IMG/VR virus record: IMGVR_UViG_3300026478_000263
DNA length: 64,000 nt
DNA from: a virus
Lineage: Duplodnaviria; Heunggongvirae; Uroviricota; Caudoviricetes
Reading direction: 5' to 3' (one strand)
Shown: positions 1 to 64,000 of the stretch, piece after piece
How positions within the stretch are numbered: position 1 is the first letter of the stretch
Layout of the letters: the number at the start of each line of letters is the position of its first letter
Position numbers and translations under genes: made by a program
The notes under the pieces: generated by a model
Database searches by the model: none
Told to the model about the DNA's origin: nothing
What the model saw: only the letters and a program-made list of their open reading frames with translations

Positions 1-177
1 GCTGTCCAAAAGGATATGCTAAATGTAGTTACAATTGGCTTTGGTTTTATTGTTCAAGCCGTTTTAATGGCATTGATATTCTTTAAGTAATTCGATTACC
101 AAACCAGTTGACACCACCTTCGGGTGGTGTTATACTTTTAACTGTCGTAAATTGTTTCACACACAGAAAGGCACATT

Positions 178-642
178 ATGAAAAAGGCACTTTTGGCAAT
201 ATCTATGGTAAGTATTCTTTCTGCTTGTTCAAGCATGAAGGAAATTGAAGTCCGTAAAACTGCGGCACACCCAAGTTGGTATGCTGATTGCGAACAACGA
301 GGCAAAGAAGGCTGGTTTTGGGCACGTGAGGGTTATGTCTATTCTTGCGGTATGGGCGAAAGTCGTTACCAGCAAGCATCAGAAGCACAAGCAGATGCCT
401 TTGCATTAGACGGCTTTGCCAAACGCTTAGGTAGTCGAGTCAATTCTTTGACTAAAGTAGAAATTATCGACGAACGAAAGGCTACTCAGACCCGAGTAGA
501 AACATCTACTGGTAACCAATTGATACAAGATCAATTAGAGTCTAAGAAACATCAGTACTCGTTAAACGGACAATATTACACTTATGTTCGTTTGAAAATG
601 ACTGAAGATACTTTCAATCGTCTTAAGGCAAAGGCTCAGTAA
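178..642 (+). CDS. putative lipoprotein
   Basis: N-terminal signal peptide ending in lipobox LSAC; compact ORF. Confidence 0.5.
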   Translation: MKKALLAISMVSILSACSSMKEIEVRKTAAHPSWYADCEQRGKEGWFWAREGYVYSCGMGESRYQQASEAQADAFALDGFAKRLGSRVNSLTKVEIIDERKATQTRVETSTGNQLIQDQLESKKHQYSLNGQYYTYVRLKMTEDTFNRLKAKAQ

Positions 643-980
643 TGACACACCCTTATACAGTTAAGAACTATCTGTGGTTAGCAATAATTGTAATGTTTGT
701 GATTATTGCTCTACTCTCGGGCTGTAGTTCTGCTCCTACTAAAACGGCACAGTTTTGTAACACATCAAAAACTATCGAAGTAGTCGATGGAGCCAATGTG
801 TCTAGCAAAACTACTGTAAGATGCTCCGATGATTTTATTGAACGTCATGTTCCTGCAAGAATTGGCGTAGATCAAAATTGTCGTCCTGTAGTTACACAAT
901 ATGGAAGAAACTATGTTTGCGAAACACATCGTCAAGGTCATTACGTTTACATTTCTGACCCTGCTAATCTGTCAAACTAG
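642..980 (+). CDS. putative lipoprotein/secreted protein
   Basis: N-terminal TM/signal followed by LLSGCSS lipobox; ATGA start overlap with upstream gene. Confidence 0.4.
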   Translation: MTHPYTVKNYLWLAIIVMFVIIALLSGCSSAPTKTAQFCNTSKTIEVVDGANVSSKTTVRCSDDFIERHVPARIGVDQNCRPVVTQYGRNYVCETHRQGHYVYISDPANLSN

Positions 981-1359
981 TCAGGCTTCAGATCTCCGTG
1001 TTCCATTAAGTGCAACCGGAGGTGTGAGAAATGATTACGATTATCCTGGAAGTGCTGTTAGTGTTTTTGCCAACCTAATTAAAAGTTGGGATGGCGCATT
1101 GAGTAAAGAAGATAGACGTAGACACACAAATGCTGTTATACTAACATTAGAATCTGTACCAGATGGACAGGTTATGGAGTGGTATAACAACACAGAAGAA
1201 TCGTGGGGTAAAATTAAACCGGTATTGTCTTGGCATGTTCAAGGCGGTGTATGCCGTAAATTAATTACTCTAGTTTATAAACAAGGCAAAAGTAGAGAAT
1301 ATGAAGAAGTTGGTTGCTATACATTAGATAGTCAGTTTTGGACTTTTGCTCGCCAATAA
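901..1359 (+). CDS. secreted hypothetical protein
   Basis: hydrophobic signal peptide (FLTLLICQTSQA); overlaps upstream ORF end, true start may be downstream. Confidence 0.4.
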   Translation: MEETMFAKHIVKVITFTFLTLLICQTSQASDLRVPLSATGGVRNDYDYPGSAVSVFANLIKSWDGALSKEDRRRHTNAVILTLESVPDGQVMEWYNNTEESWGKIKPVLSWHVQGGVCRKLITLVYKQGKSREYEEVGCYTLDSQFWTFARQ

Positions 1360-1369
1360 ATAATAGATT

Positions 1370-2737
1370 ATGCGATATCAAACTAGTGACAAACTAATTG
1401 CTTGGCTAACATTGTTCAGCGGATTAACCATATCCGCTGTAGCCATTTATTACAGCGTAGCGGGCCTAATGGCCATTTTCTCTGCGGCTGTTATTCCTAT
1501 CATTGTTATGGGTGTAGCCCTAGAAGTTAGTAAGTTAGCCGCAACTGTTTGGCTAAAACAAAATTGGTCCAGGGCACCTAACTTTATTAGAGGTTATCTA
1601 TTATCCGCTATTGCTATACTAATGCTTATTACCTCTATGGGTATTTTTGGTTTCTTATCCAAAGCACACAGTGACCAAAGTCTAGTAAGCGGCGATGTTC
1701 AAAGTAAGATTGCTATCTATGATGAAAAGATCAAAACCGAAAAAGAAAATATTGAAGCAAACCGTAAAGCACTTAAACAGATGGATGAAGGAGTGGACCA
1801 AGTATTGGGTCGCTCAGCAGATGAAAAAGGTGCCGACAAGGCTGTGGCTTTGCGTAAGTCCCAGCAGAAAGAACGTGCTAGACTTCAAGCAGAAATATCA
1901 CAGTCGCAGAAGTCTATCGCGGAACTTAATGATGCCCGTGCGCCTATTGCCGCCGAGGTACGCAAGGTCGAAGCCGAAGTTGGTCCAATTAAGTATATCG
2001 CATCGTTTGTCTATGGCGAGACAAATGAAACGATTTTAGAAAAAGCAGTTACCTGGGTAATCATTATTATTGTTATAGTATTTGACCCATTGGCTGTTAT
2101 TTTGTTGCTGGCTAGCCAATATAGTTTCCAATGGTTTAGGAAACAAGAAGAGGAAGAACCTGAGCCAGCGCCAATTGTGCCAACTCCAATTGATGCACAG
2201 AATGAACCTAAATACGAAGCAGACGATGGTCCATTAGTCGAAGAGCAAGTCGAACAGATTAAAGAAAGTGCTGATCCGCATCCAATTGGTTGGATGTATC
2301 CTAAACACGCAGACATCCAAAACTATCAAGTAGAAGATGCCGACGATGAAGATGCTGAAATAGTAGAACATGCTAGATCTTATATTCCAGAAGAAGAAAA
2401 GGACATTGTTGAAGACATTGGACTAGAGCAATGGAATAAAATGATTGAAGAAGCAGAACGCGAACTTGAAAAAGAAAAAGAAGCCAAGCGCATTTGGAAG
2501 GAACAGAATCCAGATGACACTATTAAGCATCAGGAAAAATTAAAAGAATCTGGTGTAATTGAAGAGTTACCTTGGAAGGAAACTTTGGACGAGCGTCCTG
2601 GGGATTATATATCCGAAGTAACAGGAGACAGATACAAGCCCGATCTTACAGAAGTCATAGAACCTGACAGTTCAAAAAAAAAGACAACCTACATAGTGAA
2701 GGAACAGAATCAACAAGTGACCAAGACCAAGGAGTAA
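1370..2737 (+). CDS. membrane-anchored coiled-coil protein with acidic C-terminal region
   Basis: 2-3 N-terminal TM helices, long coiled-coil, E/D-rich C-terminus; 455 aa. Confidence 0.5.
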   Translation: MRYQTSDKLIAWLTLFSGLTISAVAIYYSVAGLMAIFSAAVIPIIVMGVALEVSKLAATVWLKQNWSRAPNFIRGYLLSAIAILMLITSMGIFGFLSKAHSDQSLVSGDVQSKIAIYDEKIKTEKENIEANRKALKQMDEGVDQVLGRSADEKGADKAVALRKSQQKERARLQAEISQSQKSIAELNDARAPIAAEVRKVEAEVGPIKYIASFVYGETNETILEKAVTWVIIIIVIVFDPLAVILLLASQYSFQWFRKQEEEEPEPAPIVPTPIDAQNEPKYEADDGPLVEEQVEQIKESADPHPIGWMYPKHADIQNYQVEDADDEDAEIVEHARSYIPEEEKDIVEDIGLEQWNKMIEEAERELEKEKEAKRIWKEQNPDDTIKHQEKLKESGVIEELPWKETLDERPGDYISEVTGDRYKPDLTEVIEPDSSKKKTTYIVKEQNQQVTKTKE

Positions 2738-2774
2738 CCTACGTCCAAAACGCTGAACAAGACACAGAGACATT

Positions 2775-3167
2775 ATGGCAGAGAATACAAAGAAGAAAAT
2801 CAAAATCATAACCGCTCCGGATCGTATATACGATCAAAGTCAAACAATGCTAGTTATTACTCCTAGCGACACACTCAAAGACGCTGTACAGGAATATGCT
2901 TTAGACTGTAGTGAACACTTAAACATATATCTGTACACAGGCGACGAAGACAACATAGCATGGTTACTCAGCGTAGCCAATTCCGTCGACACTATTCTTA
3001 TAGATATGGATAATAGTCCTGTAAGTATAAGCCAGTTCTTTGCTTACATTTTGAGTATTCCTACTACATACTATAGATGCACGAATATGCAAGCACCTTG
3101 GGATTTAATAAATAAAAATCGTTTTTACGACTTTCCAAAATTAACAGAGGAAGATAATGAGGGATAA
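2775..3167 (+). CDS. hypothetical protein
   Basis: intact ORF in operon context. Confidence 0.4.
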   Translation: MAENTKKKIKIITAPDRIYDQSQTMLVITPSDTLKDAVQEYALDCSEHLNIYLYTGDEDNIAWLLSVANSVDTILIDMDNSPVSISQFFAYILSIPTTYYRCTNMQAPWDLINKNRFYDFPKLTEEDNEG

Positions 3168-3390
3168 ACAACTACGTGGTAGTGGAGTTACTGTAAAAGA
3201 CGGTGAACCCGTTGAAAGAGCTCTACGCCGTTTCAAAAAGAAAATACAGGATAGCGGATTATTGCAGGAACTAAGAGATCGCGAGTTCTATGAAAAGCCA
3301 ACAACTGCTCGTAAGCGAGCAAAGTCTGCGGCTAAGAATCGTTGGCAAAAAGAACTGCGTAAACAACAACTACCTAAAAAAATGTATTAA
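3157..3390 (+). CDS. rpsU: 30S ribosomal protein S21
   Basis: 77 aa; motif ALRRFKKK...LQELRDREFYEKPTTARKRAKSAA matches bacterial S21 almost residue for residue. Confidence 0.85.
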   Translation: MRDKQLRGSGVTVKDGEPVERALRRFKKKIQDSGLLQELRDREFYEKPTTARKRAKSAAKNRWQKELRKQQLPKKMY

Positions 3391-3392
3391 AA

Positions 3393-3677
3393 ATGGACGA
3401 ACAAAATAACGAAGTTATGGACATTCTGCAGGAAGAGTGTGCAGAAGTTATTCAAGCAGTAAGTAAAATTAGGCGTTTTGGCATAGACAATGCTAAACAC
3501 GGAACAGAGCAGACCAATCGACAGCACCTAGAAGAAGAACTAGGGGATATGCTGGCTATGATTGATATACTAATGATCAACGAAGTAGTCAGTTGGGGCA
3601 AATTGCACGAAGCAAAAAGGGCAAAAGTCGAAAAGTTAAAAAAATGGTCTAAAATACCAAATTTAGATAAAATCTGA
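3393..3677 (+). CDS. MazG-like nucleotide pyrophosphohydrolase (small)
   Basis: EExxE...EELGD motifs typical of MazG/HisE all-alpha NTP-PPase. Confidence 0.5.
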   Translation: MDEQNNEVMDILQEECAEVIQAVSKIRRFGIDNAKHGTEQTNRQHLEEELGDMLAMIDILMINEVVSWGKLHEAKRAKVEKLKKWSKIPNLDKI

Positions 3678-3694
3678 TATAAATAATTTTGTAG
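3676..3694 (+). promoter_or_regulatory. T4-type late promoter motif GATATAAATAATTTTGTAG
   Basis: TATAAATA core at 3678-3685; near-identical copy at 33150-33168. Confidence 0.4.
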
Positions 3695-3767
3695 AACGCC
3701 AATAGGGTTTTACGAAACGGGCAGTTGCCCACAATTAAAATCTTGCTTAATTATAAGGAGAAATGTT

Positions 3768-5633
3768 ATGAGCAAAGTCATCGGTATCGACTTGGGTACT
3801 ACCAATTCATGCGTAGCAGTCATCGAGTCAGGAAATTCCAAAGTTATTGAAAACAGCGAAGGTGCAAGAACTACACCTAGTATTGTTGCCTATTCTACAG
3901 ACGAAGTACTTGTAGGTGCTAGTGCTAAACGTCAAGCAGTAACAAATCCCAAAAACACAATCTATGCGGCCAAGCGTCTTATTGGACGTAAGTTCAAAGA
4001 ACAGGCTGTACAAAAAGATATTGACCTAATGCCTTACGAAATCATGGAATCCAAGAATGGAGATGCATGGGTTCGCGCACAGGGTAAAGAATTAGCACCT
4101 CCGCAGATTAGTGCTGAAGTTCTGCGTAAGATGAAAAAGACAGCAGAGGATTATTTAGGTGAAAAAGTTACTCAAGCAGTTATCACAGTTCCCGCATACT
4201 TTAATGACAGCCAAAGACAGGCAACTAAGGATGCTGGAAAAATCGCAGGCTTGGAAGTATTGCGTATTATTAACGAGCCTACTGCGGCAGCTCTTGCTTA
4301 TGGTGTTGATAAAAACGACAAAGCAGATCGCAAAGTTGCTGTTTATGACCTTGGTGGTGGTACTTTCGATGTATCGATCATTGAAATTGCCAACGTGGAT
4401 GGCGAAAAACAAATCGAAGTACTAAGCACTAACGGCGACACATTCTTAGGTGGTGAAGACTTTGACCAACGTATTATGGACTACTTGGTCGACGAGTTTA
4501 AGAAAGAGTCAGGCATGAACCTTAAGAAAGACATGTTGGCCTTACAACGTCTAAAAGAAGCCGCTGAAAAAGCCAAGATTGAGTTATCTAGCAGTGCCAG
4601 CACTGATGTTAACTTACCTTACATCACAGCAGACGCAAGTGGTCCTAAGCACATGAATGTTAAGATTACTCGTGCTAAGTTAGAAGCATTGGTAGAAGAA
4701 CTAATCCAACGTAGTATCGAACCATGTAAGGTTGCTATGAAGGATGCAGGTGTTACTCCATCAGAAATTGACGAAGTTATTCTTGTTGGTGGGCAAACAC
4801 GTATGCCCAAGGTACAAGAAGCAGTTGAAAAACTATTCGGTAAGGCTCCACGCAAAGACGTTAACCCAGACGAAGCAGTAGCAGTTGGTGCGGCTATTCA
4901 AGGTTCAGTACTAGCAGGTGATCGTACAGACGTTCTATTGTTAGACGTAACACCATTGTCACTAGGCATTGAAACTATGGGAGGTGTGTTTACTAAACTT
5001 GTACAAAAGAACACAACTATACCTACTAAGGCTAGCCAAGTGTTTAGCACAGCAGAAGATAATCAACCAGCAGTTGATATCAAAGTAGCACAAGGCGAGC
5101 GTGAACTATTCCAATACAACAAACTCCTGGGTGAGTTTAAGTTAGACGGTATTGCTCCAGCACGTCGTGGCACTCCACAGATTGAAGTTACATTTGACAT
5201 CGATGCTAACGGCATTATGAAAATTAGTGCTAAAGATAAAAACACCGGCAAAGAAAATCAAATCACAATTAAGAGTGACAGTGGTCTAAGCAAAGAGCAG
5301 ATCGAACAAATGGTTCGTGATGCAGAAGTTAATGCCGAATCAGATAAGAAGGCACGTGAACTTATCGATGCTAGGAACACAGCCGAGGCGTTGATCAACA
5401 ATGTTGAAAACGACATGAAAGAAACAACACTTTCAGACACAGATAAAACAAAGATCGAAGATGCTGTTAAAGCACTTCAAACAGAATTGACAGGTTCTGA
5501 CAAAGACGCTATCGTACAAAAGACTAGCGAACTAGCAGTGGCCAGTCAAGCGATTGCACAGGCCAAACAGGACAAGCCATTTGAACCTGTTCAGGAAGAT
5601 GCAATCAATGCCGAGTTTAAGGAAACAAACTAA
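3768..5633 (+). CDS. dnaK: chaperone DnaK (Hsp70)
   Basis: [19 protein letters not shown]-terminus, full-length Hsp70 ATPase and substrate-binding domains, 621 aa. Confidence 0.95.
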
Positions 5634-5699
5634 ACTCGTTATGTAGGGTGCCCGGGTGGGGCCCTACTAAAATTCTTGCTTAATTAAAGGAGATATAAA

Positions 5700-6146
5700 A
5701 TGACACAATTAACACGTTTTGACACAGCCGCTCTAAACAGAGCATTAATCGGTTTCGACAATCTATTCGATACTTTCGAAACACGCTTTGCACATCAGAT
5801 TTCGAACAACTATCCTCCATATAATATTGAAAAGTCTGGAGAAAACCAGTATAATATAGTTGTTGCTGTAGCAGGATTCGGTAAAGATGAAGTTGCAGTA
5901 GAAGTGGAAGGTGATCAATTAACTATTCGCGGCGAGAAGGCAATCAATGCTAACGAAGGCGAATACCAAGTTGAGTACTTACACAGAGGTCTTGCTTTCC
6001 GTGATTTCGAACGTAGATTTACTCTAGCAGAACACATGGAAATCAAGTCAGCAGAAATTAAGGATGGTGTGCTTACAATTCAAATCGAGCGCATTGTTCC
6101 TGAAGCACTTCTGCCACGTAAGATTGAAGTGAAAGAAGTTAAGTAA
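5700..6146 (+). CDS. small heat shock protein (Hsp20/IbpA-like)
   Basis: alpha-crystallin domain pattern (GVLTIQI...); 148 aa; shares leader motif with dnaK. Confidence 0.8.
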   Translation: MTQLTRFDTAALNRALIGFDNLFDTFETRFAHQISNNYPPYNIEKSGENQYNIVVAVAGFGKDEVAVEVEGDQLTIRGEKAINANEGEYQVEYLHRGLAFRDFERRFTLAEHMEIKSAEIKDGVLTIQIERIVPEALLPRKIEVKEVK

Positions 6147-6201
6147 AAAATCGGGGGCTCCGGCCCCCACTAATAAATACCATTAAGAATGGAGGGCCAA
6201 T

Positions 6202-6510
6202 ATGCCAACTGTAGACACCGAAATTAAAATTGACGAAAAGATTAAAATCGATATCACTGAACCTAAGCGTTACAAGGTATTGTTTTTAAATGATAACAAA
6301 ACTCCAATCGACTTTGTTATTGAATTACTAATGACTGTGTTTAAGCACTCCAGAGAAAATGCTGAACAGATTACATTAACTGTACACAATGAAGGTTCAG
6401 CAGTAGTAGGTGTTTATACCTACGAGATCGCCGAGCAGAAAGGTGTTGAGGCAACACACCTTGCACGTCAAGCAGGCTTCCCATTACAAATTAAAGTGGA
6501 TTCCGAATGA
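6202..6510 (+). CDS. clpS: ClpS ATP-dependent Clp protease adaptor
   Basis: YKVLFLNDNKTPIDFVIELLMTVF...QITLTVHNEGSAVVGVYTYEIAEQK matches the ClpS core. Confidence 0.85.
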   Translation: MPTVDTEIKIDEKIKIDITEPKRYKVLFLNDNKTPIDFVIELLMTVFKHSRENAEQITLTVHNEGSAVVGVYTYEIAEQKGVEATHLARQAGFPLQIKVDSE

Positions 6511-7061
6511 GTCTAAAAGAACTTACACACGAGCAACATCGCAGAGCAGAAACAAGGCCTTTTGTTAAAGTCTTATTTTCAGGAAATGTAAATCCTAAAC
6601 TATACGCAACATATCTAAAAAATCAACATCCAATGTATGAGATTTTAGAAGTCTGTGCTATGCCACATGGATTACTTTCCGGTCTACCAGAGATACGCAG
6701 AGCACCTGCAATTTTATCTGACTTCATAGAACTATGGGGCTCAGACAATCCTGAAGAACCAAAAATGTGTCCGGTAGTGGATGAATATATCAAATATATT
6801 CTCAGCATCAAAGATGATCCTAAAAAGTTGATGGCACACATTTATGTACGTCACATGGGAGATTTATCAGGCGGTCAAATGATTGCTAAAAGAGTTCCAG
6901 GCAGTGGCAAATACTATCAGTTTGGAGACGAACCTGAAAAGATCAAAGAAGCAATTCGTGCAAAACTAGATGATAGTCTAGCAGATGAAGCAAGAGTATG
7001 TTTTGATTTTGCGGCAAAATTCTTTGATCAAATGATGGATATAGTTCCACACTATGAGTAA
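6507..7061 (+). CDS. heme oxygenase
   Basis: LKELTHEQHRRAE proximal-His motif and overall HO-fold length (184 aa); immediately upstream of bilin reductase. Confidence 0.7.
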   Translation: MSLKELTHEQHRRAETRPFVKVLFSGNVNPKLYATYLKNQHPMYEILEVCAMPHGLLSGLPEIRRAPAILSDFIELWGSDNPEEPKMCPVVDEYIKYILSIKDDPKKLMAHIYVRHMGDLSGGQMIAKRVPGSGKYYQFGDEPEKIKEAIRAKLDDSLADEARVCFDFAAKFFDQMMDIVPHYE

Positions 7062-7734
7062 AGTATGGGACACGCTGATTGAAGTTCAGCATCTTTTAGA
7101 AAGCAGTTTTAATGAAACAGGAACAGAAATCTTTGAACCGGGCATGGATCGCTTTAATCAGCCTGGTTGGGTTAATCGTGTTTGGACCAGTGGGTCTTAT
7201 CGCCGTGCTCACGTTGATGTTGTGGATGCTAGAGAAACCAAAGGACTCTGGATGATGCATTGTTGCATCTTCCCACACTTACACAATCCAGCACCAATTT
7301 ACGGCTTTGACGTTGTAGCAGGCAAGAATAAGATTACTGGCTGTTTTCATGATTACAGCAAAGCAGGAGATTCTAATCATCCTATGATGGAATGGTTTGC
7401 TGATTATGTTAAACGACTCGAATGGCGCAGAGAACGCCAACTACCAGAATGGGCTACCAACATATTCAGCCCTAGCATGGTAGCCGCAGGTAATGTGCAG
7501 AGCGAAGAAGAACTAGCGCAGATTATAGAAATGGCTAAAGATACACTGGCACATTACTTAGAAACTGTAGCAGAAACTAATAATACTACTGAAAATACCA
7601 CAGAAGCGCAGAACTACTACGCAATCAATCAAAAATGTAACCCACATACTCCACGTGTAATGGCTAGTTTAGGCTTAGATGAAGAGGATGTTAGGGTATT
7701 CATACAGGAATGTTTGTTCCCAGAAATTCGCTAA
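7054..7734 (+). CDS. ferredoxin-dependent bilin reductase (PcyX/PcyA/PebS family)
   Basis: FDBR family signature region (WMMHCCIFPH, DVVAGKNK); 226 aa; coupled to heme oxygenase. Confidence 0.75.
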   Translation: MSKVWDTLIEVQHLLESSFNETGTEIFEPGMDRFNQPGWVNRVWTSGSYRRAHVDVVDARETKGLWMMHCCIFPHLHNPAPIYGFDVVAGKNKITGCFHDYSKAGDSNHPMMEWFADYVKRLEWRRERQLPEWATNIFSPSMVAAGNVQSEEELAQIIEMAKDTLAHYLETVAETNNTTENTTEAQNYYAINQKCNPHTPRVMASLGLDEEDVRVFIQECLFPEIR

Positions 7735-7757
7735 ATACAGAATAGACGGATTTTACC

Positions 7758-8666
7758 ATGAGAGCAAAAGAATTCATCACAGAAGCAACCAATGCCGCAC
7801 AACAAGCCGCTATCGCTATTGCTAAAAAGAAAAAGCAAAATGTAAAAGAATTTGCGCCGGATAATAGTGGCGACGAAGAAGAAACATTACTCAAGTACGC
7901 TCGTATTTGGTACAATGGCGATGACGACATACAACAAAAAGTTGAAAAACTATTAAATCGTATGGGTTGGGAAATTGGCGAAATCGAATCAGAAGAAGGC
8001 GGCGCATTTGTTGTGCAGTCTGGCGATGAGCATGGTAAGAGTTATATTGGTTTTGCCCCAGAAGACTTAACTGAAGCCGCCATGGCGGAAGGTGTCGATA
8101 TTGGCCGAGAGTGGATGAGCGACACTGAATTGGATCAGTATGTGCCAGATCGCTTACAACAACAATGGCGTGAATTGTTGGGTTACGATCGCCATGGCAA
8201 TCCAAGTGCATTGTGGGCAAACTTAACAGGCGGATATGAACCGGATGTTAATGATCGTCAACATCGTGCCCTAATGGTTAAAGTGGCTAACAAATGGTTT
8301 GCGGCTAAGAAGATTCCTAATGTTAAATTCTTCAGTGTTAGAGATGCAGACGATGAATTAGAATGGTTAGTTCAAATTGGCCCAGAAGGTATGTCAGAAG
8401 ATTGGCAGAAGGTTAATAAGAAAGACAAAACCGATGGCATGAGCAGTAAAGCCGTTAAAGCATATCGTAGAGAACATCCTGGTAGTAAATTAAAAACAGC
8501 AGTCACTACACCTCCTAGCAAATTAAAGAAAGGATCTAAGGCAAGTAAGCGTAGATCAAGTTTTTGTGCTAGAAGTGATGGCCAAAAGAAAATGCACAAT
8601 ATTGATTGCACTAAGACACCAGACAAGGCAATCTGCAAAGCACGTAAACGTTGGAACTGTGAATGA
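7758..8666 (+). CDS. putative internal head protein with T4-like capsid-targeting N-terminus (MRAKEFI)
   Basis: N-terminus MRAKEFITEA resembles T4 IP capsid-targeting sequence MKTYQEFIAE; Cys/basic-rich C-terminus. Confidence 0.5.
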   Translation: MRAKEFITEATNAAQQAAIAIAKKKKQNVKEFAPDNSGDEEETLLKYARIWYNGDDDIQQKVEKLLNRMGWEIGEIESEEGGAFVVQSGDEHGKSYIGFAPEDLTEAAMAEGVDIGREWMSDTELDQYVPDRLQQQWRELLGYDRHGNPSALWANLTGGYEPDVNDRQHRALMVKVANKWFAAKKIPNVKFFSVRDADDELEWLVQIGPEGMSEDWQKVNKKDKTDGMSSKAVKAYRREHPGSKLKTAVTTPPSKLKKGSKASKRRSSFCARSDGQKKMHNIDCTKTPDKAICKARKRWNCE

Positions 8667-10216
8667 GAGCAAAAGAATTTATTTTATTTGAATCTGAAGG
8701 CGGCATGGCCCGCCGTGCAGAAGAAGCCGGCCGTGGCAAACGTGTAGCATTTAAAAATGCAGATGGAAATGTTATTCATATGATTGCATCTCAAGTGTTT
8801 CCACAAGACGTAGACAAGCGAGACAATTATCAAGAACTAGTTCCAGAGATTATGGACTATGTGAAGGCTAACAATGTAGCAGTATCTAACGCACTAACAC
8901 TTCCGCCAGTGGGCGGACTAAGCATACCTGAAAAAGCAGGTGCCGCATTAGTAATGATTTTTAAAGATGAAAAATCTAAAAAGAACATAGCATGGATCGC
9001 TCTTAAGCCTGCTAAGAAGCCAGGTGCTTATCCAATCTTCTTACAGACTAAACAGTTTTCAGACCTAACTGGTTATGTACAACTAAGCGGCAAAGCAGGA
9101 GAGGAAGATAAAATTTCTGGAGTACAACAACGTGCTCTAACTAATTTAAAACCTGTTGGAATTATTCCTACTAATACAACCATTGCTGTAGATGATATTC
9201 CTACACAAGTGCAAGGTTCTATTCAAGAGCGTGATGATCTAGCAGATGCTATTAAACAACAGGTAGTACAACTATTGCAGGCTGTTGCTTCTGGTAGCAG
9301 TAATCCTGTCCCCGGCGCCGGCGACTATGCTAAGAGTTACGAAATTGATTTAGGTGAAACAGCCGCACCAATTTCATTAATTAAGAAAAAGTTCTTAAGT
9401 GGTGCATGGCAACAGGCCGAAGCCGGAATGGGTTTGAAGTTTGAAGAAGCCGTTGGTGTAGAATTTCCAAACGATCCTGCTGAAAAACTATACGATAGTT
9501 ATTTGAAGTTTTCAGGTGATGTGAAGATTCGTGTAAGTTCCAAAGACAAGCAAGGCGGCGCAAAGGCATCTGTATCTGGTGTGGTAGACGATATAGCGGC
9601 ATACCCGCAACGTTATGAAGGATTGTTTGATCCTAAAGTCAACCCAGGCTTCCAAGAGCTACTAGACATTGTAAACATTATTAAAGACCCTGACATGAGT
9701 TATGTGGCTAAAAGCGCACAATGGAAACGAAATGGTTCTATTGCTGGTGCATTAGAATTAGGTGTCAAAGTAGGCATCATCGATGGTACACAAGCAGAAA
9801 AAATTATGGAAATCATTGACAGCGATCAGCCGCATGTTGATGACGAAACACTAGGCGACTTAAAAGGATTGTTAGTTTATAAAGGCACAGACGATTCGAC
9901 AAGACCAGACTACAGAATTGGTTGGCATTTATTAGCCGCAGTAGCAACTGGCACAGCAAATAAAGTAAACAAGGACTACAAGACAGATGCTTTCTTCAAA
10001 GCAGTTCTGGAACGTTCCAATATGTTACAAGTCAAAACTTCATTACAACAGAAGCCTACTAAGGACGCTGAAGGTAAACCATCAAATGGAGCATACTTCT
10101 CCAATTTTGAAGTTATCTATCCTCCAGTATTCACGGGCACAATTAAATTGGATGCCAGCAGTAACTTCTACGCTACAAGAAGACCAGTTGGTAAAATGGG
10201 TTTCGCAATCCGTTAA
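8663..10216 (+). CDS. putative internal head protein with T4-like capsid-targeting N-terminus (MRAKEFI)
   Basis: N-terminus MRAKEFILFE; paralogous N-terminus shared with 7758 and 17604 genes; 517 aa. Confidence 0.5.
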   Translation: MRAKEFILFESEGGMARRAEEAGRGKRVAFKNADGNVIHMIASQVFPQDVDKRDNYQELVPEIMDYVKANNVAVSNALTLPPVGGLSIPEKAGAALVMIFKDEKSKKNIAWIALKPAKKPGAYPIFLQTKQFSDLTGYVQLSGKAGEEDKISGVQQRALTNLKPVGIIPTNTTIAVDDIPTQVQGSIQERDDLADAIKQQVVQLLQAVASGSSNPVPGAGDYAKSYEIDLGETAAPISLIKKKFLSGAWQQAEAGMGLKFEEAVGVEFPNDPAEKLYDSYLKFSGDVKIRVSSKDKQGGAKASVSGVVDDIAAYPQRYEGLFDPKVNPGFQELLDIVNIIKDPDMSYVAKSAQWKRNGSIAGALELGVKVGIIDGTQAEKIMEIIDSDQPHVDDETLGDLKGLLVYKGTDDSTRPDYRIGWHLLAAVATGTANKVNKDYKTDAFFKAVLERSNMLQVKTSLQQKPTKDAEGKPSNGAYFSNFEVIYPPVFTGTIKLDASSNFYATRRPVGKMGFAIR

Positions 10217-10227
10217 GCCAAATCTAG

Positions 10228-10257
10228 TTGACAAATCTTACGAAGTTCATATATAAT
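10228..10257 (+). promoter_or_regulatory. sigma70-like promoter (TTGACA-17-ATATAA/TATAAT)
   Basis: consensus -35 and -10 with 17-18 bp spacer directly upstream of tRNA-Thr. Confidence 0.5.
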
Positions 10258-10266
10258 AAAAACATT

Positions 10267-10342
10267 GCCCCTTTAGCTCATCTGGTAGAGCAACTGATTT
10301 GTAATCAGTAGGTGGTCTGTTCGAGTCGGACAAGGGGCACCA
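10267..10342 (+). tRNA. tRNA-Thr (anticodon TGT)
   Basis: cloverleaf with 7-bp acceptor, anticodon loop TTTGTAA, T-loop TTCGAGT, encoded CCA. Confidence 0.8.
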
Positions 10343-10364
10343 TTTTTAACTTCAGGAGAAATTT

Positions 10365-11054
10365 ATGTTTGGTGCAAGTTACACAGGTACTGGAATTTAC
10401 CGTTCAGCCGCACAGATCAATGAAGCAATGGGTCGTGTCTATGGACACATGAGCCTAGCAGTTCTTGTGTCTATGATTGTTAGTTACTTTGTAGGTACTA
10501 GCCCAGAATTGTTACAATTCTTCTTTACAGGTGTAATGAAGTGGATTGTAATTTTTGCACCACTGGTTGCTATCTTTGGTGTTAGCATGGTACTATCTAA
10601 TAACCCTAGTAAACAAGTCGCCCAACTATGCTTACATGGTTTTGCGGCATTAATGGGTTTGAGCTTTGCTACAATTTTTGCTATCTTTACCATGGGCAGT
10701 ATTGTTAGTGCGTTTATGGGTGCGGCGATCTTGTTTGGTACAATGAGCTTCTATGGATACTTTACAAAACGTAGTTTGGAAAGTCTTGGACAGTTTATGT
10801 TCATTGGATTGATTGCTATTGTTATTGCCAGTATTGTTAACATCTTTATTGGTAGTAGTGTAATGGCCATGGTTATCAGTGCATTAGCAATTATTATCTT
10901 TCTAGGATTAACTGCTTACGATACACAGCAAATACGAGAAATGGTTTCAATCGACTCTGATCCTGCAACCGAAGTAACAGGTGCATTAACACTATATATG
11001 GATTTTATTAATCTGTTCATTAATTTACTACAGTTGTTTGGTGATAGAAAATAA
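10365..11054 (+). CDS. Bax inhibitor-1/YccA family membrane protein (FtsH modulator)
   Basis: 7 predicted TM helices, 229 aa, C-terminal AYDTQQI...LYMDFINLF motif characteristic of the BI-1/YccA family. Confidence 0.8.
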   Translation: MFGASYTGTGIYRSAAQINEAMGRVYGHMSLAVLVSMIVSYFVGTSPELLQFFFTGVMKWIVIFAPLVAIFGVSMVLSNNPSKQVAQLCLHGFAALMGLSFATIFAIFTMGSIVSAFMGAAILFGTMSFYGYFTKRSLESLGQFMFIGLIAIVIASIVNIFIGSSVMAMVISALAIIIFLGLTAYDTQQIREMVSIDSDPATEVTGALTLYMDFINLFINLLQLFGDRK

Positions 11055-11075
11055 TTAACTAGTATGTTAATTAAT

Positions 11076-11105
11076 AAAAGGGCTCTTCGGAGCCCTTTTT
11101 TATTA
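11076..11105 (+). terminator. rho-independent terminator
   Basis: GGGCTCTTCGGAGCCC hairpin followed by TTTTTTATT. Confidence 0.7.
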
Positions 11106-11168
11106 TGTGGTAATAGAATCTTTCTTGCTCTAGATTAAATAATAGTGAGATAGCCGGGAGCGAACCGA

Positions 11169-11708
11169 ATGAAAAAACTATTATCACTTATAGCATTATT
11201 GCCTATGATTGTATCGGCAGCACCTTTAGGTGATTACACCTTTAAGAGTCCTGCCTTTAACGGCGTAGGTTACAGCAGTCATGTATTAACCATTGAGAAT
11301 CAAGAGCGCACACGTCAGAAAGAACGTGCAGATAAACTACAGGCTGAAATTGACAAAGCAGCCGCAGATAAGAAAAACACCAACCTTGCTAAGTTTGTTA
11401 GTAACTTAGAATCACGTATCTATGCACAGATTAGTCAGAACGTAGCAACCGCTATGTTTGCCAATAACAACTGTACAGCAAGTAGCAACACAAACTGTTC
11501 TGGCAACATTGACTTCCAGGGCAACTATATTAGTTGGGGCAGAGTTAGTAGTGCTAACGATGCTAACTGTTCAACAGCCTACGGATACTGCATTATGTTA
11601 AAGATTGCAGATCCTACAGCCACTAACCCAAGTACAGCATCATGCACAGACACTGGAATGAGTTGTGTGTATGTTCCATTAAGTTCATTCCAAATGCCGG
11701 GGAACTAA
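11169..11708 (+). CDS. csgF: CsgF-like curli assembly protein (secreted)
   Basis: signal peptide; YTFKSPAFNGVG resembles CsgF FQFRNPNFGG motif; downstream QISQNV segment resembles CsgF; directly upstream of csgG. Confidence 0.55.
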   Translation: MKKLLSLIALLPMIVSAAPLGDYTFKSPAFNGVGYSSHVLTIENQERTRQKERADKLQAEIDKAAADKKNTNLAKFVSNLESRIYAQISQNVATAMFANNNCTASSNTNCSGNIDFQGNYISWGRVSSANDANCSTAYGYCIMLKIADPTATNPSTASCTDTGMSCVYVPLSSFQMPGN

Positions 11709-11711
11709 GAC

Positions 11712-12881
11712 ATGAAAAAGACAATACTATCCCTAGCAGTTTTAACTATGCTTTCAGGTTGTGCTGTTATGCAGACAACTGGAGTACTAGACAAGAGTCC
11801 TGAAGTTACAGGGCAAATGACTAATGTTAAGAAAGAATTTGATACAATACCTAGTCCAATCGCTGGAAGACCACTAAGCGTGGCCGTTTATAGTTTTACT
11901 GATAAAACAGGTCAACGTAGACCGCAGGCAAACATTGCCAGTTTATCAACAGCAGTGACACAGGGTGCAGAAACATTCTTAATACAGGCATTACAAAATG
12001 TAGGACGCGGTCAATGGTTCGACGTTGTAGAACGTGTGGGCATTGATAACCTAACTAAAGAACGTTTAATTATTAGGCAAATGCGCGAAGCATATGAAGG
12101 TAAAGATGCTAAACCATTGCTACCAATGCAATTCGCTGGAATTATTGTAGAAGGCGGAATAGTAGGCTACGATCAAAGCACTACCAGCGGTGGTGTAGGT
12201 CAACGTATATTTGGCATAGGCAAAAATACACAGTGGAGCACTGATACAGTAACAGTAAGTTTACGAGCAGTTAGCGTAAACACTGGTAAGGTATTAGCCA
12301 CAGTGACAGTACAAAAGACTATCTTAAGTTCAGCAGACAGCGTATCTGCATTAAAATTCTTTGACGCAGGCACTAAGGCATTTGAAGCAGAAGCAGGTTT
12401 AACTATCAATGAACCTGGCACTTACGCTACAAAGGCAACTATTGAAATGGCAGTCGTAGAGTTAATTAAGGAAGGACAACGTAAAGGTGTATGGGAGTTT
12501 AAACCAGAATCCGCACCAGCGGCCAAGGCACCTGTACCAGCACCAGCGGCCCAGCCGGTAATTAGCTCTGAGATTAAAGAAGAAGTTAAAGTAGAGGAGA
12601 AGAAAGATGTCGTGGTTCAATCACAAACCAAATCCGAAACCGAAACCAAGGCCGTACCCAGTACCGCCGCAAAAGAACTAGAGAAGTTACCTACAGAAGC
12701 AATTCTAAAGGATGCTCAGTTTATATACAAGGAGCCAAACGAAAAGAGTCAAAGGACTTGGCAGTTTAAGCCAAATACACGAGTATTCATAACCGGGAGC
12801 GAAGGTGATTGGGTACAAGTGCAGGACGTAGAGAAGCGTAAAGGGTTTGTTAAAAAAGAAGTAGTTAACAAACAAAAATAA
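11712..12881 (+). CDS. csgG: CsgG curli secretion channel lipoprotein with C-terminal SH3b-like extension
   Basis: lipobox LSGC; long blocks nearly identical to E. coli CsgG (IIVEGGIVGYDQSTTSGGVGQRIFGIGKNTQW...LRAVSVNTGKVL...KTILS); extra Pro/Ala linker plus ~70 aa GDWVQVQ domain. Confidence 0.9.
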   Translation: MKKTILSLAVLTMLSGCAVMQTTGVLDKSPEVTGQMTNVKKEFDTIPSPIAGRPLSVAVYSFTDKTGQRRPQANIASLSTAVTQGAETFLIQALQNVGRGQWFDVVERVGIDNLTKERLIIRQMREAYEGKDAKPLLPMQFAGIIVEGGIVGYDQSTTSGGVGQRIFGIGKNTQWSTDTVTVSLRAVSVNTGKVLATVTVQKTILSSADSVSALKFFDAGTKAFEAEAGLTINEPGTYATKATIEMAVVELIKEGQRKGVWEFKPESAPAAKAPVPAPAAQPVISSEIKEEVKVEEKKDVVVQSQTKSETETKAVPSTAAKELEKLPTEAILKDAQFIYKEPNEKSQRTWQFKPNTRVFITGSEGDWVQVQDVEKRKGFVKKEVVNKQK

Positions 12882-12964
12882 GAAAGAGAGGTAGCACTTT
12901 AAATTTTTTAATGGTCTTAGACCAAGGAGCGAGTTAGGGAAGATAACCTAATTCTGTAAAAACG

Positions 12965-13939
12965 ATGCATAAGAGAATCACAGGCGCTGGTGGGTTGTCG
13001 AGAAAATTACTCACAATTCTGGTGTTGTCTGCAATGACAACATTGGGTTATGCGGCTGACAATAGCATTTACATTGATCAGTCCGGCGATAATAGTACTA
13101 TTACTATGACTCAAGACGGAGCAGGAAACAAAGTAAAGGGTATATTATTAAATGGCACAGCAGGTGGAACAACTGATCCTGCTAAACTAACTGGTGCCGC
13201 ACAGACTATCAACATTGAGCAAACAGGAGCAACTAACGTATTGGCGTTAGGTGTTAACTCAACACAAGGTGGTACTGTACAAGGTTATGCTAATATTGGT
13301 GTGAATTTAAATTACCAAGTAAGTGGTGGTGGAAACACAGGTTACATTAATATTAACAATAATGGTACAGGCACAGCCAGTGGTAACGTTGTTAGTTTTG
13401 TTCAAAGTGGCGGTAGTGCAACTACAACACTTAACATGACTGGTACAAGTAACCAATTAACTGTTGGAACTAGTGGTGGTGCTAACAACACATTTACAGG
13501 TACAATCAACGCTGATGAAACTGTAGCAACTGTTAGTCAAACAGGTGGCGGCGGCAACGCAACTACACTTAACATGACCGGAAACAAAGGTCAAGTTAGT
13601 CTAACAACTGTTGGTGCAACTAACACTACATCTGTAACACAGAGTGCATACGGTGTAACTGGTGCTCAAGCAATTATCAACATCACAGGTTCTGGTAATA
13701 CTACAGACGTAACACAAACTGGTGCGTACGATCACTATGCTAGTATTACTGTAACAGGCGGTAGCAATGGCATTACACTTGCACAAACAGGTGGATCTGC
13801 TACTGGACACAGCACAACGTTATCTGTAACAGGTAGTACTAATACTATTGGTATTACACAACAAGGATCAGTTAGCAATCTAACTAATCTTGCTATATCA
13901 GGAAGTGGCAACACTTACACTATTTTACAGAAAAACTAA
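12965..13939 (+). CDS. curlin-repeat (CsgA/CsgB-like) secreted protein
   Basis: signal peptide; many degenerate repeats of type xTQxGxxNxxxxxxxGxxN (e.g. VTQTGAYD..., ITQQGSVSN...) typical of curlin subunits; Gly/Thr/Asn/Gln-rich. Confidence 0.7.
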   Translation: MHKRITGAGGLSRKLLTILVLSAMTTLGYAADNSIYIDQSGDNSTITMTQDGAGNKVKGILLNGTAGGTTDPAKLTGAAQTINIEQTGATNVLALGVNSTQGGTVQGYANIGVNLNYQVSGGGNTGYININNNGTGTASGNVVSFVQSGGSATTTLNMTGTSNQLTVGTSGGANNTFTGTINADETVATVSQTGGGGNATTLNMTGNKGQVSLTTVGATNTTSVTQSAYGVTGAQAIINITGSGNTTDVTQTGAYDHYASITVTGGSNGITLAQTGGSATGHSTTLSVTGSTNTIGITQQGSVSNLTNLAISGSGNTYTILQKN

Positions 13940-13948
13940 GAGGGTTCC

Positions 13949-15055
13949 ATGAAATTATGGATGGTAGTATTATGCGTTCCGTTGCTGAGTACATCGTTGG
14001 CCTACGCCGCGATAGGCAAAGTAACGGAACAAATCAATACACCCCCGACTATCCAGAGACAGAATTCGACACTAACGGCGTCGAAAGGGACTGGAGTGGA
14101 AATGAACGATGCGATCAAGACCCAGCAGGGCAAGGTGGGGATAACATTTGAGGACGATACTAAAGTCCAAGTCAATGAAAATTCTAAACTTGTAATTGAT
14201 GATTTCGTTTATGATCCAAAAAGTAAGGCGGGTAAACTAGGTGCTAAGATTGCTCTTGGCACAGTTCGTTATGCGTCTGGACAGATTGCTAAGAATTCGC
14301 CTCAGAATGTGGCCCTTTCTACTCCTAGTGCTACTGTTGCTGTACGCGGTACTGACTTTACTGCCACTGTAGACGAGCTAGGCGAAAGTACAATTATTCT
14401 TTTACCTAGTTGTCCTAATGATAGACCAACACGCTCAGTTAGAGATATTGAAACTAACTGTAAGACTGGCAGTATTGAAGTTAGCAATGATGTAGGTACT
14501 GTAATACTAAATCAACCCTTCCAAGTAACTAAAGTTCAAAGTAGAACACAACCTCCTACACCGCCTAAAGTATTAAATCTAAGTGAAATGGCCATTGGCA
14601 ATATGTTAATTGTCAGTCCTCCGCGCGAAGTCAAACAAGCACAACAAGAACAACAGAGAACATTTAATGCTTTAGACTTTGACTTTTTAAAAGAGAAAGG
14701 TTTGGAGAATTATTTAGATATGCAGGCCAATATGATTTATGAAGATAAGTTAGCCAAAAACTTTTTGTCTAATGATTTCCTTGCTAACTTATTCGACATT
14801 GTGGGAAACATACTGGATCAAAAGTTTTTAGATCCTGTAGATCCTGTGCTACCAGACTATAAAAAGTCCAGTGGCATTATAGCCTACAAAGATGATATGA
14901 GTGTTGAACTCTGTCGCGACAACGGTGCTGACATACAATGTGTTAAAACACCACTCACACAAAACTCAACAATATTACAAACACAGGGCAATTTAGAATT
15001 TAAGAACAGAATAAATCAGGGAGGTAATACTATTATTACCTTGATACAAAAATGA
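13949..15055 (+). CDS. secreted hypothetical protein (curli-cluster associated)
   Basis: signal peptide; beta-rich; sits between curlin-repeat genes, ATGA overlap with downstream gene. Confidence 0.4.
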   Translation: MKLWMVVLCVPLLSTSLAYAAIGKVTEQINTPPTIQRQNSTLTASKGTGVEMNDAIKTQQGKVGITFEDDTKVQVNENSKLVIDDFVYDPKSKAGKLGAKIALGTVRYASGQIAKNSPQNVALSTPSATVAVRGTDFTATVDELGESTIILLPSCPNDRPTRSVRDIETNCKTGSIEVSNDVGTVILNQPFQVTKVQSRTQPPTPPKVLNLSEMAIGNMLIVSPPREVKQAQQEQQRTFNALDFDFLKEKGLENYLDMQANMIYEDKLAKNFLSNDFLANLFDIVGNILDQKFLDPVDPVLPDYKKSSGIIAYKDDMSVELCRDNGADIQCVKTPLTQNSTILQTQGNLEFKNRINQGGNTIITLIQK

Positions 15056-17445
15056 TAAAACGTTTATTACAGTTCCTTGTGTTTTTAACTGTGTGCATTA
15101 GCGCACATAGTCAGGCTGTGACTTATAATGCTATTGCTACTGCTTATGTTACTACTACAATTAGTCAACAAGTAGTGTTTGATAGTAATATGCAACAAGG
15201 CGGTACATTTACAATGAGTGTACTAGCACACAACGGCGGCGGCCGTGCAGGACAAAGTGATACGGCTAACGTAAAGATACAGTTCTATAACAGCAGTGGT
15301 GGATTAATCACTAGCGTAAACTCAACTAACTCTGCTAACTTACCAAACCCAAATGCTGTGTGTGGTAATCCTTGTATTGATACTGCGGTACCTTGGACTA
15401 CAGTAACTATCAGTGCAACGCTTACTGCGGCACAAGCAAGCCAAGTAGCCTATGCCACAGTCAGTATGTACGGTATTGATGGAAGTTACTGGGCAGGTGA
15501 TTATGGTCCTTGGTATCGTGCTCCTACATTCCAACTTAATGGCGGCGGCAACTTATTGTATAACCCGGAGTTTGGGCCTTATAATAATATAACAGCACAA
15601 GGTTGGGTATCAAATCCAGGGTTCGGTGCTTGTCAAGGTGCATGGGGCGGATCAAATGCCTGTATCGTTAACAGCGATGGAGTGCCTGGTTCGAGTACAG
15701 TTGGCTTAGTTGCTAACGCTAACGGTGGCGGCCCTAGTGCTACTGGTGGTACTACTAGTGGTACTGCTGGTGGATATAATAACACAATGTCAGTGACCAA
15801 TGCTGGCACGGGCGCAACTGCCGGTGCGGCTCCTGCTCCGACTCCTACAGTAACAGGAACTAGTGTAACTTATACAACTAGAACTGTGGTTAATGGTAAT
15901 ACAACTACTGTTTATCGCACACCTGTAACTACAACAACTTACAGCGACGGAACTAGCACAAGTACAAATGGTACTGAAGCAGTATATCAAACTAAGGTTG
16001 CGTCTAACGTAGTAACTACAAAAATTGTAAACGGTGTTCTGACAACAACTACAACACCAATTAATACAGTTACTACAACCGGCGTTAATGGCAGCACCAT
16101 AGAAGCAAACGGCACAGCAACAACTACAACACAAAACATACAGCAGGGATTAAACTATAAAGTCTACAAATTCGATCCTTACACTTATAACTGCGGTTGG
16201 TTAGGTTGTATTAAAAACTGGTTAGGGCCATATCGTGTACCTGATATGCCACCTGGTGGACAGCCTGTTAGTATTGGTACAACTAGTAACGGAGTTTATG
16301 TTCCGACTAACGGCAGTTTTCCAAATATGGACACTGGTACCTTAGTTAGATTCAACGGAACGATTACTGCTCCGACGACACAAAATTATCCTGCAGGTAC
16401 TGTATATAGATTATACTTCTATAGCAACAGCGATGACGGATTTGTTATGAGTGTAAACGGACAAACAGTTATCAACGATAGATCTACATTCCAACTTCAG
16501 AGTATAGGTGGCTATACAGCGTCTGGCTGGATAGACATAGTAGCAGGACAGACTTATAATTTTGAAGCATGGTACTGGAACGACACCGGCGGCTATGGAC
16601 TACGTTTTCAATGGGACTACGGTGCAGGCCGTATGAACGTACCTAACTCTGCATTTACTACAGGGTGGATTACTGAAACAAATACAATTGACACTAGTGG
16701 ATTTGTTTATTCTAACAGCGCAGTAGTTGACGTGTCGGGTACAACAGTTTTATTAGGACCAGTAGTTGAAGGTGGAACAATTACACAAACAAATGCGCCT
16801 GGTGATCAAGTTATAGGTAGCGGTGGCTCATACGTTCCTCCAGCAGATATAGATGTTAAACAAACTAGAATTAATACTTGGAACAACGGTACACAAAACT
16901 ACAATAACGAATTGTACATCACACAAACATACGGTACTAACAATAATGTAACTATTACACAAAGTGGTACTAAGAACAAAATCGAATTTACCTTAGAAGG
17001 AAACAACAATATTGTTAATAATACTCAAACTGGCAGTAACTACTTAAAGCAAGAAGTGCCTGGGTGGGGCAATAACATAACTACTAATCAGTCAAATGCT
17101 AGTGGTTCAAATTATGCTGAAACTAAAATACAAGGAAATGGTAATACTGTAAATCATACACAAACCGGTAATCACATATTGTTCAGTAAAGTTACAGGCG
17201 ATATTAATACTGTAAACACTACACAGTCTGGCGGTGCTGGCCATTTCGCTGATATTACACTAACAGGAAATAACAACTCAGCACTAGTGACACAAACAGG
17301 AAATACTGCTAACAGAGCAGTTATTGATGTAACTAACGCAGGTGGCCCAGCCAGTGTTGACCTGCAACAAACAGGCGGCAAATCATTTAGCATCATTCAA
17401 AGTTGTACAAATCCAGCGGGTTGTAGCACAGTTGTTCGCCAATAA
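15052..17445 (+). CDS. giant secreted Thr-rich protein with PA14-like domain and C-terminal curlin repeats
   Basis: signal peptide; Thr/Gly-rich low-complexity; PA14-like segment (GYGLRFQWDYGAG); C-terminal repeats VTITQSGTKN / NTTQSGGAGH / VTQTGNTAN of curlin type. Confidence 0.6.
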   Translation: MIKRLLQFLVFLTVCISAHSQAVTYNAIATAYVTTTISQQVVFDSNMQQGGTFTMSVLAHNGGGRAGQSDTANVKIQFYNSSGGLITSVNSTNSANLPNPNAVCGNPCIDTAVPWTTVTISATLTAAQASQVAYATVSMYGIDGSYWAGDYGPWYRAPTFQLNGGGNLLYNPEFGPYNNITAQGWVSNPGFGACQGAWGGSNACIVNSDGVPGSSTVGLVANANGGGPSATGGTTSGTAGGYNNTMSVTNAGTGATAGAAPAPTPTVTGTSVTYTTRTVVNGNTTTVYRTPVTTTTYSDGTSTSTNGTEAVYQTKVASNVVTTKIVNGVLTTTTTPINTVTTTGVNGSTIEANGTATTTTQNIQQGLNYKVYKFDPYTYNCGWLGCIKNWLGPYRVPDMPPGGQPVSIGTTSNGVYVPTNGSFPNMDTGTLVRFNGTITAPTTQNYPAGTVYRLYFYSNSDDGFVMSVNGQTVINDRSTFQLQSIGGYTASGWIDIVAGQTYNFEAWYWNDTGGYGLRFQWDYGAGRMNVPNSAFTTGWITETNTIDTSGFVYSNSAVVDVSGTTVLLGPVVEGGTITQTNAPGDQVIGSGGSYVPPADIDVKQTRINTWNNGTQNYNNELYITQTYGTNNNVTITQSGTKNKIEFTLEGNNNIVNNTQTGSNYLKQEVPGWGNNITTNQSNASGSNYAETKIQGNGNTVNHTQTGNHILFSKVTGDINTVNTTQSGGAGHFADITLTGNNNSALVTQTGNTANRAVIDVTNAGGPASVDLQQTGGKSFSIIQSCTNPAGCSTVVRQ

Positions 17446-17463
17446 AATCTAACTAAATATTGG

Positions 17464-17607
17464 ATGCTGAAAAACATCTTAATATTAGCAATTATTACAA
17501 CCTTAGCAGGCTGCGCCGGAATAGCATTTTGCGACAAAGACGGACGACCCAAGGGTTGCCACTCATGGGATCCTGCTACTCGAAACGGCGCGGCACCAAG
17601 ATCATGA
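17464..17607 (+). CDS. small lipoprotein (47 aa), not in ORF track
   Basis: ATG at 17464 encodes MLKNILILAIITTLAGCAG... with a classical lipobox; stop overlaps next gene start (ATGA). Confidence 0.3.
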   Translation: MLKNILILAIITTLAGCAGIAFCDKDGRPKGCHSWDPATRNGAAPRS

Positions 17608-18140
17608 GAGCAAAAGAATTTATAAAAGAAGCAGAAGCAAGTGACGCCGATTTAAAAGCAAGATATGGTGACTTCGATCCTGAAGATAAAATAATGCTTC
17701 CAACTACAAAATTAAGCAGAGAACCTGCAGCCACGCTTTGGACAGCATATGATGTAGTTAGAAATATTCTAGGTAGAGATAGAGTAACTGACGATGATGA
17801 CGAATTAGGTCCTGGAATGTATTATGTCTACCAGAGTAGCGGAGATCCAATGTTTAGGGATACAGGCGACGGCGTTGGCAGTATCAACTTACCAAATCTA
17901 GACAGCACCGCGGCACGAGACGTTGCTGTTGCGGCCCACGAAGCATATCACGCTTATGTACACGCTAAAAGTAAAGGCGGCTTTGCACACGCTAATGAAA
18001 AGATTATTAACAACTTAGCAGAAAAATGGTTGCGTAAACATTTATCAGGACAAGCCTTACATACAGCATTAGAACAAATTATAGGCAGTAGAATTAGTTA
18101 CGGCCGCAACCACTTACCAAAGCCAGGATTTAAAAAATGA
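17604..18140 (+). CDS. putative injected zinc metalloprotease with T4-like capsid-targeting N-terminus
   Basis: starts MRAKEFIKEAE (internal Met of track ORF 17460..18140); contains HEAYH (HExxH) motif. Confidence 0.5.
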   Translation: MRAKEFIKEAEASDADLKARYGDFDPEDKIMLPTTKLSREPAATLWTAYDVVRNILGRDRVTDDDDELGPGMYYVYQSSGDPMFRDTGDGVGSINLPNLDSTAARDVAVAAHEAYHAYVHAKSKGGFAHANEKIINNLAEKWLRKHLSGQALHTALEQIIGSRISYGRNHLPKPGFKK

Positions 18141-20188
18141 AAATACAATTCAAAAAAATACTAGTAAGTCCATGGACTGCTTTACTAACTCTAGCACTAG
18201 TTGTTGGTGTCAGAGTTGCAGATCCTACATTTGTTGAAAGCGTAAGACTACGTTATTTTGACACATTAATTACAAGTAAAGAAGTTACAGTTAACAACAT
18301 AGTTACTGTAAATATCGACGAAGCCACGTTAGACAAATATGGTCAGTGGCCCTTACCAAGAGCAGAATATGCTAAACTTGTGAAGGAACTATACCAAAGA
18401 AATGCAGGACTTGTTGTACTTAATGTTCTTATGCCAGAGACAGATCGTACTGGTGGAGATGGTGCGCTAGGACAAACTCTAAAAGAGTTCCCTGTAGTAC
18501 TAGGAAGTGCGCCAGCACAGAAAACAAAGAATACACCACGTGTTCCAGGATCGGCTGTACTAGGTCCAGAACATCTAGATCAAATTATTCAATACCCGGG
18601 ACTAATCGCCAACGTTCCTCAACTAGAACAAAATGCCGCAGGTGTTGGCATTACAGGAACACTTCCAGAAGTAGATGGTGTTAATCGCCGCATGCCGTTA
18701 ATTGTTACTGTAGACGGCAAATTATATCCAGCATTGAGTTTAGAGACACTTAGAGTCGCCGCAGGAGACTCTACCTTCCAAGTAAAACTTTTTGAAGGCG
18801 GCGTTGAGAAAATGCGTATTCCAAAGTTTGGTCCTATTGCTACAGATAGTTTAGGAAGAATTTGGATCGATTGGAGCCAAGAAGCTCATAGCGTTAGTGC
18901 TGTTAAACTTCCAAAAGATTTAGGTGGCGCCGTCGTTATTGTAGGTCCTACTGCCGCTGGTATTAGTAATCCGTTACCGACAAGCAAAGGTGCTGTATTT
19001 CCTCACGAAGTGCAGGCCGCAGTAATTGGTACAATGGTTAACGGCATTGTTATTCAACGTCCCGACTATGCCGACGGGGTTGAAATTTTAGCATTAGTAT
19101 CACTTGGCATATTATTAATTTTCTTATCGAGGTGGACTTATGTTGGCATTGGTGCTACTGTGGTTATTGTTGGTGCCATCGTTCCTGGTACTATCTACGC
19201 TTTCAATAATTGGCTCGTCTTGGGAGACGCGACTGCGATCGCGTTTGGCCTTATTATCGTTGCTCTTCATTGTTATGGCGTTAAGTTTATAAGCGAGTTT
19301 TTACAGAAACAGGCAATTAAGAAACAGTTCGCTGGATACTGTAGTAAGGAAGTAGTAGAAATGCTACAAAAAGATCCAGACCTAATCAAGCGTGGTGTGC
19401 GTAAAGACGTATCCGTTATGTTCAGTGACTTGCGTGGCTTTACACCCATTGGAGAACACTACGGTGATGATGTTGCTGGATTAGGCAAGTATATGAACGG
19501 TTACATGGATGCTATTAGTCAGCCTATCATGGACAACAAGGGTATGGTCATAAAGTATGTAGGTGACGCAAGTATGCACATACACGGTGCTCCGATTGAA
19601 GATCCTAATCATGCCCGTACTATTGTTGCTGTTGGTTTACAGATGTTAGATGCTGTTGATGAGTATACTAAACTAATGGAAGCACAAGGCTTACCACCAG
19701 CCGCAATGGGTTGGGGTTGTAACTCAGGTATTGGCTTTATTGGTGAGATGGGATCAACTGACAGACATAGTTACGACATCTTAGGTGACATGGTTTCAAC
19801 CGCCGCTCGTTTAGAAGCACGTTGTAAGGCCTATGGCGTGTTATGTATCATCGGTGCTGAAACTTACAACCGTACTAAAGATGACTTCTTCTATCTAATG
19901 CTAGATAACTTACAACCTAAAGGCAAAACTGTAGCAGACTTAATCTATACAGCATTAAGAACCAAAGGTGAAGATTACAGTAAAGATAAAGTACAGCACG
20001 AGTTGATGCATGCCTTGTATAAACAAAAGAAGTTCGACGAAGCAGCCGCTATGTGTAAAAAACTAAAAGGCAACTTTGGTGGACAAATGGACAAGTACTA
20101 CAAAATCTGGATTGAACGTTGCGAGTTTATGAAAGAACAGAACCTTCCAGATAATTGGAATGGTGAATTCATAGCACATGAAAAATAA
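18137..20188 (+). CDS. CHASE2 sensor domain / class III adenylate(guanylate) cyclase
   Basis: N-terminal TM plus periplasmic CHASE2-like domain and several TM helices; C-terminal cyclase motifs VSVMFSDLRGFT ... KYVGDASM. Confidence 0.8.
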   Translation: MKIQFKKILVSPWTALLTLALVVGVRVADPTFVESVRLRYFDTLITSKEVTVNNIVTVNIDEATLDKYGQWPLPRAEYAKLVKELYQRNAGLVVLNVLMPETDRTGGDGALGQTLKEFPVVLGSAPAQKTKNTPRVPGSAVLGPEHLDQIIQYPGLIANVPQLEQNAAGVGITGTLPEVDGVNRRMPLIVTVDGKLYPALSLETLRVAAGDSTFQVKLFEGGVEKMRIPKFGPIATDSLGRIWIDWSQEAHSVSAVKLPKDLGGAVVIVGPTAAGISNPLPTSKGAVFPHEVQAAVIGTMVNGIVIQRPDYADGVEILALVSLGILLIFLSRWTYVGIGATVVIVGAIVPGTIYAFNNWLVLGDATAIAFGLIIVALHCYGVKFISEFLQKQAIKKQFAGYCSKEVVEMLQKDPDLIKRGVRKDVSVMFSDLRGFTPIGEHYGDDVAGLGKYMNGYMDAISQPIMDNKGMVIKYVGDASMHIHGAPIEDPNHARTIVAVGLQMLDAVDEYTKLMEAQGLPPAAMGWGCNSGIGFIGEMGSTDRHSYDILGDMVSTAARLEARCKAYGVLCIIGAETYNRTKDDFFYLMLDNLQPKGKTVADLIYTALRTKGEDYSKDKVQHELMHALYKQKKFDEAAAMCKKLKGNFGGQMDKYYKIWIERCEFMKEQNLPDNWNGEFIAHEK

Positions 20189-20209
20189 TTTGACAGAGAT
20201 TATAGCAGA

Positions 20210-20959
20210 GTGTACAATAGACAGATGTGTAGAGTTATATCTATATTGGTATTTTTTGCCTTTTTACATCATGGGCAAACAAGCGCCGCCACTGCCAAAC
20301 CTCTGTCTATCACCGCTCAGAGCTGGCTCGTGGCCGATGAATCCGGCAGAATTATTCAAAGCGAAAACATAGATCAACAGCGTAGTATTGCCAGCATTAC
20401 TAAACTAATGACGGCAATGGTTGTGTTAGATGCTAATCAAAACTTAGATGAACAAATCGGTAAGTATACCCGAGCCGAAACAATACAACTAGCATTAGTA
20501 CACAGCGACAACAAAGCGGCTGATCTACTGTGTCAATACTATCCTAATGGTAAGGATGCCTGTGTTAGAGCAATGAATACTAAAGCACATCTGTTAGGTA
20601 TGCACGACACAAAGTATGTCGAACCTACAGGGCTTAGTGTGTTTAATGTAAGCACAGCCACTGATTTAATTAAACTAGTTCTAGCGGCAAAGAACTACGC
20701 AGAGATTATTGAAGCATCACGCACACCGCAGGTTAAAATTAAGATAAAGAAAAAGTGGTTTATCTTTAATAATACTAATCCAATTATTGGCAAGCGTCAT
20801 GAATTTATTGTCAGCAAAACTGGCTACATAAGAGCCAGTGGAGGTTGCATAGTAATGATGTTGGATACAGAAATAGGACGCAGAATTGTAGTAGTACTAG
20901 GAAGTAAGAATACTAAGACACGTATTCCTGAAGCAGAGTTTATTGCTGTTAATTCCTAA
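20210..20959 (+). CDS. D-alanyl-D-alanine carboxypeptidase/endopeptidase (peptidase S11, PBP)
   Basis: signal peptide; SxxK (SITKLM), SxN (SDNKAAD) and KTG (SKTGYI) active-site motifs. Confidence 0.75.
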   Translation: MYNRQMCRVISILVFFAFLHHGQTSAATAKPLSITAQSWLVADESGRIIQSENIDQQRSIASITKLMTAMVVLDANQNLDEQIGKYTRAETIQLALVHSDNKAADLLCQYYPNGKDACVRAMNTKAHLLGMHDTKYVEPTGLSVFNVSTATDLIKLVLAAKNYAEIIEASRTPQVKIKIKKKWFIFNNTNPIIGKRHEFIVSKTGYIRASGGCIVMMLDTEIGRRIVVVLGSKNTKTRIPEAEFIAVNS

Positions 20960-21653
20960 CCTGTGCAAGGTTAAAGAAGCGTAGTACCTTAATATAGATC
21001 CAACCGATATCTAATTCAAACCAACGTTGACGGAAACTAGCATTGGCCCCATCGGCATGATGATTGTTATGTAGTTCCTCACCACCGATCCAAATAGCCC
21101 AAGGCCATAAGTTACGGCTAGTGTCTTTGGTGTCAGTATTACGATATCCCCACCAATGTGCCAGTCCATTAATAACACCAGCGGCCCAGAATGGAATCCA
21201 TATCATTTGAATGCCCCACACAAGAATACCCCAAGGACCAAAGAACAATAAGTCTATGACTAACATTAAGAGAATTCCAAGGCGGCTGTGTAGGGTGTAA
21301 ACATTACGCTCTAGCCAATCATCAGGAGTACCTACTCCTAACTTTTCAACCATTGCGGTATCTTTACTGGCAGAGTGATATAAACTCCAGCCTTTGAATA
21401 GCACAGTTTTAATACCGTAAACTTGTGGACTGTGCGGATCTAAATCTGTATCGCTGGCTTGATGATGTTTGCGATGTATTGCTACCCATTGCTTGGTAAC
21501 CATACCTGTTGTAAGCCAAAGCCAAAAACGCATGAAGTGATTTACTGCTGGATGGAATGTTACTGCTCTGTGTGTTTGTCCTCTATGAAGATAAAGGGTA
21601 ACACAGGCTATGGTGATTTGAACCATCACCAAGGTGGCTATAATTGTTGACAT
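20949..21653 (-). CDS. membrane fatty-acid desaturase (delta-9 acyl-CoA/lipid type)
   Basis: three His boxes (HRGQTH, HRKHHQASDTDLDPHSP, HNNHHAD) and 4 TM helices. Confidence 0.8.
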   Translation of the reverse strand: MSTIIATLVMVQITIACVTLYLHRGQTHRAVTFHPAVNHFMRFWLWLTTGMVTKQWVAIHRKHHQASDTDLDPHSPQVYGIKTVLFKGWSLYHSASKDTAMVEKLGVGTPDDWLERNVYTLHSRLGILLMLVIDLLFFGPWGILVWGIQMIWIPFWAAGVINGLAHWWGYRNTDTKDTSRNLWPWAIWIGGEELHNNHHADGANASFRQRWFELDIGWIYIKVLRFFNLAQVRN

Positions 21654-21655
21654 TA

Positions 21656-22090
21656 TTAACTCTCGCCAGCGGCCGCAGTCTTTTTATCGTCCGGGTCAAC
21701 TTTCTTTGCGCCAATCTTGTCTGCTTCTTCCATTGCTTCGTGGAACTTCTTGTTAGCCTGTGCTTCTACAAGTGCAGTTTCCATAACACGATCCGATTCA
21801 ATCATCTTACCACGTAGGTGTAAGACTGTATTAACTTTTTGGTTAAGACGAATCAAGTCATTGTCTAGCATACGGATACGGTCGATAAGAGCAATCAACA
21901 CAGTATTAGCATCGCTGATAACTGGCTTAACTTCTTTTGTGGCCCATTCCCAAACGTATTTGATAATGAAACCCATACCAACCGCCATAACGATTGGAAA
22001 CCCATACTTATTGACTAACTCTACGACATCCATTATATAATCATCCCTATTATTAAACCAACAACTAATCCAGTAATGCCAGCCTTCCAC
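21656..22090 (-). CDS. hypothetical protein
   Basis: intact minus-strand ORF; true start may be the internal Met at 22033. Confidence 0.35.
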   Translation of the reverse strand: MEGWHYWISCWFNNRDDYIMDVVELVNKYGFPIVMAVGMGFIIKYVWEWATKEVKPVISDANTVLIALIDRIRMLDNDLIRLNQKVNTVLHLRGKMIESDRVMETALVEAQANKKFHEAMEEADKIGAKKVDPDDKKTAAAGES

Positions 22091-22174
22091 ATATCGCTGT
22101 CATACCAAATTGCTCTTGGCTGATCCATCCAATCTTTGATGTGTTGGGGTTGTGCATCATACCACAACTGCCAT

Positions 22175-22372
22175 TTATTCTTCTTGAACATTTACTGGGT
22201 ATCCTTTTACAAATTGCTCTACTGGGTGCATTTTAACCAGCATTGCCTTACCATTAACGTTGGTAATTCTAAAGCAATCGCCGTGCTTCCAACCTAACTT
22301 ATCAATATCAAGTTCTTCATCGAATATGATACCGCTAGGATTTAAATCCCAACTGTAATCAACATACAGCAT
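22175..22372 (-). CDS. hypothetical small protein
   Basis: minus-strand ORF within the small convergent cluster. Confidence 0.3.
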   Translation of the reverse strand: MLYVDYSWDLNPSGIIFDEELDIDKLGWKHGDCFRITNVNGKAMLVKMHPVEQFVKGYPVNVQEE

Positions 22373-22553
22373 TTTCGACTCTTTCCTTAATCAATACATT
22401 GACTCTATTAGCACAGTTTCTAATATCGTCACTAAGGTTACCTCGGCCAACTTCTTGTTCAATTAGTCTGGCTATGTCATGCAACGTTATAATTGCATCT
22501 TGTAATTTTGTATTAGTCTCGTCTAGCATCGTTCTTACCATCTGCTCTAGCAA
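22359..22553 (-). CDS. hypothetical small protein
   Basis: minus-strand ORF, overlaps neighbours by a few codons. Confidence 0.3.
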   Translation of the reverse strand: MLEQMVRTMLDETNTKLQDAIITLHDIARLIEQEVGRGNLSDDIRNCANRVNVLIKERVENAVC

Positions 22554-22794
22554 TACGATCTACGTCAGGGCGTAAACCTAATGCGTTGGACACAATAGTA
22601 TCAATACGTACAACATCGTGGTTCATTGTTTTTACACGATTGTCTAACGCAGTAATAATACCGGCCATACCTTTGATACTTCCCAAAACACCTTGTAGTA
22701 GTAATTTGATTGTTAGGTAAACAAAGTATCCACCTGCCAATGCCGCCGCTACCGGCATACCCAAATCACCAATTATTTTGAATATATCACCCAT
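22513..22794 (-). CDS. small membrane protein
   Basis: two predicted TM helices; 93 aa. Confidence 0.35.
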   Translation of the reverse strand: MGDIFKIIGDLGMPVAAALAGGYFVYLTIKLLLQGVLGSIKGMAGIITALDNRVKTMNHDVVRIDTIVSNALGLRPDVDRIARADGKNDARRD

Positions 22795-22846
22795 TTTACG
22801 CTCCGCTCTTTATACGTGTATTTATGTTAACTGAGTAGATAAGTAT

Positions 22847-22874
22847 TTGACAGGTTAAATAAATGTGTTATAAT
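22847..22874 (+). promoter_or_regulatory. sigma70 promoter with extended -10 (TTGACA-16-TGTTATAAT)
   Basis: TTGACA at 22847-22852, TATAAT at 22869-22874, TG extension; 27 nt upstream of gene 22901. Confidence 0.6.
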
Positions 22875-22900
22875 AGTAGCACTTAATAAAGTAAGGAATC

Positions 22901-23188
22901 ATGTCACAAGCACACGTTCAGAAGTTCGAAGCATCTATGTTTGAGTATTGCTCGGACCATGCCGAAAGGGCATACAAGTTATTTGAAGATGGAGAAGTAG
23001 ATGTTGGATTGGAAAGATTAGGCCATTTAGCAGATATACTCCAAATGTTAAAAAGTTCTAAAAGTTCAAACGGAACTATTAACATTAATACATTTGCACA
23101 AGAAGTAAAAGCATTAGATGAAATAGATAAAGATGCCGTATACACACACTTCCAAGAGAACGGCTTTGGACAATATATACCGGAGTGA
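22901..23188 (+). CDS. hypothetical protein
   Basis: ORF downstream of strong promoter; ATGA overlap with clpP. Confidence 0.4.
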   Translation: MSQAHVQKFEASMFEYCSDHAERAYKLFEDGEVDVGLERLGHLADILQMLKSSKSSNGTININTFAQEVKALDEIDKDAVYTHFQENGFGQYIPE

Positions 23189-23748
23189 AAATGAAAAAAA
23201 TTGATGAGTTCAATGCGGAAGATAGAATTGATCTTAGATTACTGGAAAATTCTACTTTTTATTTGAATGGAGAGATAGATGAAGATACAGTAGGCGAAGC
23301 CATCAAATGGATTCTCTATGAAAATTTACAAGGCGAAGGTAGAACTTTGACCTTGTATATTAACAGCACGGGCGGAGATTTGTATCAGGCTCTAGCGTTA
23401 ATTGATGTAATGCGTAGCAGTCCACATATTGTAAGAACTATTGGAATTGGTGCTGTCATGAGTGCGGCATTTTTAATTTTTGCCTGCGGTGATAAAAAGC
23501 ATCGTTATGCGGCTAGTAATACTAGTTTTATGTGTCACCAATTTACATCCGGAATGGATGCTAAGTATCACGACCTAAAAGCAGAAATGAAAGAAACCGA
23601 ATTGTTAAATGAAAAGATGATAACAATTCTAACCGAAACAACAGGCTTGGTTAAAAGTAGAGTTAAAGCAAAACTACTACCAGCCAGCGATGTTTACCTA
23701 ACTGCACAAGAAGTGGTTGACTTTGGGGTAGCGGATCATATAGTATAG
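23185..23748 (+). CDS. clpP: ClpP-family serine protease subunit
   Basis: 187 aa; GIGAVMSAAFLIFACGDKKHRYAASNTSFMCHQ matches ClpP catalytic Ser/His region. Confidence 0.8.
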   Translation: MKMKKIDEFNAEDRIDLRLLENSTFYLNGEIDEDTVGEAIKWILYENLQGEGRTLTLYINSTGGDLYQALALIDVMRSSPHIVRTIGIGAVMSAAFLIFACGDKKHRYAASNTSFMCHQFTSGMDAKYHDLKAEMKETELLNEKMITILTETTGLVKSRVKAKLLPASDVYLTAQEVVDFGVADHIV

Positions 23749-23886
23749 TGATGTATAAGGTAAGATACTACATGACTGCTGGAACACTTTCATCGAGAAC
23801 GTTTGCTACACTAAGTGAGGCAATAGAGTTTTCGGTGTACAAGGTCGGCTTCATGCAACTCTACGGAATAGATAAGATAGATTAAA

Positions 23887-24723
23887 ATGCGTAATCATTA
23901 TTGGACTTGTTCAAAATTTGCAGATTGGCTTCGTGGTACTACTAAACTAAAGTGTGGGACTAGCGAAGAGTGGGACGAGTGGGAATCTCGTGCTAAAGCC
24001 GCGTATCCTATCCGTTGGTGGTTAGCAGAAGAAGGATTGGATCATTTACAAACAGTTGTATTTTTTATTCCGGATAAACTACATGCTCTCAAATATTACA
24101 TTAACAACCGTTGGGTTACTAAAACTCATGCCCTTACCGCTCATCCTCGTGATATCAAGCCCGGTGATTGGCACGATGTTGGTAATCGTTTTTTACCTTG
24201 TCTCTTTAATGAACTTCAAGATTTTGTCGAGGTTGAACTAGCCTGGTGGCACATAGCATGGAGTGACAAGAGTGAAAGAGAAAAATACAAAGCACCGTTT
24301 TGGGCTACTGGTTGGTTCAGATGGCGCACTTGGCGTTGTCCTCAAGCCGGACTTGACAACCTTGAATGGCAACGTAATCTACGTTGGAAAGAAGACGAAG
24401 TTGGACCAGACAGTAAGAACCTTGGCGAACTTACTCCGCAGGCAGTCAAAGCGCAGGAAATCTTAGACTTGTACACATGGTGGACACAGGTATATCGTAA
24501 TCGTCCAGAGCCGATGGAAGCAAGTGGCTGGACTGCTTACTGTGAAGCCGCACGTTTAGCCAACGGTGGCAAATTAAGTTTCAGTAATGACAAGACTCCT
24601 GAACTTAGAAAGATGAGCGATAAAGCACACAAGTTACTTCGTAAAATCGAAGCAGACTATGAAAAAGAAGATGAGGCTATGATGATTCGCCTAATCAAAG
24701 TGAGGCACGGATTATGGACATAA
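23887..24723 (+). CDS. hypothetical Trp-rich protein
   Basis: 278 aa intact ORF. Confidence 0.4.
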   Translation: MRNHYWTCSKFADWLRGTTKLKCGTSEEWDEWESRAKAAYPIRWWLAEEGLDHLQTVVFFIPDKLHALKYYINNRWVTKTHALTAHPRDIKPGDWHDVGNRFLPCLFNELQDFVEVELAWWHIAWSDKSEREKYKAPFWATGWFRWRTWRCPQAGLDNLEWQRNLRWKEDEVGPDSKNLGELTPQAVKAQEILDLYTWWTQVYRNRPEPMEASGWTAYCEAARLANGGKLSFSNDKTPELRKMSDKAHKLLRKIEADYEKEDEAMMIRLIKVRHGLWT

Positions 24724-24881
24724 GTTATAAGTGTCCTGTCTGTGAAAGTGAGAAACAATATAGCAACAAGTACGATGCGTATTTTTGCGAGTTGTGTAAT
24801 AAGTGGCTAGAAGAACCGTGCAAGGATCCAGAGTGTCAATTCTGTACTACACGGCCAGAAAAGCCCAGCCAAGTTGGCTAA
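24714..24881 (+). CDS. small zinc-ribbon protein (55 aa), not in ORF track
   Basis: MDISYKCPVCESEKQ...CELCNKW...CQFCT: two CxxC pairs; ATGA overlap with upstream gene. Confidence 0.3.
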   Translation: MDISYKCPVCESEKQYSNKYDAYFCELCNKWLEEPCKDPECQFCTTRPEKPSQVG

Positions 24882-24913
24882 AAGTAATAAACATAATAAC
24901 AAGGAGAAACATT

Positions 24914-25114
24914 ATGGCAACAAACAGATTTCAAGATTTTTCAAAACTAATCGAAGCCGCAGAAGGTGACTTTGAAAAGTTCTATGACAAGGGTGTTAAT
25001 GCCGCAGGTACTCGTGTTCGCAAGCACTTACAAGAGTTAGCCAAACTATGTAAAGAAGTTCGTAACGATGTAACCGCAGTAAAGAACGAACGTAAAGAAT
25101 CCGCAGGTAAGTAA
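24914..25114 (+). CDS. small basic alpha-helical protein
   Basis: AAGGAG RBS 8 nt upstream of ATG at 24914 (internal Met of track ORF 24803..25114). Confidence 0.4.
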   Translation: MATNRFQDFSKLIEAAEGDFEKFYDKGVNAAGTRVRKHLQELAKLCKEVRNDVTAVKNERKESAGK

Positions 25115-25497
25115 TGGATAAAAAAGAAATCAAACGCGATGTAGCAACATTCGCTCATATGCTCAAGGAGTTAATGAACGATCCTACACCAGATGTACTA
25201 GTAACATTGGATCGCGACATTCAGCATTTCATCTATGGCAGAACCGCAGTATTAGTAAAACATAATGAAGGCAAGCCAATTGGTACAGTAGCAGATATTG
25301 CCGCAGTAGTTGGGGCGGCCTTTGCTGATGTACTAAAAGAATTTACTAGAGGTCGTGTTAGTGATGCAGAATTAGATACAATAGTCCAAACTGCAAGAGC
25401 CAACTTACTCAGTGGATTTGAAGCAAGAGCTCCTAAGCCTGAAGTAAATACAGAAGCACCGGCAGAAGAGCCAGCAAAAGAGGAAGTAGCACAATGA
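25114..25497 (+). CDS. hypothetical protein
   Basis: ATGG overlap with upstream gene; 127 aa. Confidence 0.4.
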   Translation: MDKKEIKRDVATFAHMLKELMNDPTPDVLVTLDRDIQHFIYGRTAVLVKHNEGKPIGTVADIAAVVGAAFADVLKEFTRGRVSDAELDTIVQTARANLLSGFEARAPKPEVNTEAPAEEPAKEEVAQ

Positions 25498-25703
25498 TTC
25501 CAGCATACAGTGAAGAAGTAAAGATTCATGTACATGAAAAAGATCCAAATCTTCTTCCGCTGGAGCAACAGGTTCGACAACTTCAAGAGCAGGTTCGACT
25601 GTTACAGGAAAGCGTTGAGTATATAAATCGAGAACGCAGTCGTTTAAAAAGCGAACTTGATATAATTAGAAATGCAATGAATAGGAGTAGCAATGGATCG
25701 TGA
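25494..25703 (+). CDS. coiled-coil small protein
   Basis: 69 aa; heptad-like QLQEQVRLLQE. Confidence 0.35.
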   Translation: MIPAYSEEVKIHVHEKDPNLLPLEQQVRQLQEQVRLLQESVEYINRERSRLKSELDIIRNAMNRSSNGS

Positions 25704-25878
25704 AAAAATTCAACACCACATTAAGCATTTACAAAAGAAGCACGACGAATTGGATCGTTTAATTCAAGAAGAGTTTAATAGATACCAAGACGACAAAGCA
25801 GTAAGTAATCTTAAAAAAGAAAAATTACATCTTAAAGATGAAATTGAAAAATTTAAGAAGGACTTAGATTTATTATGA
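25693..25878 (+). CDS. DUF465 (YdcH-like) small protein
   Basis: KKHDELDRLIQEE...LKKEKLHLKDEIEKF matches the DUF465 consensus. Confidence 0.45.
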   Translation: MDREKIQHHIKHLQKKHDELDRLIQEEFNRYQDDKAVSNLKKEKLHLKDEIEKFKKDLDLL

Positions 25879-25970
25879 CGTTGCTGTTCTGGTTAATTAT
25901 CGCCGCAGTGGTCGGTTGGGTCATTTGGTGGATCATGGACTGGCACGATAAATTTCCAGATGGCGAATAA
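25875..25970 (+). CDS. tiny transmembrane peptide (31 aa)
   Basis: MTLLFWLIIAAVVGWVIWWIMDW; ATGA overlap. Confidence 0.25.
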   Translation: MTLLFWLIIAAVVGWVIWWIMDWHDKFPDGE

Positions 25971-25972
25971 CA

Positions 25973-26551
25973 ATGCAGTACAATGAATTTTTAGATTGGG
26001 TAGATATTGACAAGTTTTCAGATGCTTGTAATAACATCTGTCATCAGACAGTATTAAATGAATCCACAAATCGAATGATGAAAGAAAAATTCATTATTGC
26101 GGCAATGCAATTATCTAATCATAAAAAGAACATCGAGTGGACTGACGTTCGCGATTACGATATAAAATTTACCGATTGGACCAATGGCGACGTAGAAGTT
26201 AAAACTGGCAACGAACCTTTGTTCTACGCAAAGTCAGGAACTCCTAAAAAGACAATCAGTCTTAAATTAAAAAATGTTTACGAAAGTAAGAATCAAAGAA
26301 CTACACTAGACAAAGTTTTTAATCATTTAATGATAGTCCAAATTAAAGGAACATTCGCTGTTGCCTTTGTAGATTACGCAACAGTTAAGGCTAATCTAAA
26401 ACAATTAACAGACGGCTTCTTAGTCAAACTAACACACGACCAAATAAATATTGTGTACAAAAAAGATATGAGAAATGAACCGACATCTTGGACAATTGAC
26501 TTAGATCCAAAACCTTGGATATTTGGCACATTAGCAAAGGCAGGCGTTTAA
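25973..26551 (+). CDS. hypothetical protein
   Basis: 192 aa intact ORF. Confidence 0.4.
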   Translation: MQYNEFLDWVDIDKFSDACNNICHQTVLNESTNRMMKEKFIIAAMQLSNHKKNIEWTDVRDYDIKFTDWTNGDVEVKTGNEPLFYAKSGTPKKTISLKLKNVYESKNQRTTLDKVFNHLMIVQIKGTFAVAFVDYATVKANLKQLTDGFLVKLTHDQINIVYKKDMRNEPTSWTIDLDPKPWIFGTLAKAGV

Positions 26552-26885
26552 AGAATTGTTGTAATCCCTTCAAAGCGAAGGACTTCTGGACGCGGGTTCG
26601 ACTCCCGCCAGGTCCACCATAAGGACATAAATTTACTTTGGTATTCATTGTAAATTTACTTTGGTATTGTGTTTTTATGATGGGCCTGCCATGGTTTCGA
26701 CAGGGGTAGATAGTAGAGACGGCAACACGGTAGGCGATGACCGTAAATCAAGCAAAACTAGTAAATGCAAACGCATCTACATTTGAGTACTTCACTGTTG
26801 AAGGCTTCACAGCCGACAATGGTCTAGTAGCAGCCTAAGAAACTGCAACTCCGGGGTAGGACTTACCTTGTAACCCAAACAACCA
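26552..26885 (+). ncRNA. ssrA: circularly permuted (two-piece) tmRNA
   Basis: acceptor piece 26552-26619 ends GGACGCGGGTTCGACTCCCGCCAGGTCCACCA (T-arm + CCA); coding piece starts GGGCCUG at 26682, which pairs with CAGGUCC giving a G3-U70 wobble; tag frame ends ...GLVAA then TAA at 26836. Confidence 0.6.
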
Positions 26886-26910
26886 AAGGGCCTTCGGGCC
26901 CTTTTTTATT
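26886..26910 (+). terminator. rho-independent terminator
   Basis: GGGCCTTCGGGCCC hairpin + TTTTTTATTTT; identical hairpin reused at 35323. Confidence 0.75.
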
Positions 26911-26922
26911 TTACCAAACACA

Positions 26923-26951
26923 TTGACAGATGCCCTGTCCGAGCCTATAAT
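26923..26951 (+). promoter_or_regulatory. sigma70 promoter TTGACA-17-TATAAT
   Basis: perfect consensus hexamers. Confidence 0.6.
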
Positions 26952-26987
26952 ACACAGTATCGCAGTTTTATTTCATAGAAAGATCAC

Positions 26988-28067
26988 ATGACCTATTTCC
27001 TAAAGCAAGGTAGCACTTACCGAGTATCCAAAAAAGAAGCACTTGATATTCAAGAGAAGTTGCCGGCTGGTAACTATGTCGTTAAAAAGGACGAGATGTC
27101 TGGGCAGTTGTTTCTTGAAACAATTGACAAGTTCGAAATCAAAGGCAAGATTTACGGCGATACAAACAAACGTGCCGACCGTATTCTTTATGCGTTTGAG
27201 GATCGTCCCAGTACTACTGGCGTAATGCTTACTGGTGAAAAAGGTTCTGGCAAAACACTATTGGCTAAGATGCTTTCTGTCAAGGGATATGACAAAGGTA
27301 TTCCTACTATTGTAATCAATGCTCCTTGGTGTGGAGACCAATTCAATGCGTTCATTCAAAGTATTGAACAACCTGTAATTGTAGTGTTTGATGAATTTGA
27401 AAAAGTCTATGATGAACACGAGCAAGAACAGATGCTGACTCTGCTGGACGGTGTGTACCCAACCAAAAAGTTGTTTGTGCTTACTTGTAACGACAAATGG
27501 CGTGTTAATAGCCATATGCGTAATCGTCCTGGTCGTGTTTATTACAGCCTTGAGTATAAGGGCTTGGATGCAGACTTCATTCGTGAATACTGCATGGACA
27601 ATCTTCAAAACAAAGAACACATTGAAAAGATTGTAGGTATTGCTGGTACGTTTGACCAATTCAACTTTGACATGCTGAAGGCATTGGTTGAAGAAATGAA
27701 TCGTTTCGACGAAACTCCGCAGGAAGCAATGACTATGCTGAATGCCAAACCAGAATACGGTTCGACTTCTCGTTATGCAATCAAGTTGGTTATCAATGGC
27801 GAAGAAGTCAAAGAAAACAATTTTGAAGACAAGGAATGGGAAGGCAATCCTCTTAACAAGAATGTCAACATTTCTTACAAGGTTATTGAACGTGACGAAG
27901 AAACTGGTGACGAAGATTGGGATTGGCAGGGTATCCGATTCACTCCGGACGAGTTGAAGAAGATTGATGACAATGGTACCAAGTACGTGTTCACTAACAA
28001 GGAAGGTGCAAGCCTTATCCTTACCAAAGTTAAAGAGAAGACTTACTCTTACTGGGACGCTTTTTAA
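26988..28067 (+). CDS. AAA+ ATPase (ClpX/HslU-like Walker A)
   Basis: Walker A GEKGSGKTLLAKML, Walker B VIVVFDEFEK; 359 aa. Confidence 0.7.
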   Translation: MTYFLKQGSTYRVSKKEALDIQEKLPAGNYVVKKDEMSGQLFLETIDKFEIKGKIYGDTNKRADRILYAFEDRPSTTGVMLTGEKGSGKTLLAKMLSVKGYDKGIPTIVINAPWCGDQFNAFIQSIEQPVIVVFDEFEKVYDEHEQEQMLTLLDGVYPTKKLFVLTCNDKWRVNSHMRNRPGRVYYSLEYKGLDADFIREYCMDNLQNKEHIEKIVGIAGTFDQFNFDMLKALVEEMNRFDETPQEAMTMLNAKPEYGSTSRYAIKLVINGEEVKENNFEDKEWEGNPLNKNVNISYKVIERDEETGDEDWDWQGIRFTPDELKKIDDNGTKYVFTNKEGASLILTKVKEKTYSYWDAF

Positions 28068-28074
28068 GCGCAAG

Positions 28075-28105
28075 GGTGTTGTAGAAATACAACACCTTTT
28101 TTACG
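28075..28105 (+). terminator. rho-independent terminator
   Basis: GGTGTTGTAGAAATACAACACC hairpin + TTTTTTAC. Confidence 0.65.
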
Positions 28106-28106
28106 A

Positions 28107-28135
28107 TTGACATTTCTTACTAGATCGCTTATACT
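28107..28135 (+). promoter_or_regulatory. sigma70 promoter TTGACA-17-TATACT
   Basis: consensus hexamers upstream of 28163 gene. Confidence 0.5.
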
Positions 28136-28162
28136 AAAAGCCTAGTAAGAAAGGAGCCCAAA

Positions 28163-28354
28163 ATGTCCGAAGTTAGAGTTAGCACCCTGTACAAAGTCAC
28201 CGTAACTGAGTACGAAGCAGGATGGGGACAGCGTCCTTGCCCAGAAGAAACCAAATTCTTCACTACCCGCGAAGAGGCCGAAACCTACGCAGAAGCCTGT
28301 AATCAAGGCACTTATGAGATCTATTGGAGAGCCCGCATAGATCAAATTGGTTAA
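28163..28354 (+). CDS. hypothetical small protein
   Basis: AAGGAG RBS; 63 aa. Confidence 0.35.
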   Translation: MSEVRVSTLYKVTVTEYEAGWGQRPCPEETKFFTTREEAETYAEACNQGTYEIYWRARIDQIG

Positions 28355-28393
28355 TCTTGTGTCGATGGGTTCATATTTTGGACTCATCGACAG

Positions 28394-28422
28394 TTGACAG
28401 ACCACAGTTCATTTGCTATAAT
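28394..28422 (+). promoter_or_regulatory. sigma70 promoter TTGACA-17-TATAAT
   Basis: consensus; lies inside the first 23 codons of track ORF 28394, so the real start is 28463. Confidence 0.55.
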
Positions 28423-28462
28423 ATACACATACAGTAAACAACTAGGCGCAGAAAGGCTAAAG

Positions 28463-30625
28463 ATGATTATTAACAATGCTCCGCAAAACGAAGCAATTTT
28501 GAGTAATGTAAGTGAAGTGGGCGAGTTCCGTATTCGCAACTCTGCTAAGGCATTTAACATTTTGAGTTCAGGCTTGTATGCTAACAAGATCCGTGCTATC
28601 ATCCGTGAACTGAGTTGTAACGCAGTAGATAGCCATACTGCCGCAGGCAAACAAGATACTCCTTTTGATGTACACTTGCCCAACCAATTGGAACCTTGGT
28701 TTAGTATTCGTGACTATGGTACTGGTTTGAGCCACGAACAAGTTACAAACATCTATACCACATACTTTGAAAGTACTAAGACCAACAGCAACGATTTTAT
28801 CGGCGCATTAGGTTTGGGTTCTAAGAGTCCTTTTAGTTATACAGATAACTTCACGGTAACCGCAATCAAAGACGGCGTTAAAGGTGTTTACTCTGCTTTT
28901 ATTAACGAAGCAGGTGTGCCTAGTATTGCCAAGATGGGTGAAGAACAAACCAGCGAACCCGACGGTGTCGAAGTTAAATTCTCAGTCAGTGACCGTTGGG
29001 ACTTTAGTAAGTTCCAAGAAGAAGCACGATATGTCTACACTTATTTTGCTCTGCGCCCAGTTATCAGCGGTGTCAGCGACTTCCGTTTCCGTGATGTAGA
29101 ATATGATGCTAAGGATATCATTCCAGGCGTTCACTCATACACAGACGGACACCGTCGTGCTGTAGCCATCATGGGCAATATTGCCTATCCTATAGATGTT
29201 CCTAACACAGAACAGGCTATGGGCGAATTGCGCCTGTTGTTGAACTGTGGTTTGGAAATGCACTTTGCTATTGGCGAATTAGACTTCCAAGCAAGCCGTG
29301 AAGGTTTGTCATACATTCCTCAGACTGTAGATGCCATCAAGCGCAAGTTAGAGGCAGTAAATGCTCAGTTGGCTGTTCACGTAGCCAAAGAAGCAGATGC
29401 TATTCCTAACCTGTGGGATCGTGCTATCTTCTTGACTAAGAAGTATCATAATGGTTTGTGGCAAGCGGCGGTTAAGAAGTATGTAGCAGACACTAACCTG
29501 TCTACATTCGATGACAGCCGTTACGGCGGTACTAAGACTTTCAAAATGGGTGTTGAAGATCTTGCTAAGAAATACAACATCGTTATCAGAGGTTTTAACT
29601 ATGCCAAGCACACTAAGGCATATCCTAACCGTAAGGCTGACACACAATACAGTGATAACAAGAACGCTCAAGGGCATTACGATATGTTTGCCTACTGGGG
29701 CATTACTGTAGAGGACCGTGTACAGTTTATCGTTAATGATACCAATATCGGTGCCCTTGAACGTGCCAAGTTCCACTATCGTGAAACTAAGCCAGACAAT
29801 AGTGCTACAGTCTTTGTCTTAGATAAATTAAACAAAGACAAAGTCATGAACACTAAGGCGTTCTTTAAGGCTATTGCTAATCCTCCAGAGGATCGTATTG
29901 TAAAAGCCAGTTCGTTGTCGAAGAAAGAACGTCAAGTTGGTTTGGCAAAGAACGTTACAATCTTGTGTTTGCAAGAACGTGGCACAGGTGGCTACTATCG
30001 TGAACGCGAAATGGTTTGGCGTGATGCTGGTAAGGCTGACAGTTTTGATGATGCTACTACTTACTACTACTTGCCTTTGAGCGGTTTTGAAGTTCAAAGT
30101 AAGTATGGTATGAGCAACGTCAAAGAGTTTTACAACGATTTGAAAGACTGTGGTTTAACTGGTTTGAAGACTACAATCTACGGTGTGCGTAAAGGCGACA
30201 TTGAGTTTATTAAGACTCAAAAGAATTGGGTCAACATTGAAGAGCACATTGTTAGTGTTTTGAGCAAGCCAATTGATAATAAACTTGTTATGAGTTTGGT
30301 ATTGCAGGCTGTTGACAATTTCAACCTGTTGCAGTATAATGAAAGCATCATGTTTAATGTTACTAACAAAAATAGTCCGTATGTTGAATTGGTAAAACAG
30401 TTCAAGGGCTATGAAAAGATTAAGTACAGTGAACAAAGTTTGAAGCGTTTGTGCAATCGTTATGCTCCTGGTGTAACCTTTAGTCCAGAAGCTCAAGTGC
30501 AGAAGTTTACTGATGAATGTGCAACCATTAGTAAGCGTTATCCGTTGTTGGCATACTTGCGTAGTGCGCCAAATCATGAAGTTGCTGAGTACGTTAATTT
30601 GATTGACACACAGAAAGGTGTTTAA
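28463..30625 (+). CDS. Hsp90/HtpG-like GHKL ATPase
   Basis: N-terminal motifs GLYANKIRAIIRELSCNAVDS, DYGTGLS and FIGALGLGSKS align with Hsp90 ATP-binding boxes ([36 protein letters not shown]); 720 aa. Confidence 0.6.
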   Translation: MIINNAPQNEAILSNVSEVGEFRIRNSAKAFNILSSGLYANKIRAIIRELSCNAVDSHTAAGKQDTPFDVHLPNQLEPWFSIRDYGTGLSHEQVTNIYTTYFESTKTNSNDFIGALGLGSKSPFSYTDNFTVTAIKDGVKGVYSAFINEAGVPSIAKMGEEQTSEPDGVEVKFSVSDRWDFSKFQEEARYVYTYFALRPVISGVSDFRFRDVEYDAKDIIPGVHSYTDGHRRAVAIMGNIAYPIDVPNTEQAMGELRLLLNCGLEMHFAIGELDFQASREGLSYIPQTVDAIKRKLEAVNAQLAVHVAKEADAIPNLWDRAIFLTKKYHNGLWQAAVKKYVADTNLSTFDDSRYGGTKTFKMGVEDLAKKYNIVIRGFNYAKHTKAYPNRKADTQYSDNKNAQGHYDMFAYWGITVEDRVQFIVNDTNIGALERAKFHYRETKPDNSATVFVLDKLNKDKVMNTKAFFKAIANPPEDRIVKASSLSKKERQVGLAKNVTILCLQERGTGGYYREREMVWRDAGKADSFDDATTYYYLPLSGFEVQSKYGMSNVKEFYNDLKDCGLTGLKTTIYGVRKGDIEFIKTQKNWVNIEEHIVSVLSKPIDNKLVMSLVLQAVDNFNLLQYNESIMFNVTNKNSPYVELVKQFKGYEKIKYSEQSLKRLCNRYAPGVTFSPEAQVQKFTDECATISKRYPLLAYLRSAPNHEVAEYVNLIDTQKGV

Positions 30626-30626
30626 A

Positions 30627-31424
30627 ATGTTTCCATATTTGATTCAAGGCAAAAATATTGTTGTTGTAATTAACAACAATCCACATACAATTACTTCTAC
30701 TCATATTGCCTATGAGAAAGTCAAAGAAGCAATTAAGACAGGTGACTGGGACACAGTACAGGAAGTAATTGAGCCAAAGAAAATTGTGCTCGAATATGGT
30801 GCTGGTAACATCGCTATCCAAGGAGACAAGTTCTACTGGAAGGGACAAGAGTTCCACAACACATTGGCAGATAGAATTATTTCTATGTACCAAGATGGTT
30901 TCCCAATTGAGCCTATGGTTCAGTTTATGGAGAACTTGATGAGCAACCCAAGTCATCGTGCTGTTACAGAACTGTACAAGTTTTTGGAAAAGGGTAATTT
31001 GCCAATTACCAATGACGGTCACTTCTTGGCATACAAGAAAGTTCGTAAGGACTATAAGGATTGCCACAGTGGTACAATGGATAACTCTGTTGGACAGATT
31101 GTTGAAATGGAGCGCAACCAAGTTGACGACAAGGCCGAAAACACTTGTAGTTCTGGTCTGCACTTCTGCTCACGTGAGTACTTGGACCACTTTGGTGGTG
31201 AACGTACAGTGATCCTTAAGATCAATCCACGTGATGTTGTAAGCATTCCTACTGACTACAATGCGTCTAAGGGTCGTGCTTGCCGCTACGAAGTTATTGG
31301 TGAATTGGGCGTACATCCAGACGATGCTTTCAAAGCACCTGTCCAGGATGAAGCCTACACACAAGAGCAGTTGGATGCCGCTGTTAAGGCCGCAGTCGAT
31401 GCCGCTCTTAAGGTAACACAATGA
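30627..31424 (+). CDS. hypothetical protein
   Basis: AAAGG RBS before ATG at 30627 (internal Met of track ORF 30603). Confidence 0.45.
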   Translation: MFPYLIQGKNIVVVINNNPHTITSTHIAYEKVKEAIKTGDWDTVQEVIEPKKIVLEYGAGNIAIQGDKFYWKGQEFHNTLADRIISMYQDGFPIEPMVQFMENLMSNPSHRAVTELYKFLEKGNLPITNDGHFLAYKKVRKDYKDCHSGTMDNSVGQIVEMERNQVDDKAENTCSSGLHFCSREYLDHFGGERTVILKINPRDVVSIPTDYNASKGRACRYEVIGELGVHPDDAFKAPVQDEAYTQEQLDAAVKAAVDAALKVTQ

Positions 31425-31597
31425 TTAGACTTTGGCTAGTCTTTGCAATCCTTGCCGTCCTGATCCATTTAGGTATTACTACCTGGAGGAAAATGGAGGG
31501 CAAGGAGCGTTGGTCATTGACAAAGTCATTGGCCTATAGTATAATTGTTTCACTGTTAGCACTAATGGTGATGACAGCAATCGTAATTTTATTTTAA
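31421..31597 (+). CDS. small membrane protein (58 aa), not in ORF track
   Basis: MIRLWLVFAILAVLIHLG... two TM helices; ATGA overlap. Confidence 0.3.
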   Translation: MIRLWLVFAILAVLIHLGITTWRKMEGKERWSLTKSLAYSIIVSLLALMVMTAIVILF

Positions 31598-31606
31598 GGA
31601 AAAACA

Positions 31607-32407
31607 ATGAAGCGTATTTTAACTCTCTCTATTCTTGCCGCCGCAGTTTTGGCAACGGGTTGTACTCGTATCGAAACTGGTGAAGTTGGTCTCCGTGTCG
31701 GTTTTGACAAGCAGGTCAAGAATGAGGAATTGCTTCCTGGTTCGTTTAACCAAACTATTATCGGCGATGTACTTACATTCCCAACTAAGGAAATTAGTGT
31801 CAAAGTTGAAGACATGACTCCATTGGCTAAAGATAATAGCACAATGAAGGACTTTGATGCGTTGGTTACTTATAATATCAATCAAGCACAAGTGGCCGAG
31901 ATTTATAATACAAAAAATAAATCATTCCACGCTAGTCATAATGGCGATGTTTACTTGATGTATAATTACATCTTTAATGCTTCACGTAATGCTATCTACA
32001 AAGCCGCACGTAAGTATGAAGCATTGGAAATGGGTGATGCACGTCAAGCAATGGAAACTGAAATCAAAGAACAAGTTACTCGTACACTGGCTGAAGAAAA
32101 GTTGGATGGTACTATTGTAATTGGACAAGTTCTTATTCGTAACATTGTGCCTGCAGACTCTGTTGTAGCCAGCGCCAACGAATTGGTCAAAGCCAAGAAC
32201 GAGTACAAGACCGAAGAAGTCAAAGTTGCTACTGCTAAGAAACGTAACGAATCGATGCAGGCCAATCCGATGGCAATTCCATTGTTGAAGGCGGAGGCAG
32301 AAGCAGAAGCCATGCGTAAGTTGCCCGATGCTATTGCCAACTTCAAAGGTCAAACTTTGGTTATCAACGGTGTTGTAACTCCTACTGTTACTACCAACGG
32401 TAAGTAA
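31607..32407 (+). CDS. SPFH/band-7 (HflK/C-, prohibitin-like) lipoprotein
   Basis: lipobox LATGC; SPFH-like core IETGEVGLRVGFDKQV... with coiled-coil and Ala/Glu-rich tail. Confidence 0.7.
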   Translation: MKRILTLSILAAAVLATGCTRIETGEVGLRVGFDKQVKNEELLPGSFNQTIIGDVLTFPTKEISVKVEDMTPLAKDNSTMKDFDALVTYNINQAQVAEIYNTKNKSFHASHNGDVYLMYNYIFNASRNAIYKAARKYEALEMGDARQAMETEIKEQVTRTLAEEKLDGTIVIGQVLIRNIVPADSVVASANELVKAKNEYKTEEVKVATAKKRNESMQANPMAIPLLKAEAEAEAMRKLPDAIANFKGQTLVINGVVTPTVTTNGK

Positions 32408-32408
32408 T

Positions 32409-32618
32409 ATGTTAAAACGTTTACTTTGGCAACGCAGTGGCGGACATTACCTCTTTTGGCTGTCCGCCATTTATCTAGTAGTTGGCTTTGCTAACATTGC
32501 CTACAAATTTACAGAAGCAGAATACATCCAAATGGTTTGGATTCTTTGCTTAATGATTCCGCTGGTAGTTAAACCCGTAGCACGTTGGCTCAACATGACT
32601 ACAATTTGGGAACGATAA
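32409..32618 (+). CDS. small membrane protein
   Basis: two TM helices; 69 aa. Confidence 0.35.
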   Translation: MLKRLLWQRSGGHYLFWLSAIYLVVGFANIAYKFTEAEYIQMVWILCLMIPLVVKPVARWLNMTTIWER

Positions 32619-32619
32619 T

Positions 32620-32693
32620 GCGCTTGAAGCTCAATGGATAGGCAGGGACTTCTAAACTCCCGATAGCAGGTTCGATTCCTGTCTAGCGCACCA
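32620..32693 (+). tRNA. tRNA-like gene with anticodon CTA (amber-suppressor type), slightly non-canonical
   Basis: acceptor GCGCTTG/CTAGCGC (one U-U), D-arm, anticodon stem GGGAC/CTCCC with loop TTCTAAA (CUA), T-arm GCAGG-TTCGATT-CCTGT, discriminator A, encoded CCA. Confidence 0.45.
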
Positions 32694-32714
32694 TTTTTAA
32701 GAAAGAGAAGTAGT

Positions 32715-32963
32715 ATGGATATGGATCAGGCGGCAGTATTTTTAGCCGGATCAGTTTTAACAGTTTTAGGATTCTTGATAATCCTAGGCGGTATTCTTAT
32801 CGCTAATAACTTAGTTGCCAAATATTGGAAGTCGTGGGGTTGGTCATGGATGCCACATTGGGCACATGAACCACAACGGTTTATGACACAAGAAGAATCT
32901 GAAAAGATTCCGCCATATATGAAAGACAATCATGGCAAAGAAGAAACAAGCAAAACAGTTTAA
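32715..32963 (+). CDS. small membrane protein
   Basis: N-terminal TM helix, 82 aa. Confidence 0.35.
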   Translation: MDMDQAAVFLAGSVLTVLGFLIILGGILIANNLVAKYWKSWGWSWMPHWAHEPQRFMTQEESEKIPPYMKDNHGKEETSKTV

Positions 32964-33156
32964 CTACGCAGTAGGACATTACTGGGAAGGCGAAACCGGC
33001 TCGGTAGGAACTTATGCTTACGGTAATGACATCTTCTACGGTACTATGGAACAGGCACAGAGCTTCTTGAAGTATGTTCAGGAAGAGAACAAGAAGAAAA
33101 AAGTGGCTGATCGCAGAGATTGGAGAATTTTTCAACTGATCGAAGTGCCGATATAA
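32932..33156 (+). CDS. hypothetical small protein
   Basis: 74 aa ORF; overlaps upstream gene end. Confidence 0.3.
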   Translation: MAKKKQAKQFNYAVGHYWEGETGSVGTYAYGNDIFYGTMEQAQSFLKYVQEENKKKKVADRRDWRIFQLIEVPI

Positions 33157-33168
33157 ATAAATTTGTAG
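33150..33168 (+). promoter_or_regulatory. T4-type late promoter motif GATATAAATAAATTTGTAG
   Basis: TATAAATA core 33152-33159; near-identical to motif at 3676. Confidence 0.4.
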
Positions 33169-33235
33169 GGTGGTCCTACACTAACACTCTTTAATAACTA
33201 GGCGTTTAGAGTGTACGCCGTAAAAAGGAAGAACC

Positions 33236-33994
33236 ATGATGTATAATCAAAAACTAGTAGCCTCTATCAAATCAAAAGGCAAAGTGCTCCGTGAATTCAA
33301 GGACACAGTCTATATTCCGTTCGCTAGCGAATATAGTATCTTACTCAAAAATCTTAATACAACTCGTGCTGTCGTAAATGTGTTTATCGACGGAGAGAAT
33401 GTCGTCCCTGGCGGATTGGTCATTGACCCGGGTCGGACTGTCGACTTAGAGCGTTGGATTAAAAACGGCAATCTCTCCGAAGGTAACAAGTTTAAGTTTA
33501 TCGAACGCACAAGTGCAATTGAAGATGGTCCACGTGGTATCAAACTAGAAGACGGGTTAATCCGTGTTGAATATCAATTTGAAATTCCACGCCCTATTCT
33601 AAACATTCCTACTTGGAGCTCAACTACTCTTACTAGGGGTATTAGTGGTAGTACAGGAGATTGGGCAAGCCCGATGGGTGCTACTTACTCTACCAATGCC
33701 AGTCTTAACAGTATGAATGTAACAGCAAGTGCCGCAAGTTTTAAAAATGAAACCGGCATTACTGTTCCAGGTAGCAAGTCCACTCAGTCATTCCAACATG
33801 TCACAGTTGGCGCACTAGAATCTACAGTACACAATATTGTGCTGAGACTAGTAGGCGACTTGGGAGATAACAAACCTGTTGAAAAGGCAGTGACAGTTAA
33901 AGCCAAACCAAAATGCGTAACTTGCGGCAAGCAGAATAAAGCTCACGCTAAGTTCTGTTCAGAATGCGGTACTGCATTAGAAATATTTGCGTAA
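33236..33994 (+). CDS. hypothetical protein with C-terminal zinc ribbon
   Basis: 252 aa; CVTCGK...CSECG C-terminal motif. Confidence 0.45.
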   Translation: MMYNQKLVASIKSKGKVLREFKDTVYIPFASEYSILLKNLNTTRAVVNVFIDGENVVPGGLVIDPGRTVDLERWIKNGNLSEGNKFKFIERTSAIEDGPRGIKLEDGLIRVEYQFEIPRPILNIPTWSSTTLTRGISGSTGDWASPMGATYSTNASLNSMNVTASAASFKNETGITVPGSKSTQSFQHVTVGALESTVHNIVLRLVGDLGDNKPVEKAVTVKAKPKCVTCGKQNKAHAKFCSECGTALEIFA

Positions 33995-33995
33995 A

Positions 33996-34030
33996 TAAAA
34001 ACACGGGGGGTGAAAGTCCCCCTTTAACTA
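33996..34030 (+). terminator. rho-independent terminator-like hairpin
   Basis: GGGGGGTGAAAGTCCCCC hairpin followed by TTTAAC. Confidence 0.45.
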
Positions 34031-34075
34031 AAGGAAACGAAAATGAAATAGATTGAATATGCTTGTAAGGACCTA

Positions 34076-34615
34076 GTGTTCCATTTTAACAAAAAACACT
34101 TAGAAGATCAGACCATACCTATGTGGGTCTTAAAATTTCATGGGGAGACATTATATGTCAATCACGTAGACTGTACAGTTGCTTGGAGCACCAAGGAAAC
34201 ACCAGACAACAGTCATACAAAAGGTAGCATTAAAGTCAAGAACGTACTATTACGTGTCGACGATGAAAACAATGCTCAAATCTCCGAACTCACGTTAATA
34301 GATAAATTTAGACTACGTAACCAAAAGTTAGGTATTACTAGAATTATGTTTAGACCTCATAGCGAAATGCACAAAGCATTGTTGGCTAACGAATACAAGC
34401 ACGGTCCTATGAAATACATTCAAGGTAGATGTACTAGTACATTTATTATTTGTGATCTTTTGGATAGGAAACAAGTAACGTTCGCCCAACTCAAGTATGA
34501 TGATTGGAGAGAAGTTAAACCAAACGAGTCGTACTACACACAATACGATGACACTAAAGGATCCAATTTACATGTCGACTATGGACACCCAAGTACACCG
34601 TTTGAATATAGTTGA
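34076..34615 (+). CDS. hypothetical protein
   Basis: 179 aa intact ORF. Confidence 0.4.
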   Translation: MFHFNKKHLEDQTIPMWVLKFHGETLYVNHVDCTVAWSTKETPDNSHTKGSIKVKNVLLRVDDENNAQISELTLIDKFRLRNQKLGITRIMFRPHSEMHKALLANEYKHGPMKYIQGRCTSTFIICDLLDRKQVTFAQLKYDDWREVKPNESYYTQYDDTKGSNLHVDYGHPSTPFEYS

Positions 34616-34750
34616 TTTGGCACTAAAATATATTGACTACTGATTTACACTTATATATACTATACAAAGTGATTTAGTATAATCGCTTTTAATTGCCGTA
34701 CGGAAGGTATGTAAATTTGCCGTACGGTTTACACATAAGGAAAATTTAAA

Positions 34751-35311
34751 ATGAAAAAATTTGTTATTGCAACTCTGTTTGCCGCTGTTGCCGGTGTCGC
34801 TTCTGCGGCAGGTAACGTAGTTGGATTGGAATATAAATTCGAAGATCCACGTGGCACAGGAGCCAACCAACAAGGTTATGAGTTTACTATCGGTACACAA
34901 GCCGCATCAAATGTTGGTGTTGACCTAAAAGGTGAAAACATGTACACAAATGGTAACGGTGCAAACTCTAGTAAACTAGAAGTTGGTGTTACTCCAACAG
35001 TTGGTATTACAGACAAACTAAGCGGATATGTTCGCGGTGCAGTCGGTGAGAAATGGCAAGTTGGTAATCGTTTCGATTACTACTCTGTTGAACCAGGTGT
35101 TAAGATTGCAGTTAATGATCGTTTTGGTCTAAGAGCTGGTTATCGTTATCGTACTGGTTTCTCCAGTGGCGACAACTACATGACACGCACTTGGAGAATT
35201 GGTGCTGACTACGGTGTTACTAAAAATGGTACAGCCTTTCTTGGATTTGATCGCCAGGAAGGTGATATCAACAGTAACGTAGTAAGTGTTGGTTACAAGT
35301 ACGGTTTCTAA
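34751..35311 (+). CDS. outer-membrane beta-barrel protein (OmpW/OmpA-like small porin)
   Basis: signal peptide AVAGVASAAG; alternating beta-strand pattern; C-terminal ...GYKYGF aromatic terminus typical of OMP barrels. Confidence 0.6.
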   Translation: MKKFVIATLFAAVAGVASAAGNVVGLEYKFEDPRGTGANQQGYEFTIGTQAASNVGVDLKGENMYTNGNGANSSKLEVGVTPTVGITDKLSGYVRGAVGEKWQVGNRFDYYSVEPGVKIAVNDRFGLRAGYRYRTGFSSGDNYMTRTWRIGADYGVTKNGTAFLGFDRQEGDINSNVVSVGYKYGF

Positions 35312-35322
35312 TCAAACCAAAA

Positions 35323-35350
35323 TTAATAAAGGGCCTTCGGGCCCTTTTGT
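35323..35350 (+). terminator. rho-independent terminator
   Basis: GGGCCTTCGGGCCC hairpin + TTTTGTTATT. Confidence 0.7.
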
Positions 35351-35484
35351 TATTGAAAAAACCTATAAGCGTTATTAAAATAATTATTGGAAAAACCTAT
35401 TGATTTTGCATTTTAATAGGATATATAATATACACATACAACGAAGAGTTGTTATAGTTTTCAAACACACACAAGGAGAAACAA

Positions 35485-36024
35485 ATGAAAACAGTTGGAC
35501 ATAAATTAGAAAAATTCGCAATTACTGGTGTTAAGCCAGGACAACCAGAAGATGCTTTCTTTGACATTACAGATGAAAGTTTTGCTGGCAAGTGGAAAGT
35601 AATCGTTTACTACCCAAAGGACTTCACATTCGTTTGCCCTACAGAGATTGTAGCCTACGATAAACTAGCAGGTGACTTTGCTGACCGTGACGCAGTATTG
35701 CTAACAGGTAGCACAGATAACGAGTTTTGTAAAATCGCATGGCAAAAAGCACACCCAGACTTACAGAAAATTACACATACACAATTTGCAGACACACAGC
35801 GTGGCGAGTTGTCATTGATTGAGCAGTTGGGTGTATTTTATGCTCCAGCAGGTGCGGCTCTACGTGCTACATTTATTGTTGACCCAGAGAACGTTATCCA
35901 GCACGTTACTGTCAACAACTTGAACGTTGGTCGTAGCCCAGAAGAAACTTTACGTATTCTTGATGCGCTACAAACTGGTGAGTTGTGCGCTTGTAACCGT
36001 ACAGTAGGCGGCGAAACTCTTTGA
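35485..36024 (+). CDS. peroxiredoxin (AhpC/TSA family)
   Basis: peroxidatic Cys motif FTFVCPTEI; 179 aa. Confidence 0.85.
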   Translation: MKTVGHKLEKFAITGVKPGQPEDAFFDITDESFAGKWKVIVYYPKDFTFVCPTEIVAYDKLAGDFADRDAVLLTGSTDNEFCKIAWQKAHPDLQKITHTQFADTQRGELSLIEQLGVFYAPAGAALRATFIVDPENVIQHVTVNNLNVGRSPEETLRILDALQTGELCACNRTVGGETL

Positions 36025-36458
36025 TAGGATCAATTATGCTTGATTGTTTAATCCTAGGCGATAGCCTAGCAGTAGGAGTAGGACAAGTTCGTACAGAATG
36101 TGTTACTCGTGCTAAGAGTGGCATTAACAGTTATGACTATGTTAATCGTCATGTGTTACACACTCAGGGCACTACACAGGCAAAAAATGTAATCATTAGT
36201 CTAGGGTCAAACGATACAGCAAAAATAAACACAGTGGAGGAACTAGACAGTCTAAGACAACTAGTAGACGCCACTCGTGTTTATTGGATTGTACCTAATA
36301 TCAAGGACGATAAGAGACGGGCAGTTCTTGCAGTAGCAGAAAAATACAAGGACTTTGTAATAGATGCTAGAAAGCACGAAACTAGCCCGGATCACGTACA
36401 CCCAACTTACAAAGGCTATAAAAGCATAGCCAAAGCAACTAAAGGAGACACACTATGA
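36021..36458 (+). CDS. SGNH/GDSL-like hydrolase (putative)
   Basis: LILGDSLAVGVG N-terminal block typical of the SGNH family; ATGA overlaps on both sides. Confidence 0.4.
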   Translation: MIGSIMLDCLILGDSLAVGVGQVRTECVTRAKSGINSYDYVNRHVLHTQGTTQAKNVIISLGSNDTAKINTVEELDSLRQLVDATRVYWIVPNIKDDKRRAVLAVAEKYKDFVIDARKHETSPDHVHPTYKGYKSIAKATKGDTL

Positions 36459-36973
36459 CACAATGGGTTGATCAATTAAAAGAAGGTTTACCAGAATACG
36501 CCAAGGACACAAAACTAAATCTGGATGCAGTAATCAAGCGTAGTACACTATCAGATGTTGTAGAAGCAGAAGGTTGTGCATTGGCCGCGGCTATGAGCAC
36601 CGGCAATGGAAAATTGATTAGTTTCATCATGAGCAACATCACAGACGAAAAAGAACGTGATGCCGCGATGACCGCTGGTTCAATTATGGCACAGAACAAC
36701 GTTTGGTATCCATATGTTGAGATGGCAGACGATGAGCAACTAAAGGGCTTGCCAGCACAGTTACGCATGAACGCTATCGCAAGCCATGGCGGAACTACCA
36801 AGGCTCGCTTTGAAGCATACAGTCTTGCCGCAAGTATTGTTGGCAAGTGTCATTTCTGTGTTAAGGCGCACTACGAAACATTGAAGAAGGAAGGCTACAC
36901 CGTAGAACAACTTCGTGACATCGGACGTATTGCCGCAGTGATCAATAGTCTAGCAAAAGTACTAAACGGTTAA
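36455..36973 (+). CDS. AhpD-like alkylhydroperoxidase (carboxymuconolactone decarboxylase family)
   Basis: CHFCVKAH CxxC-H motif; co-transcribed with peroxiredoxin. Confidence 0.75.
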   Translation: MTQWVDQLKEGLPEYAKDTKLNLDAVIKRSTLSDVVEAEGCALAAAMSTGNGKLISFIMSNITDEKERDAAMTAGSIMAQNNVWYPYVEMADDEQLKGLPAQLRMNAIASHGGTTKARFEAYSLAASIVGKCHFCVKAHYETLKKEGYTVEQLRDIGRIAAVINSLAKVLNG

Positions 36974-37030
36974 TACAAAAGTGTGGCGGTTTTCAAAATG
37001 TTGCAAAATCGCCACATTTCAACATAGGTA

Positions 37031-37059
37031 TTGACAAGTTTTATAAATACTCATATAAT
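37031..37059 (+). promoter_or_regulatory. sigma70 promoter TTGACA-17-TATAAT
   Basis: perfect hexamers; tandem with the promoter at 37124. Confidence 0.55.
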
Positions 37060-37123
37060 ACAAATATTGTAAAGCAATCACTTTCCACAAAACATTAGGT
37101 TGTCCAAAAAAGACAAAAAGATG

Positions 37124-37152
37124 TTGACAAAGATGTTGAAAGGCATTACAAT
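37124..37152 (+). promoter_or_regulatory. sigma70 promoter TTGACA-17-TACAAT
   Basis: consensus; drives small ORF 37211 and possibly the tRNA array. Confidence 0.5.
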
Positions 37153-37210
37153 ACAAAGACAGTAGCAATTCCGCTACAACTTTTAAGAAGGTAAGAAAAA
37201 GAGAAACAAA

Positions 37211-37372
37211 ATGCAAACGATTAGTTTACATAGACAAACGATATCTAAACAAGCCAAAGCGCCGGCATGTATGTCCGCCTATTGGTCACAGTTTAGTAAT
37301 GTCGGGCTAGGTCTAGGTAATGATCGTACACCTGAGATTATCGTAGGGTTCTTGGAGGATCGTGTAAGTTAA
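37211..37372 (+). CDS. hypothetical small protein (53 aa), not in ORF track
   Basis: RBS-like AAGAAGG upstream; followed by terminator hairpin 37395-37425. Confidence 0.3.
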   Translation: MQTISLHRQTISKQAKAPACMSAYWSQFSNVGLGLGNDRTPEIIVGFLEDRVS

Positions 37373-37394
37373 CAGTAACATACACAATAACTTT

Positions 37395-37425
37395 TAAGAA
37401 CCCTGGACTAAAAACCCAGGGTTTT
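37395..37425 (+). terminator. rho-independent terminator
   Basis: AACCCTGG..CCAGGGTT hairpin + TTTTTGTTTT. Confidence 0.65.
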
Positions 37426-37815
37426 TTGTTTTGTAAGATTTGGAAATGAAAATGAATTTTGAAGATTTTAGAAAACAGAAAAGTGCCAAAGTGCTAAGTG
37501 AGCATGAACTGGACGACGATGCTTTTGAAAAACTCATCGAAGAAAAGTTTAATCGTGCTCGTGCTTATCACACAGCACTTTACAAGAGAGAAGTTGAGCT
37601 CGTAGAGCAAGACTAATCTCAAACGTGTTATAGGGAACGCGACCCTGCCTGCACGTAAAACATGGGCTTAATGTGGGCGGCCTACCGGATGGTAAGTTCT
37701 AGGCGATAACTAGAATGTGTAAAAAGGTAGCGTATTAAAGCATACTGCCGAACAATCAAATGGCAGTAGCCGATGAGTAGTATGCTTTAATACACACTTT
37801 CGAAAGAGAGTGTTA

Positions 37816-37890
37816 TGTATCCCTAGTGTTAATGGCAGCACGACAGTCTCCAAAACTGCTAGTCGGGGTTCGAGTCCCTGGGGGTACGCC
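37816..37890 (+). tRNA. tRNA-Trp (CCA)
   Basis: acceptor GTATCCC/GGGGTAC, anticodon loop CTCCAAA, T-loop TTCGAGT, CCA encoded. Confidence 0.75.
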
Positions 37891-37895
37891 AATAA

Positions 37896-37973
37896 TGCAA
37901 CGGTGGCAGAGAGGCCCAATGCAACGGATTGCAAATCCGTAAAACCGTCAGTTCAAATCTGACCCGTTGCTCC
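37896..37973 (+). tRNA. tRNA-Cys (GCA)
   Basis: acceptor GCAACGG/CCGTTGC, anticodon arm ACGGA-TTGCAAA-TCCGT, T-arm GTCAG-TTCAAAT-CTGAC. Confidence 0.8.
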
Positions 37974-37981
37974 AGGTTATA

Positions 37982-38071
37982 TCCCCCGTTAGCTCATGGA
38001 GAGCAGGTCGGCTTATAACCGATTAATCTAGATAAGGTCCAGGATGAGGTTCGATTCCTCAACGGGGGACC
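37982..38071 (+). tRNA. class II-like tRNA (90 nt, long variable arm), anticodon loop CTTATAA (formal anticodon TAT) - isotype unresolved
   Basis: acceptor CCCCCGT/ACGGGGG + A + CCA, T-arm TGAGG-TTCGATT-CCTCA, 21-nt variable region. Confidence 0.5.
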
Positions 38072-38243
38072 ATAAGGAGAATATTATGGCAGTACTTGTA
38101 GTGTTAGTTATAATGTTCGTGTTGTATCAAGTTTTGAAAAAATATTAAAAGGAGAGTAGCATGAAACGTGCTAAACGTTAGTGTCACTCTAGATCTCCCG
38201 TATGGTCTAGGGTTGGCACGTAAAATCAAATCAATACGTACAA

Positions 38244-38319
38244 CCCTGTTTAGCGTCAATGGTAGCGCACTTGACTCTTAATCAATGAGGTGTGAGTTCG
38301 AATCTCACAGCAGGGACCA
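38244..38319 (+). tRNA. tRNA-Lys (CTT)
   Basis: anticodon loop CTCTTAA, T-arm GTGAG-TTCGAAT-CTCAC, CCA encoded. Confidence 0.7.
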
Positions 38320-38322
38320 TAT

Positions 38323-38397
38323 GGGGGTATAACTTAATGGTTAAAGTAGCGGGCTTTTAACCCGTAAATCAGAGTTCGATTCTCTGTGCCCCTACCA
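38323..38397 (+). tRNA. tRNA-Lys (TTT)
   Basis: anticodon arm GCGGG-CTTTTAA-CCCGT, T-arm CAGAG-TTCGATT-CTCTG. Confidence 0.8.
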
Positions 38398-38579
38398 TAT
38401 GAAAGCATTCTTAACTGGTCGCATAGCGTCAGTAGTAAGGACGGGCCACCATCTTATGACGAAAAAGGCATAAGAGTGCTTCCATATGGTAGTGTATAAA
38501 AACAAACTAACCACAGCCAGGAACTATAGACTCTGGGTGCATAGCGCATTGTCGTTAGTTTCTTTTTGTATAGTATTAT

Positions 38580-38653
38580 TCCTGGATAGTTAAATGGTAT
38601 AACAATCGGCTGATAACCGGTCATTCTGAGTTCAATTCTCGGTCCAGGAACCA
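38580..38653 (+). tRNA. tRNA-Ile (GAT)
   Basis: perfect acceptor TCCTGGA/TCCAGGA, anticodon loop CTGATAA. Confidence 0.75.
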
Positions 38654-38659
38654 ATTTAC

Positions 38660-38734
38660 ATAGCGTTCGACTTCTGGGGAGGTCATCACCCTTTCAAGGT
38701 GACTAGGCGGGTTCGATCCCCGTACGCTATACCA
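38660..38734 (+). tRNA. tRNA-Glu (TTC)
   Basis: perfect acceptor ATAGCGT/ACGCTAT, anticodon arm TCACC-CTTTCAA-GGTGA. Confidence 0.75.
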
Positions 38735-38819
38735 GAGCAAATAGAGATCTTGTGGGTTCATCCATGTTCTCTCAATGTTTGTTAGTTTCAATGGGTGGTA
38801 TAGAAACTAACACCAATTT

Positions 38820-38894
38820 GGGGGCAGTAGTGGGCTACGGTCTTCCCTTGCAAGGAAGATGTCTAGAAGGATTCGATTTCCTCGGCCTCCACCA
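38820..38894 (+). tRNA. tRNA-Ala (TGC)-like with truncated D-arm
   Basis: acceptor GGGGGCA/GGCCTCC with G3-U70, anticodon arm CTTCC-CTTGCAA-GGAAG; D region only 15 nt, variable 8 nt. Confidence 0.45.
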
Positions 38895-38983
38895 AATTTG
38901 CGACAATGGTGGGTTAACCGGCCTTGCCGGGGCATTCTAGATTACCGCGAAGGTTCGAGTCCTTCGGTCGCAATTATTTTTAT

Positions 38984-39061
38984 CTCTGCGTAATGTCAAT
39001 CTGGTAGACGGCCTGATCTGGAGTCAGGAGGCTGTACGTTCGAATCGTACCGTGGAGACCA
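38984..39061 (+). tRNA. tRNA-Pro (TGG)-like (C33 in anticodon loop)
   Basis: anticodon arm CCTGA-TCTGGAG-TCAGG, T-arm GTACG-TTCGAAT-CGTAC, CCA encoded. Confidence 0.5.
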
Positions 39062-39066
39062 ATTTT

Positions 39067-39141
39067 GCCCTTGTATCCTTAGTGGTAGAGGTCCTGTTTT
39101 GTAAGCAGGGTGTGGTGGTTCGATTCCATCCTGGGGCACCA
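39067..39141 (+). tRNA. tRNA-Thr (TGT), second copy
   Basis: anticodon arm CCTGT-TTTGTAA-GCAGG, T-arm GGTGG-TTCGATT-CCATC. Confidence 0.6.
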
Positions 39142-39367
39142 AGTTTTGTAAGTGTCAGCAAGAGAATGTCACGCTATTGTAGGTAAGTTCGAACTACCTT
39201 AATAGTAAAAGGGGACGGGTTCAACTCCCGGGGGATCGGAAGATCCCTGCAGATTGGTTGCTAACTGGACTAGTATCCCAAGTGACGTACCGAGTCCCAG
39301 CCGGCTTTATATACATGGGTGAATGGTTGCTATAACGATGGGGCAACTACTTACAAATTCAATCTGT

Positions 39368-39441
39368 TGGCCTATGGTGTAATGGTAACACAACTGACTT
39401 TGACTCAGTCGTTCCAGGTTCGAGTCCTGGTAGGCCTGCCA
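39368..39441 (+). tRNA. tRNA-Gln (TTG)
   Basis: anticodon arm ACTGA-CTTTGAC-TCAGT, discriminator G, weak 1-72 pair as in bacterial tRNA-Gln. Confidence 0.7.
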
Positions 39442-39448
39442 ATTTTAA

Positions 39449-39525
39449 CGGTCCTTAACTCAATGGATTAGAGTGCCAGTCTTCGAAACTGGAGGTTGGG
39501 AGTTCGAGTCTCTCAGGGCCGGCCA
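39449..39525 (+). tRNA. tRNA-Arg (TCG)
   Basis: anticodon arm CCAGT-CTTCGAA-ACTGG, D-stem ACTC/GAGT. Confidence 0.75.
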
Positions 39526-39527
39526 AT

Positions 39528-39602
39528 GGTGTTGCTAGTGTAGTGGTCCGCACGGCTGTCTGTGAAACAGTAAGGCAGGGTTCGATTCCCGGCTTCACCC
39601 CA
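39528..39602 (+). tRNA. tRNA-His (GTG) with G-1
   Basis: anticodon arm GCTGT-CTGTGAA-ACAGT, extra 5' G pairing with C73, two U-U mismatches in acceptor stem. Confidence 0.6.
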
Positions 39603-39608
39603 AATATC

Positions 39609-39684
39609 GCCGCTTTAGCAAATGTGGTCATTGCACCGGTTTGAAGCACCGAGGAACTTGGTTCGATCCCAAGGGGCGGCACCA
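39609..39684 (+). tRNA. tRNA-Phe (GAA)
   Basis: anticodon loop TTGAAGC, T-arm CTTGG-TTCGATC-CCAAG. Confidence 0.75.
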
Positions 39685-39691
39685 TAATTAT

Positions 39692-39768
39692 GCCCTTGTA
39701 CGCTAATTGGTAATGCGAATGGATTTAAAATCCGTTGTGTGTAGGTTCGAATCCAACCAAGGGTACCA
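39692..39768 (+). tRNA. type-I (short variable arm) tRNA with anticodon TAA (Leu codon UUA) - atypical
   Basis: anticodon arm ATGGA-TTTAAAA-TCCGT, 5-nt variable loop, discriminator A, CCA encoded. Confidence 0.55.
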
Positions 39769-39769
39769 T

Positions 39770-39841
39770 GCCTCTGCTGATGGAGCAGTGCCAGGTCTTC
39801 TAAACCAGGTTATAGTAGTTCGAATCTACTCAGAGGCGCCA
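39770..39841 (+). tRNA. tRNA-Arg (TCT)-like, short D-arm
   Basis: perfect acceptor GCCTCTG/CAGAGGC, anticodon loop CTTCTAA, T-arm AGTAG-TTCGAAT-CTACT; 72 nt. Confidence 0.5.
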
Positions 39842-39843
39842 AG

Positions 39844-39917
39844 GCTCTTGTAGGTAAATGGTATACCAGTGTCTTGGTACGACACAATCGAAAGTTCGAT
39901 TCTTTCCTTGAGCACCA
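39844..39917 (+). tRNA. tRNA-Thr (GGT)
   Basis: anticodon arm GTGTC-TTGGTAC-GACAC; two U-U mismatches in acceptor. Confidence 0.65.
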
Positions 39918-39922
39918 GATAT

Positions 39923-40000
39923 ACCCCTGTGGACAAATTGGTAAAGTCGTCTCTCTCAAAAGGAGAAGTTCTCTCCGTTCGAATCGGAGCAGGGGTACCA
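39923..40000 (+). tRNA. type-I tRNA with anticodon CAA (Leu codon UUG) - atypical
   Basis: perfect acceptor ACCCCTG/CAGGGGT, anticodon arm TCTCT-CTCAAAA-GGAGA, 6-nt variable loop, discriminator A. Confidence 0.55.
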
Positions 40001-40046
40001 CATTTGTAGCAGATTCTATCTACAACGAATTATACAAGTAAAACAA

Positions 40047-40136
40047 CGAAGCGTGGCAGAGTCCGGTTTATTGCACCTGTCTTGAAAACAGACGATCCGA
40101 AAGGGTCCGTGAGTTCGAATCTCACCGCTTCGGCCA
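40047..40136 (+). tRNA. tRNA-Ser (TGA)
   Basis: class II, perfect acceptor CGAAGCG/CGCTTCG, anticodon loop CTTGAAA, long variable arm GATCC-GAAA-GGGTC. Confidence 0.8.
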
Positions 40137-40143
40137 AAAGGTG

Positions 40144-40172
40144 TTGACTTGTTTAACAGTTGATCGTATAAT
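40144..40172 (+). promoter_or_regulatory. sigma70 promoter TTGACT-17-TATAAT inside tRNA array
   Basis: consensus hexamers 9 nt upstream of tRNA-Ser(GCT). Confidence 0.55.
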
Positions 40173-40180
40173 ACAAATAT

Positions 40181-40275
40181 AGTGAGTTGGCCGAGCTGGT
40201 CGAAGGCACCTTCCTGCTAAGAAGGCATTCCTGCAAAAACGGGGATCAAGGGTTCGAATCCCTTACTCACTGCCA
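40181..40275 (+). tRNA. tRNA-Ser (GCT)
   Basis: class II, perfect acceptor AGTGAGT/ACTCACT, anticodon arm CCTTC-CTGCTAA-GAAGG. Confidence 0.8.
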
Positions 40276-40282
40276 AAATGTC

Positions 40283-40311
40283 TTGACTAGTTTCTAAAGT
40301 TCATATACAAT
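40283..40311 (+). promoter_or_regulatory. sigma70 promoter TTGACT-17-TACAAT inside tRNA array
   Basis: consensus hexamers upstream of tRNA-Tyr. Confidence 0.5.
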
Positions 40312-40362
40312 AGAGACTAGTTAAGAAATTAACCTAGTTCTTTAAAAATTTCAAGCAGATAT

Positions 40363-40448
40363 GGATGTGTAGGAAAATTGGTAACCCCAGTGGACTGTAA
40401 ATCCGCCGCCTTACGGCACTGCTGGTTCGACTCCAGCCGCATCCACCA
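40363..40448 (+). tRNA. tRNA-Tyr (GTA)
   Basis: class II, anticodon arm GTGGA-CTGTAAA-TCCGC, T-arm GCTGG-TTCGACT-CCAGC. Confidence 0.75.
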
Positions 40449-41093
40449 TTAAGAAATAGCATTGACGGGTATCGTCTATGGACGCATAGACTTATGAAGG
40501 ATAAGGCCATCTTACCCTTCTGAGAAAACCGTGAACAATGGCTTATGAGGAGAATCGAACTCCACTCAGAAATACGTTTCATCCCATAGGGTGTAATGTT
40601 ATTTTTTAATGGTAAAAATTTAAGGGTAGTTTATTATCCTGTTGGCGGTTCGCCGTTGACGAAGAATAAGTTGAGTGATCAACCCAAAGGAGGTAAGCCT
40701 ACGCAACTCCGCCAGTAATGGTTCATGTAAACAAGCCTGCTCACTACCGCGAGGTAGCGTTCACTGAGAAGACCGGTGGATGTAACAATGAAGCAAGTGT
40801 TAGGGAAAGAATGTGTATCGACTGGCCCGCAAGGGAACCAGGGTGCATGAAAAGTAACGGGTGGTGCTGACTTCCTAACAAAACCAACTTGCGAATTGGT
40901 ATGAGAAAGGGTAGTGTATTTGTCCAAGGGGTCGCTCCTAAGGGCTTGTATGCAATATTAATGGTTAGTGGACTGTTTTGATGCAGGACATTGATCGTGA
41001 AATATCACTGAGTAGTCCGCGAGACAAAAGGTATGTGGTGAGTTGTATTCAGTAATCCAAAAGGTTATTGAGCAACAGAGGCAGCTCATCGCG

Positions 41094-41169
41094 GTAGGTT
41101 TGATATAGCGTAATGGTAACGCAATTGCCTCTTAAGCAATGGACTGTTGGTTCGATCCCAACTATCGAT
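41094..41169 (+). tRNA. tRNA-Lys(CTT)-like, defective acceptor stem, no CCA (possible pseudo-tRNA)
   Basis: D-arm GCG-TAATGGTAA-CGC, anticodon arm ATTGC-CTCTTAA-GCAAT, T-arm GTTGG-TTCGATC-CCAAC; 5' acceptor pairs poorly. Confidence 0.3.
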
Positions 41170-41588
41170 TATAAAATGCAAAGACTGCCTCGGTCATATG
41201 TGAAAAGCATCTAATACTCGAGCCGCAAGGTAATCGAGTCAGACGTAGCTCGCAAGGTGAAATCTGTTTATGCTGGAAGTTTCGTAAGTGGTTAGCGCCG
41301 CTGAATGGCTCGCAAGGTCAACGGAGTAGATAGCGTAGAATAGCATATGGCGACAAGACTACTGCCTGTCTTTAAAAACGGCGATGCTGATAGTGGACAT
41401 AGGTACAGTAATGGCTTATGTGGATGTCTAGAGAAGGTTGGCTCGCAAGGCTGACTATAATGCTAGAGGCACTATTGGCTAACGTATAATCTCAGCGTTA
41501 GCACTATTCTAAAACACATTAGCTCGAACCGAATAACGGCATTATAAATGCTTCTGGTAGTTGGTTAGTGTGTTTCAGAATAGAATTT

Positions 41589-41665
41589 GCACCGTTAGCT
41601 CAGTTGGTCAGAGCGCCGGCCTGTCACGTCGGAGGCCAGGGGTTCAAGTCCCCTACGGTGCGCCA
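41589..41665 (+). tRNA. tRNA-Asp (GTC)
   Basis: perfect acceptor, anticodon loop CTGTCAC identical to the E. coli tRNA-Asp loop. Confidence 0.85.
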
Positions 41666-41679
41666 AGATAACTATTAAT

Positions 41680-42483
41680 ATGAAAACACTTTTAATTTTA
41701 GGAGATTGCCAAAGTAATGGCAATAATTGTTTGGCTGGTGACATAGTCAACGACGATGCTCCGAGGACTTGGAGTCTACGTTTCCATAATGATTTTAGAA
41801 GTGTTTTTAAATGGTATCTAAAACATAGAAAAGAAAACAATGTTACAACACCTATGCCCAATGGCAATATGGAAAATGTTGTTTGGCATTATCTATGGGA
41901 AGAAGAACAAAAAGCCGCATGGCCTAATTTCTTAAATGTTTCCAATGTAGTTAATATATCTATTAACGGTGGACATTTTATAGGTCATCACAAAAGATTA
42001 AAACAGTACCTAGCAGAGAATCCTAAACCGGATCATGTATTAGTTACAGATTACACGTTTAGTCATATAGCACACAGTTTCAAATATAACAATCAACGAT
42101 ATGTATTTGAACGTGAAAATTATGTAGACGGAGAATGGAATCCAGATAGATATCCAATTGAAGTTCATAAAAAGCGATTAAACGGTATTGCTTTTCAAAA
42201 AAGTCAAAGCAAAGATTGGCATATTCGTAGACATAGAAATGGTTACAATATGTTAATTAAGTTTTTAGATTCTCAAAATATTAAATGGACGACTGTTAGG
42301 TTTGGAGATCCTAATCCTGACAACTCAGAAATTTTTAAAGAGTTTATGCACACTGGTATAGATTGTACTGAATACGGAAAACAGTATATGAGTGCTAATG
42401 GTGAGAATGCAAAAATTAAATTGTCTGTGCAAGAAAAAATTGCAACGACAATTCAGGAATACTTAAATAGTATTGTCAGTTAA
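41680..42483 (+). CDS. SGNH/GDSL-like hydrolase (putative) embedded in tRNA array
   Basis: N-terminal LILGDCQSNGNN resembles the GDS(L) block; 267 aa intact ORF. Confidence 0.4.
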   Translation: MKTLLILGDCQSNGNNCLAGDIVNDDAPRTWSLRFHNDFRSVFKWYLKHRKENNVTTPMPNGNMENVVWHYLWEEEQKAAWPNFLNVSNVVNISINGGHFIGHHKRLKQYLAENPKPDHVLVTDYTFSHIAHSFKYNNQRYVFERENYVDGEWNPDRYPIEVHKKRLNGIAFQKSQSKDWHIRRHRNGYNMLIKFLDSQNIKWTTVRFGDPNPDNSEIFKEFMHTGIDCTEYGKQYMSANGENAKIKLSVQEKIATTIQEYLNSIVS

Positions 42484-42484
42484 T

Positions 42485-42568
42485 GCCCTGGTGGTGGAAT
42501 GGTAGACACGCTGGTCTTAGAAGCCAGTGGCGAGAGCCGTGAGAGTTCGAGTCTCTCCTGGGGCACCA
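42485..42568 (+). tRNA. tRNA-Leu (TAG)
   Basis: class II with 13-nt variable arm, anticodon arm CTGGT-CTTAGAA-GCCAG. Confidence 0.8.
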
Positions 42569-42574
42569 AAATAT

Positions 42575-42650
42575 GCGGGTGAAGTGTTTGTGGTTACACG
42601 TCAGTCTTCCAAACTGAAATAGACGAGTTCAACTCTCGCCTCCCGCTCCA
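42575..42650 (+). tRNA. tRNA-Gly (TCC)
   Basis: anticodon arm TCAGT-CTTCCAA-ACTGA; U-U at 6-67. Confidence 0.7.
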
Positions 42651-42655
42651 TCATT

Positions 42656-42732
<77 letters not shown>

Positions 42733-42742
42733 ATGTTAGTTT

Positions 42743-42817
42743 GCCTGGTTAGCTCAGTGGTAGAGCGTCTCGTTTACACCGAGAGGGTCGGCAGTTCGAA
42801 ACTGTCACCAGGTACCA
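42743..42817 (+). tRNA. tRNA-Val (TAC)
   Basis: anticodon arm TCTCG-TTTACAC-CGAGA. Confidence 0.8.
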
Positions 42818-42824
42818 AGTTTAT

Positions 42825-42900
42825 TCCCTAGTAGCTCAGCGGTAGTAGCACCTGACTGTTAATCAGGGTGTCGGTGGTTCGATCCCACCCTGGGGAGCCA
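42825..42900 (+). tRNA. tRNA-Asn (GTT)
   Basis: anticodon arm CCTGA-CTGTTAA-TCAGG. Confidence 0.8.
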
Positions 42901-42906
42901 AGTAAT

Positions 42907-42982
42907 GCACGGTTCGTCTATCGGTTTAGGACACTGGCCTTTCACGTCAGTAAGACGGGTTCGATTCCCGTACCGTGTACCA
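42907..42982 (+). tRNA. tRNA-Glu (TTC), second copy
   Basis: anticodon loop CTTTCAC as in E. coli tRNA-Glu. Confidence 0.75.
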
Positions 42983-43030
42983 TATATGGCCTTTGGATAA
43001 GTTATAAACTTTGCCTTAGGTTCTTCATAT

Positions 43031-43106
43031 GCGGGAGTAGCTCAGTTGGTAGAGCATTACCTTGCCAAGGTAAATGTCGCGAGTTCGAACCTCGTCTCCC
43101 GCTCCA
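43031..43106 (+). tRNA. tRNA-Gly (GCC)
   Basis: perfect acceptor GCGGGAG/CTCCCGC, anticodon arm TTACC-TTGCCAA-GGTAA. Confidence 0.85.
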
Positions 43107-43172
43107 GTTTTGCCAAAAGGCATTGATTTAGATTTAAAAGATTGTATAATAGAAACATTAAAGGAAAAACAA

Positions 43173-43745
43173 ATGAATATCTCCCTACGTAAGGCAAATG
43201 CACTTCAGAACAGTATCAACGATACCGTCAAAGGTTTCCAGTTTGAGACCACAGTAAAAATCAACGAGTTCCAAGAAGCGGAACAAGAAATTTCCAAAGT
43301 TGCAGGAACACTCTGCGACAACCTTACACGCAGAGATGCGTTAGTGGAAGCACTTTACGAGATTCGTAAAAGTGTCAGCGGTGCTAACACAGAAGTTAGA
43401 ATCGACACTAGATTGGCCGATGTTGCACATCTAGAAAAACAAATCCAATTCTACAACGGATTGGCTAGTAAGACCGTTCGCGAAAGCGCAAAGGTTGTAG
43501 CAGGTCGTTTGGACAAGATCCGTAACGACAAAAGCGAAAACCGTCGTAGCATCTATGGCTACAACGACACAGTAGACACTAGTGTGCTCACTCGTGAAGA
43601 TCTAGACGGATTCCGTCGTAGAGTGGCAACTGCTAAAAAGCAGAAACAAAAACTTCAGGATGAAATCCTAGAGTTAAATGTTCAGACAACTATCCAATTG
43701 TCTGACAAAACAGAAGCAGTTCTGCAAGCAGAAGGTTTACTGTAA
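43173..43745 (+). CDS. hypothetical coiled-coil protein
   Basis: AAAGGAAAAAC RBS then ATG at 43173 (track ORF 43074 N-terminus overlaps tRNA-Gly and was trimmed). Confidence 0.4.
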   Translation: MNISLRKANALQNSINDTVKGFQFETTVKINEFQEAEQEISKVAGTLCDNLTRRDALVEALYEIRKSVSGANTEVRIDTRLADVAHLEKQIQFYNGLASKTVRESAKVVAGRLDKIRNDKSENRRSIYGYNDTVDTSVLTREDLDGFRRRVATAKKQKQKLQDEILELNVQTTIQLSDKTEAVLQAEGLL

Positions 43746-44082
43746 CAGACCCCGCGTTAACTCAGCGTGATAGAGTTAGGTAATTGCTACACCTTAATGG
43801 CTCGGTGCATTGGATCTACCGCAAGGCTTGTTTAAAGCGACTTGAGAAATCACAAAGGCGGACCTCAGCACCGTCTAAATGGAAAGGCTAGTGGACAGAG
43901 TAACAGCTCGGTTTAGGGCTCCTGTGGTGGGAGTGGCTAGACACTTTATAAATGCTCTCTGAGCTGAACTACACTGGATAACACGAGTTAGGTGCTAAGT
44001 CGACTACCCACCGAAAGTGCCAGGAAGATAAGGAGCTCAGCAGGTTTCGTTCGAGTCGAACAGAGAGCACCTATAAAGTTAT

Positions 44083-44156
44083 CGCGGGATAGAGAAACGG
44101 TAACTCAAGAGTCTCATAAGCTCTAGATCCTGGTTCGATTCCAGGTCCCGCAACCA
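44083..44156 (+). tRNA. tRNA-Met (CAT) with C1-A72 mismatch (initiator-like acceptor end)
   Basis: begins CGCGGGA, ends TCCCGCAACCA as in bacterial tRNA-fMet; anticodon loop CTCATAA. Confidence 0.65.
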
Positions 44157-44695
44157 AGTTTTGGCAAAGGCGAAAGCCCGAGCCTGGAGTAGAGAAGGAG
44201 ATTAGGATAGACAGACTTAGGCTACATGCCTAAGGTTTGATCTCTTATAGAGACCGAACATCAACTACTGGCAAAACGTCTTGAAAACGTTTCGTGCTTG
44301 TGTGAACCAGTTCTATATATTAATCGACTTTGTGAGTTGCTAACTGGAAATATACAGGTCCCTGTGCTTTGCGCCTTGTGACTTGTTAAGGGTATCTTTA
44401 TAGAGCCCGCTTGTACATTGTCCAGTCTATTACTTGCCTTTCTCTCTCCACCCCTTTTATTAGTAAGTAGTTAAGGTTCTAAAAGCATCCGCAAGGAGTT
44501 AACAAAGATCGGAAGTTTTTGTTAATTGAAGTTATAAACTTTAATGCTGTAGAGTATATGTATCAAGCGCCGGTGCAAGGTGAGCGGATTGAGACTACAA
44601 GAACTTCATGTTGGGCTAGACAAAGAGAGGGACGAATCGCACCGTCGGATGGCCTTACCCAAACCAAAACTCTCGGGACATCTTACTAATAATCT

Positions 44696-44770
44696 GGTAA
44701 CGTAGCATAATGGTCGTGCACCTCCTTCATACGGAGCAAGGTGTGAGTTCGAATCTCACCGTTACCACCA
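44696..44770 (+). tRNA. tRNA-Met/Ile2 (CAT), second CAT tRNA
   Basis: perfect acceptor GGTAACG/CGTTACC, anticodon loop TTCATAC. Confidence 0.7.
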
Positions 44771-44793
44771 TAACACCATAATCTGCCCACTAA

Positions 44794-45249
44794 ATGCTAA
44801 ATAGTTATATGCTAACATTAATCAGAGAAACTACTAATCCATTACTTGACTATATCAAGGATGATCCAGTACGTCCAGAAATTCCCAAAGAATTTCGTGT
44901 TAGCGGTAGCAGATTTGTCGCCACCACTGTAGAAGGCGAAAAACCACGTGCAATGGTCTGTGTTAGTCTGCACGATTTTGTGCCAACAACTGTTGAAGAT
45001 TTGGCTAAAACACCCACAGAACCAACTACAGCAATCTTCTATACAATTTGGAGTTATGCGCCGGGTGCGGCCGCAGAGCTACTTTTTGGTGTAGTGGATC
45101 AAATAAAAGAACTTTTCCCAACTGTTAATCGTTTTGTAACACTTAGCCCAAAAACTGAAATGGCCTACAAGTTCCATATCAGAAATGGTGCCTGTGTGTT
45201 GCAAGAAAACGACAACACAGTGAACTACGAATACCTCATAACCCGTTGA
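44794..45249 (+). CDS. hypothetical protein
   Basis: 151 aa ORF between tRNA genes. Confidence 0.4.
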   Translation: MLNSYMLTLIRETTNPLLDYIKDDPVRPEIPKEFRVSGSRFVATTVEGEKPRAMVCVSLHDFVPTTVEDLAKTPTEPTTAIFYTIWSYAPGAAAELLFGVVDQIKELFPTVNRFVTLSPKTEMAYKFHIRNGACVLQENDNTVNYEYLITR

Positions 45250-45280
45250 CAAACTGCTGAAAAGGTTATATACTTAGTAT

Positions 45281-45388
45281 GTGACCGTGAGCGAATAGGC
45301 AGAGCTCCAGGACTGTTGTGAAACACTCCGTGGGTCGGGACTAGGCGATATGCCGTCCTTGGAGGTTCGAACCCTCCCGGTCACACCA
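45281..45388 (+). ncRNA. 108-nt tRNA-like RNA (canonical acceptor/T-arm/CCA, non-canonical 72-nt core)
   Basis: perfect 7-bp acceptor GTGACCG/CGGTCAC + A + CCA and T-arm GGAGG-TTCGAAC-CCTCC, but no standard D/anticodon arms could be folded. Confidence 0.4.
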
Positions 45389-45398
45389 AATTCCCTCC

Positions 45399-45473
45399 CT
45401 CGCTATAGTTCAATGGATAGAACGACTCTCTCCTAAAGAGTAAGTCTACGTTCGATTCGTAGTAGCGGGACCA
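45399..45473 (+). tRNA. tRNA-Arg (CCT)
   Basis: anticodon arm ACTCT-CTCCTAA-AGAGT, T-arm CTACG-TTCGATT-CGTAG. Confidence 0.8.
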
Positions 45474-45509
45474 ATTGACAAAATATTGAAGTGAAGATAT
45501 AATAATTGA

Positions 45510-45728
45510 ATGTATAAAGTAATATGGAAAGATGTAAACAAGAATGTTTACGAACGAGATTTTGATAATCTTGGCCCAGCAATGGATTGGGCAAAAACAT
45601 TGGCAGTATTTGTAACTATCAAAAGTAGCGAATACGAAATTGTTGGCATGTTTGGTGCTGACAGCATTGTAGATGGAAAGTGTCCAGACGGTGTAGATTA
45701 CACCTGGATGAAACGGCGAAAGCAGTAA
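45510..45728 (+). CDS. hypothetical small protein
   Basis: 72 aa ORF. Confidence 0.35.
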   Translation: MYKVIWKDVNKNVYERDFDNLGPAMDWAKTLAVFVTIKSSEYEIVGMFGADSIVDGKCPDGVDYTWMKRRKQ

Positions 45729-45737
45729 GGAGATATC

Positions 45738-46109
45738 ATGGGATATTGGGACAGAGAATATTGTAACGTTGATGTGTTGAAGGGCAAGACTTTGTCCAAC
45801 ATCAACGAGAGTGGCGACGAGATCGTTTTTGAAACCACAGATGGCGAACGCTATCGTATGTATCACGAGCAAGACTGTTGCGAAAGCGTAAGCATAGAAA
45901 GCATAGTCGGCGATTTGCAGGACTTAGTAGGTTCAGAGATTCTAATAGCAGAAGAAGTTGATGGCGAAAGCCCAGCCGACTTCGAAGCATACGAGTCTTA
46001 CACATGGACTTTCTACAAGTTTGCAACTCGCAAGGGTTATGTGGACATTCGTTGGCTAGGTCAATCGAATGGCTATTACAGTGAAAGAGTTGATTTTGTA
46101 AAGGAGTAA
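45738..46109 (+). CDS. hypothetical protein
   Basis: 123 aa; GGAG RBS. Confidence 0.4.
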   Translation: MGYWDREYCNVDVLKGKTLSNINESGDEIVFETTDGERYRMYHEQDCCESVSIESIVGDLQDLVGSEILIAEEVDGESPADFEAYESYTWTFYKFATRKGYVDIRWLGQSNGYYSERVDFVKE

Positions 46110-46111
46110 TT

Positions 46112-46480
46112 ATGTCAATGTACAACATGATATTTGGCATGAATCCCGATAGCGGAAAGTTACTTGAAATTCTAGGCAAAACTGCAAGCGACTTTGGTCG
46201 TTTCCGTAATGTCTATATGGATGAAGGTTACATTGTTGTTCATACACGTAATGGTGGTGGTAACCGTGAAGACTACGAAGATGTTTTTGATGAAATGTCA
46301 GAACATCCTTGGTACAGTCATGATGAGGACGACTCATTTGACTGCACTTATGCTAACATCTATTTCAAGGTTCCAGAAAACTACAAGGATTTTCTTGCTA
46401 TTATGAATCTTAACGAAGGTCAAAAGCCTAGTGAACAATGGGCTGAACTTTTCGGAATGATGGAAGCAATGAAAAAATAA
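46112..46480 (+). CDS. hypothetical protein
   Basis: 122 aa; tightly packed operon. Confidence 0.4.
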   Translation: MSMYNMIFGMNPDSGKLLEILGKTASDFGRFRNVYMDEGYIVVHTRNGGGNREDYEDVFDEMSEHPWYSHDEDDSFDCTYANIYFKVPENYKDFLAIMNLNEGQKPSEQWAELFGMMEAMKK

Positions 46481-46489
46481 GGAGGCATT

Positions 46490-46957
46490 ATGCCTTGGAT
46501 TGAAAATGTAGCCGCCGATGATATCCCAAAAAGATTTCATCACGAAGCAGGCGAAAATAGTATGCTGATTAGTATCGTTGACCCGGCGAGCTGGCGTCCT
46601 ACTCCTGCCCATAAGTTCAAGGAAATTCATAACTTTGAATTTTTGGACGTGGAGGAAAACGACCACGTAGACGACGAAGCAATGAAGTGTAGTCAAGAAC
46701 AAGCCAATCAACTTGTGGCTCTTTTACAACACGCTTTGGATAACAAAATGAACGTTGTTGTTCATTGTTTTGCTGGAATTTGTCGTAGCGGTGCTGTATG
46801 CGAAGTAGGCGTAATGCTGGGCTTTCAGGATACAGGGCGGTTTAGAAGCCCTAATCTGCTCGTTAAGCACAGAATGATGCGAGCCTTGGGTTGGACCTAC
46901 GATGCGGACGAAAAGCCCAACATCGACGATTGGCGCACATACAAGCCCGTTGTATAA
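46490..46957 (+). CDS. dual-specificity/protein-tyrosine phosphatase (CX5R)
   Basis: VHCFAGICRSGA active-site P-loop (HCxxGxxRS). Confidence 0.7.
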   Translation: MPWIENVAADDIPKRFHHEAGENSMLISIVDPASWRPTPAHKFKEIHNFEFLDVEENDHVDDEAMKCSQEQANQLVALLQHALDNKMNVVVHCFAGICRSGAVCEVGVMLGFQDTGRFRSPNLLVKHRMMRALGWTYDADEKPNIDDWRTYKPVV

Positions 46958-46984
46958 AAACAACATTTGCCCTGTCTTCGAGAG

Positions 46985-47013
46985 TTGACAGGGCGTTCTT
47001 TTGGCTGTATAAT
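46985..47013 (+). promoter_or_regulatory. sigma70 promoter TTGACA-17-TATAAT
   Basis: perfect hexamers upstream of 47038 gene. Confidence 0.6.
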
Positions 47014-47037
47014 ATAACAAGAAAGAAGAGCGAAAAA

Positions 47038-47586
47038 ATGAAAACATGGATTACAAGCGACTTACACTTTGGACATAAGAACATCATGAAGTTCTGTCCA
47101 GTGACGAGAGCACGATTTAAAGACGACGTTGCATATATGAACAACGCCATGGCCGAAGAATGGAACCATAAAGTCAAACCTGAAGACACAGTCTACATCT
47201 TAGGCGATGTAGCGTTCATGTCAGGTAGTGATGCTGGTAGAATGGTAAAGCGTTTGAATGGCACAAAGATTTTAATTAGAGGAAATCATGACCGTAAGAC
47301 ATTGATGGACGAAACGTTCCGTGGTGCGTTTGCAGAAGTACACGAGTATTTGGATATTACATATGATGGTCACAAGATTGTCATGTTTCACTATCCGATT
47401 GCTGAGTGGGATCAAATGCACAGAGGAGCATTACATTTTCATGGTCACTTACACGGAGGTGTTAGTGGATTAGAAAAGTATCGTGCATTCGATGTAGGTA
47501 TGGATTCAACCGGTGAGATTGTTGTGTCAATGGAATATGCGATTGGCAGAATTAAAAACAACGAAATTAAGGGTCATCATGTTTAA
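47038..47586 (+). CDS. metallophosphoesterase (calcineurin-like)
   Basis: DLHFGH, GDVAF, GNHD motifs; start trimmed to the Met after the promoter. Confidence 0.65.
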   Translation: MKTWITSDLHFGHKNIMKFCPVTRARFKDDVAYMNNAMAEEWNHKVKPEDTVYILGDVAFMSGSDAGRMVKRLNGTKILIRGNHDRKTLMDETFRGAFAEVHEYLDITYDGHKIVMFHYPIAEWDQMHRGALHFHGHLHGGVSGLEKYRAFDVGMDSTGEIVVSMEYAIGRIKNNEIKGHHV

Positions 47587-48463
47587 AGATGAATTGAAGG
47601 AGTATGTAAACACTAGTAACCTAGTCAACATGAAAGAATGTGGCGATGGTATCTATGTGCTAAAGTACAAGAAGAAAGTGTTCTACGATAACTTGTGGAA
47701 CGAATACATCGCCGAATGTCGAGGTACTATTGTAGACTCTGAGTTTAATGTAGTACAACGACCATTCACAAAGATCTATAACTATGGTATTGAAAAGGAA
47801 GCACCAGTGCTATCCGACGATACTGAGATCACAGCACTTCGTAAAGTTAACGGCTTTATGGTTGCTATGACTTGGCACAATGGAGATATCCTAGTTTCAA
47901 CAACAGGTTCTACTTCAGGCGAGTTTGTCGATATGGCAAAGGAATATATCACTGATAACTTCCGTGATGTACTAAGATGTGCCCCAGATTTTACTTTTAT
48001 GTTTGAGTGCGTTCATCCAACTGACCCACACATCATACCTGAAGAACCTGGACTGTACTTTATCGGATTCCGTCACAAAGACTGGAACGGTAAGTTATAC
48101 TACGAAAAGTTTACGCTAGAACCTTTGGGCAAGCATCTTGGATGCCTCCCTGTGGATATCTTTACTACTACAGTAGGCGAGTTAAAGGCTCTAGTAAAGA
48201 CTGTTAAGCACGAAGGTTTTGTATTCTATACTAAGGACGGCGTTGGTTCTAAGATCAAGTCACCTTACTACTTGACTTCAAAGTGGGTTGCTCGCAATCC
48301 ACGCACAGACAAGTTAGTAGACTTGAACAAAGACATCAAGCACAATTTAGACGAAGAATACTATCCACTAGTGGATGCTATCCGTGCTAACATTGAGGAG
48401 TATACTGCTATGGACGAGCAAGCTCGTTTATCTTGGGTACGCAACTATATGGAGACAGTATGA
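47579..48463 (+). CDS. RNA ligase-like nucleotidyltransferase (putative)
   Basis: KVNG lysine motif variant and overall Rnl-like length; ATG at 47579 overlaps upstream stop; sits next to a kinase and phosphoesterases. Confidence 0.5.
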   Translation: MFKDELKEYVNTSNLVNMKECGDGIYVLKYKKKVFYDNLWNEYIAECRGTIVDSEFNVVQRPFTKIYNYGIEKEAPVLSDDTEITALRKVNGFMVAMTWHNGDILVSTTGSTSGEFVDMAKEYITDNFRDVLRCAPDFTFMFECVHPTDPHIIPEEPGLYFIGFRHKDWNGKLYYEKFTLEPLGKHLGCLPVDIFTTTVGELKALVKTVKHEGFVFYTKDGVGSKIKSPYYLTSKWVARNPRTDKLVDLNKDIKHNLDEEYYPLVDAIRANIEEYTAMDEQARLSWVRNYMETV

Positions 48464-48693
48464 GATGTGAAGATGAAAGTCATTTGCCTGTAGCAGAGCA
48501 AAGCCTAGTGTTCCGCTTGTATAAACGAGCAGAGATACGTAGGCAGATTCCTGGCAGGTTAGCAGTCACAGAAGGTAAGCCCGACAAGATTGCTAACTTG
48601 TTAGAAGAAGCCGCAATGGAAATTCAAATGCTAAGGGCAACCTTAGCCGAAATCAGTAAGCATACAAAAGGAAGGGACAACTTTCAACCATGA
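48460..48693 (+). CDS. hypothetical small protein
   Basis: ATGA overlap start MRCEDESHL. Confidence 0.3.
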   Translation: MRCEDESHLPVAEQSLVFRLYKRAEIRRQIPGRLAVTEGKPDKIANLLEEAAMEIQMLRATLAEISKHTKGRDNFQP

Positions 48694-49148
48694 AGTGTTA
48701 TCAATTAATCGGAGTGCCAGGTGCAGGTAAGAGCACTTGGATTAAGAATCAAGACTGGGCTAAGGATATTCCTGTGGTTAGCACAGATAAGTTTGTGGAA
48801 GAATACGCTGAAAAAATGGGTAAAACCTACAACGAAGTTTTTGATGAATATATGCCTATTGCCGTAAAGTTGATGGCTAACCAAGTCGAAATTTGTAAGG
48901 CAAATAATTTAGATATCATCTGGGATCAGACCAGTGTTTCGATTAAGAGCCGTAAGCGTAAGTTCAATATGTTGCCTAACTATGAACATATTGCTGTGGT
49001 ATTTCCAACTCCTAAAAAGGAAGAATTGGATCGACGTTTAGCCAGTCGTCCAGGCAAGAACATTCCAGATTCAGTTATGCGTAGCATGATTGATACTTTT
49101 GAAATGCCAACCGAAGACGAAGGCTTTAAGGAAATCTGGAGAACTTGA
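48690..49148 (+). CDS. P-loop polynucleotide kinase-like protein
   Basis: Walker A GVPGAGKST at N-terminus, 152 aa, resembles T4 Pnk kinase domain / AAA_33. Confidence 0.55.
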   Translation: MKCYQLIGVPGAGKSTWIKNQDWAKDIPVVSTDKFVEEYAEKMGKTYNEVFDEYMPIAVKLMANQVEICKANNLDIIWDQTSVSIKSRKRKFNMLPNYEHIAVVFPTPKKEELDRRLASRPGKNIPDSVMRSMIDTFEMPTEDEGFKEIWRT

Positions 49149-49184
49149 CCTTCTCCAGATAACTATACTTTTAAGGAGTGTGGT

Positions 49185-49370
49185 ATGGTAGCAAGAAACG
49201 ACATCACAGGCGACTCTATTCAAACCAAAGGAGTCACTGACAACTATCGTAATAATTACGATAACATTTTTCGAAAAAATAAAAAGACAGATGCAGAAAA
49301 GTTTGATGAAGCAATAATGAAAAACGAATACTACGATTTGGACGAATCGAACGATAAACCCAAGAAGTAA
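49185..49370 (+). CDS. hypothetical small protein
   Basis: 61 aa ORF. Confidence 0.3.
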   Translation: MVARNDITGDSIQTKGVTDNYRNNYDNIFRKNKKTDAEKFDEAIMKNEYYDLDESNDKPKK

Positions 49371-49372
49371 AC

Positions 49373-49401
49373 TTGACTTTACATTAATAAGATAGTATAA
49401 T
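49373..49401 (+). promoter_or_regulatory. sigma70 promoter TTGACT-17-TATAAT
   Basis: consensus hexamers 8 nt upstream of gene 49409. Confidence 0.55.
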
Positions 49402-49408
49402 CATAAGC

Positions 49409-49771
49409 ATGGACTATCTAACTATTGCACTCATTCTATTGGCTTTACTTCAGGTTAAGCATTGGTACATTGACTTTGTTAATCAAAGTGACGAAGAGGT
49501 CAAGCATAAAGGAATTTATCTCGACTGGCGTGGCATTAAACACAGTCTAAAACACGGCTTTGGTACAACCGTAGTCGTGCTAACTGTGGCCAATCTTAAT
49601 GTAGCACTGGCTATGGGTGCGTTAGATTTTATAATGCACTACCACATAGACTGGGCTAAAATGAATTGGGGTAATAGAGATATTACTACTAAGGAATTTT
49701 GGAATCATTTAGGCCTAGATCAAATGGCTCATCAACTAGGTTATCTTTTAATCATTTTCATTCTGGTATAA
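49409..49771 (+). CDS. membrane protein
   Basis: 3-4 TM helices; 120 aa. Confidence 0.4.
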   Translation: MDYLTIALILLALLQVKHWYIDFVNQSDEEVKHKGIYLDWRGIKHSLKHGFGTTVVVLTVANLNVALAMGALDFIMHYHIDWAKMNWGNRDITTKEFWNHLGLDQMAHQLGYLLIIFILV

Positions 49772-49774
49772 TAT

Positions 49775-50308
49775 ATGGCACAACACTTAATGGTCGACTT
49801 GGAAACTCTTGACACAAAGACTACAGCAACTATTCTTACCTTGGGCGCAGTAAGGTTTGATCCGTTTACAAATGCACCCATGAAAGAACTTTATCTGCGT
49901 GTGGAGATAGACAGCCAAGATGCTCTAGGTTGTACTGTAAGCGACGACACACTAAAATGGTGGAATCAGCAGGATACTAACATCATGGAGGAAGCATTTG
50001 ATCCAAGGGATCGTATTCCAATCCATGAAGTTATTAATCAGTTTCATGCACTAGCATGGGGGTGCAGTCATTTTTGGAGTCACGGTGCTACTTTTGACTT
50101 AATGATTTTGCAGAATATCTACGAAAAATTAGGTCGTGCATATCCTTGGAACTTCTGGGAAATGCGTGACACACGTACATTGTTTGAACTAGCAGATCCT
50201 GAAATGCCGCAGGATGCAAAACACAATGCGTTAGAAGATGCTAAACGACAGGCTATAGGAGTGCGTAATGCCTACAGAAAACTCGGATTCACCGGATACA
50301 AACGTTAA
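49775..50308 (+). CDS. DEDDh 3'-5' exonuclease (DnaQ-like)
   Basis: Exo I motif MVDLETLDT and C-terminal HNALEDA (Exo III) motif. Confidence 0.65.
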   Translation: MAQHLMVDLETLDTKTTATILTLGAVRFDPFTNAPMKELYLRVEIDSQDALGCTVSDDTLKWWNQQDTNIMEEAFDPRDRIPIHEVINQFHALAWGCSHFWSHGATFDLMILQNIYEKLGRAYPWNFWEMRDTRTLFELADPEMPQDAKHNALEDAKRQAIGVRNAYRKLGFTGYKR

Positions 50309-50861
50309 AATAAGCTCAAGCCCAGAGCGTCATAGTTTTCAATTAAACGGATATATCGAACGTTGTGCGGAAGAAGGTAAAGAGCCTAGAGAAGATTACT
50401 TAAATCTTTTTAAAACCTTTCGTGAACAAGACGAAGAAAACATGTCTAACCCCGAATGGCAGGAAAATAATTTAGAATACGACCTACGTAGTACAGATTG
50501 GATTCTAGCCAAGGTTCGTAACAGCGATGCCTATGCACAGAATCTTTATGCGGCTATGTGTAATATGCGTTTTGTTCGTAAAGAAATGTTTCCTTATCTG
50601 CGACAAGATCCTGACAAAGATTTGTGGAGTGCTAGTTGGCGTAGTGCTGGCGGCATTGTTGCAGATATGCGTCAAGAAGGTGATTACATTGATTGGTACT
50701 GTTCAGGTATGGGCGGACTTAATCAAGAGTACGATGCTAAAGAAACTAATGAACAATGGCAAAAGCGTACAGGATATGTGCCCGAAGGCATTGTTACAGA
50801 AGAAATAGAAGCAGATTTACTTAAACTAGGTTGGATTCCTGTACCCTGGGAAGACGAATAA
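50268..50861 (+). CDS. hypothetical protein
   Basis: 197 aa; 40-nt overlap with upstream gene, start uncertain. Confidence 0.4.
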   Translation: MPTENSDSPDTNVKISSSPERHSFQLNGYIERCAEEGKEPREDYLNLFKTFREQDEENMSNPEWQENNLEYDLRSTDWILAKVRNSDAYAQNLYAAMCNMRFVRKEMFPYLRQDPDKDLWSASWRSAGGIVADMRQEGDYIDWYCSGMGGLNQEYDAKETNEQWQKRTGYVPEGIVTEEIEADLLKLGWIPVPWEDE

Positions 50862-50865
50862 ACTA

Positions 50866-50897
50866 CAAACTTTACCCGCTTCGGCGGGTATTTTTTT
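50866..50897 (+). terminator. rho-independent terminator
   Basis: CCCGCTTCGGCGGG hairpin + TATTTTTTTGA. Confidence 0.75.
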
Positions 50898-50951
50898 GAC
50901 TATTGTATCTATACCAAAACTCGCTAAATATAGGATAAGCGAGGATTTCCC

Positions 50952-53111
50952 ATGGCATATACACCATTAAATTTAGGCGACGGCATTAGTAGAGAACCGT
51001 TAGGATCAGCCTTAAAAAAGATTGATACAATGATCGGAGAATTGTACACTACAATTCCAGAAGGTGACTTTTCAGCAGTATCACAAAATATTGTTCCAGA
51101 CAGTGATTTAACATACAACTTAGGTAGCCCTACAAATCGTTGGCACAGTTTATATGTTGGTTCTGGATCTGTGTATATTGGCGATGCCAAACTATCAGCA
51201 ACTACTAATGGACAGGTTATTCTTCCTGGTGTTTATGATCCTACTGGACACCAAGCAGTTGAAGTCTATCCCAAAGCAGGTCCAGTACAAGACAGAACAT
51301 GGGGGAACGCTTTAAATGTTAAATTAATCGATGCTTTTGCATGGGCAGTATTAGGTGGTACACAACTAACTGTTCCCTATGGATGGATCAGAGCAACGTA
51401 TTCTGCAACATTAGATGCTGATGGTTATATCAGCGGCGCCACCGTAGACACTGGCGGTAACCACTATTCTGACAGCGATATCAATGGAGTTGTTGATGTT
51501 GCTACAATCTGTACAGATTATATGTATGTTTACATCGGTGGCGTAACTGATCCGTTTGCCTCCTTTGTAGCGTCCGATTGGCAACAGATTCCTTTCGCTG
51601 TTCGCTGTCAAGCAACTGCTACCACTTTAAGTGCAACTATTGGTCAGAGTGTAAGTTATAACGATTTGTTAGATGCACCTAATCAAAATTTAAACACAAC
51701 AGATAGCGTAGAATTTGCAGACGTCACAACTCCTTCGATTACTAATAGTACTAATACTTGGTCATTTGGTACAGACGGTGCGTTAGATTTTCCTACTAAT
51801 TTAAAAATTGCTAAGTTAGGCGACTATAGCCCAAGTCTCGGAACGATGATGATTCAGGCACTAAATGAATCAATACATATTGCGGCACCGGGTAATAATT
51901 CTCAGATATTAGTAGGCTGGACATCTTCTAACGGTCTCGATTTGGCGACCATTGGCTTTAATTCTGATTCCGATGGATTAAAGGCAGTAAAGATTTCAAC
52001 TGGTAACTATGGTGCAACCGTGCATGGTTGGATATTTGGAGACGATGGTACTCTAACATTACCAGCAGGTGGCACTATTGCATTTGACAACGGTACATTG
52101 GCTGTGGACGGATATACAAGAAATACTAACGACCCGTTTGCCATTAATGTTGCCGATACCGCAGGTAGCATTACACTTAACTGGGGTGTAAGTCATAGCG
52201 CATATACTAATAAAATTATTTTAAATAATACCGGTGTTAAATTAACTACAAACGGTACTAAAGATTTTACATTTAATACAGACGGTTCAGTAACACTACC
52301 TAACAACGGTATTATTAATGCAGGCAGTGCTGCCAATGGACAAGCATCAGTTGGTTGGAAAGAATTCCTAGCAGGTCCAACTATTGGTTGGGGGCTATAT
52401 GCTGAGAACGATATCTATATTCAAACGTTCAACGATATTACCAAGCCTACATGGGTATTCAAAGAAAACGGCACAACAAGATTTCCAGGGTTCACATTCC
52501 CAGCCACAGACGGAACCAGTGGACAAGTTCTAGCAACAAACGGTTCAGGAACATTGGCATGGACAACAATTAGCGGCGGAGGTGGTGGCACAGATATTTC
52601 TACGGCCAGTATTAATGACCTGGCAGATGTGACTGTTTCTAGTCCAAGTGTTGGGCAAGTTTTAAAATGGAATGGTAGTGCATGGGTTAATGATACCGAT
52701 GCAACTGGTGGCGGGGGCGGCGGTGGTACACTATCGACCAGAACAACACGTTCTGTTACTACTTCTTCGATAGCAAACTTAGCCAGTGCTAATGCTACAA
52801 TTACAGGCTTCAGTGGTTATGCGTTATTAAGTATTCAAACTAGTGCGGCGGCTTGGGTAACTGTTTATACATCTTCTGCGGCACGTACAGCAGATGCTAG
52901 TCGTGCAATTACAGATGATCCAGTACCAGGTAGTGGAGTAATTGCTGAGGTAATTACTACCGGAGCACAAACACAAACATTTACTCCTGGTGTATTTGGC
53001 TATAACGATGAATCTAGTCCAACTACAGATATACAAATTAAAGTAGTTAACAGAAGCGGCTCAACAGCGGCTATTACTGTTACAGTAAAACTACTACAAT
53101 TGGAAGCATAA
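50952..53111 (+). CDS. putative tail fiber / virion structural protein
   Basis: 719 aa, beta-rich, Gly/Thr/Asn-rich with poly-Gly linkers, directly upstream of large S8-domain structural protein. Confidence 0.45.
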   Translation: MAYTPLNLGDGISREPLGSALKKIDTMIGELYTTIPEGDFSAVSQNIVPDSDLTYNLGSPTNRWHSLYVGSGSVYIGDAKLSATTNGQVILPGVYDPTGHQAVEVYPKAGPVQDRTWGNALNVKLIDAFAWAVLGGTQLTVPYGWIRATYSATLDADGYISGATVDTGGNHYSDSDINGVVDVATICTDYMYVYIGGVTDPFASFVASDWQQIPFAVRCQATATTLSATIGQSVSYNDLLDAPNQNLNTTDSVEFADVTTPSITNSTNTWSFGTDGALDFPTNLKIAKLGDYSPSLGTMMIQALNESIHIAAPGNNSQILVGWTSSNGLDLATIGFNSDSDGLKAVKISTGNYGATVHGWIFGDDGTLTLPAGGTIAFDNGTLAVDGYTRNTNDPFAINVADTAGSITLNWGVSHSAYTNKIILNNTGVKLTTNGTKDFTFNTDGSVTLPNNGIINAGSAANGQASVGWKEFLAGPTIGWGLYAENDIYIQTFNDITKPTWVFKENGTTRFPGFTFPATDGTSGQVLATNGSGTLAWTTISGGGGGTDISTASINDLADVTVSSPSVGQVLKWNGSAWVNDTDATGGGGGGGTLSTRTTRSVTTSSIANLASANATITGFSGYALLSIQTSAAAWVTVYTSSAARTADASRAITDDPVPGSGVIAEVITTGAQTQTFTPGVFGYNDESSPTTDIQIKVVNRSGSTAAITVTVKLLQLEA

Positions 53112-53112
53112 T

Positions 53113-55767
53113 ATGACAACACCAATTCCTCATCTAGGGAATCCAGAAGATCAAAGTCTTAAAGAATACATTGTTACCTTAAAAGACTTTAAAGACTCGG
53201 AAGAGTTTTATAAAGATATGGAAACACCTAGCGGAAATTTATACATTCCTGATCGAATGGTAGAGTGTGTTAACAGACGACCTATTAGTCGAAATACACA
53301 TTATATGTTGACCTATGACGAAGCGGCACAGGTTAGAAACGATCCTAGAGTTTTTACTGTTGAATTAAATCATACAGATCTTGGTATGGTTATCGGCTGT
53401 GACGGGTTTACTCAAACTAGTTCAAACTTTGACAAACGTGTGGCCAGCGACAGCGTCGATATCAACTGGGGCCTGTTACGACTAAACAGAAAAACAGATA
53501 TTAGTAATTGGGGTATTACTGGCACAGTTAATCAAGCGGCAACTATTATTATGGATGCCAGTGGTAAAAATGTTGACGTAGTTGTTATGGACGATGGAAC
53601 TCCGTACCCTACTGTGTACGAATATGCACAGAATCCAGATGGTACTGGTTATAGCCGAATGGTTGAATACAACTGGGAGCAACACAATCCTGTAGTAACT
53701 GGTGGTGCGGCAGGCGAATACAGTTATCCGGGTTACCGATTACAAGAACATGGTGGACATACTACTGGAAACTGTGCAGGTAACACACAAGGGTTTGCTC
53801 GCGATGCTAATATCTATAATATTACATTCTACGATAGCATAGATTATGTAAGAGAATTTCATAAAAATAAACCAATCAATCCGTTGACTGGTGTTAAAAA
53901 TCCAACAGTTATGAATAACAGTTGGGGATATCGTTTAAATGGAATTACAGAGTCTAGCATTAGTTCTGTGTATTATAGAGGTGTTACATATAATCGTCCT
54001 AGTACAGGATGGACTACAGCAGATTTAGACACATTTAGGATCCGTACTGGTGCGGCATTGCCAACACAAAGTTCCGCAACGGATATAGATATGATTGAGG
54101 CGATGAGCGAAGGCGTCATCATTGTAGCCAGCGCAGGAAATAGTTATTGGTATATAGATGTTCCTGGAGGTCCTGACTATGACAATTATATGGTCTACGG
54201 AGGAGTTAGTTACTATATTCACCGAGGTAGTAGTCCTGGCTCGGCAAATGGTGGCACAGAAGATACAAAAATTATCTGTAGCGGAGCAATAGGACAACAC
54301 AACGAAGCAACAAATGCTAGTATCTACGCCTCGACTGGTATTGAGGTCGGCGACTACAAAGCAGAATTTAGTAACTACGGTCCTCGCATTGATGTATATG
54401 CACCCGGTTCTGGTGTTCAAAGTGTTTGGAATAGTGGAGCATCGTTGTATGATGGGACTGCCGCTACTGATCCAAGAGTTACTGCATTAGGCGGATCTGA
54501 CTCAATTAATAATAATTTTAAAAAGTGTCCTGGCACTAGTATGAGTTGTCCTAATACCGTAGGTGTAATTGCCTGTTATGCAGAAAAATATCCTCGTATG
54601 ACACAGGCAGATGCTCGTGCATTAATAGCCGCAATTAGTACAGACACAGTATTAAGTACCAACGGCGGAACGTTTGATGGTAAAGATGCTGGGTTTACTT
54701 ACAATCCAAATAGTTGTAGAAAGATGTTGTTCTTTCAAGGAACAAGACATCCAGGTCAAGAAGTCGGTGGATATTATCCAACACCTTTCCCAACAGTAAA
54801 CAACTGGTACAGACCTACCAGTGGACAAGTATATCCAAGAAAGAAAACTCTTAACAGTTATAATAAGGCCGCAACATTTAGTCTAGCAGTAGACGATTCA
54901 ACAGTATCAAATACTCAAACTGCTACAGTAACATTAACTACTACTAACGTTGCTAATGGTACACAGGTTCCTTATATTATTACAGCAAAGCCTGCGCCGT
55001 CCGGTTCATTGACTACTACTGCGTTCTCTGGTGTTTATACTGCTGATGCTATAGTTACTGGTATAACTTTAGATACAAGACCTAACAGCGGAAATAGATT
55101 CTTAACTACTGGTTTACCTAACGGTTCCAGTAGTGTTATTACAAATAGTATATTAGGTGCCCTAGCATTGTCTAGTTCAACACCTACTGTGCCTGGAGCG
55201 TTGACCTTTGTTGGCAGTCAAGACGATGGATACTGGACTGTTCCACTGCCGTTCAATGTAACATTCTGTGGTACAACATACAATACAATTTATATTGGAA
55301 CAAATACATATATCACATTTGGTGCTGGTTCATCAAACTGGAGTCAGTTAAATGGTACTAACCCTCCTTATCCAAAGATAATGATAAGTTCTGCAGACAA
55401 TAGTTGTCAACGAATCTATTATGGTGCAGAAGGCACAGCACCTAACAGAACTTTCCGTGTTCGCTGGGAGGGAACAGCGTCTACATCTGGCACACTAGGT
55501 TCACCTAATATGGTTTACGAAGCAGTCTTTTACGAAGCCACTCCTAATCAAGTTGATGTACATACAGGAGTTAACGCTCGTTGGTCTACTACTGTAGCAA
55601 CATATCCATTTGCGGCTGGTGATGTTAGTGTTCCATTAACTGGAGTAATGACGGTTAGCAGTAATACCGCATCATTACCAATAACTATTAACACCCAATC
55701 GGCGCTGACTATGAATGTGCGTTTGGGGATATTTCCTGCACCAAATGTCAATATATCGGTAAACTAA
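53113..55767 (+). CDS. large structural protein with subtilisin-like (S8) peptidase domain
   Basis: Asp (VVVMDDGT), His (HGGHTTGNCAGN) and Ser (GTSMSCPNTVG) catalytic-triad motifs; 884 aa with Thr-rich beta C-terminal region. Confidence 0.65.
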   Translation: MTTPIPHLGNPEDQSLKEYIVTLKDFKDSEEFYKDMETPSGNLYIPDRMVECVNRRPISRNTHYMLTYDEAAQVRNDPRVFTVELNHTDLGMVIGCDGFTQTSSNFDKRVASDSVDINWGLLRLNRKTDISNWGITGTVNQAATIIMDASGKNVDVVVMDDGTPYPTVYEYAQNPDGTGYSRMVEYNWEQHNPVVTGGAAGEYSYPGYRLQEHGGHTTGNCAGNTQGFARDANIYNITFYDSIDYVREFHKNKPINPLTGVKNPTVMNNSWGYRLNGITESSISSVYYRGVTYNRPSTGWTTADLDTFRIRTGAALPTQSSATDIDMIEAMSEGVIIVASAGNSYWYIDVPGGPDYDNYMVYGGVSYYIHRGSSPGSANGGTEDTKIICSGAIGQHNEATNASIYASTGIEVGDYKAEFSNYGPRIDVYAPGSGVQSVWNSGASLYDGTAATDPRVTALGGSDSINNNFKKCPGTSMSCPNTVGVIACYAEKYPRMTQADARALIAAISTDTVLSTNGGTFDGKDAGFTYNPNSCRKMLFFQGTRHPGQEVGGYYPTPFPTVNNWYRPTSGQVYPRKKTLNSYNKAATFSLAVDDSTVSNTQTATVTLTTTNVANGTQVPYIITAKPAPSGSLTTTAFSGVYTADAIVTGITLDTRPNSGNRFLTTGLPNGSSSVITNSILGALALSSSTPTVPGALTFVGSQDDGYWTVPLPFNVTFCGTTYNTIYIGTNTYITFGAGSSNWSQLNGTNPPYPKIMISSADNSCQRIYYGAEGTAPNRTFRVRWEGTASTSGTLGSPNMVYEAVFYEATPNQVDVHTGVNARWSTTVATYPFAAGDVSVPLTGVMTVSSNTASLPITINTQSALTMNVRLGIFPAPNVNISVN

Positions 55768-55806
55768 AAGTTGACATTTTTAAACTAATATAATAAACTA
55801 AGGATT

Positions 55807-55980
55807 ATGAACGAATCAAAAACGTACACGGTAGAGGAAATATTCGAAGACATACCTGGAGATCCAGATAATGTCATGTTCAAAATTCCTCCTGAAATCT
55901 GTGAAAAAATGGGATGGAAAGAAGGAGATAAAATTCATATCTCCGTAACCGATGGTCGTATGATCTTTACTAAAGAATGA
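55807..55980 (+). CDS. AbrB/SpoVT/MazE-like small DNA-binding protein (57 aa), not in ORF track
   Basis: [17 protein letters not shown] swapped-hairpin-like motif; AAGGAT RBS; ATGA overlap with infA. Confidence 0.35.
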
Positions 55981-56192
55981 GCAAAAGCGATTTATTAGAA
56001 ATGGAAGGATCCATTTCTGAAGTATTACCTAGCAATATGTTTAGGGTAACTTTGGAAAATGGGCATGTTCTTACTTGCTACACTAATGGCCGACTGCGCC
56101 AAAATAAAATCAAAATCATCTTGGGCGACAAAGTTCGGATTGAAATGAGCCCTTACGATTTGTCCAAAGGCCGAATTACATACCGCCTTTGA
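55977..56192 (+). CDS. infA: translation initiation factor IF-1
   Basis: 71 aa; [64 protein letters not shown] aligns along the full length of bacterial IF-1. Confidence 0.85.
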
Positions 56193-56193
56193 C

Positions 56194-56222
56194 TTGACTT
56201 TTAAATAATTTGACTGTATAAT
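56194..56222 (+). promoter_or_regulatory. sigma70 promoter TTGACT-17-TATAAT
   Basis: consensus hexamers upstream of 56288 gene. Confidence 0.55.
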
Positions 56223-56287
56223 ATTCCATATACACAATAATAATGTTGTGTGTAGGTGGCCAAGAGAAGGCCTAGAAAGGAAATTAT

Positions 56288-57433
56288 ATGACACAAAAAA
56301 CCCATGCTCAGATTATCAACGAGCAATATCTCAAATCGGATAGCCATTTTGTAACTCTACAAGAACGTTTGGCTGAAGCACTCAAAACCGCTCCTATGTT
56401 TGTTGGACTACTCACCGGAGTAGTTGACGAATTTAAACGTCGTCACAAAGAATGGACAACCTTTACCGACCTGCTGTTGTGCCAAGCAATCATGGTGCCA
56501 ATGGACAAGATCCTAATTGACTCCACGATGCAACGCAGTCTTAATCTGCGACATGTTCTAAACATTCTTCAACACTTCCGTAGCACAATGACTATGGCTA
56601 TTCAAGTTTATATTGACGAAGACAAGCCTGGTTATTACATTGCCTGGGACGGACAGCACACCGCAATTACTCTTTACATTATTCTTACCAAAGTGTTCGG
56701 TGAACGCACAGCACAAACAATGGTGCCAGTGGTTGTGTATAATGTAAAACACAAATTAGAAATTCGTCGTAACTTTATTTTGTTAAACGGCGATGCTAAA
56801 GAAGAACTTGACTTCATTGACAAGTACAAGCAAATGGTTTATGGCTCTAAGGTTGACGGTGCAGATGACACCGAATGGACTGACACAGCCAAGAAGAACG
56901 ATTATCTTGCGGCCGCTGGCTTGTTTGCCACACACAGCAAGTTTGGTGACGAAGACCAACCTGGTGCGTTCAGTTTGTTGGCTGACACACTTATGAGCAA
57001 GAGTCTGAAGACTCGTAAGGATCCGGAAGTCACCCGTATGTTTGCTCAGTACTGGACTTACTTAAACCAACAACGTCCTGTAGAACCTAAGGAAGCACGT
57101 CAGTTATACGAATACTTTAATCTGTGTTTTGAACAAGGCATTACTGTTGATGACAAATACTTGCTAGACTTTGCGGCATTTACAAAAGAATACTTCGATG
57201 GTGACTTTGGCCCCAACGGTCCGTTCTGGGATAAGGTTAAGATGGCCTATGAAGAATGGTACAAGAAGGCCAACCCAGAGTCATACGCAGAGTCAGGATT
57301 GCGTGGCTTTACTTCAGAAATGCGTACAGGTATTCCGTTCTTGATTGCACAGGTTAAGAAGAGTACTAAATTGAAGACACCAGAATATTCTGCTAACAAC
57401 GGTTTTACTGTTGCTAAGAAAGACTTGTGGTAA
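56288..57433 (+). CDS. DUF262/DGQHR-type ParB-like nuclease-domain protein
   Basis: IAWDGQHTAITLYI block resembles the DGQQR/DGQHR motif of DUF262 (GmrS N-domain) and DndB/ParB-like proteins. Confidence 0.45.
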   Translation: MTQKTHAQIINEQYLKSDSHFVTLQERLAEALKTAPMFVGLLTGVVDEFKRRHKEWTTFTDLLLCQAIMVPMDKILIDSTMQRSLNLRHVLNILQHFRSTMTMAIQVYIDEDKPGYYIAWDGQHTAITLYIILTKVFGERTAQTMVPVVVYNVKHKLEIRRNFILLNGDAKEELDFIDKYKQMVYGSKVDGADDTEWTDTAKKNDYLAAAGLFATHSKFGDEDQPGAFSLLADTLMSKSLKTRKDPEVTRMFAQYWTYLNQQRPVEPKEARQLYEYFNLCFEQGITVDDKYLLDFAAFTKEYFDGDFGPNGPFWDKVKMAYEEWYKKANPESYAESGLRGFTSEMRTGIPFLIAQVKKSTKLKTPEYSANNGFTVAKKDLW

Positions 57434-57434
57434 T

Positions 57435-57905
57435 ATGTCCAAGCTCAGAGATCCTAATAAGGATAAACTCAAAGGACAGAGTATCCTTAAGGAACAATAT
57501 CGCTTACAATGCAAATGTAAGTTAGAAGATTGTGACAATGACCTTACAATCTTCGATGGTCCTGGTAGCGATGGTTACTGTCGTGAACACCAACTGCAAT
57601 TAACAGAGTACGGTGGTATGGGCAAAGCGGATCGTCCACACACATTCTATCGTGGGTGGGTGTGCGAGAAGTGTGGATACGATCCTCGTGTTGATCCGCA
57701 GTTTGACGATATCGAAGATCCGTTCCATAAATTACGTTGTATGCGTGGTGTAATGCACGGCGACCACTTAGAACGTCAAAGCGATGGTGGTAAAGATGTT
57801 GCAGAAAATATTCAAACACTCTGCTGTCGTTGTCACATGATTAAGACTTACAAAGAAAAAGATTATCTTAAGGGTAATAAAGGAGAATCTAATGGAAGTA
57901 ATTAA
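57435..57905 (+). CDS. HNH endonuclease with N-terminal Cys-rich zinc module
   Basis: HGDHLERQSDGG...NIQTLCCRCHMIK HNH motif; ATG at 57435 (internal Met of track ORF 57411). Confidence 0.65.
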   Translation: MSKLRDPNKDKLKGQSILKEQYRLQCKCKLEDCDNDLTIFDGPGSDGYCREHQLQLTEYGGMGKADRPHTFYRGWVCEKCGYDPRVDPQFDDIEDPFHKLRCMRGVMHGDHLERQSDGGKDVAENIQTLCCRCHMIKTYKEKDYLKGNKGESNGSN

Positions 57906-58137
57906 CATCAACGACCGCAACGAAAAACGTCGCAAAGAAAATATGCTGGATGTTATCGAAGAAGTGCGTAAGCGTATCGAAGAAGGTAGCATGGAAGAAT
58001 TTGTCATGGCCAGTATAGACAAAGATGGCGAAGTAAACATTCACGCCAGCGTTAAAGACCTTATTGGCGGGGTAGGCTTATTTGAAATAGGCAAAAACAT
58101 TCTTATTCAACAACAAACGATGATCGATTATGAATGA
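57892..58137 (+). CDS. hypothetical small protein
   Basis: 81 aa ORF. Confidence 0.35.
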   Translation: MEVININDRNEKRRKENMLDVIEEVRKRIEEGSMEEFVMASIDKDGEVNIHASVKDLIGGVGLFEIGKNILIQQQTMIDYE

Positions 58138-58843
58138 TTTTACTCCATTAAATGAACGTACATGGCCTGCTGAAAATGTTTTGGCTATGGCCTGTGCTAT
58201 TTTTAGAACTAAAGGCTATACCAGCGTTAGTGCTTTTACCAATGCAGATCCTGACAGCGATGAACGCTGGAATAGCAAAGAACATTTGAGTTATCAAATG
58301 GTTCCGGACTTGAATAAAGATTATAAAGTACTGGTCAAAGTTACTCAGGAAGATACAGATACAGCCAGTGCTATTATACATTATTATCGTAGACTGACAT
58401 TTGGTGTTATTGCAGACAATCTCAACGACTATATGCAACGAGTGTTTTCTAGTACTCAAAAACCTGAAGTAATTTTTAAAGACTTTGGTATTTTGGCCAG
58501 CGTTCCTAGTTTGTATTTCAAAGAAATGGAAAAGAAACGTATTATCACAGAGTCCAAAACTGCCAAACAAGAGCATATCGGAGTAGTAGGTGAGCCAATT
58601 TTACTGAATATTAGATATGTTAATACTAGATATGTCAAAAAACTTAACTGCTATGCCCACGATGCTGTCACAGATGGCGGTCATTTGGTAAACTTTTTGA
58701 ATAAGTCTGCACTAGGTAAGACTGGAGAGACTCAAACTATACGTGCCAGAGTCAAAGCACACGGTGTAAATTACACAACCAAATCCATTGAAACCCAATT
58801 AAATTATGTCAAACCAATTGACAAAGAGTTAATTTGGCAGTAA
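58130..58843 (+). CDS. hypothetical protein
   Basis: 237 aa ORF. Confidence 0.4.
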   Translation: MNDFTPLNERTWPAENVLAMACAIFRTKGYTSVSAFTNADPDSDERWNSKEHLSYQMVPDLNKDYKVLVKVTQEDTDTASAIIHYYRRLTFGVIADNLNDYMQRVFSSTQKPEVIFKDFGILASVPSLYFKEMEKKRIITESKTAKQEHIGVVGEPILLNIRYVNTRYVKKLNCYAHDAVTDGGHLVNFLNKSALGKTGETQTIRARVKAHGVNYTTKSIETQLNYVKPIDKELIWQ

Positions 58844-58875
58844 AATAATAGCATAGTTAAATTTTAGGAGATATT

Positions 58876-60198
58876 GTGAGCGATCCATGCCAAAATGTTA
58901 TTAGTACACTAGAAGATCATCCTAGTCGTTTGAACAAAGAAGCAATCATTCTTGCACAAGCGGAGGCAGGTAACAACGAATTCTTCGAAGGTGTGCGTCT
59001 TGCATTAGATCCAATGATTACCTTTGGACTTAAACAAATCCCAGAGAAAACAGATGCAGACGGTCCAGGCTTAGACTGGGGCAGTTTTACTCTCGCTATT
59101 ACTGGCTTTGTCACTCGCAATGTCACCGGTAATACAGCGAGGGATATGATTCAAACAATGATAAAGTCAGCCACTAAGAAACAGTGGAATGGCTGGTATC
59201 GTCGTATCCTTATTAAAGACTTGCGTTGTGGCGTAAGCGAAAAAACAATCAACAAAGTTGTGGAGAAGAAATATGCTCACTATAGTGTGCCTGTGTTTAG
59301 TTGCCAGCTCGCTCACGATAGCGCAAATCATGAGGCTAAGGTGGTTGGAAAGAAACTTATCGAAGTCAAACTTGATGGAGTACGAGTTATTACTATCGTC
59401 AGGGCCGACGGGCGTGTTGATATGTTTAGTCGTAACGGCAAAGAGCTTGTCAATTTTCCTCACATAGCAGAGCAGATTAGTGCAGTAGTTAAACAAGATC
59501 CTCCGCCATATGATTTGGTGCTAGACGGCGAAGTTATGTCTAGCAGTTTCCAAGATTTGATGAAGCAGGTACACCGCAAGAGTGATGTACAAAGCGATGA
59601 TGCTGTACTTAATTTGTTTGACGTACTACCTTTGTCAAACTTTGAACAAGGCTCTTGGGATAAAAGCCAATCGGATCGTAGCGATATGGTCTACTACTGG
59701 CACAAGAAACATAAAGATGCGTTACCTAATGTAGCAGTTGTTGGACACGAACTTGTCGATCTCGATACTGATGCAGGTAAAAAACGTTTCAAAGAAATTA
59801 ATCAAAAGGCAATCGATGGCGGTTACGAAGGTATTATGATCAAAGATCCTAATGCTGGATATGAATGTAAACGTAGTGTGGCTTGGCTTAAACTAAAGCC
59901 ATTTATCGAAGTGTCATTGGCTGTTACAGCAGTAGAAGAAGGAACAGGTAAAAATGTCGGAAAACTTGGCGCTTTTGTTTGCGAAGGCAGAGACGATGGA
60001 CGTGATATCATTGTTAATGTTGGTAGCGGTTTTACTGATGCTGATCGCGATGCTTATTGGTCCGGTCGTGAAGAGGTGGTTGGCAAAATCGTTGAGGTAC
60101 GTGCTGACGCTATCACACAAAACCAGGATGGAAGTTACTCTTTACGCTTTCCGCGCTTCTTACATTTTAGAGGGTTCCAAAGTGGCGAGAAAATTTGA
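58876..60198 (+). CDS. ATP-dependent DNA ligase
   Basis: motif I KLDGVR (IEVKLDGVRVI), 440 aa, adenylation + OB-fold layout; GTG start with GGAG RBS. Confidence 0.8.
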   Translation: MSDPCQNVISTLEDHPSRLNKEAIILAQAEAGNNEFFEGVRLALDPMITFGLKQIPEKTDADGPGLDWGSFTLAITGFVTRNVTGNTARDMIQTMIKSATKKQWNGWYRRILIKDLRCGVSEKTINKVVEKKYAHYSVPVFSCQLAHDSANHEAKVVGKKLIEVKLDGVRVITIVRADGRVDMFSRNGKELVNFPHIAEQISAVVKQDPPPYDLVLDGEVMSSSFQDLMKQVHRKSDVQSDDAVLNLFDVLPLSNFEQGSWDKSQSDRSDMVYYWHKKHKDALPNVAVVGHELVDLDTDAGKKRFKEINQKAIDGGYEGIMIKDPNAGYECKRSVAWLKLKPFIEVSLAVTAVEEGTGKNVGKLGAFVCEGRDDGRDIIVNVGSGFTDADRDAYWSGREEVVGKIVEVRADAITQNQDGSYSLRFPRFLHFRGFQSGEKI

Positions 60199-60211
60199 TA
60201 TCCGCAGAAGT

Positions 60212-60433
60212 ATGCACAAGGATATGCTCTATGGAGCATTACTAGAACTTAGCCAAAACGGTAGAGTCTGGCACGAAAGTACTGTAAGTCCTGAATACAG
60301 TCACTTAACTGAAGACGGTAAGAATGCTATTATTCATGTAGTCGAAGAAATGTTTCGCGGATTGCAGACAATTCATAAACAAGAAGTCAAAGAAGAAGCC
60401 AAACGTCAAACGTTAGAAGGACTGAAGTCGTGA
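60212..60433 (+). CDS. hypothetical small protein
   Basis: trimmed from track ORF 59954 (N-terminus overlapped ligase out of frame); ATG 60212. Confidence 0.3.
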   Translation: MHKDMLYGALLELSQNGRVWHESTVSPEYSHLTEDGKNAIIHVVEEMFRGLQTIHKQEVKEEAKRQTLEGLKS

Positions 60434-60684
60434 GTAAAGCAAAGCATAAACCTTATCAATGGATTGATGGCGAAACTGCGGATCGAATTACTAGTCTTAA
60501 TCTAAAAGACTATCGTGCTTACTTGAAAAAAGAATTACGTCAATGGAAAAAGAATCCTAAAACAGAATCAAATCCAGACGGCTATTGGTTACACCCTGAA
60601 GATGTTGTAATCAATATGCGTACCATTGAAGCATTAGATTTAATTATTAGCCATTTCCCTGAAACCTCGGATGATATAAAATGA
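60430..60684 (+). CDS. hypothetical protein
   Basis: 84 aa. Confidence 0.35.
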   Translation: MSKAKHKPYQWIDGETADRITSLNLKDYRAYLKKELRQWKKNPKTESNPDGYWLHPEDVVINMRTIEALDLIISHFPETSDDIK

Positions 60685-61163
60685 CAGAAGATCAAGAGTA
60701 TAACGAATACGAAGCCTTTGCTAAACGTATGGAAGAAAGATTTCCATTAATGTTTGCGGAACGCTACGGCGGATTTGCTGTAGGTAAAGGTTGGTGGCCT
60801 ATCCTAGAAAATCTCTGTGCCAATATACAGGGCAGGATTGATTGGGCAAAGAAGCAACACGATTGGGACGTTGAAAATAAAAAAGAACCTGCTCGTGAAC
60901 TTATTCCGCAGGTAGTTGTAGAACAAATTAAAGAAAAGTTTGGCGGGCTTCGTTTCTATTATCAAGGCGGTGACGAATACATTCACGGCATGGTTACCAT
61001 GGCAGAATCCTGGGCAGACTCTTGTTGCGAAGAATGTTGTGCTCCTGGCAAACGTAGAGATGGCGGATGGATTCGTACGCTATGCGATATGCACGAAGCA
61101 GAGTATCAGAAAAAACGTCAATCACCCGAGGATTATGCCAAACAAAACGGTTTAGAACTTTAA
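60681..61163 (+). CDS. hypothetical Cys-rich protein
   Basis: 160 aa, CCEECC cluster. Confidence 0.4.
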   Translation: MTEDQEYNEYEAFAKRMEERFPLMFAERYGGFAVGKGWWPILENLCANIQGRIDWAKKQHDWDVENKKEPARELIPQVVVEQIKEKFGGLRFYYQGGDEYIHGMVTMAESWADSCCEECCAPGKRRDGGWIRTLCDMHEAEYQKKRQSPEDYAKQNGLEL

Positions 61164-61174
61164 GGAGAAGTAGC

Positions 61175-61678
61175 ATGGCAACCTGGACAGTAAGAACTTA
61201 TTACAAAAAGAGTGTACAAGAAGTTGAATTTTGGGTTCAACGAGAAGGTAAAGGCAGAATTACTACCACCAATGGATTCCGTTGGGGAGAATGGTCAGTA
61301 GAAACCAGTGACGACAATCCTCCAGAATTTGAATTTACAGAAGTTCCTGGAGGCGATGGCCGAAAAGACAGCATCAATATGCTAGACTGCTCATACAATA
61401 ATATTGAAGAAGTTGAACTTATCAGTATGGACGACGGTGGTTGCTGGTATGATATCGAGTTTGATGGCCTAACAGAAGAAGAGGAAGAAGAACTGCAAGA
61501 GTTTATCGACGAGAATAGCATTTACGATTTAGAAGATCGCGAAGATTCATGGTATCAAGATGAAACTGAATGGTGGATTTGGGGTCCTATTGAGATTAAA
61601 AACGAAGACGGCGAAACTGTACGCATCATCTGTGCAGATGAAGACGGTAATGTTATTGACTTTAAGGACGAAGAATGA
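61175..61678 (+). CDS. hypothetical acidic protein
   Basis: GGAGAAG RBS then ATG at 61175; Glu/Asp-rich. Confidence 0.4.
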   Translation: MATWTVRTYYKKSVQEVEFWVQREGKGRITTTNGFRWGEWSVETSDDNPPEFEFTEVPGGDGRKDSINMLDCSYNNIEEVELISMDDGGCWYDIEFDGLTEEEEEELQEFIDENSIYDLEDREDSWYQDETEWWIWGPIEIKNEDGETVRIICADEDGNVIDFKDEE

Positions 61679-61896
61679 ACGAACGAATTCAACAACTTGA
61701 GCAACAGGCTCGTATCTATGCTGTCAAGCAAAACGAAACTACAGCAATGCCGTATAGTCAAGCATACGCAGAAAAGTATGTAGAGTTGATGGAACGAATG
61801 GTGTTGGATGCAATGGTAGAATCTGAATGGTTTCATGGCAAGGCAACCAATAATCAGCGAACCCAAGCGTATGTGGCAAGAACATTTCGGAGTTGA
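61675..61896 (+). CDS. hypothetical small protein
   Basis: 73 aa. Confidence 0.35.
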   Translation: MNERIQQLEQQARIYAVKQNETTAMPYSQAYAEKYVELMERMVLDAMVESEWFHGKATNNQRTQAYVARTFRS

Positions 61897-61899
61897 AGA

Positions 61900-62439
61900 A
61901 TGAGCAAAGTATATCTGATCAAACCGTTAGAAAAGAAAAGTATCTGCTGGCACATTGAAATGTACCGCGAAAATGCGGATGGTTCAATTAGTTGGTTCAA
62001 CATCGATGATCACTATCGTTGGGGTCAAGGGTTTGTTGAAGAAGACATGGATTGTAACTTGCCTTTAGAAGGCGATGCTCAAGCACACGCTAAGACAGAC
62101 TGCGGTTGGGGGTCTGAATTAGATGACCAACACGCTTGTTGGTTTGAATTTAGCGATGATATCACTGAAGAAGAGCAAGAACAAATTAAAGAGTGTTACC
62201 TAGAAGGCGATCCAGACGATGACGACGAGCGCAGTGGTGCGGCTTGGTTGTTTGAAGGCAATCATGATTGGCAAGTTGAAGATGACTACCTAGTTATCGA
62301 CGCTCCTTTCCAAGTCAGTCTCTGTGAAGATGACGGTACTGTTGTTGAAGAAAACGTTAAATTACGTACTAGAGAAGAACTTGCTGAGTCTGTTCGAAAA
62401 TGGCAGGAAGAAAATGGGAACAATAAGTGGCCGTTTTAA
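61900..62439 (+). CDS. hypothetical acidic protein
   Basis: 179 aa, Asp/Glu-rich. Confidence 0.4.
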   Translation: MSKVYLIKPLEKKSICWHIEMYRENADGSISWFNIDDHYRWGQGFVEEDMDCNLPLEGDAQAHAKTDCGWGSELDDQHACWFEFSDDITEEEQEQIKECYLEGDPDDDDERSGAAWLFEGNHDWQVEDDYLVIDAPFQVSLCEDDGTVVEENVKLRTREELAESVRKWQEENGNNKWPF

Positions 62440-62809
62440 TTGGCCTGTAACTATGCCCACTCCAAACAATTACAATAATAATCCTCCGGGTCATTACAAA
62501 CATCAATATAATTTAATCGATGACAAGGTTGTAGAGTTCAAAGAACTAATTGTACATCGATTTAAAATGGGAGATGTGGAAGATCCAGACCTGTATGCCG
62601 CACAACCATTATTAGAATGGCAGGAAAGCGAATCGGGTAAATGGGTTATGAGTCACGCTGTAGAAACTCCTATATGGCATAGACATATGGCTCCAATGAA
62701 CTATCATACCGATTATGCTATAACAGCCAAACTAACTGCTCAAGATGCTACATTTTTTATATTAAAATGGGGCAATAGCATTGACAGAATCGGTACATTT
62801 CAAGTATAA
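62414..62809 (+). CDS. hypothetical protein
   Basis: internal Met of track ORF 62324; upstream part overlaps previous gene. Confidence 0.35.
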   Translation: MGTISGRFNWPVTMPTPNNYNNNPPGHYKHQYNLIDDKVVEFKELIVHRFKMGDVEDPDLYAAQPLLEWQESESGKWVMSHAVETPIWHRHMAPMNYHTDYAITAKLTAQDATFFILKWGNSIDRIGTFQV

Positions 62810-62816
62810 TACTAGT

Positions 62817-63668
62817 ATGAAAATTAAACTTGTGTCAGATCTCCATTTAGAGTTTAGCGACATCAATATCCAAAATGATCAGGATTACGATGTGCTTATT
62901 CTTGCCGGCGATATTATGATTGCAGAGGAACTCTACGACCATCCTGTTGTGCCCAGCATCTACGAGTATGGTGCGTTTGCTGACCTTGGACGTAAACAAC
63001 AAAGGGTAGCTCGCTTTCGTGACTTTTTGAAACGTTGCAGTTTCCAATTCCCAAATACAATTTACGTAGCGGGTAACCATGAATTCTATCACGGTAAATG
63101 GAATCGTACACTTACTGTACTATCTGAGGAGTGCGCTCAGTTCCCTAATGTCTACTTCTTGGAGGCAGGCTCAAAGAAAATTGATGATGTAACATTTATT
63201 GGTGGTACATTGTGGACTGACATGAACAAAGGTGATCCTTTGACACTCCATGCTGTGCGGGATATGATGAATGACTTTCGTGTTATCAAAAAGGAAGAAG
63301 AAGGTTACACTAACCTTAAGCCACATGATACTGTTATCCGTCATCGTCATATGCTTGGCTACATCAAAAATGTAGTAGCAGAACGCCCTGACGAAAAGTT
63401 TGTTGTAGTAGGACATCATTCGCCGAGTTTCCAAAGTGTACACGAACAGTACAGAGGTGAAACACTAATGAACGGTGCTTACCACAGTGATTTGAGTGAG
63501 TTCATCTTGGATCGTCCACAAATCAAACTGTGGGTACACGGTCACACTCATCATTGTTTTGATTATATGATTGGTGAAACAAGAGTTGTGTGTAATCCAC
63601 GTGGTTACGAATCAGATGGTTACAGCGAAGATAGTGGCTGGAACCCTAACATAGTATTGGAAGTATAA
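62817..63668 (+). CDS. metallophosphoesterase (calcineurin-like)
   Basis: DLHLEF, GDIM, GNHEFYHG, GHHS, GHTH motifs; ATG 62817. Confidence 0.7.
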   Translation: MKIKLVSDLHLEFSDINIQNDQDYDVLILAGDIMIAEELYDHPVVPSIYEYGAFADLGRKQQRVARFRDFLKRCSFQFPNTIYVAGNHEFYHGKWNRTLTVLSEECAQFPNVYFLEAGSKKIDDVTFIGGTLWTDMNKGDPLTLHAVRDMMNDFRVIKKEEEGYTNLKPHDTVIRHRHMLGYIKNVVAERPDEKFVVVGHHSPSFQSVHEQYRGETLMNGAYHSDLSEFILDRPQIKLWVHGHTHHCFDYMIGETRVVCNPRGYESDGYSEDSGWNPNIVLEV

Positions 63669-64000
63669 TGAAAGTTGGATTAAGTTATAGCCGTTGTGTT
63701 CGAGACATTGTTGATGGTGTTGTAGATATCAATGATGTTCTTGTTCTCATTACTCGTACGGACTTTGATCCGCATAACGATGAACAATGGGGCAATATTT
63801 GGGAAGGCTACGGCGGTGGTCGTAGTGCGGGCAGTATCTGGAGTAACCCAGAATGGACTGGTTATCATAACGAACAACAGTTTCGTGATATTAGCATCGA
63901 ATTGTATGATTCGGGTAAAATGCACCAGCCAAGAAAGTTTGGCGCACATCCAAGTCGTCGCCCAGAGATTTGGTTAGAAACAGTTTTGCCTAGCAGTGAG
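63668..64000 (+). CDS. hypothetical protein (3' partial, runs off window)
   Basis: TAATG overlap start, open frame to window end. Confidence 0.3.
   Translation, partial: MKVGLSYSRCVRDIVDGVVDINDVLVLITRTDFDPHNDEQWGNIWEGYGGGRSAGSIWSNPEWTGYHNEQQFRDISIELYDSGKMHQPRKFGAHPSRRPEIWLETVLPSSE

What the first reader, a model, noticed from the sequence alone, without database searches (positions are those of the whole stretch)
32620..32693. Solitary tRNA-like gene with CUA anticodon (amber-suppressor type)
A 74-nt cloverleaf lies between two small membrane-protein genes. It has a good T-arm (TTCGATT), encoded CCA and discriminator A. Its anticodon loop TTCTAAA places CUA at positions 34-36, so it would read UAG. 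Minor defects are a U-U in the acceptor stem, a 3-bp D-stem and C-C at 31-39. It could be a functional nonsense suppressor or a decaying tRNA. If functional, it might enable read-through of host or phage UAG stops; the gene at 642-980 ends in UAG. Suppressor tRNAs are known in some large phages.
Basis: seen in the sequence. Interest (0 to 1): 0.7.

Follow-up and report, generated by a model that had tools for sequence, protein, structure and literature searches.

The report
Phage amber-suppressor tRNA gene
A jumbo phage from freshwater carries a real tRNA gene whose anticodon reads the UAG stop codon; it belongs to a widespread phage-only tRNA family, a kind of gene already reported in the related phage XacN1, and its target is still unknown.

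Summary
ARAGORN and the Rfam tRNA model (38.4 bits, cut-off 29) both call a 74-nt tRNA at 32620-32693 (+) with anticodon CUA at 32652-32654. The listed defects are real: U6·U67, C13·A22 and C31·C39.

It is not a one-off decaying copy. It belongs to a tRNA(CUA) family with 72 unique sequences in viral and metagenome contigs. The stems covary. Every member found without reference to the anticodon has CUA. The family is absent from 185,579 bacterial species genomes. The exact window allele recurs in seven independent assemblies.

The closest cultured relative, Xanthomonas jumbo phage XacN1, carries two annotated tRNA-Sup(CUA) genes near its Band-7 gene and tmRNA. Its authors found no read-through target.

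I found no sign of TAG recoding in the window, around family loci, or in about 1 Mb of capsid regions of XacN1-like phages. TAG ends only 2 of about 75 window genes.

One unreported feature: 86% of family members have a 3-4 bp anticodon stem, with 27:43 and/or 31:39 unpaired.

Verdict: a probably functional amber suppressor, a new member of a known kind. Its biological role and inserted amino acid are unresolved.

The parts
32620..32693 (+). tRNA gene with anticodon CUA (amber-suppressor type), 74 nt, CCA encoded
   Evidence: ARAGORN; Rfam RF00005 38.4 bits with the CUA register; member of a covarying tRNA(CUA) family; identical allele in 7 other assemblies
32652..32654 (+). anticodon C34-U35-A36 inside the loop UUCUAAA (32650-32656)
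   Evidence: The loop is flanked by the unpaired C31 (32649) and C39 (32657).
32409..32618 (+). 69-aa membrane ORF that stops 1 nt before the tRNA. It is a truncated copy of a ~155-aa gene that sits upstream of the tRNA(CUA) in L052 and L166.
   Evidence: The exact protein is found on at least 24 contigs.
32715..32963 (+). 82-aa membrane ORF downstream of the tRNA
   Evidence: no Pfam or PHROG match
31607..32407 (+). SPFH/Band-7 lipoprotein gene upstream. XacN1 also has a Band-7 gene 4 kb upstream of its tRNA-Sup pair.
   Evidence: Pfam PF01145, E 4.8e-16; XacN1 annotation
31517..31545 (+). perfect sigma-70-type promoter consensus (TTGACA-17-TATAAT) that could drive SPFH, the 69-aa ORF and the tRNA
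   Evidence: consensus scan only; inferred, not shown
37817..45473 (+). main tRNA cluster of the phage (30 tRNA genes). It holds no second stop-codon-reading tRNA.
23185..23748 (+). ClpP-like protease gene, one of only two clear window genes ending in TAG. The TAG is followed at once by TGA.
642..980 (+). 112-aa lipoprotein-like gene ending in TAG. Read-through would add 17 residues up to a TGA.

Best explanation
The locus is an intact, phage-encoded elongator-type tRNA whose anticodon CUA pairs cognately with UAG. After a host synthetase charges it, it would compete with release factor 1 and insert an amino acid at amber codons.

The inserted amino acid is unknown. Lys or Gln are the usual fates of CUA tRNAs in proteobacteria.

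It is one allele of a phage-restricted tRNA(CUA) family common in freshwater relatives of XacN1-type jumbo phages. These phages use the standard code and rarely use TAG as a stop, so suppression costs the phage little.

The payoff is not identified. The leading candidates are tolerance of a rare and dangerous stop codon, which is the step that Borges et al. place before recoding, or read-through of host UAG stops or of a few phage UAG stops outside the window.

Shown: the gene, its register, family conservation with covariation, restriction to phages, and absence of recoding in the sequence available. Inferred: expression, charging, suppression and role.
For: - Two independent tRNA finders agree on the gene and on CUA at positions 34-36.
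- A scan blind to the anticodon (T-arm plus 3' acceptor strand) found that every IMG/VR tRNA with the family's GCGYYNR acceptor has CUA. The other hits are unrelated Gly, Met, Lys or type-II tRNAs.
- The family has 72 unique CUA sequences. Pairs 28:42, 29:41 and 30:40 are 100% paired with 2-5 pair types, and acceptor pairs 4:69, 5:68 and 6:67 covary.
- On a gapless 36-sequence alignment, 91.3% of cells are paired, 11 pairs change on both sides, and the covariation score is 0.284 against at most 0.068 for slid partners. None of 500 shuffles reached the observed values.
- Other members score 42.7-62.6 bits on Rfam.
- The family pattern gave one hit in 185,579 bacterial species genomes, and that hit is a tRNA-Arg(UCU).
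- The exact window allele, U6·U67 included, is found in 7 other assemblies whose flanks differ by up to 3.8%.
- L084 keeps 96% tRNA identity in otherwise unrelated flanks.
- The upstream gene is truncated while the tRNA is intact.
- XacN1 has two annotated tRNA-Sup(CUA) genes in a similar neighbourhood.
- TAG ends 2 of about 75 window genes against 22 for TGA, although the TAG and TGA trinucleotides are equally common (1016 v 1069).
Against: - The window allele has the weakest structure in the family: three non-Watson-Crick positions, 38.4 bits, and a folding z-score of only -0.89.
- There are no data on expression or aminoacylation.
- No target was found. There is no in-frame TAG in conserved genes, and genes ending in TAG show no shortened read-through tails in relatives.
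- TAG is still used as a genuine stop by at least two window genes.
- No parent isoacceptor could be named, so the amino acid is a guess.
Confidence: 0.7

Rival explanations
1. This copy is a decaying pseudogene of the family. The family is functional, but the window allele has picked up disabling mismatches (U6·U67, C13·A22, C31·C39, 4-nt variable loop) and no longer works.
For: It has the lowest Rfam score of the family members tested (38.4 against 42.7-62.6). U6·U67 is seen in only 2 of 72 unique sequences. The adjacent gene is truncated, so the locus has suffered a deletion.
Against: The allele is identical in 7 other assemblies with diverged flanks. Its subtype shows a compensatory G28-C42 to A28-U42 change in L089. 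A non-Watson-Crick 31:39 is the rule in the family (50 of 72). A second lineage (L311) also carries U6·U67 in an otherwise well-paired tRNA. The deletion spared the tRNA to the base.
Confidence: 0.12
2. The phage is TAG-recoded (code-15-like). The tRNA exists to decode in-frame TAG codons in late structural or lysis genes that lie outside this 64-kb window.
For: This is the commonest documented use of phage tRNA(CUA) (Borges et al. preprint; PMC13037316). Recoding is typically confined to late genes, and the window holds early and middle functions such as rIIA/B, ligases and tRNAs. TAG is rare as a stop here.
Against: Reading TAG as sense gives no ORF-coverage gain beyond the TGA and TAA controls in the window or in 36 family loci. 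Fifty-three capsid-region loci of XacN1-like phages (about 1 Mb) are 93% covered by standard-code ORFs. TAG as sense adds 2%, and all 80 capsid genes matched essentially full length, from residue 8 or earlier to residue 441 or later of 463. XacN1 itself uses the standard code, with MS-verified virion proteins and 18 TAG stops. The ClpP-like gene ends TAG-TGA, a genuine stop. The capsid loci could not be tied to genomes that carry this tRNA.
Confidence: 0.07
3. It is really a tRNA-Arg(UCU) read in a shifted register (loop CUUCUAA), so it decodes AGA and is not a stop-codon reader.
For: The best GenBank DNA matches are tRNA-Arg(UCU) genes of Otagovirus phages at 81%. The string CUUCUAA is present. 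In the L089 allele both registers give 4 base pairs.
Against: The shifted register removes nucleotide 26 and leaves only 3 pairs in the window allele (read from the sequence). ARAGORN and Infernal both choose CUA, Infernal with high posterior probability. The rest of the family has unambiguous CUCUAAA or UUCUAAA loops centred on CUA. The window already has a normal tRNA-Arg(UCU) at 39770-39841. The similarity to Arg is no better than to Phe, Ile or Gly tRNAs.
Confidence: 0.04
4. It has a non-decoding role. It could be a decoy or substitute substrate for host tRNA-targeting defences (anticodon nucleases), or a competitor that occupies ribosomes paused at UAG, acting alongside the phage's tmRNA and RNA ligase.
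For: The phage invests in tRNA and ribosome rescue: a two-piece tmRNA at about 26.5 kb and a T4 Rnl1-like RNA ligase at 47513-48463. XacN1's suppressor pair lies 1 kb from its tmRNA. The family has unusual anticodon arms.
Against: There is no direct evidence. Strict conservation of CUA, U33, A37 and a full aminoacyl-acceptor end with CCA points to ordinary decoding.
Confidence: 0.05

Closest known systems
tRNA-Sup(CUA) genes of Xanthomonas jumbo phage XacN1 (AP018399; PMC5852040)
   Same: Both are jumbo phages with about 30 tRNAs plus a tmRNA, and XacN1 is the nearest cultured relative by rIIA. Both have a CUA anticodon, an encoded CCA and a loop of the form YUCUAAA. Both lie downstream of a Band-7/SPFH gene. 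Both phages use the standard code, with TAG a rare stop and no target identified. XacN1's 17-nt anticodon arm is identical to that of family member L103.
   Different: The acceptor, D and T arms are unrelated to the window family. XacN1 has two tandem copies inside a long terminal repeat. XacN1's copies are unpaired at both 27:43 and 31:39, whereas the window copy is unpaired only at 31:39. No cultured phage in GenBank carries the window's GCG-type family.
Suppressor tRNAs of stop-codon-recoded phages (crAss-like, Lak, Agate and others; Borges et al.)
   Same: They are phage-encoded tRNA(CUA) genes, presumed to be charged by host enzymes. Suppressor acquisition by standard-code phages with a depleted TAG stop is described as the step before recoding.
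   Different: Those phages have in-frame TAG in late genes and low standard-code coding density, and some encode RF2 or a synthetase. None of this was seen here.
Laboratory amber suppressors (E. coli supE/supF/Su7, T4 psu1+)
   Same: The predicted mechanism is the same: a cognate CUA anticodon competes with RF1. The A37-A38 loop context matches the efficient-suppressor context (from my own knowledge; related references are listed in PMC13092985).
   Different: Those arise by single mutations of sense tRNAs and keep 5-bp anticodon stems. This is a long-lived natural lineage with no identifiable sense parent.
Short-anticodon-stem stop-codon readers (4-bp-stem tRNA-Trp(CCA) of Blastocrithidia, ciliates and some bacteria; PMC13092985)
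   Same: A shortened anticodon stem is associated with reading stop codons. In that bacterial survey 94.2% of tRNAs have 5-bp stems, 5.6% have 4-bp stems and 0.2% have other lengths. In this family the split is 14%, 42% and 44%.
   Different: Those tRNAs are near-cognate and unpaired at the top of the stem. The window tRNA is fully cognate to UAG and unpaired at the bottom (31:39). Any functional link is my inference.

Membership tests
Canonical elongator tRNA (Rfam RF00005) | Score above the curated threshold, full-length match to the cloverleaf model | tested here: met
   38.4 bits against 29, model positions 1-71 of 71
Canonical elongator tRNA (Rfam RF00005) | 7-nt anticodon loop with U33 and purine 37; G18G19; T-loop TTCRAnY; 7-bp acceptor stem plus discriminator | tested here: met
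   Loop UUCUAAA, GG in the D-loop, UUCGAUU, discriminator A73 and CCA. There are three non-standard pairs: 6:67, 13:22 and 31:39.
Phage amber-suppressor tRNA (tRNA-Sup-CUA) | CUA at positions 34-36 in the structurally supported register | tested here: met
   ARAGORN and Infernal agree. The alternative UCU register is worse.
Phage amber-suppressor tRNA (tRNA-Sup-CUA) | The anticodon is conserved among homologues while the stems covary, so it is a lineage and not a chance mutant | tested here: met
   72 unique CUA sequences. An anticodon-blind scan gives only CUA for this acceptor type. Covariation was counted.
Phage amber-suppressor tRNA (tRNA-Sup-CUA) | Actual aminoacylation and read-through of UAG | not testable with these tools
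   Needs tRNA-seq or a reporter assay
tRNA-Pyl (ARAGORN's label) | 6-bp anticodon stem, 3-nt variable loop, small D-loop without G18G19, one nucleotide between the acceptor and D stems (feature list from my own knowledge) | tested here: not met
   The window tRNA has a 4-bp-plus-mismatch anticodon stem, a 4-nt variable loop, GG in a 7-nt D-loop and two nucleotides (AA) at positions 8-9. ARAGORN names any CUA tRNA 'Pyl'.
Stop-codon-recoded (code 15) phage system | In-frame TAG in conserved genes, with ORF coverage rising specifically when TAG is read as sense | tested here: not met
   Tested in the window, family loci and XacN1-like capsid loci. The late genes of this very genome were not available.
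Stop-codon-recoded (code 15) phage system | Accessory code-change genes (RF2, a dedicated synthetase) near the tRNA | tested here: inconclusive
   None of the 26 window proteins scanned against PHROGs or Pfam is a release factor or synthetase. Not every ORF was scanned.
Blastocrithidia-like short-stem stop readers | 4-bp anticodon stem unpaired at the top (27:43), 7-nt loop, near-cognate anticodon | tested here: not met
   The window tRNA has G27-C43 paired, is unpaired at 31:39, and its anticodon is cognate. Forty-four of 72 family members are unpaired at 27:43.

The most novel reading that the evidence does not exclude
The shortened anticodon stem of this phage tRNA(CUA) family is a selected decoding device and not tolerated sloppiness. 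The core is 3 bp, 27:43 and/or 31:39 are non-Watson-Crick in 86% of unique members, and 31:39 is never G-C or C-G. The device could raise competitiveness against RF1, allow C34·A wobble so that UAA is read as well as UAG, or steer charging towards LysRS. On this reading, standard-code jumbo phages deliberately loosen termination in the infected cell. That would be a natural bacterial-virus counterpart of the short-stem stop-codon readers of trypanosomatids and ciliates.
Probability: 0.2. Interest if true: 0.7.

Novelty: new member of a known kind. Interest (0 to 1): 0.42.

Why it matters
Suppressor tRNAs in phages that keep the standard code are an acknowledged loose end. The XacN1 authors could not find a target, and Borges et al. 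treat such phages as possible intermediates on the way to recoding.

This locus adds a large, uncultured, phage-only tRNA(CUA) lineage from lakes, with many natural variants: paired against unpaired 6:67, 27:43 and 31:39. That makes the question testable by expressing the alleles with amber and ochre reporters and identifying the inserted residue.

If the short anticodon stem proves functional, it would link phage suppressors to the newly recognised short-stem mechanism of stop-codon reading. If not, this is an ordinary accessory tRNA.

Tried and rejected
- **Synteny.** Eighty IMG/VR loci share the SPFH gene at 66-95% aa identity, but only L052 has the tRNA nearby. The SPFH gene with its small upstream partner is a mosaic module in otherwise unrelated contexts, so absence there says little.
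- **Origin from tRNA-Arg(UCU) by a 1-nt loop deletion.** Rejected. The observed stems are in register for a 7-nt loop and not for the 6-nt loop such a deletion would leave. Similarity to Arg tRNAs is no better than to Phe, Ile, Gly or Met tRNAs, and my locus set was biased towards that T-arm. XacN1's copies resemble tRNA-Lys slightly more, which is not decisive.
- **Tandem-stop protection after TAG.** One case in the window (TAGTGA). There is no trend in relatives: the median extension after TAG is 10 codons, against 9 after TAA and 6 after TGA.
- **In-frame TAG in relatives by tblastn.** I counted 19 TAG, 18 TGA and 3 TAA. Nearly all lie in spurious overlapping frames or near the termini of alignments.
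- **The in-frame ORF upstream of the RNA ligase** (47321-47473, with two TAGs before 47513). Rejected as a fusion. The ligase profile match starts at the annotated N-terminus and the upstream ORF looks non-coding.
- **Linking capsid loci to tRNA-bearing contigs.** No contig appeared to be shared, by eye from the contig names.
- **Single-sequence folding.** The minimum-free-energy fold is not the cloverleaf and is not significant (z -0.89). This is usual for tRNAs and uninformative.

Full report
**1. What is there**

The window is part of an uncultured jumbo-phage genome with 41% G+C. It has no near-identical GenBank phage. Its rIIA protein (28394-30625) is most similar, at 29.5% identity, to that of Xanthomonas jumbo phage XacN1. 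rIIB follows at 30603-31424.

ARAGORN finds 33 tRNA genes and a permuted tmRNA. Rfam confirms them and adds a GOLLD RNA.

The finding's gene is real:
- ARAGORN calls 32620-32693 (+), 74 nt, anticodon cta.
- Rfam's tRNA model matches end to end at 38.4 bits (threshold 29). Its alignment places UUCUAAA in the loop with high posterior probability.
So are the 4-nt variable loop, the UUCGAUU T-loop, discriminator A and the encoded CCA.
- ARAGORN's 'tRNA-Pyl' label is only its name for CUA. The pyrrolysine tRNA hallmarks are absent.

**2. It is a member of a family and not an accident**

An exact-pattern scan of IMG/VR for TCTAAA, a spacer and this T-arm returned 89 loci. ARAGORN labelled 47 of the matches tRNA(cta) and 29 tRNA-Arg(UCU). 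A few of the cta calls proved to be Arg(UCU) read in a shifted register and were excluded.

That pattern forces the anticodon, so I repeated the scan with only the T-arm and the 3' acceptor strand. Every tRNA with the family's GCGYYNR...YNRRCGC-A acceptor had CUA, including three with loop UUCUAAC that the first pattern had missed. The remaining hits were plainly different tRNAs: Gly-UCC, Met, Lys and type II.

The first pattern, extended with the 3' acceptor strand, was then scanned against two further collections:
- JGI/ENA metagenome contigs gave 108 more loci. They include two contigs with the exact window allele.
- 185,579 bacterial and archaeal species genomes gave a single hit, a tRNA-Arg(UCU).

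The lineage is therefore phage-restricted as far as these collections show. No cultured phage in GenBank carries it.

**3. Covariation**

Across 72 unique CUA sequences:
- acceptor pairs 4:69, 5:68 and 6:67 show 3-5 standard pair types at 96-100% pairing
- anticodon-stem pairs 28:42, 29:41 and 30:40 are always paired, with 5, 4 and 2 types

On a gapless alignment of the 36 members of the 75-nt class:
- the cloverleaf has 91.3% of cells paired
- 11 pairs change on both sides
- the covariation score is 0.284, against at most 0.068 when partners are slid
- no shuffle out of 500 reaches the observed values

The T-arm and G1-C2-G3 are invariant by construction of the search and carry no weight. Other members score 42.7-62.6 bits on Rfam. 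The window subtype is the weakest.

**4. Is the window copy alive?**

Against:
- It has the lowest score.
- Its U6·U67 is seen in only 2 of 72 unique sequences.

For:
- The identical 74-nt allele occurs in seven other assemblies (L327, L338, L389-L393). Their flanks differ from the window by 0 to 3.8%.
- The exact 69-aa upstream ORF is indexed in 58 blocks of the assembly collection, and 24 contigs carrying it were read. This is an abundant natural population and not an assembly oddity.
- L084 and L083 keep 96-98% tRNA identity, although the only other similarity in their flanks is a gene at about 71% nucleotide identity. Their differences restore G6-C67.
- L089 differs by a compensatory G28-C42 to A28-U42 change.
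- The upstream ORF (32409-32618, 69 aa) is a truncated copy of a ~155-aa gene that precedes the tRNA in L052 and L166. A deletion removed half of that gene and stopped one base short of the tRNA.

I put the pseudogene reading at about 0.12.

**5. The register question**

The string CUUCUAA is also present, and the best GenBank DNA matches are Otagovirus tRNA-Arg(UCU) genes at 81%.

In the UCU register the window tRNA would lack nucleotide 26 and keep only three anticodon-stem pairs. The CUA register gives four. Both programs choose CUA. The rest of the family is unambiguous. A normal tRNA-Arg(UCU) already exists at 39770-39841.

The resemblance to Arg tRNAs is no stronger than to Phe, Ile, Gly or Met tRNAs in my T-arm-biased locus set. 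I name no parent isoacceptor.

**6. What is it for?**

I tested the recoding idea in four ways.
- **Window.** Long standard-code ORFs fill the window. Reading TAG as sense joins no credible gene halves. The one in-frame candidate, upstream of the RNA ligase, does not look coding.
- **Family loci.** In 36 family loci of at least 5 kb, TAG as sense gains no more ORF coverage than the TGA or TAA controls.
- **Relatives.** tblastn of window proteins against all relatives shows no TAG-specific in-frame stops.
- **Late-gene regions of the wider XacN1-like group.** Using XacN1's major capsid protein I fetched 80 capsid-region loci. The 53 loci of at least 8 kb have a median 93% ORF coverage in the standard code. 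TAG as sense adds 2.0%, TGA 2.8% and TAA 5.1%. I could not tie these loci to genomes that carry the tRNA, so this is population-level evidence only.

XacN1 itself uses the standard code, with mass-spectrometry-confirmed virion proteins. It carries two tRNA-Sup(CUA) genes per terminal repeat. Its authors found nothing behind its 18 TAG stops.

In the window, TAG ends only two convincing genes, against 22 ending in TGA and 45 in TAA. The TAG and TGA trinucleotides are equally frequent overall. The two genes are:
- 642-980, where read-through adds 17 residues
- the ClpP-like 23185-23748, which ends TAGTGA

Relatives use TAG for 5-7% of stops and show no shortened read-through tails.

The picture fits the state Borges et al. 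describe as preceding recoding: a rare stop codon plus an acquired suppressor. It does not reveal a target.

**7. An unreported family feature**

The ends of the anticodon stem are usually unpaired.

| Set | 27:43 non-standard | 31:39 non-standard |
|---|---|---|
| 72 unique family members | 61% | 69% |
| 699 other unique tRNAs in the same loci | 11.6% | 4.6% |

At 31:39 the family shows C·A 31, A·C 17, C·C 2 and U·G 13. It never shows G-C or C-G. Stem lengths are 3 bp in 32 members, 4 bp in 30 and 5 bp in 10. A survey of 1.7 million bacterial tRNAs reports 94.2% with 5 bp, 5.6% with 4 bp and 0.2% with other lengths (PMC13092985).

That paper, and earlier E. coli work it cites, link unpaired anticodon stems to stop-codon read-through and to C·A wobble by a CUA suppressor. 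Fukunaga et al. showed that the 31-39 pair shifts amber suppressors between LysRS and GlnRS. Strong C31-G39 disfavours Lys.

The window tRNA shares the bottom mismatch (C31·C39) but has G27-C43 paired. Whether these features tune efficiency, codon range or charging is my inference. I give it as the novel case at 0.2.

Position 8 is A in 47 of 72 members. It is T in 589 of the 699 other unique tRNAs from the same loci.

**8. Context**

- A perfect sigma-70 consensus promoter at 31517-31545 precedes the SPFH gene, the 69-aa ORF and the tRNA. This is a consensus match only.
- XacN1 also has a Band-7 gene 4 kb upstream of its suppressor pair and a tmRNA 1 kb downstream.
- The window encodes a T4 Rnl1-like RNA ligase beside the tRNA cluster.
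- The tRNA(CUA) is often followed directly by one of three unannotated genes. One of them, c0, is at 34076-34615 in the window. I could not assign it a function.

**9. Verdict**

The 'functional suppressor' reading is favoured (0.7) over decay, mis-registration or recoding.

This kind of gene is already documented in the nearest cultured relative and in other large phages, so it is a new member of a known kind. The added value is a large natural allelic series and a distinctive anticodon-stem architecture, both of which make the open question experimentally approachable.

Noticed in passing
window 41035-41498 (+): A GOLLD RNA (RF02032, 207 bits, full length) with a tRNA-Lys(CUU) gene (41098-41171) nested inside it, within the tRNA cluster.
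   Followed up: no
window 26466-26929 (+): A phage-encoded two-piece (permuted) tmRNA matching both the permuted and the betaproteobacterial models. The predicted tag is unusually long: ANASTFEYFTVEGFTADNGLVAA. Relatives (L010, L026, L072) and XacN1 also carry tmRNAs, with shorter tags.
   Followed up: partly
window 37817-45473 (+), and 37983-38072: A cluster of 30 tRNA genes. No tRNA-Ala was called anywhere in the window. One gene is a 90-nt 'tRNA-Ile(UAU)' at 37983-38072, whose length suggests an insertion or intron.
   Followed up: no
window 47513-48463 (+): A T4 Rnl1-like RNA ligase (phrog_562, E 2.8e-50) right after the tRNA cluster. This suggests tRNA repair against host anticodon nucleases. 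An ATP-dependent DNA ligase lies at 58876-60198.
   Followed up: no
window 31421-32407 (+), and loci L003-L082: The SPFH/Band-7 lipoprotein gene and its small upstream membrane gene form a two-gene module. It is conserved at up to 95% aa identity in 80 viral contigs whose surrounding genes are mostly unrelated to the window, which looks like a mobile or mosaic cassette.
   Followed up: partly
[not shown]
   Followed up: yes
window 34751-35311 (+): A phage-encoded protein with a signal-peptide-like N-terminus and a weak match to the outer-membrane beta-barrel domain (PF13505, E 1e-5, below the curated cut-off).
   Followed up: no
window 23185-23751 (+): The ClpP-like protease gene ends with the tandem stop TAG-TGA. 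It is one of only two clear TAG terminators in the window.
   Followed up: partly
L173 (XacN1) 36047-36205, and L103: XacN1's two suppressor tRNAs have the same 17-nt anticodon arm (AGAGC-CUCUAAA-ACUCC) as IMG/VR family member L103, although their acceptor, D and T arms differ. This suggests either arm exchange or strong convergent constraint.
   Followed up: partly
L100, L146, L147, L150 (IMG/VR loci): ARAGORN labels these tRNAs 'cta', but a clean 5-bp stem gives loop CUUCUAA, so they are tRNA-Arg(UCU). Suppressor calls made by ARAGORN alone can be register artefacts.
   Followed up: yes

Follow-up and report, generated by a model that had tools for sequence, protein, structure and literature searches.

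GOLLD RNAs with tRNAs in their linkers have already been reported (PMC12286853), and a natural type I tRNA-Leu is reportedly not charged by E. coli LeuRS (PMC6614811). The nematode nev-tRNA-Ile(UAU) is charged with leucine only (PMC3333845), and in E. coli UAU anticodons are charged poorly by IleRS and misread AUG on the ribosome (PMC3575796). Acidobacterial UAU-to-CUA variants inserted neither serine nor alanine, and two were toxic (Mukai et al.). The region considered here lies at positions 37817-45473 of the window, the whole 64,000-nucleotide stretch of viral DNA that was analysed.

Composition and codon match of the tRNA island

ARAGORN and Rfam together identify 33 credible tRNA genes at 37817-45473, all in one orientation and covering all 20 amino acids, in line with the more than 30 claimed by the first-pass annotation. 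ARAGORN detects 31 of them on the + strand at default settings and two more, Ala(UGC) 38820-38894 and Pro(UGG) 38984-39061, at a lowered threshold. All 32 isotypes and anticodons listed earlier were recovered in place; a second tRNA-Lys(CUU) at 41098-41171 had been missed. The CCA end is encoded by nearly all of these genes. In the following list, the evidence is ARAGORN and Rfam unless other evidence is given.

37817..37891, +, tRNA-Trp(CCA) (ARAGORN; Rfam 48 bits)
37897..37974, +, tRNA-Cys(GCA)
37983..38072, +, 90-nt two-arm class II-shaped tRNA(UAU) (ARAGORN; Rfam covariance model, 45.9 bits)
38244..38319, +, tRNA-Lys(CUU)
38323..38397, +, tRNA-Lys(UUU)
38580..38653, +, tRNA-Ile(GAU)
38660..38734, +, tRNA-Glu(UUC)
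38820..38894, +, tRNA-Ala(UGC), G3-U70, A73 (ARAGORN, lowered threshold)
38984..39061, +, tRNA-Pro(UGG), weak (Rfam 31.6 bits against a cut-off of 29; ARAGORN, lowered threshold)
39067..39141, +, tRNA-Thr(UGU), U-U at 6-67 (ARAGORN)
39368..39441, +, tRNA-Gln(UUG)
39449..39525, +, tRNA-Arg(UCG)
39528..39601, +, tRNA-His(GUG), G-1, tandem acceptor-stem U-U mismatches (ARAGORN; Rfam 36.1 bits)
39609..39684, +, tRNA-Phe(GAA) (ARAGORN)
39692..39768, +, type I tRNA-Leu(UAA), 5-nt variable loop, G1-U72, A73 (Rfam covariance model, 55.6 bits)
39770..39841, +, 72-nt tRNA-Arg(UCU), miniature D-arm (Rfam covariance model, 25 bits)
39844..39917, +, tRNA-Thr(GGU), U-U at 5-68 and 6-67 (Rfam covariance model)
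39923..40000, +, type I tRNA-Leu(CAA), 6-nt variable loop, A73, Leu-type D-loop (Rfam covariance model, 54.8 bits)
40047..40136, +, tRNA-Ser(UGA)
40181..40275, +, tRNA-Ser(GCU)
40363..40448, +, tRNA-Tyr(GUA)
41098..41171, +, tRNA-Lys(CUU) in the GOLLD linker
41589..41665, +, tRNA-Asp(GUC)
42485..42568, +, tRNA-Leu(UAG), class II, short 13-nt variable arm (ARAGORN)
42575..42650, +, tRNA-Gly(UCC), U-U at 6-67
42656..42732, +, tRNA-Pro(UGG)
42743..42817, +, tRNA-Val(UAC)
42825..42900, +, tRNA-Asn(GUU)
42907..42982, +, tRNA-Glu(UUC), second copy
43031..43106, +, tRNA-Gly(GCC)
44083..44156, +, initiator-like tRNA(CAU) (ARAGORN drawing; relatives)
44696..44770, +, elongator-type tRNA-Met(CAU) (ARAGORN)
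45399..45473, +, tRNA-Arg(CCU)

The setting is that of a phage, with rIIA, DNA ligase and phage protein families, and syntenic tRNA arrays are present in relatives L001, L006 and others. A 37-nt stretch of the tRNA-Phe(GAA) gene (39609-39684) is identical across 13 viral contigs. ARAGORN also detects a tmRNA and a suppressor tRNA near the island.

Among the leucine codons in the window's ORFs, TTA (32%), TTG (23%) and CTA (19%) together make up 74%, and these are the codons matched by the three phage Leu tRNAs; AGA represents 25% of arginine codons and ATA 14% of isoleucine codons. Codon-usage compensation, as first proposed, is thus directly supported on the phage side, by the codon usage of the ORFs. 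The region is probably an island of tRNAs and non-coding RNAs from a large virulent phage, as yet uncultured, whose tRNA supply would be fitted to AT-rich phage codon usage. Because the tRNAs it supplies are codon-matched, translation of phage genes would be less reliant on the host tRNA pool.

Structured RNAs, promoters and ORFs

The 7.7 kb described as tRNA-dominated are not tRNA throughout: three small ORFs, a GOLLD RNA and further structured RNAs occupy the gaps.

38899..38975, +, tRNA-like remnant (fold and comparison with relatives)
39142..39367, +, conserved structured RNA, ~225 nt (BLAST to >20 loci)
40144..40172, +, sigma-70-like promoter TTGACT-17-TATAAT (11/12 matches)
40283..40311, +, sigma-70-like promoter TTGACT-17-TACAAT (10/12 matches)
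40613..41520, +, GOLLD RNA (RF02032, 207 bits; cut-off 150)
41680..42483, +, ORF of 267 aa, SGNH/GDSL-hydrolase fold (motif, conservation)
43074..43745, +, ORF (listed start)
43746..43952, +, conserved structured RNA block (conservation)
43954..44075, +, second long tRNA-like RNA (7-bp acceptor stem, T-arm, A73)
44794..45249, +, ORF of 151 aa (weak match to malonyl-CoA decarboxylase C-terminal domain)
45246..45274, +, sigma-70-like promoter TTGACA-17-TATACT, directly 5' of the 108-nt element
45281..45388, +, 108-nt tRNA-like RNA (ARAGORN, lowered threshold; fold)

The Rfam core match to GOLLD spans 41035-41498, with the wider extent taken from conservation in relatives, where a block of ~908 nt is conserved across six loci. 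The tRNA-Lys(CUU) at 41098 lacks an encoded CCA, and its 2-71 pair is a U-U mismatch. The 108-nt element has the acceptor stem (a perfect 7 bp), T-arm and CCA already ascribed to it, as well as a D-arm; its core, however, had been called unfoldable, and folds into an arm of ~10 bp with a 6-nt loop, replacing the normal anticodon arm, and a long variable arm. A homologue in L133 likewise has a promoter in front. The second long tRNA-like RNA (43954-44075) shows compensatory T-stem changes in L006, and in the RNA at 39142-39367 RNAalifold finds compensatory changes at 27 of 47 pairs. Neither this RNA nor the block at 43746-43952 matches an Rfam family. GOLLD, its embedded tRNA-Lys, the second long tRNA-like RNA, at least two conserved structured RNAs and the promoter 5' of the 108-nt element were all absent from the first reading, which had placed promoters at 40144 and 40283; both are recovered, and the sigma-70-like promoters inside the island would drive tRNA transcription.

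The ORF at 41680-42483 contains an invariant GDCQSNGNNC motif and is kept within the tRNA islands of relatives. The ORF at 43074-43745 has no family match, and ATG 43174 is its likelier start because the listed start at 43074 overlaps tRNA-Gly. Codon supply cannot account for the island in full, since neither the long tRNA-like RNAs nor GOLLD nor the other structured RNAs take part in decoding.

Short tRNA-Leu genes and other atypical members

The anticodon registers first assigned to the two type I tRNA-Leu genes (UAA and CAA) and the class II-shaped UAU tRNA are left unshifted by the Rfam covariance model. Across 237 phage loci, short variable loops are present in 42 of 55 distinct Leu(CAA) genes, 26 of 80 Leu(UAG) genes and 14 of 96 Leu(UAA) genes, and such shortening is near-absent in tRNA-Ser (1/158) and tRNA-Tyr (0/55). 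All 78 of 78 short Leu genes preserve A73, the Leu-type D-loop is also kept, and the closest other class is long tRNA-Leu; orthologues differ solely in whether they have a variable arm, beside compensatory stem changes. By these comparisons, the short genes are ordinary tRNA-Leu lineages minus the variable arm, a loss that is recurrent and Leu-specific. Their charging would hinge on the host enzyme, given that E. coli LeuRS reportedly refuses a natural type I tRNA-Leu (PMC6614811).

Ala(UGC) and Arg(UCU) do have the truncated D-arms originally described. In tRNA-Ala(UGC), which also has an A7xG66 mismatch, the D-arm consists of a 4-bp stem and a 4-nt loop, and the L006 orthologue carries compensatory changes in the D-stem and anticodon stem. 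The tRNA-Arg(UCU) D-arm is identical in L001, where the T-stem has changed, and 72-nt Arg(UCU) genes are present in L005 and L006 too. The recurring U-U mismatches noted earlier were seen again in Thr(UGU), Thr(GGU) and Gly(UCC), and also occur in tRNA-His, where our interpretation of the ARAGORN drawing places them at 4-69 and 5-68. The CAU tRNA at 44083 has the C1xA72 noted earlier and an A11-U24 pair, but of the three G-C pairs it keeps just one; 39 distinct initiator-like tRNAs were found. The remnant at 38899-38975 preserves a T-arm and six of seven acceptor-stem pairs, with a tri-loop hairpin where the anticodon arm belongs.

An origin of the atypical members as pseudogenes or as cloverleaves formed by chance is very improbable. 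Covariance scores are low for Arg(UCU) (25 bits), Pro(UGG) 38984 (31.6 bits) and His (36.1 bits), but apart from the remnant, each odd tRNA recurs in diverged, related phage contigs with compensatory, paired stem changes. These largely refute the pseudogene reading, which survives for 38899-38975 only, an element without a CCA end and without a counterpart among the relatives. The other odd tRNAs appear, from this conservation, to be working genes of conserved lineages, neither register errors nor decayed copies, and we infer their expression, charged amino acids and ribosomal use. The non-canonical lineages include tRNA-Leu minus its variable arm, the UAU tRNA with a second, GAU-loop arm, Arg(UCU) and Ala(UGC) with miniature D-arms, and an initiator-type tRNA without all three G-C pairs. 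Phage tRNAs able to evade anticodon nucleases have been documented, and the island might instead serve mainly in counter-defence, replacing host tRNAs cleaved or depleted on infection, with unusual shapes escaping or absorbing tRNA-targeting nucleases. The coverage of all 20 amino acids, beyond the needs of codon bias, the presence of some non-decoding tRNA-like RNAs with their own promoters, and the neighboring tmRNA and suppressor tRNA are consistent with such a role. It is nevertheless rather unlikely as the main one: the anticodon loops are canonical, no odd feature is tied here to any known nuclease, and counter-defence is compatible with codon-matched supply, not exclusive of it.

The two-arm tRNA(UAU)

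The UAU tRNA at 37983 has a 7/5 acceptor/T configuration, A73-CCA and an extra arm (AUC-UAGAUAA-GGU); in the Rfam covariance model alignment its variable region carries 18 inserted nt. It belongs to a large, conserved and widespread family of probable AUA readers and is no one-off: more than 180 distinct phage sequences were found, besides others in bacterial genomes, and in cultured phages they are annotated as plain tRNA-Ile. Five helices are recovered by RNAalifold, with 92% of cells paired versus 58% in shuffles and a covariation score of 0.84 versus 0.20, a value reached by 0 of 500 shuffles. In the extra arm, a covarying stem carries an invariant N-A-GAU-N-N loop; AGAU is present in ~100 of 101 class II members obtained by a selection blind to the loop.

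It is possible, although doubtful, that this second arm is an identity handle that shows the isoleucine anticodon to IleRS. IleRS, which reads G34-A35-U36-A37-A38, would recognise the GAU loop, the canonical UAU arm with U33 would decode AUA on the ribosome, and the A in the second position of the loop, corresponding to 33, would bar the handle from decoding. Several observations point this way, beyond the near-invariant loop on its covarying stem. Co-sampled tRNA-Ile(GAU) genes have a YUGAUAA loop in 61 of 65 cases, the GAU loop accompanies a UAU anticodon in 49 of 49, and the core is akin to type I Thr, Met and Ile tRNAs and unlike Leu, Ser and Tyr. By our count the loop and the T-stem are 9-10 nt apart, equal to a stem strand of 5 nt and a variable loop of 4-5 nt, and many sampled stretches with this tRNA carry just one to three tRNAs. 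The poor acceptance of UAU by E. coli IleRS (PMC3575796) and the CUA variants of Mukai et al., with no serine or alanine insertion and two of them toxic, are also consistent with a handle. However, the loop position equivalent to 37 is U, not A, in about half of the family, and other isoleucine identity pairs are patchy (C4-G69 in 19/32, C29-G41 in 6/32). As a class I enzyme, IleRS is expected to leave the variable arm solvent-facing, and for the handle to meet the anticodon-binding domain, the two arms would have to exchange their stacking. If the handle is real, phages and some bacteria would read AUA as isoleucine without lysidine synthesis.

The anticodon is not read by LeuRS, an indifference that would permit atypical decoding, in which the UAU tRNA is charged with leucine, AUA is partly read as leucine, and the short Leu-anticodon tRNAs carry another amino acid. 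The UAU family has A73 in 150 of 152 members and frequently G1-U72, both shared with short tRNA-Leu(UAA) genes. Atypical decoding is nonetheless improbable, as the Leu-type D-arm motif is present in 0 of 181 distinct family members, the nearest relatives are the type I tRNAs named above, and leucine charging leaves the invariant GAU loop unexplained. The short Leu tRNAs are orthologous to long ones, and because TTA and TTG make up 55% of this phage's leucine codons, mischarged UAA and CAA tRNAs would harm most phage proteins.

In comparison with known systems, a leucine-charged UAU tRNA would parallel the nematode nev-tRNA-Ile(UAU) (PMC3333845). The extra-arm loop matches the tRNA-Ile(GAU) anticodon loop save at position 33. 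The island's GOLLD RNA, with a tRNA-Lys in its linker, is like the GOLLD RNAs with linker tRNAs described previously (PMC12286853).

Composition of the tRNA island

The island contains 31 tRNA genes on the plus strand between 37817 and 45473, as detected by ARAGORN with default settings. A lowered threshold adds tRNA-Ala(UGC) (38820-38894) and tRNA-Pro(UGG) (38984-39061), the latter scoring 31.6 bits in Rfam against a cut-off of 29. There are therefore 33 credible tRNA genes, which cover all 20 amino acids and, lying on one strand within 7.7 kb, constitute a phage tRNA gene array. Each gene listed in the first-pass annotation was found again at its position with ARAGORN and Rfam; a second tRNA-Lys(CUU) gene (41098-41171) had been overlooked, and is the only member of the array that does not encode CCA. 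Of the two promoters proposed within the array, that at 40144 agrees with the sigma-70 consensus at 11 of 12 positions, and that at 40283 at 10. Phage tRNA islands that contain GOLLD RNA share the clustered, co-oriented tRNA genes of the window and show no essential difference from it, and both the array and the GOLLD RNA belong to known kinds, familiar from the tRNA islands of big phages. The features discussed below are as follows.

37983-38072 (+), 90-nt class II-shaped tRNA(UAU) with a GAU loop in its extra arm (the two-armed tRNA)
38820-38894 (+), tRNA-Ala(UGC) with a miniature D-arm
39142-39367, structured RNA (about 225 nt) flanked by the tRNA-Thr and tRNA-Gln genes, belonging to no Rfam family
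39692 and 39923 (+), short tRNA-Leu genes with anticodons UAA and CAA
39770-39841 (+), tRNA-Arg(UCU) with a miniature D-arm
41035-41498, GOLLD RNA (RF02032), matching the full model (1-416) at 207.2 bits against an Rfam cut-off of 150
41680-42483, ORF of 267 amino acids
43746-43952, second conserved structured block, recognised by conservation in relatives
43954-44075, second long tRNA-like RNA, immediately upstream of the initiator-like tRNA
44083 (+), initiator-like tRNA
45281-45388, 108-nt tRNA-like element

The anticodons originally read for the non-canonical members, UAA (39692), CAA (39923) and UAU (37983), are placed identically by the Rfam covariance model, which aligns the UAU tRNA with an 18-nt insertion in its variable region. 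The model indicates neither a register shift nor pseudogene status for any of the odd tRNAs, so the two outcomes that the first-pass annotation had named as counting against its reading did not arise. Decay is also a poor explanation on comparative grounds, as every odd gene except 38899-38975 has compensatory stem changes; that single element looks like a decayed copy.

The 72-nt tRNA-Arg(UCU) has an unchanged D-arm and a compensatorily different T stem in the related phage contig L001, and is also carried by two further relatives, L005 and L006. The tRNA-Ala(UGC) combines G3-U70 with A73, and its L006 orthologue has compensatory changes in the D and anticodon stems. Recurring U-U acceptor mismatches had been noted in several genes, and they do recur in relatives: 12 of 39 distinct tRNA-Thr(GGU) genes have U-U at 6-67, or at 5-68 plus 6-67. 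The tRNA at 44083 had been described as having an initiator-like C1xA72 mismatch and lacking the three G-C pairs of the anticodon stem. The first part stands, and is extended by an initiator-type acceptor (CGCGGG...CCCGCAACCA) and A11-U24, while the G-C signature is incomplete rather than absent, with one of the three pairs present. Bacterial tRNA-fMet shares the C1xA72 mismatch, the acceptor sequence and A11-U24, and differs in having all three consecutive G-C pairs. Among 39 distinct related phage genes bearing a 1-72 mismatch (A x A in the L006 orthologue), G-C pairs at 29-41, 30-40 and 31-39 number two in 24, one in 15 and three in none; an incomplete signature thus characterises this phage lineage. 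The tRNA-Phe(GAA) gene (39609-39684), with anticodon loop UUGAAGC and G37, contains a 37-nt stretch that is identical in 13 viral contigs (L003-L015), the other tRNAs of which differ considerably; the L001 gene is a single base away from that of the window, though the proteins of the two are only about 56% identical.

Outside the array, ARAGORN detects a tRNA-Thr gene at 10267, and a suppressor-type tRNA(CUA) is present at 32620-32693 (labelled 'Pyl' by ARAGORN; 38.4 bits in Rfam). Amber-codon recoding, which this tRNA might hint at, was considered and set aside, as no ORF requiring TAG read-through was found in the window; TAG is a rare stop, ending one of 50 ORFs. A permuted two-piece tmRNA gene lies at about 26466-26929 (Rfam tmRNA_permuted, 138 bits; beta_tmRNA, 129 bits), with a tag peptide predicted by ARAGORN as ANASTFEYFTVEGFTADNGLVAA. 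The related contig L002 also has a tmRNA, within its tRNA array.

Several parts of the island encode RNAs of other kinds. Conservation across six related loci extends the GOLLD RNA to about 40613-41520, and the tRNA-Lys(CUU) gene at 41098-41171 falls within the match. GOLLD linkers are known to hold tRNAs, and GOLLD typically adjoins phage tRNA islands (PMC12286853). A further feature of GOLLD RNAs, which that of the window may share, is assembly of a 14-mer nanocage. The remaining gaps of the island have no Rfam match at E values up to 5. The structured RNA at 39142-39367 is nevertheless preserved in more than 20 phage loci, with a multi-helix fold in which 27 of 47 predicted pairs show compensatory changes. 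The region 43746-44695 (about 950 nt) has no ORF longer than 56 amino acids, and comparison with L006 reveals perfectly conserved blocks beside variable stretches; a structured block within it (43800-43950) is conserved in at least 10 of the loci fetched. This region also includes a long tRNA-like RNA and the initiator-like tRNA, has no Rfam match, and may represent one large GOLLD-like non-coding RNA with embedded tRNAs.

The 108-nt element is directly preceded by a promoter (TTGACA-17-TATACT). Its L006 copy is 96% identical, and the homologue in another related contig, L133, is 69% identical, with the same promoter layout and with acceptor and T stems that differ in a compensatory way. The core of this element had been called unfoldable, which is too strong: it folds into a long variable arm and another arm, about 10 bp long, that is capped by a 6-nt loop without conservation. 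With such a core, the element is a tRNA-like RNA unable to decode. Two further intergenic stretches are preserved. The spacer 38073-38243 is conserved in about 10 loci and contains two mini-ORFs behind Shine-Dalgarno-like sequences, MAVLVVLVIMFVLYQVLKKY and MKRAKR, and a 165-nt block between tRNA-Tyr and GOLLD (40449-40613) is conserved in related contigs L218, L182, L010 and L007 separately from GOLLD.

The island holds three ORFs. The 267-amino acid product has no family match, and is preserved within the tRNA islands of diverged phages. Its predicted structure (pLDDT 90; Foldseek match to TesA, E 4.5e-5) suggests an SGNH hydrolase fold in which cysteine occupies the usual nucleophile position; the motif GDCQSNGNNC, in which this cysteine replaces the usual serine, is invariant. 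In the assembly collection, 81 blocks list the identical protein. The 151-amino acid ORF has a weak match to malonyl-CoA decarboxylase.

The window encodes the phage hallmark genes rIIA and DNA ligase along with DnaK, bilin reductase and other accessory genes. Those that are unusual for a phage (listed jointly as 3768-5633, 7054-7734, 10365-11054, 11712-15055 and 18137-20188) include a full-length DnaK, a ferredoxin-dependent bilin reductase, a Bax1-inhibitor-like protein, CsgG with curlin-repeat proteins, and a CHASE2-adenylate/guanylate cyclase. No close cultured relatives were found: a nucleotide search with the array matches only single tRNAs of unrelated phages, and rIIA is at most about 30-39% identical to that of known phages. 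Related contigs extend to 278 kb. The tmRNA fits the betaproteobacterial model, and DnaK is 68% identical to proteobacterial-type sequences.

Codon usage was counted over 50 ORFs and about 15,000 codons of the window, the GC content of which is 41%. Among Leu codons TTA accounts for 32%, TTG for 23% and CTA for 19%; the share of AGA among Arg codons is 25%, and that of ATA among Ile codons 14%. These counts match the tRNA set, in agreement with the codon-usage compensation initially proposed. Judged from this match, the island probably provides a codon-matched tRNA supply that lessens dependence on the host pool. A possible role in counter-defence would be compatible with such a supply. The GOLLD RNA, the long tRNA-like RNAs and the other structured blocks are non-decoding, and the island therefore does more than supply tRNAs. 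Two of its features go further than the familiar array, namely the Leu-specific loss of the variable arm and a family of AUA-reading tRNAs.

tRNA-Leu genes without a variable arm

The short tRNA-Leu genes have variable loops of 5 nt (39692, UAA) and 6 nt (39923, CAA) without a stem, and the covariance model places their Leu anticodons in canonical 7-nt loops. The length of a given isoacceptor is not constant across related arrays, and can be long in one phage and short in another. The tRNA-Leu(UAG) gene is 84 nt in the window versus 77 nt in L001, L002, L003, L004 and L014, the tRNA-Leu(UAA) gene is 77 nt in the window and L006 versus 84-85 nt elsewhere, and tRNA-Leu(CAA) is 77-81 nt in all related arrays. 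Long and short Leu orthologues align outside the variable region, with paired changes in the stems. Short forms are frequent among tRNA-Leu genes and nearly absent from the other two classes counted.

Short genes (80 nt or less) among distinct tRNA genes in the 237 phage loci fetched
tRNA-Leu(CAA): 42 of 55
tRNA-Leu(UAG): 26 of 80
tRNA-Leu(UAA): 14 of 96
tRNA-Leu(GAG): 6 of 11
tRNA-Ser (all): 1 of 158
tRNA-Tyr: 0 of 55

Other features of tRNA-Leu are preserved in the short genes. A73 is present in all 78 that have a CCA end, the D-loops contain the AAU(U)GGUA motif of tRNA-Leu, and the nearest other class is long tRNA-Leu for 25 of 45, a tie that is weaker for the UAA gene of the window than for its CAA gene. 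Because TTA and TTG together make up 55% of Leu codons, only Leu identity would spare the phage proteins. We conclude from these comparisons that the short genes are tRNA-Leu genes that have lost the variable arm, a loss that is recurrent in phages and specific to Leu. Indirectly, they suggest that LeuRS tolerates the absence of this arm. Loss that affects tRNA-Leu and almost never tRNA-Ser or tRNA-Tyr amounts to a natural experiment on which synthetases need the arm.

Type I tRNA-Leu already has a bacterial precedent. In Streptomyces coelicolor, LeuRS charges a naturally occurring type I tRNA-Leu(CAA), which the E. coli enzyme reportedly does not charge (PMC6614811). The phage genes resemble this tRNA and mitochondrial tRNA-Leu in that their canonical loop carries a Leu anticodon and their variable loop has 5-6 nt; as in S. 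coelicolor, type I and class II tRNA-Leu coexist in one gene set. Unlike in S. coelicolor, short forms occur in three isoacceptors (UAA, CAA and UAG), and which of them is short varies between relatives; A73, kept in the phage genes, is not an identity element in S. coelicolor (PMC6614811). A 76-nt tRNA-Leu(caa) is annotated in a cultured Rhodococcus phage.

The two-armed tRNA(UAU) family

The two-armed tRNA recurs in the related contigs L001, L004, L006 and L014, and a pattern built from the gene of the window detects it in at least 119 viral contigs, nearly all matches being 88-96-nt tRNAs with the anticodon UAU. A second search, using only a D-arm variant and the anticodon, yielded at least 105 distinct sequences; about 98 of these have the class II shape and 3 belong to type I, and AGAU is present in the extra arm of about 100. 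When the anticodon was left free in a third search, UAU was present in 49 of 49, in a sample that overlaps the earlier ones. At least 181 distinct sequences were collected; all of these family sizes are lower bounds, and the samples of successive scans overlap.

RNAalifold recovers five helices unprompted from 32 diverse representatives of the family. Paired cells amount to 92%, versus 58% in shuffles, and the covariation score is 0.84, versus 0.20 in shuffles (0 of 500 reach it) and 0.15-0.19 in slid controls. The stem of the extra arm has 3-5 bp, with unpaired linkers on both flanks, and closes a 7-nt loop that is CAGAUUA in 94 cases, CAGAUAA in 66 and UAGAUAA in 7. GAU fills the three anticodon-equivalent positions of this loop. 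In 61 of 65 co-sampled tRNA-Ile(GAU) genes the anticodon loop is YUGAUAA, so the extra loop differs from it mainly by having A in place of U33. The 9-10 nt between the extra-arm loop and the T stem correspond to a 5-nt stem strand and a normal 4-5-nt variable loop. The anticodon loop itself is canonical, with U33 and A37, and reads YUUAUAN in 179 of 180 members.

Without the extra arm, the core resembles type I tRNAs for Thr, Met and Ile, not those for Leu, Ser or Tyr, and the Leu D-arm motif is found in none of the 181 members. A73 is present in 150 of 152, the 1-72 pair is G-U or A-U in 112 of 152, and both the gene of the window and the 32 representatives fold with a 7/5 acceptor/T configuration. 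Of the E. coli-type Ile identity set outside the anticodon, to which A73 also belongs, the base pairs are variably represented among the representatives (U12-A23 in 25 of 32, C4-G69 in 19 and C29-G41 in 6).

Matches in cultured phages come from phages of Vibrio, Aeromonas, Sinorhizobium and Synechococcus, and both Vibrio phage records inspected annotate the gene as a 93-nt tRNA-Ile. Single copies are found in bacteria of the genera Xanthomonas, Pseudoxanthomonas, Microbulbifer, Marinobacter and Ruegeria, and the tRNA is also present in Sulfitobacter genomes. In Xanthomonas, one conserved copy lies downstream of an ORF that reads as RadC-like by its sequence. The acidobacterial copies sit within large irregular tRNA arrays; in contigs of Pyrinomonadaceae, Acidobacteriaceae and Terriglobia, the two-armed UAU tRNA is one of as many as 32 tRNA genes per 8 kb. 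A short extra arm is also seen, though rarely, in phage tRNAs whose anticodons are those of Asn, Trp, Gly, Pro, Thr or Val (from the phage loci L016, L043, L073, L091, L110, L119, L131, L173, L184, L221 and L236), with loops of about 4 nt that are not of the 7-nt anticodon-like type.

Possible identity of the two-armed tRNA and its known relatives

A plain UAU tRNA would be problematic in an ordinary host, because E. coli IleRS is inefficient with UAU anticodons and, on E. coli ribosomes, UAU misreads AUG (PMC3575796). The invariant GAU loop, the covarying stem and the strict coupling to UAU suggest that Ile identity comes from the second arm: the arm with UAU and U33 would decode AUA, and the arm with GAU and A33 would act as an Ile identity element for ordinary IleRS, a proposal we put forward as tentative and, on balance, rather doubtful. 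If it were true, recognition and decoding would be split over two arms and lysidine synthesis would be bypassed. The main obstacle is geometry. In class I synthetases the variable arm would face away from IleRS, and the two arms would therefore need to swap their stacking on the D stem.

The rival explanation is that the two-armed tRNA is charged with Leu, as is the nematode nev-tRNA-Ile(UAU), with which it shares the class II shape, the UAU anticodon and A73 (PMC3333845). Charging with Leu would leave the conserved GAU loop unexplained. [quoted passage not shown] The count of 0 of 181 for the Leu D-arm, with Thr, Met and Ile as nearest neighbours, places the family outside the nev-tRNAs.

Similarities to the family are also found among the acidobacterial allo-tRNAs. 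No description of a phage class II tRNA-Ile(UAU) was found in the literature, the coverage of which was incomplete, so that novelty is unproven; within what was searched, the family appears to be uncharacterised, save for a partial overlap with allo-tRNA(UAU). Mukai et al. describe abundant acidobacterial allo-tRNA(UAU) with possible five-stem junctions (PMC5389517). The phage tRNAs are similar in the UAU anticodon, the long extra arm, the often tetraloop D-arm and the possible five-stem junctions, and the family has the long variable arm with UAU as predominant anticodon that characterises allo-tRNAs. Our genome scan detects the same GAU-loop motif in acidobacterial tRNA arrays; no mention of a GAU loop was found in the text of Mukai et al. 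that was consulted (PMC5389517). The allo-tRNAs described there have 8/4 or 9/3 acceptor/T configurations and a presumed Ser identity (PMC5389517), whereas the gene of the window has 7/5 and A73 and therefore falls outside the allo-tRNA definition. In the same study, six variants changed from UAU to CUA inserted neither Ser nor Ala, two of them being toxic, and most allo-tRNA(UAU) were suggested to be outside translation (PMC5389517). Insertion of neither Ser nor Ala would also fit charging with Ile.

The family makes two questions directly testable: how phages read AUA independently of the host lysidine pathway, and how a UAU tRNA becomes charged by ordinary IleRS. A known parallel in decoding is the tRNA-Ile(UAU) of Mycoplasma mobile (PMC3575796), which likewise uses an unmodified-type UAU for AUA as an alternative to the lysidine route. 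Being of type I, that tRNA relies on alterations in both IleRS (Arg865) and the ribosome (PMC3575796), whereas the phage family has an extra arm, and the hosts of its phages presumably carry the ordinary enzyme.

What the first reader, a model, noticed from the sequence alone, without database searches (positions are those of the whole stretch)
40449..41588. Structured non-coding islands with repeated GCAAGG (GNRA-tetraloop-like) hairpins
Between tRNA-Tyr and tRNA-Asp lie about 1.1 kb without credible ORFs, interrupted only by a defective tRNA-like at 41094. They are rich in complementary segments. A recurring motif (G)CYCGCAAGG appears at about 40816, 41222, 41249, 41304 and 41441. It occurs again at about 43818 and 44491 in the similar islands at 43746-44082 and 44157-44695. 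C-GCAA-G units are classic GNRA tetraloop hairpins of large structured RNAs. Candidates are self-splicing introns, RNase-P-like or other ribozyme RNAs, or phage sRNAs. Also unexplained are a 9-bp minihelix ending ACCA (38781-38815) and a T-loop-containing hairpin (about 39170-39215).
Basis: seen in the sequence. Interest (0 to 1): 0.7.

Follow-up and report, generated by a model that had tools for sequence, protein, structure and literature searches.

The report
GOLLD giant RNA in phage tRNA array
The 1.1 kb "non-coding island" is a full-length GOLLD RNA, a known giant phage RNA of unknown function that builds hollow RNA cages, carrying a tRNA-like insert and preceded by a smaller structured RNA; the other islands nearby are separate conserved structured RNAs with no Rfam family.

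Summary
CGCAAGG occurs 10 times in the window, all on the + strand, five of them within 40826-41450. These five sites are GNRA-type hairpin loops that stay conserved, with covarying stems, in 14 related phage contigs.

The interpretation as a large structured RNA is right, but the named candidates are wrong. Rfam places 41035-41498 in GOLLD (RF02032, 207 bits against a threshold of 150, whole model). The unit conserved in relatives runs from about 40609 to 41585, roughly 980 nt. It has three parts:
- a 5' domain with strong covariation (111 pairs, 53 compensatory);
- the Rfam 3' domain;
- a terminal hairpin that covaries across relatives.

The "defective tRNA" at 41098-41171 is the tRNA-like insert in the GOLLD linker. 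It is the only tRNA call in the window without an encoded CCA.

The first 160 nt (40449-40608) are a separate conserved structured RNA, here called A0. The islands at 39142-39367, 43746-44082 and 44157-44695 are not GOLLD. They are distinct conserved modules (E, B1, B2, C1, C2). All but B2 show covariation, and none has an Rfam match. C1 is linked to an uncharacterised 190-aa protein gene in more than 100 viral contigs.

Verdict: a new member of a known family, with possibly new RNA classes beside it.

The parts
40283..40311 (+). Sigma-70-like promoter (TTGACT-17-TACAAT) upstream of tRNA-Tyr. It is the likely start of the transcript that carries tRNA-Tyr, A0, GOLLD and tRNA-Asp.
   Evidence: Consensus scan, 10 of 12 matches. 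No comparable promoter lies directly upstream of GOLLD. Function is inferred.
40363..40448 (+). tRNA-Tyr(GTA) with encoded CCA. Its 3' end abuts A0.
   Evidence: ARAGORN, Rfam tRNA, CCA check.
40449..40608 (+). Module A0: an independent structured RNA of about 160 nt whose 5' and 3' ends pair. It contains a T-loop-like hairpin (GGAG-AAUCGAA-CUCC).
   Evidence: Found in 33 related loci (28 distinct sequences), usually between tRNA-Leu(tag) and tRNA-Val/Pro and without GOLLD. The 18-sequence alignment A7 gives 39 pairs, 17 of them compensatory. Pairing is 98% against 29-45% when partners are slid. Single-sequence fold z = -3.2. No Rfam match.
40609..41034 (+). GOLLD 5' domain, the clade-specific 'variable' half. 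It includes an apical GNRA hairpin at 40826-40834.
   Evidence: Conserved at 74-84% identity and contiguous with the 3' domain in 14 or more relatives. Alignment A1 gives 111 pairs, 53 compensatory. Pairing is 97.8% against 36-43% slid, and 0 of 500 shuffles reach the observed values.
41035..41498 (+). GOLLD conserved 3' domain (Rfam RF02032, model positions 1-416), with GNRA hairpin loops at 41222-41230, 41249-41257, 41309-41317 and 41442-41450.
   Evidence: 207.2 bits against a gathering score of 150, E = 4e-57, not truncated. The same model passes its threshold in 14 of 15 related loci scanned. Loops are conserved with covarying stems.
41098..41171 (+). tRNA-like domain (anticodon CTT, Lys) inside the GOLLD linker. 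It has no encoded CCA and sits between the invariant flanks GUAGGUU and AAAAYGCAAAG.
   Evidence: ARAGORN and Rfam tRNA, 62.5 bits. Alignment of embedded tRNAs. It is the only tRNA call in the window without CCA. Across related GOLLDs, 0 of 26 embedded tRNAs have CCA, against 1828 of 1875 free-standing tRNAs.
41499..41588 (+). Terminal long hairpin of the GOLLD unit, lying beyond the Rfam model. It ends about 5 nt before tRNA-Asp.
   Evidence: -29.5 kcal/mol, z = -5.4. All 14 relatives fold the same hairpin, with an invariant AAACACA/UGUGUUU core, a covarying base and a variable apex.
41589..41665 (+). tRNA-Asp(GTC). RNase P cleavage at its 5' end would define the GOLLD 3' end.
   Evidence: ARAGORN and Rfam, 71 bits. 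The processing step is inferred.
39142..39367 (+). Module E: a structured RNA of about 226 nt lying flush between tRNA-Thr and tRNA-Gln.
   Evidence: 27 loci, 20 distinct sequences. 30 pairs, 96.6% paired against 30-49% slid; 15 compensatory pairs against 2-6. Alignment A4. No Rfam match.
43746..43943 (+). Module B1: a structured element that starts right after the stop codon of the 190-aa protein gene.
   Evidence: 87 loci, 69 distinct sequences. 25-26 pairs, 13-15 of them compensatory. No Rfam match.
43944..44082 (+). Module B2: a conserved spacer that ends flush at tRNA-Met. Its structure is not resolved.
   Evidence: 27 loci. RNAalifold finds only 4 pairs.
44179..44458 (+). Module C1: a structured RNA of about 280 nt with a long-range closing helix and near-invariant UUG triplets, several runs of them spaced 7 nt apart.
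   Evidence: Alignment A2 (24 sequences) gives 35 pairs, 25 compensatory; 96.3% paired against 31-46% slid; 0 of 500 shuffles. 102 distinct sequences. More than 115 viral contigs carry the core motif. The 190-aa gene lies downstream in nearly all of them. None of the 58 pattern matches in the genome collection is a C1.
44460..44692 (+). Module C2: a structured RNA of about 230 nt with a closing helix (UUAGUAAG/CUUACUAA) and a conserved CC-GNRA-GG loop at 44488-44497.
   Evidence: 25 loci, 17 distinct sequences. 35 pairs, 94% paired against 30-46% slid; 24 compensatory pairs against 5-9. Alignment A5.

Best explanation
Positions 40609-41585 encode one full-length GOLLD RNA of about 980 nt on the + strand. 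[quoted passage not shown]

The RNA has four parts:
- a clade-specific 5' domain (40609-41034);
- the universally conserved 3' domain (41035-41498);
- a tRNA-like domain without CCA in the linker near the start of the 3' domain (41098-41171);
- a terminal long hairpin (41499-41585).

The recurring C-GCAA-G units are its GNRA tetraloop hairpins.

Inferred mechanism, step by step:
1. GOLLD is transcribed with the tRNA array, from the promoter at 40283 or from an unrecognised phage promoter.
2. The tRNA-processing enzymes that trim the flanking tRNA-Tyr and tRNA-Asp cut it free.
3. It folds and, like the GOLLD solved by cryo-EM, self-assembles into a hollow 14-subunit RNA cage. GNRA/A-minor contacts and kissing loops hold the cage together, and the linker with its tRNA-like domain lies inside.

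Its cellular role is unknown. My best guess is sequestration or display of tRNA-like or translation-related cargo late in infection.

The first 160 nt of the interval (40449-40608, module A0) are a separate small structured RNA released from the same precursor.
For: Shown here:
- Rfam GOLLD scores 207 bits against a threshold of 150, over the whole model. The same model passes in 14 of 15 related loci scanned.
- The conserved block spans 40609-41528, plus the arms of the terminal hairpin.
- The 5' domain has 111 pairs, 53 compensatory, 97.8% paired against about 40% in slid controls.
- The GNRA loops are conserved over covarying stems.
- The setting is a 33-tRNA array of a phage that encodes RIIA.
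- The tRNA-like insert is conserved in position. Its anticodon varies (Asn 11, Lys 12, Leu 2, Ile 1) and it never encodes CCA.
- Module boundaries lie flush with tRNA ends.

From the literature (PMC12286853):
- GOLLD RNAs exceed 800 nt and are encoded in phages and prophages near tRNA islands.
- Their expression rises during lysis.
- The env-38 member forms a D7 14-mer cage 380 A across.
Against: - There are no expression or end-mapping data for this uncultured phage, so transcript ends and processing are inferred.
- Cage formation was shown for one distant member only. The 5' domain here cannot be aligned to that member at sequence level (score 45 against shuffles at 44 +/- 7). The quaternary structure could therefore differ.
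- If RNase P and RNase Z do excise the tRNA-like insert, the RNA would be split in two.
- No function can be derived from sequence.
Confidence: 0.9

Rival explanations
1. The region is a self-splicing group I or II intron, an RNase P-like RNA or another known ribozyme.
For: GNRA tetraloops and many helices are typical of such RNAs. There is no ORF.
Against: The sensitive Rfam scan of 37500-46000 at E <= 1 found only GOLLD, tRNAs and chance-level matches. It found no intron, RNase P, 6S or tmRNA model. The region is fully accounted for by GOLLD plus A0. No interrupted host gene flanks it.
Confidence: 0.01
2. The islands are decayed tRNA genes and neutral spacers of a rapidly rearranging tRNA array, with no function of their own.
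For: Module D (38735-39066) does consist of non-canonical tRNA-like genes. Relaxed ARAGORN calls tRNA-Ala(tgc) at 38820-38894 and a tRNA-Pro(tgg)-like gene at 38986-39061, and a sequence profile of D drifts onto all tRNAs. Modules shuffle position between genomes. T-loop-like hairpins occur in A0 and E.
Against: GOLLD, A0, E, B1, C1 and C2 are conserved across contigs whose shared protein is only 41-80% identical. Their substitutions are compensatory: 94-98% of positions pair against 30-49% in slid controls. Neutral spacers would not keep helices.
Confidence: 0.04
3. GOLLD here works as two pieces. The embedded tRNA-like domain is excised by RNase P and RNase Z, receives CCA from the host enzyme and serves as an extra tRNA-Lys. 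The 5' domain and the rest of the 3' domain are separate RNAs or by-products.
For: The insert scores as a good tRNA (62.5 bits). Its D, anticodon and T arms are conserved, with a standard 7-nt anticodon loop. Many bacteria add CCA after transcription (established knowledge).
Against: The window already has free-standing tRNA-Lys(CTT) and tRNA-Lys(TTT) genes. 97.5% of free-standing tRNAs in this clade encode CCA, while 0 of 26 embedded ones do. By eye on the alignment, acceptor stems of the embedded copies in relatives look shortened or mismatched, and the flanks are invariant GOLLD sequence. The anticodon drifts among Lys, Asn, Leu and Ile, and 5 of 31 GOLLDs have no tRNA call at all.
Confidence: 0.12
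4. The interval encodes small proteins. The 40-82 aa ORFs are real genes.
For: ORFs of 82 aa (40334-40582 and 40679-40927, minus strand) and of 40-50 aa exist.
Against: Substitutions among relatives are paired and compensatory, and insertions and deletions fall in hairpin apices without regard to reading frame. The Rfam model explains the sequence. I did not run a codon-periodicity test.
Confidence: 0.01

Closest known systems
GOLLD RNA (Rfam RF02032; first described in 2009; cryo-EM structure of env-38, PMC12286853)
   Same: The 3' domain matches the whole Rfam model above threshold. Total size is about 1 kb. The layout is a variable 5' half plus a conserved 3' half. The gene lies in a phage tRNA array. 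A tRNA sits in the linker. GNRA hairpins are abundant.
   Different: The 5' domain is specific to this clade and cannot be aligned to env-38 at sequence level. An extra conserved terminal hairpin extends about 85 nt past the Rfam model. The embedded tRNA-like domain consistently lacks CCA in a clade whose true tRNA genes encode it. I do not know whether that last point has been reported before.
GOLLD of Caulobacter phiCbK-like phages and of Sinorhizobium phage Phosso
   Same: These are the only GenBank phage matches to the interval. The match covers the start of the 3' domain plus the embedded tRNA, which is annotated tRNA-Lys in the Caulobacter phages. The phiCbK-type GOLLDs appear in the published GOLLD alignment.
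   Different: Identity is only 67-69% over 180-310 nt, with no detectable similarity in the 5' domain. The phage itself is unrelated: its RIIA is at best 29.5% identical to that of XacN1.
ROOL RNA (Rfam RF03087)
   Same: It is another large ornate phage RNA found near tRNA islands that forms an RNA-only cage. By analogy it was a candidate for the other islands (B, C).
   Different: No ROOL match at E <= 1 anywhere in 37500-46000. Modules B1, C1, C2, E and A0 are 160-280 nt each and occur independently of one another.
Phage T4 stable RNAs 'species 1' and 'species 2' (rnaC, rnaD) in the T4 tRNA cluster (from my own knowledge, not checked here)
   Same: They are small stable structured RNAs of unknown function, encoded between tRNA genes, co-transcribed with them and released by tRNA-processing enzymes. 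This is the arrangement proposed for A0, E and C2.
   Different: I made no sequence comparison. The modules here are larger and belong to an uncultured jumbo-phage clade.

Membership tests
GOLLD RNA (RF02032) | Covariance-model score at or above Rfam's curated gathering score, over the full model | tested here: met
   207.2 bits against 150, model positions 1-416 of 416, E = 4e-57.
GOLLD RNA (RF02032) | Helices of the conserved 3' domain are kept in relatives | tested here: met
   14 of 15 related loci scanned pass the threshold at 189-238 bits. Hairpin stems under the GNRA loops covary.
GOLLD RNA (RF02032) | Giant size (over 800 nt), with a less conserved structured 5' half joined to the 3' half | tested here: met
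   Contiguous conserved block 40609-41528. 5' domain: 111 pairs, 53 compensatory. The family feature is taken from PMC12286853.
GOLLD RNA (RF02032) | Encoded in a phage or prophage, next to tRNA genes; a tRNA is sometimes found in the linker | tested here: met
   33 ARAGORN tRNA calls in the window, most of them in an array at 37817-45473, plus an RIIA gene. tRNA-like Lys(CTT) inside the region the model treats as an insertion.
GOLLD RNA (RF02032) | 5' domain homologous to that of the structurally solved member (env-38) | tested here: inconclusive
   The local alignment score is no better than shuffles. A structure-level comparison was not possible with these tools.
GOLLD RNA (RF02032) | Self-assembly into a D7 14-mer nanocage through kissing loops and A-minor bridges | not testable with these tools
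   Needs in-vitro transcription followed by cryo-EM or mass photometry. The bridge-forming positions were not mapped.
GOLLD RNA (RF02032) | Expression rises late in infection or at lysis | not testable with these tools
   The phage is uncultured and no transcriptome is available.
Canonical tRNA (the insert at 41098-41171) | Cloverleaf with a 7-bp acceptor stem and a 3' CCA, which this phage encodes in the gene | tested here: not met
   The cloverleaf scores 62.5 bits. However, acceptor pairing is 6 of 7 and no CCA is encoded, while all 32 other tRNA calls in the window have CCA. Across relatives the count is 0 of 26 against 1828 of 1875.
   No such match at E <= 1 in 37500-46000. The window's tmRNA lies elsewhere, at 26466-26908.
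ROOL RNA (considered for islands B and C) | Match to the Rfam covariance model | tested here: not met
   No match at E <= 1.

The most novel reading that the evidence does not exclude
This tRNA array is an island of structured RNAs. Besides GOLLD it carries at least five conserved, covariation-supported RNA modules with no Rfam family: A0, E, B1, C1 and C2.

The most widespread is C1. It is about 280 nt long, has 102 distinct sequences and occurs in more than 115 viral contigs; none of the 58 pattern matches in a collection of 185,579 genomes is a C1. Its near-invariant UUG triplets include runs spaced exactly 7 nt apart. It is genetically coupled to an uncharacterised, all-helical 190-aa protein family with more than 2,000 metagenomic members, whose gene is usually flanked by C1 on the 5' side and B1 on the 3' side. 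In the window's clade C1 has moved downstream of a tRNA-Met yet remains conserved. That argues for a trans-acting RNA-protein partnership rather than a purely cis-acting leader.

Separately, the CCA-less tRNA-like domain in the GOLLD linker is mostly Lys or Asn. It could be a caged decoy for host anticodon nucleases rather than a tRNA.
Probability: 0.45. Interest if true: 0.7.

Novelty: new member of a known kind. Interest (0 to 1): 0.45.

Why it matters
GOLLD is among the largest bacterial or phage non-coding RNAs, and its function is still unknown even though its cage structure has been solved. This clade of uncultured jumbo phages adds several things:
- dozens of full-length GOLLD variants with a well-resolved 5' domain;
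- an extra terminal hairpin beyond the Rfam model;
- a clear comparative signal that the linker tRNA is kept as a fold but not as a usable tRNA, since it has no CCA, its anticodon drifts, and free tRNA-Lys genes exist elsewhere in the array.

That signal bears directly on the hypothesis that tRNAs are the cargo of the cage.

The neighbouring modules suggest that phage tRNA arrays are a rich and under-annotated source of structured RNAs. At least one of them (C1) appears paired with an unknown protein family.

Tried and rejected
2. Close relatives among GenBank phages: megablast of 36000-48000 hit only single tRNAs. blastn of the B/C islands found nothing.
3. Homology of the 5' domain to the cryo-EM GOLLD env-38, using the sequence from the paper's supplement: the alignment score equals the shuffled background.
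4. Identity of the 190-aa protein next to the islands:
   - no Pfam or PHROGs family;
   - no tblastn hit in GenBank phages;
   - more than 2,000 metagenomic homologues, all but one of those that carry a name being 'hypothetical protein';
   - a confident AlphaFold model (pLDDT 89), all helical;
   - best PDB match a protein of unknown function, TM 0.38-0.46.
   This was uninformative.
5. C1 in bacterial or archaeal genomes: 58 pattern matches, about what chance predicts by my own estimate. None was confirmed by nhmmer.
6. Module D as a new RNA: rejected. It consists of non-canonical tRNA-like genes.
7. Single-sequence folding energies of B and E do not differ from shuffles. Only the comparative analysis revealed their structure.
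8. B2: no consensus structure obtained.
9. Helix 2 of my 5'-domain fold (alignment columns 59-62 with 474-477) is probably an artefact of where I cut the alignment. Its 3' strand belongs to the first helix of the Rfam 3' domain, and it shows no compensatory change.
10. The published survey of viral structured-RNA candidates (PMC10690425) lists unnamed motifs of 29-151 nt. I could not check whether it already contains pieces of these modules.

Full report
**Context.** The window comes from a phage. It encodes an RIIA homologue (PHROG 612, E = 2e-138). ARAGORN tRNAs, most of them in an array on the + strand between 37817 and 45473, and there is also a permuted tmRNA. No cultured phage is close: megablast finds only isolated tRNAs, and RIIA is at best 29.5% identical to that of jumbo phage XacN1. 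Relatives do exist among uncultured viral contigs. A conserved 190-aa protein encoded at 43173-43745 retrieved 62 IMG/VR loci, from contigs of up to 400 kb. A DNA motif later retrieved over 100 more.

**Observation.** CGCAAGG occurs 10 times in the window, always on the + strand, against 4.8 expected on both strands. Five copies lie within 40826-41450. CYCGCAAGG occurs 5 times against 0.39 expected. No ORF in 40449-41588 exceeds 82 aa.

**Identity of the main interval.**
- Rfam places 41035-41498 in GOLLD (RF02032) at 207.2 bits. The gathering score is 150, E = 4e-57, and model positions 1-416 are all matched without truncation.
- The tRNA-Lys(CTT) call at 41098-41171 falls in the stretch that the model treats as a variable insertion.
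- A sensitive scan of 37500-46000 at E <= 1 found no intron, RNase P, 6S or ROOL match.
- The same model passes its threshold in 14 of the 15 related loci I scanned, at 189-238 bits.
[quoted passage not shown] Every sequence-level feature on that list is met here.

**Extent of the RNA.**
- Aligning the interval with 14 relatives shows conservation starting abruptly at about 40609 and continuing to about 41528.
- The 5' part (40609-41034) is 74-84% identical to relatives and always contiguous with the Rfam domain.
- On 13 sequences, RNAalifold predicts 111 pairs, 53 with compensatory changes. 97.8% of positions pair, against 36-43% when partners are slid. There are 53 double-change pairs against 8-10 in the slid controls, and no shuffle out of 500 reaches the observed values.
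- Downstream of the Rfam model, 41499-41588 folds into a very stable hairpin (-29.5 kcal/mol, z = -5.4). All 14 relatives have the same hairpin. Its AAACACA/UGUGUUU core is invariant, its base covaries and its apex varies.
- The GOLLD unit is therefore about 40609-41585, roughly 980 nt.
- Its 5' domain cannot be aligned to env-38 at sequence level. That fits the family's 'variable' 5' half but leaves homology of that half untested.

**The GCAAGG motifs.** All five copies in the interval are hairpin loops. One sits at the apex of a long 5'-domain helix (40826). Four are in the 3' domain (41222, 41249, 41309, 41442). In the relatives the loops stay GNRA (GCAA, GUAA or GAAA) while the stems beneath them covary. 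For example, GAGCC-GCAA-GGU, GACAC-GCAA-GUG and GAGUG-GUAA-CAC occupy the same position. In the solved GOLLD, A-minor contacts and kissing loops hold the cage together. That these particular loops serve such contacts is my inference.

**The embedded tRNA.**
- It is a good cloverleaf: 62.5 bits, with conserved D, anticodon and T arms.
- It is the only tRNA call in the window without an encoded CCA, and one acceptor pair is mismatched.
- Across 31 distinct related GOLLDs the insert is called Asn(GTT) 10 times, Lys(CTT) 10, Lys(TTT) 2, Leu(TAG) 2, Asn(ATT) 1 and Ile(TAT) 1. Five have no call.
- None of the 26 called inserts has CCA, whereas 1828 of 1875 free-standing tRNAs in the same loci do.
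- Its flanks, GUAGGUU and AAAAYGCAAAG, are invariant.
- Free tRNA-Lys(CTT) and tRNA-Lys(TTT) genes exist elsewhere in the array.
- I read it as a structural or cargo domain of GOLLD rather than a working tRNA gene. Excision followed by CCA addition is not excluded (rival, 0.12).

**The first 160 nt (A0).**
- Positions 40449-40608 are not GOLLD. The same module occurs in 33 related loci, usually between tRNA-Leu(tag) and tRNA-Val or tRNA-Pro with no GOLLD nearby.
- Eighteen sequences give 39 pairs, 17 of them compensatory. 98% pair, against 29-45% slid.
- Its two ends pair with each other and that helix covaries (by eye). The single-sequence fold has z = -3.2.
- It starts at the base after the CCA of tRNA-Tyr.

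**The other islands.** They are not related to GOLLD. All are conserved modules that lie flush against tRNA genes or against the 190-aa gene, and they change position between genomes.
- **E (39142-39367):** 30 pairs, 96.6% paired against 30-49% slid, 15 compensatory against 2-6.
- **B1 (43746-43943):** starts right after the stop codon of the 190-aa gene in 87 loci; 25-26 pairs, 13-15 compensatory.
- **B2 (43944-44082):** conserved, but no structure was resolved.
- **Island C (44157-44695):** splits into C1 and C2.
- **C1 (about 44179-44458):** 35 pairs, 25 compensatory, 96.3% paired against 31-46% slid, 0 of 500 shuffles. Across 102 distinct sequences it keeps near-invariant UUG triplets, including runs spaced exactly 7 nt apart.
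- **C2 (44460-44692):**
- None of these modules has an Rfam match at E <= 1.
- **Island 38735-39066 (module D):** largely non-canonical tRNA-like genes.

**C1 and the 190-aa protein.**
- In nearly all of these the 190-aa gene lies downstream on the same strand, 7-16, 28-63 or about 220-280 nt away.
- Only a few contigs share the window's arrangement, in which C1 sits after tRNA-Met. Three of them (L085, L133 and L075) come from the same contigs as relatives L001, L008 and L004.
- In 596 Gb of bacterial and archaeal genomes the motif matched 58 times. By my own estimate that is about chance, and none of the matches is a real C1.
- The protein has more than 2,000 metagenomic homologues. It has no Pfam or PHROGs family and no GenBank phage hit. 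Its AlphaFold model is confident and all helical. It has no informative structural neighbour.
- C1 stays conserved after relocation. To me that suggests a trans-acting RNA partnered with the protein rather than only a leader, but this is inference.

**Mechanism and confidence.**
- Identity as GOLLD: 0.9 or higher.
- Release from a polycistronic tRNA precursor is inferred from the flush boundaries and from the promoter at 40283.
- Cage assembly is inferred from homology of the 3' domain to the solved member. I put it at about 0.5-0.6.
- Biological role: unknown.

**Novelty.** The main object is a new member of a known family. Two points may be new. One is the comparative evidence that linker tRNAs lack CCA. 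The other is the set of accompanying RNA modules with no Rfam family, C1 above all. I could not check these modules against unnamed candidates in published surveys.

Noticed in passing
44179-44458 (C1) and 43173-43745 (190-aa ORF); loci L063-L176: C1 is a covariation-supported RNA of about 280 nt with near-invariant UUG triplets, including runs spaced exactly 7 nt apart. In more than 100 viral contigs it lies next to an uncharacterised all-helical 190-aa protein gene. The protein has no Pfam or PHROGs family and more than 2,000 metagenomic homologues. Neither has a known family.
   Followed up: partly
43746-43943 (B1): A conserved structured element starts directly after the stop codon of the 190-aa gene in 87 loci. 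In most relatives the gene is therefore bracketed by C1 on the 5' side and B1 on the 3' side.
   Followed up: partly
41098-41171 and related GOLLD loci: tRNA-like inserts in the GOLLD linker never encode CCA (0 of 26), while 97.5% of free-standing tRNAs in the same contigs do. Their anticodons are mostly Lys or Asn but drift to Leu and Ile. Lys and Asn tRNAs are among the classic targets of anticodon nucleases (from my own knowledge), which suggests a decoy role.
   Followed up: partly
38735-39066: This stretch holds non-canonical tRNA-like genes missed at default thresholds: tRNA-Ala(TGC) with a minimal D arm at 38820-38894, a tRNA-Pro(TGG)-like gene at 38986-39061 (Rfam tRNA, 31.6 bits), and a CCA-less tRNA-like fold at 38898-38975. 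There is also a 9-bp minihelix followed by ACCA at 38781-38815. The minihelix gave no match in the related loci I hold.
   Followed up: partly
26466-26908: A phage-encoded permuted (two-piece) tmRNA, with tag peptide ANASTFEYFTVEGFTADNGLVAA. It scores 138 bits with Rfam tmRNA_permuted and 129 bits with beta_tmRNA.
   Followed up: no
32620-32693: A tRNA with anticodon CTA, an amber-suppressor type that ARAGORN labels 'Pyl'. It scores 38 bits with the Rfam tRNA model. It might indicate TAG recoding in part of this phage's genes.
   Followed up: no
18137-20188: A phage ORF with a CHASE2 sensor domain fused to an adenylate/guanylate cyclase catalytic domain (Pfam E = 7e-37 and 8e-14).
   Followed up: no
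40610-40625 and the homologous positions in relatives: An A/T-rich box, TA(T/A)AAGA(A/T)TT, is conserved just 5' of the first GOLLD helix (alignment A1, columns 12-24). It resembles a -10 or T4-late-type promoter element. It could give GOLLD its own late promoter, or it could simply be part of the RNA.
   Followed up: no
L003 2120-2195 and L006 4424-4474: Sequence homologous to the terminal hairpin region of GOLLD (41499-41588) occurs upstream of tRNA-Asp in two contigs, with no GOLLD detected in the stretch of those contigs I hold. It could be a remnant of a deleted GOLLD or an independent module.
   Followed up: no
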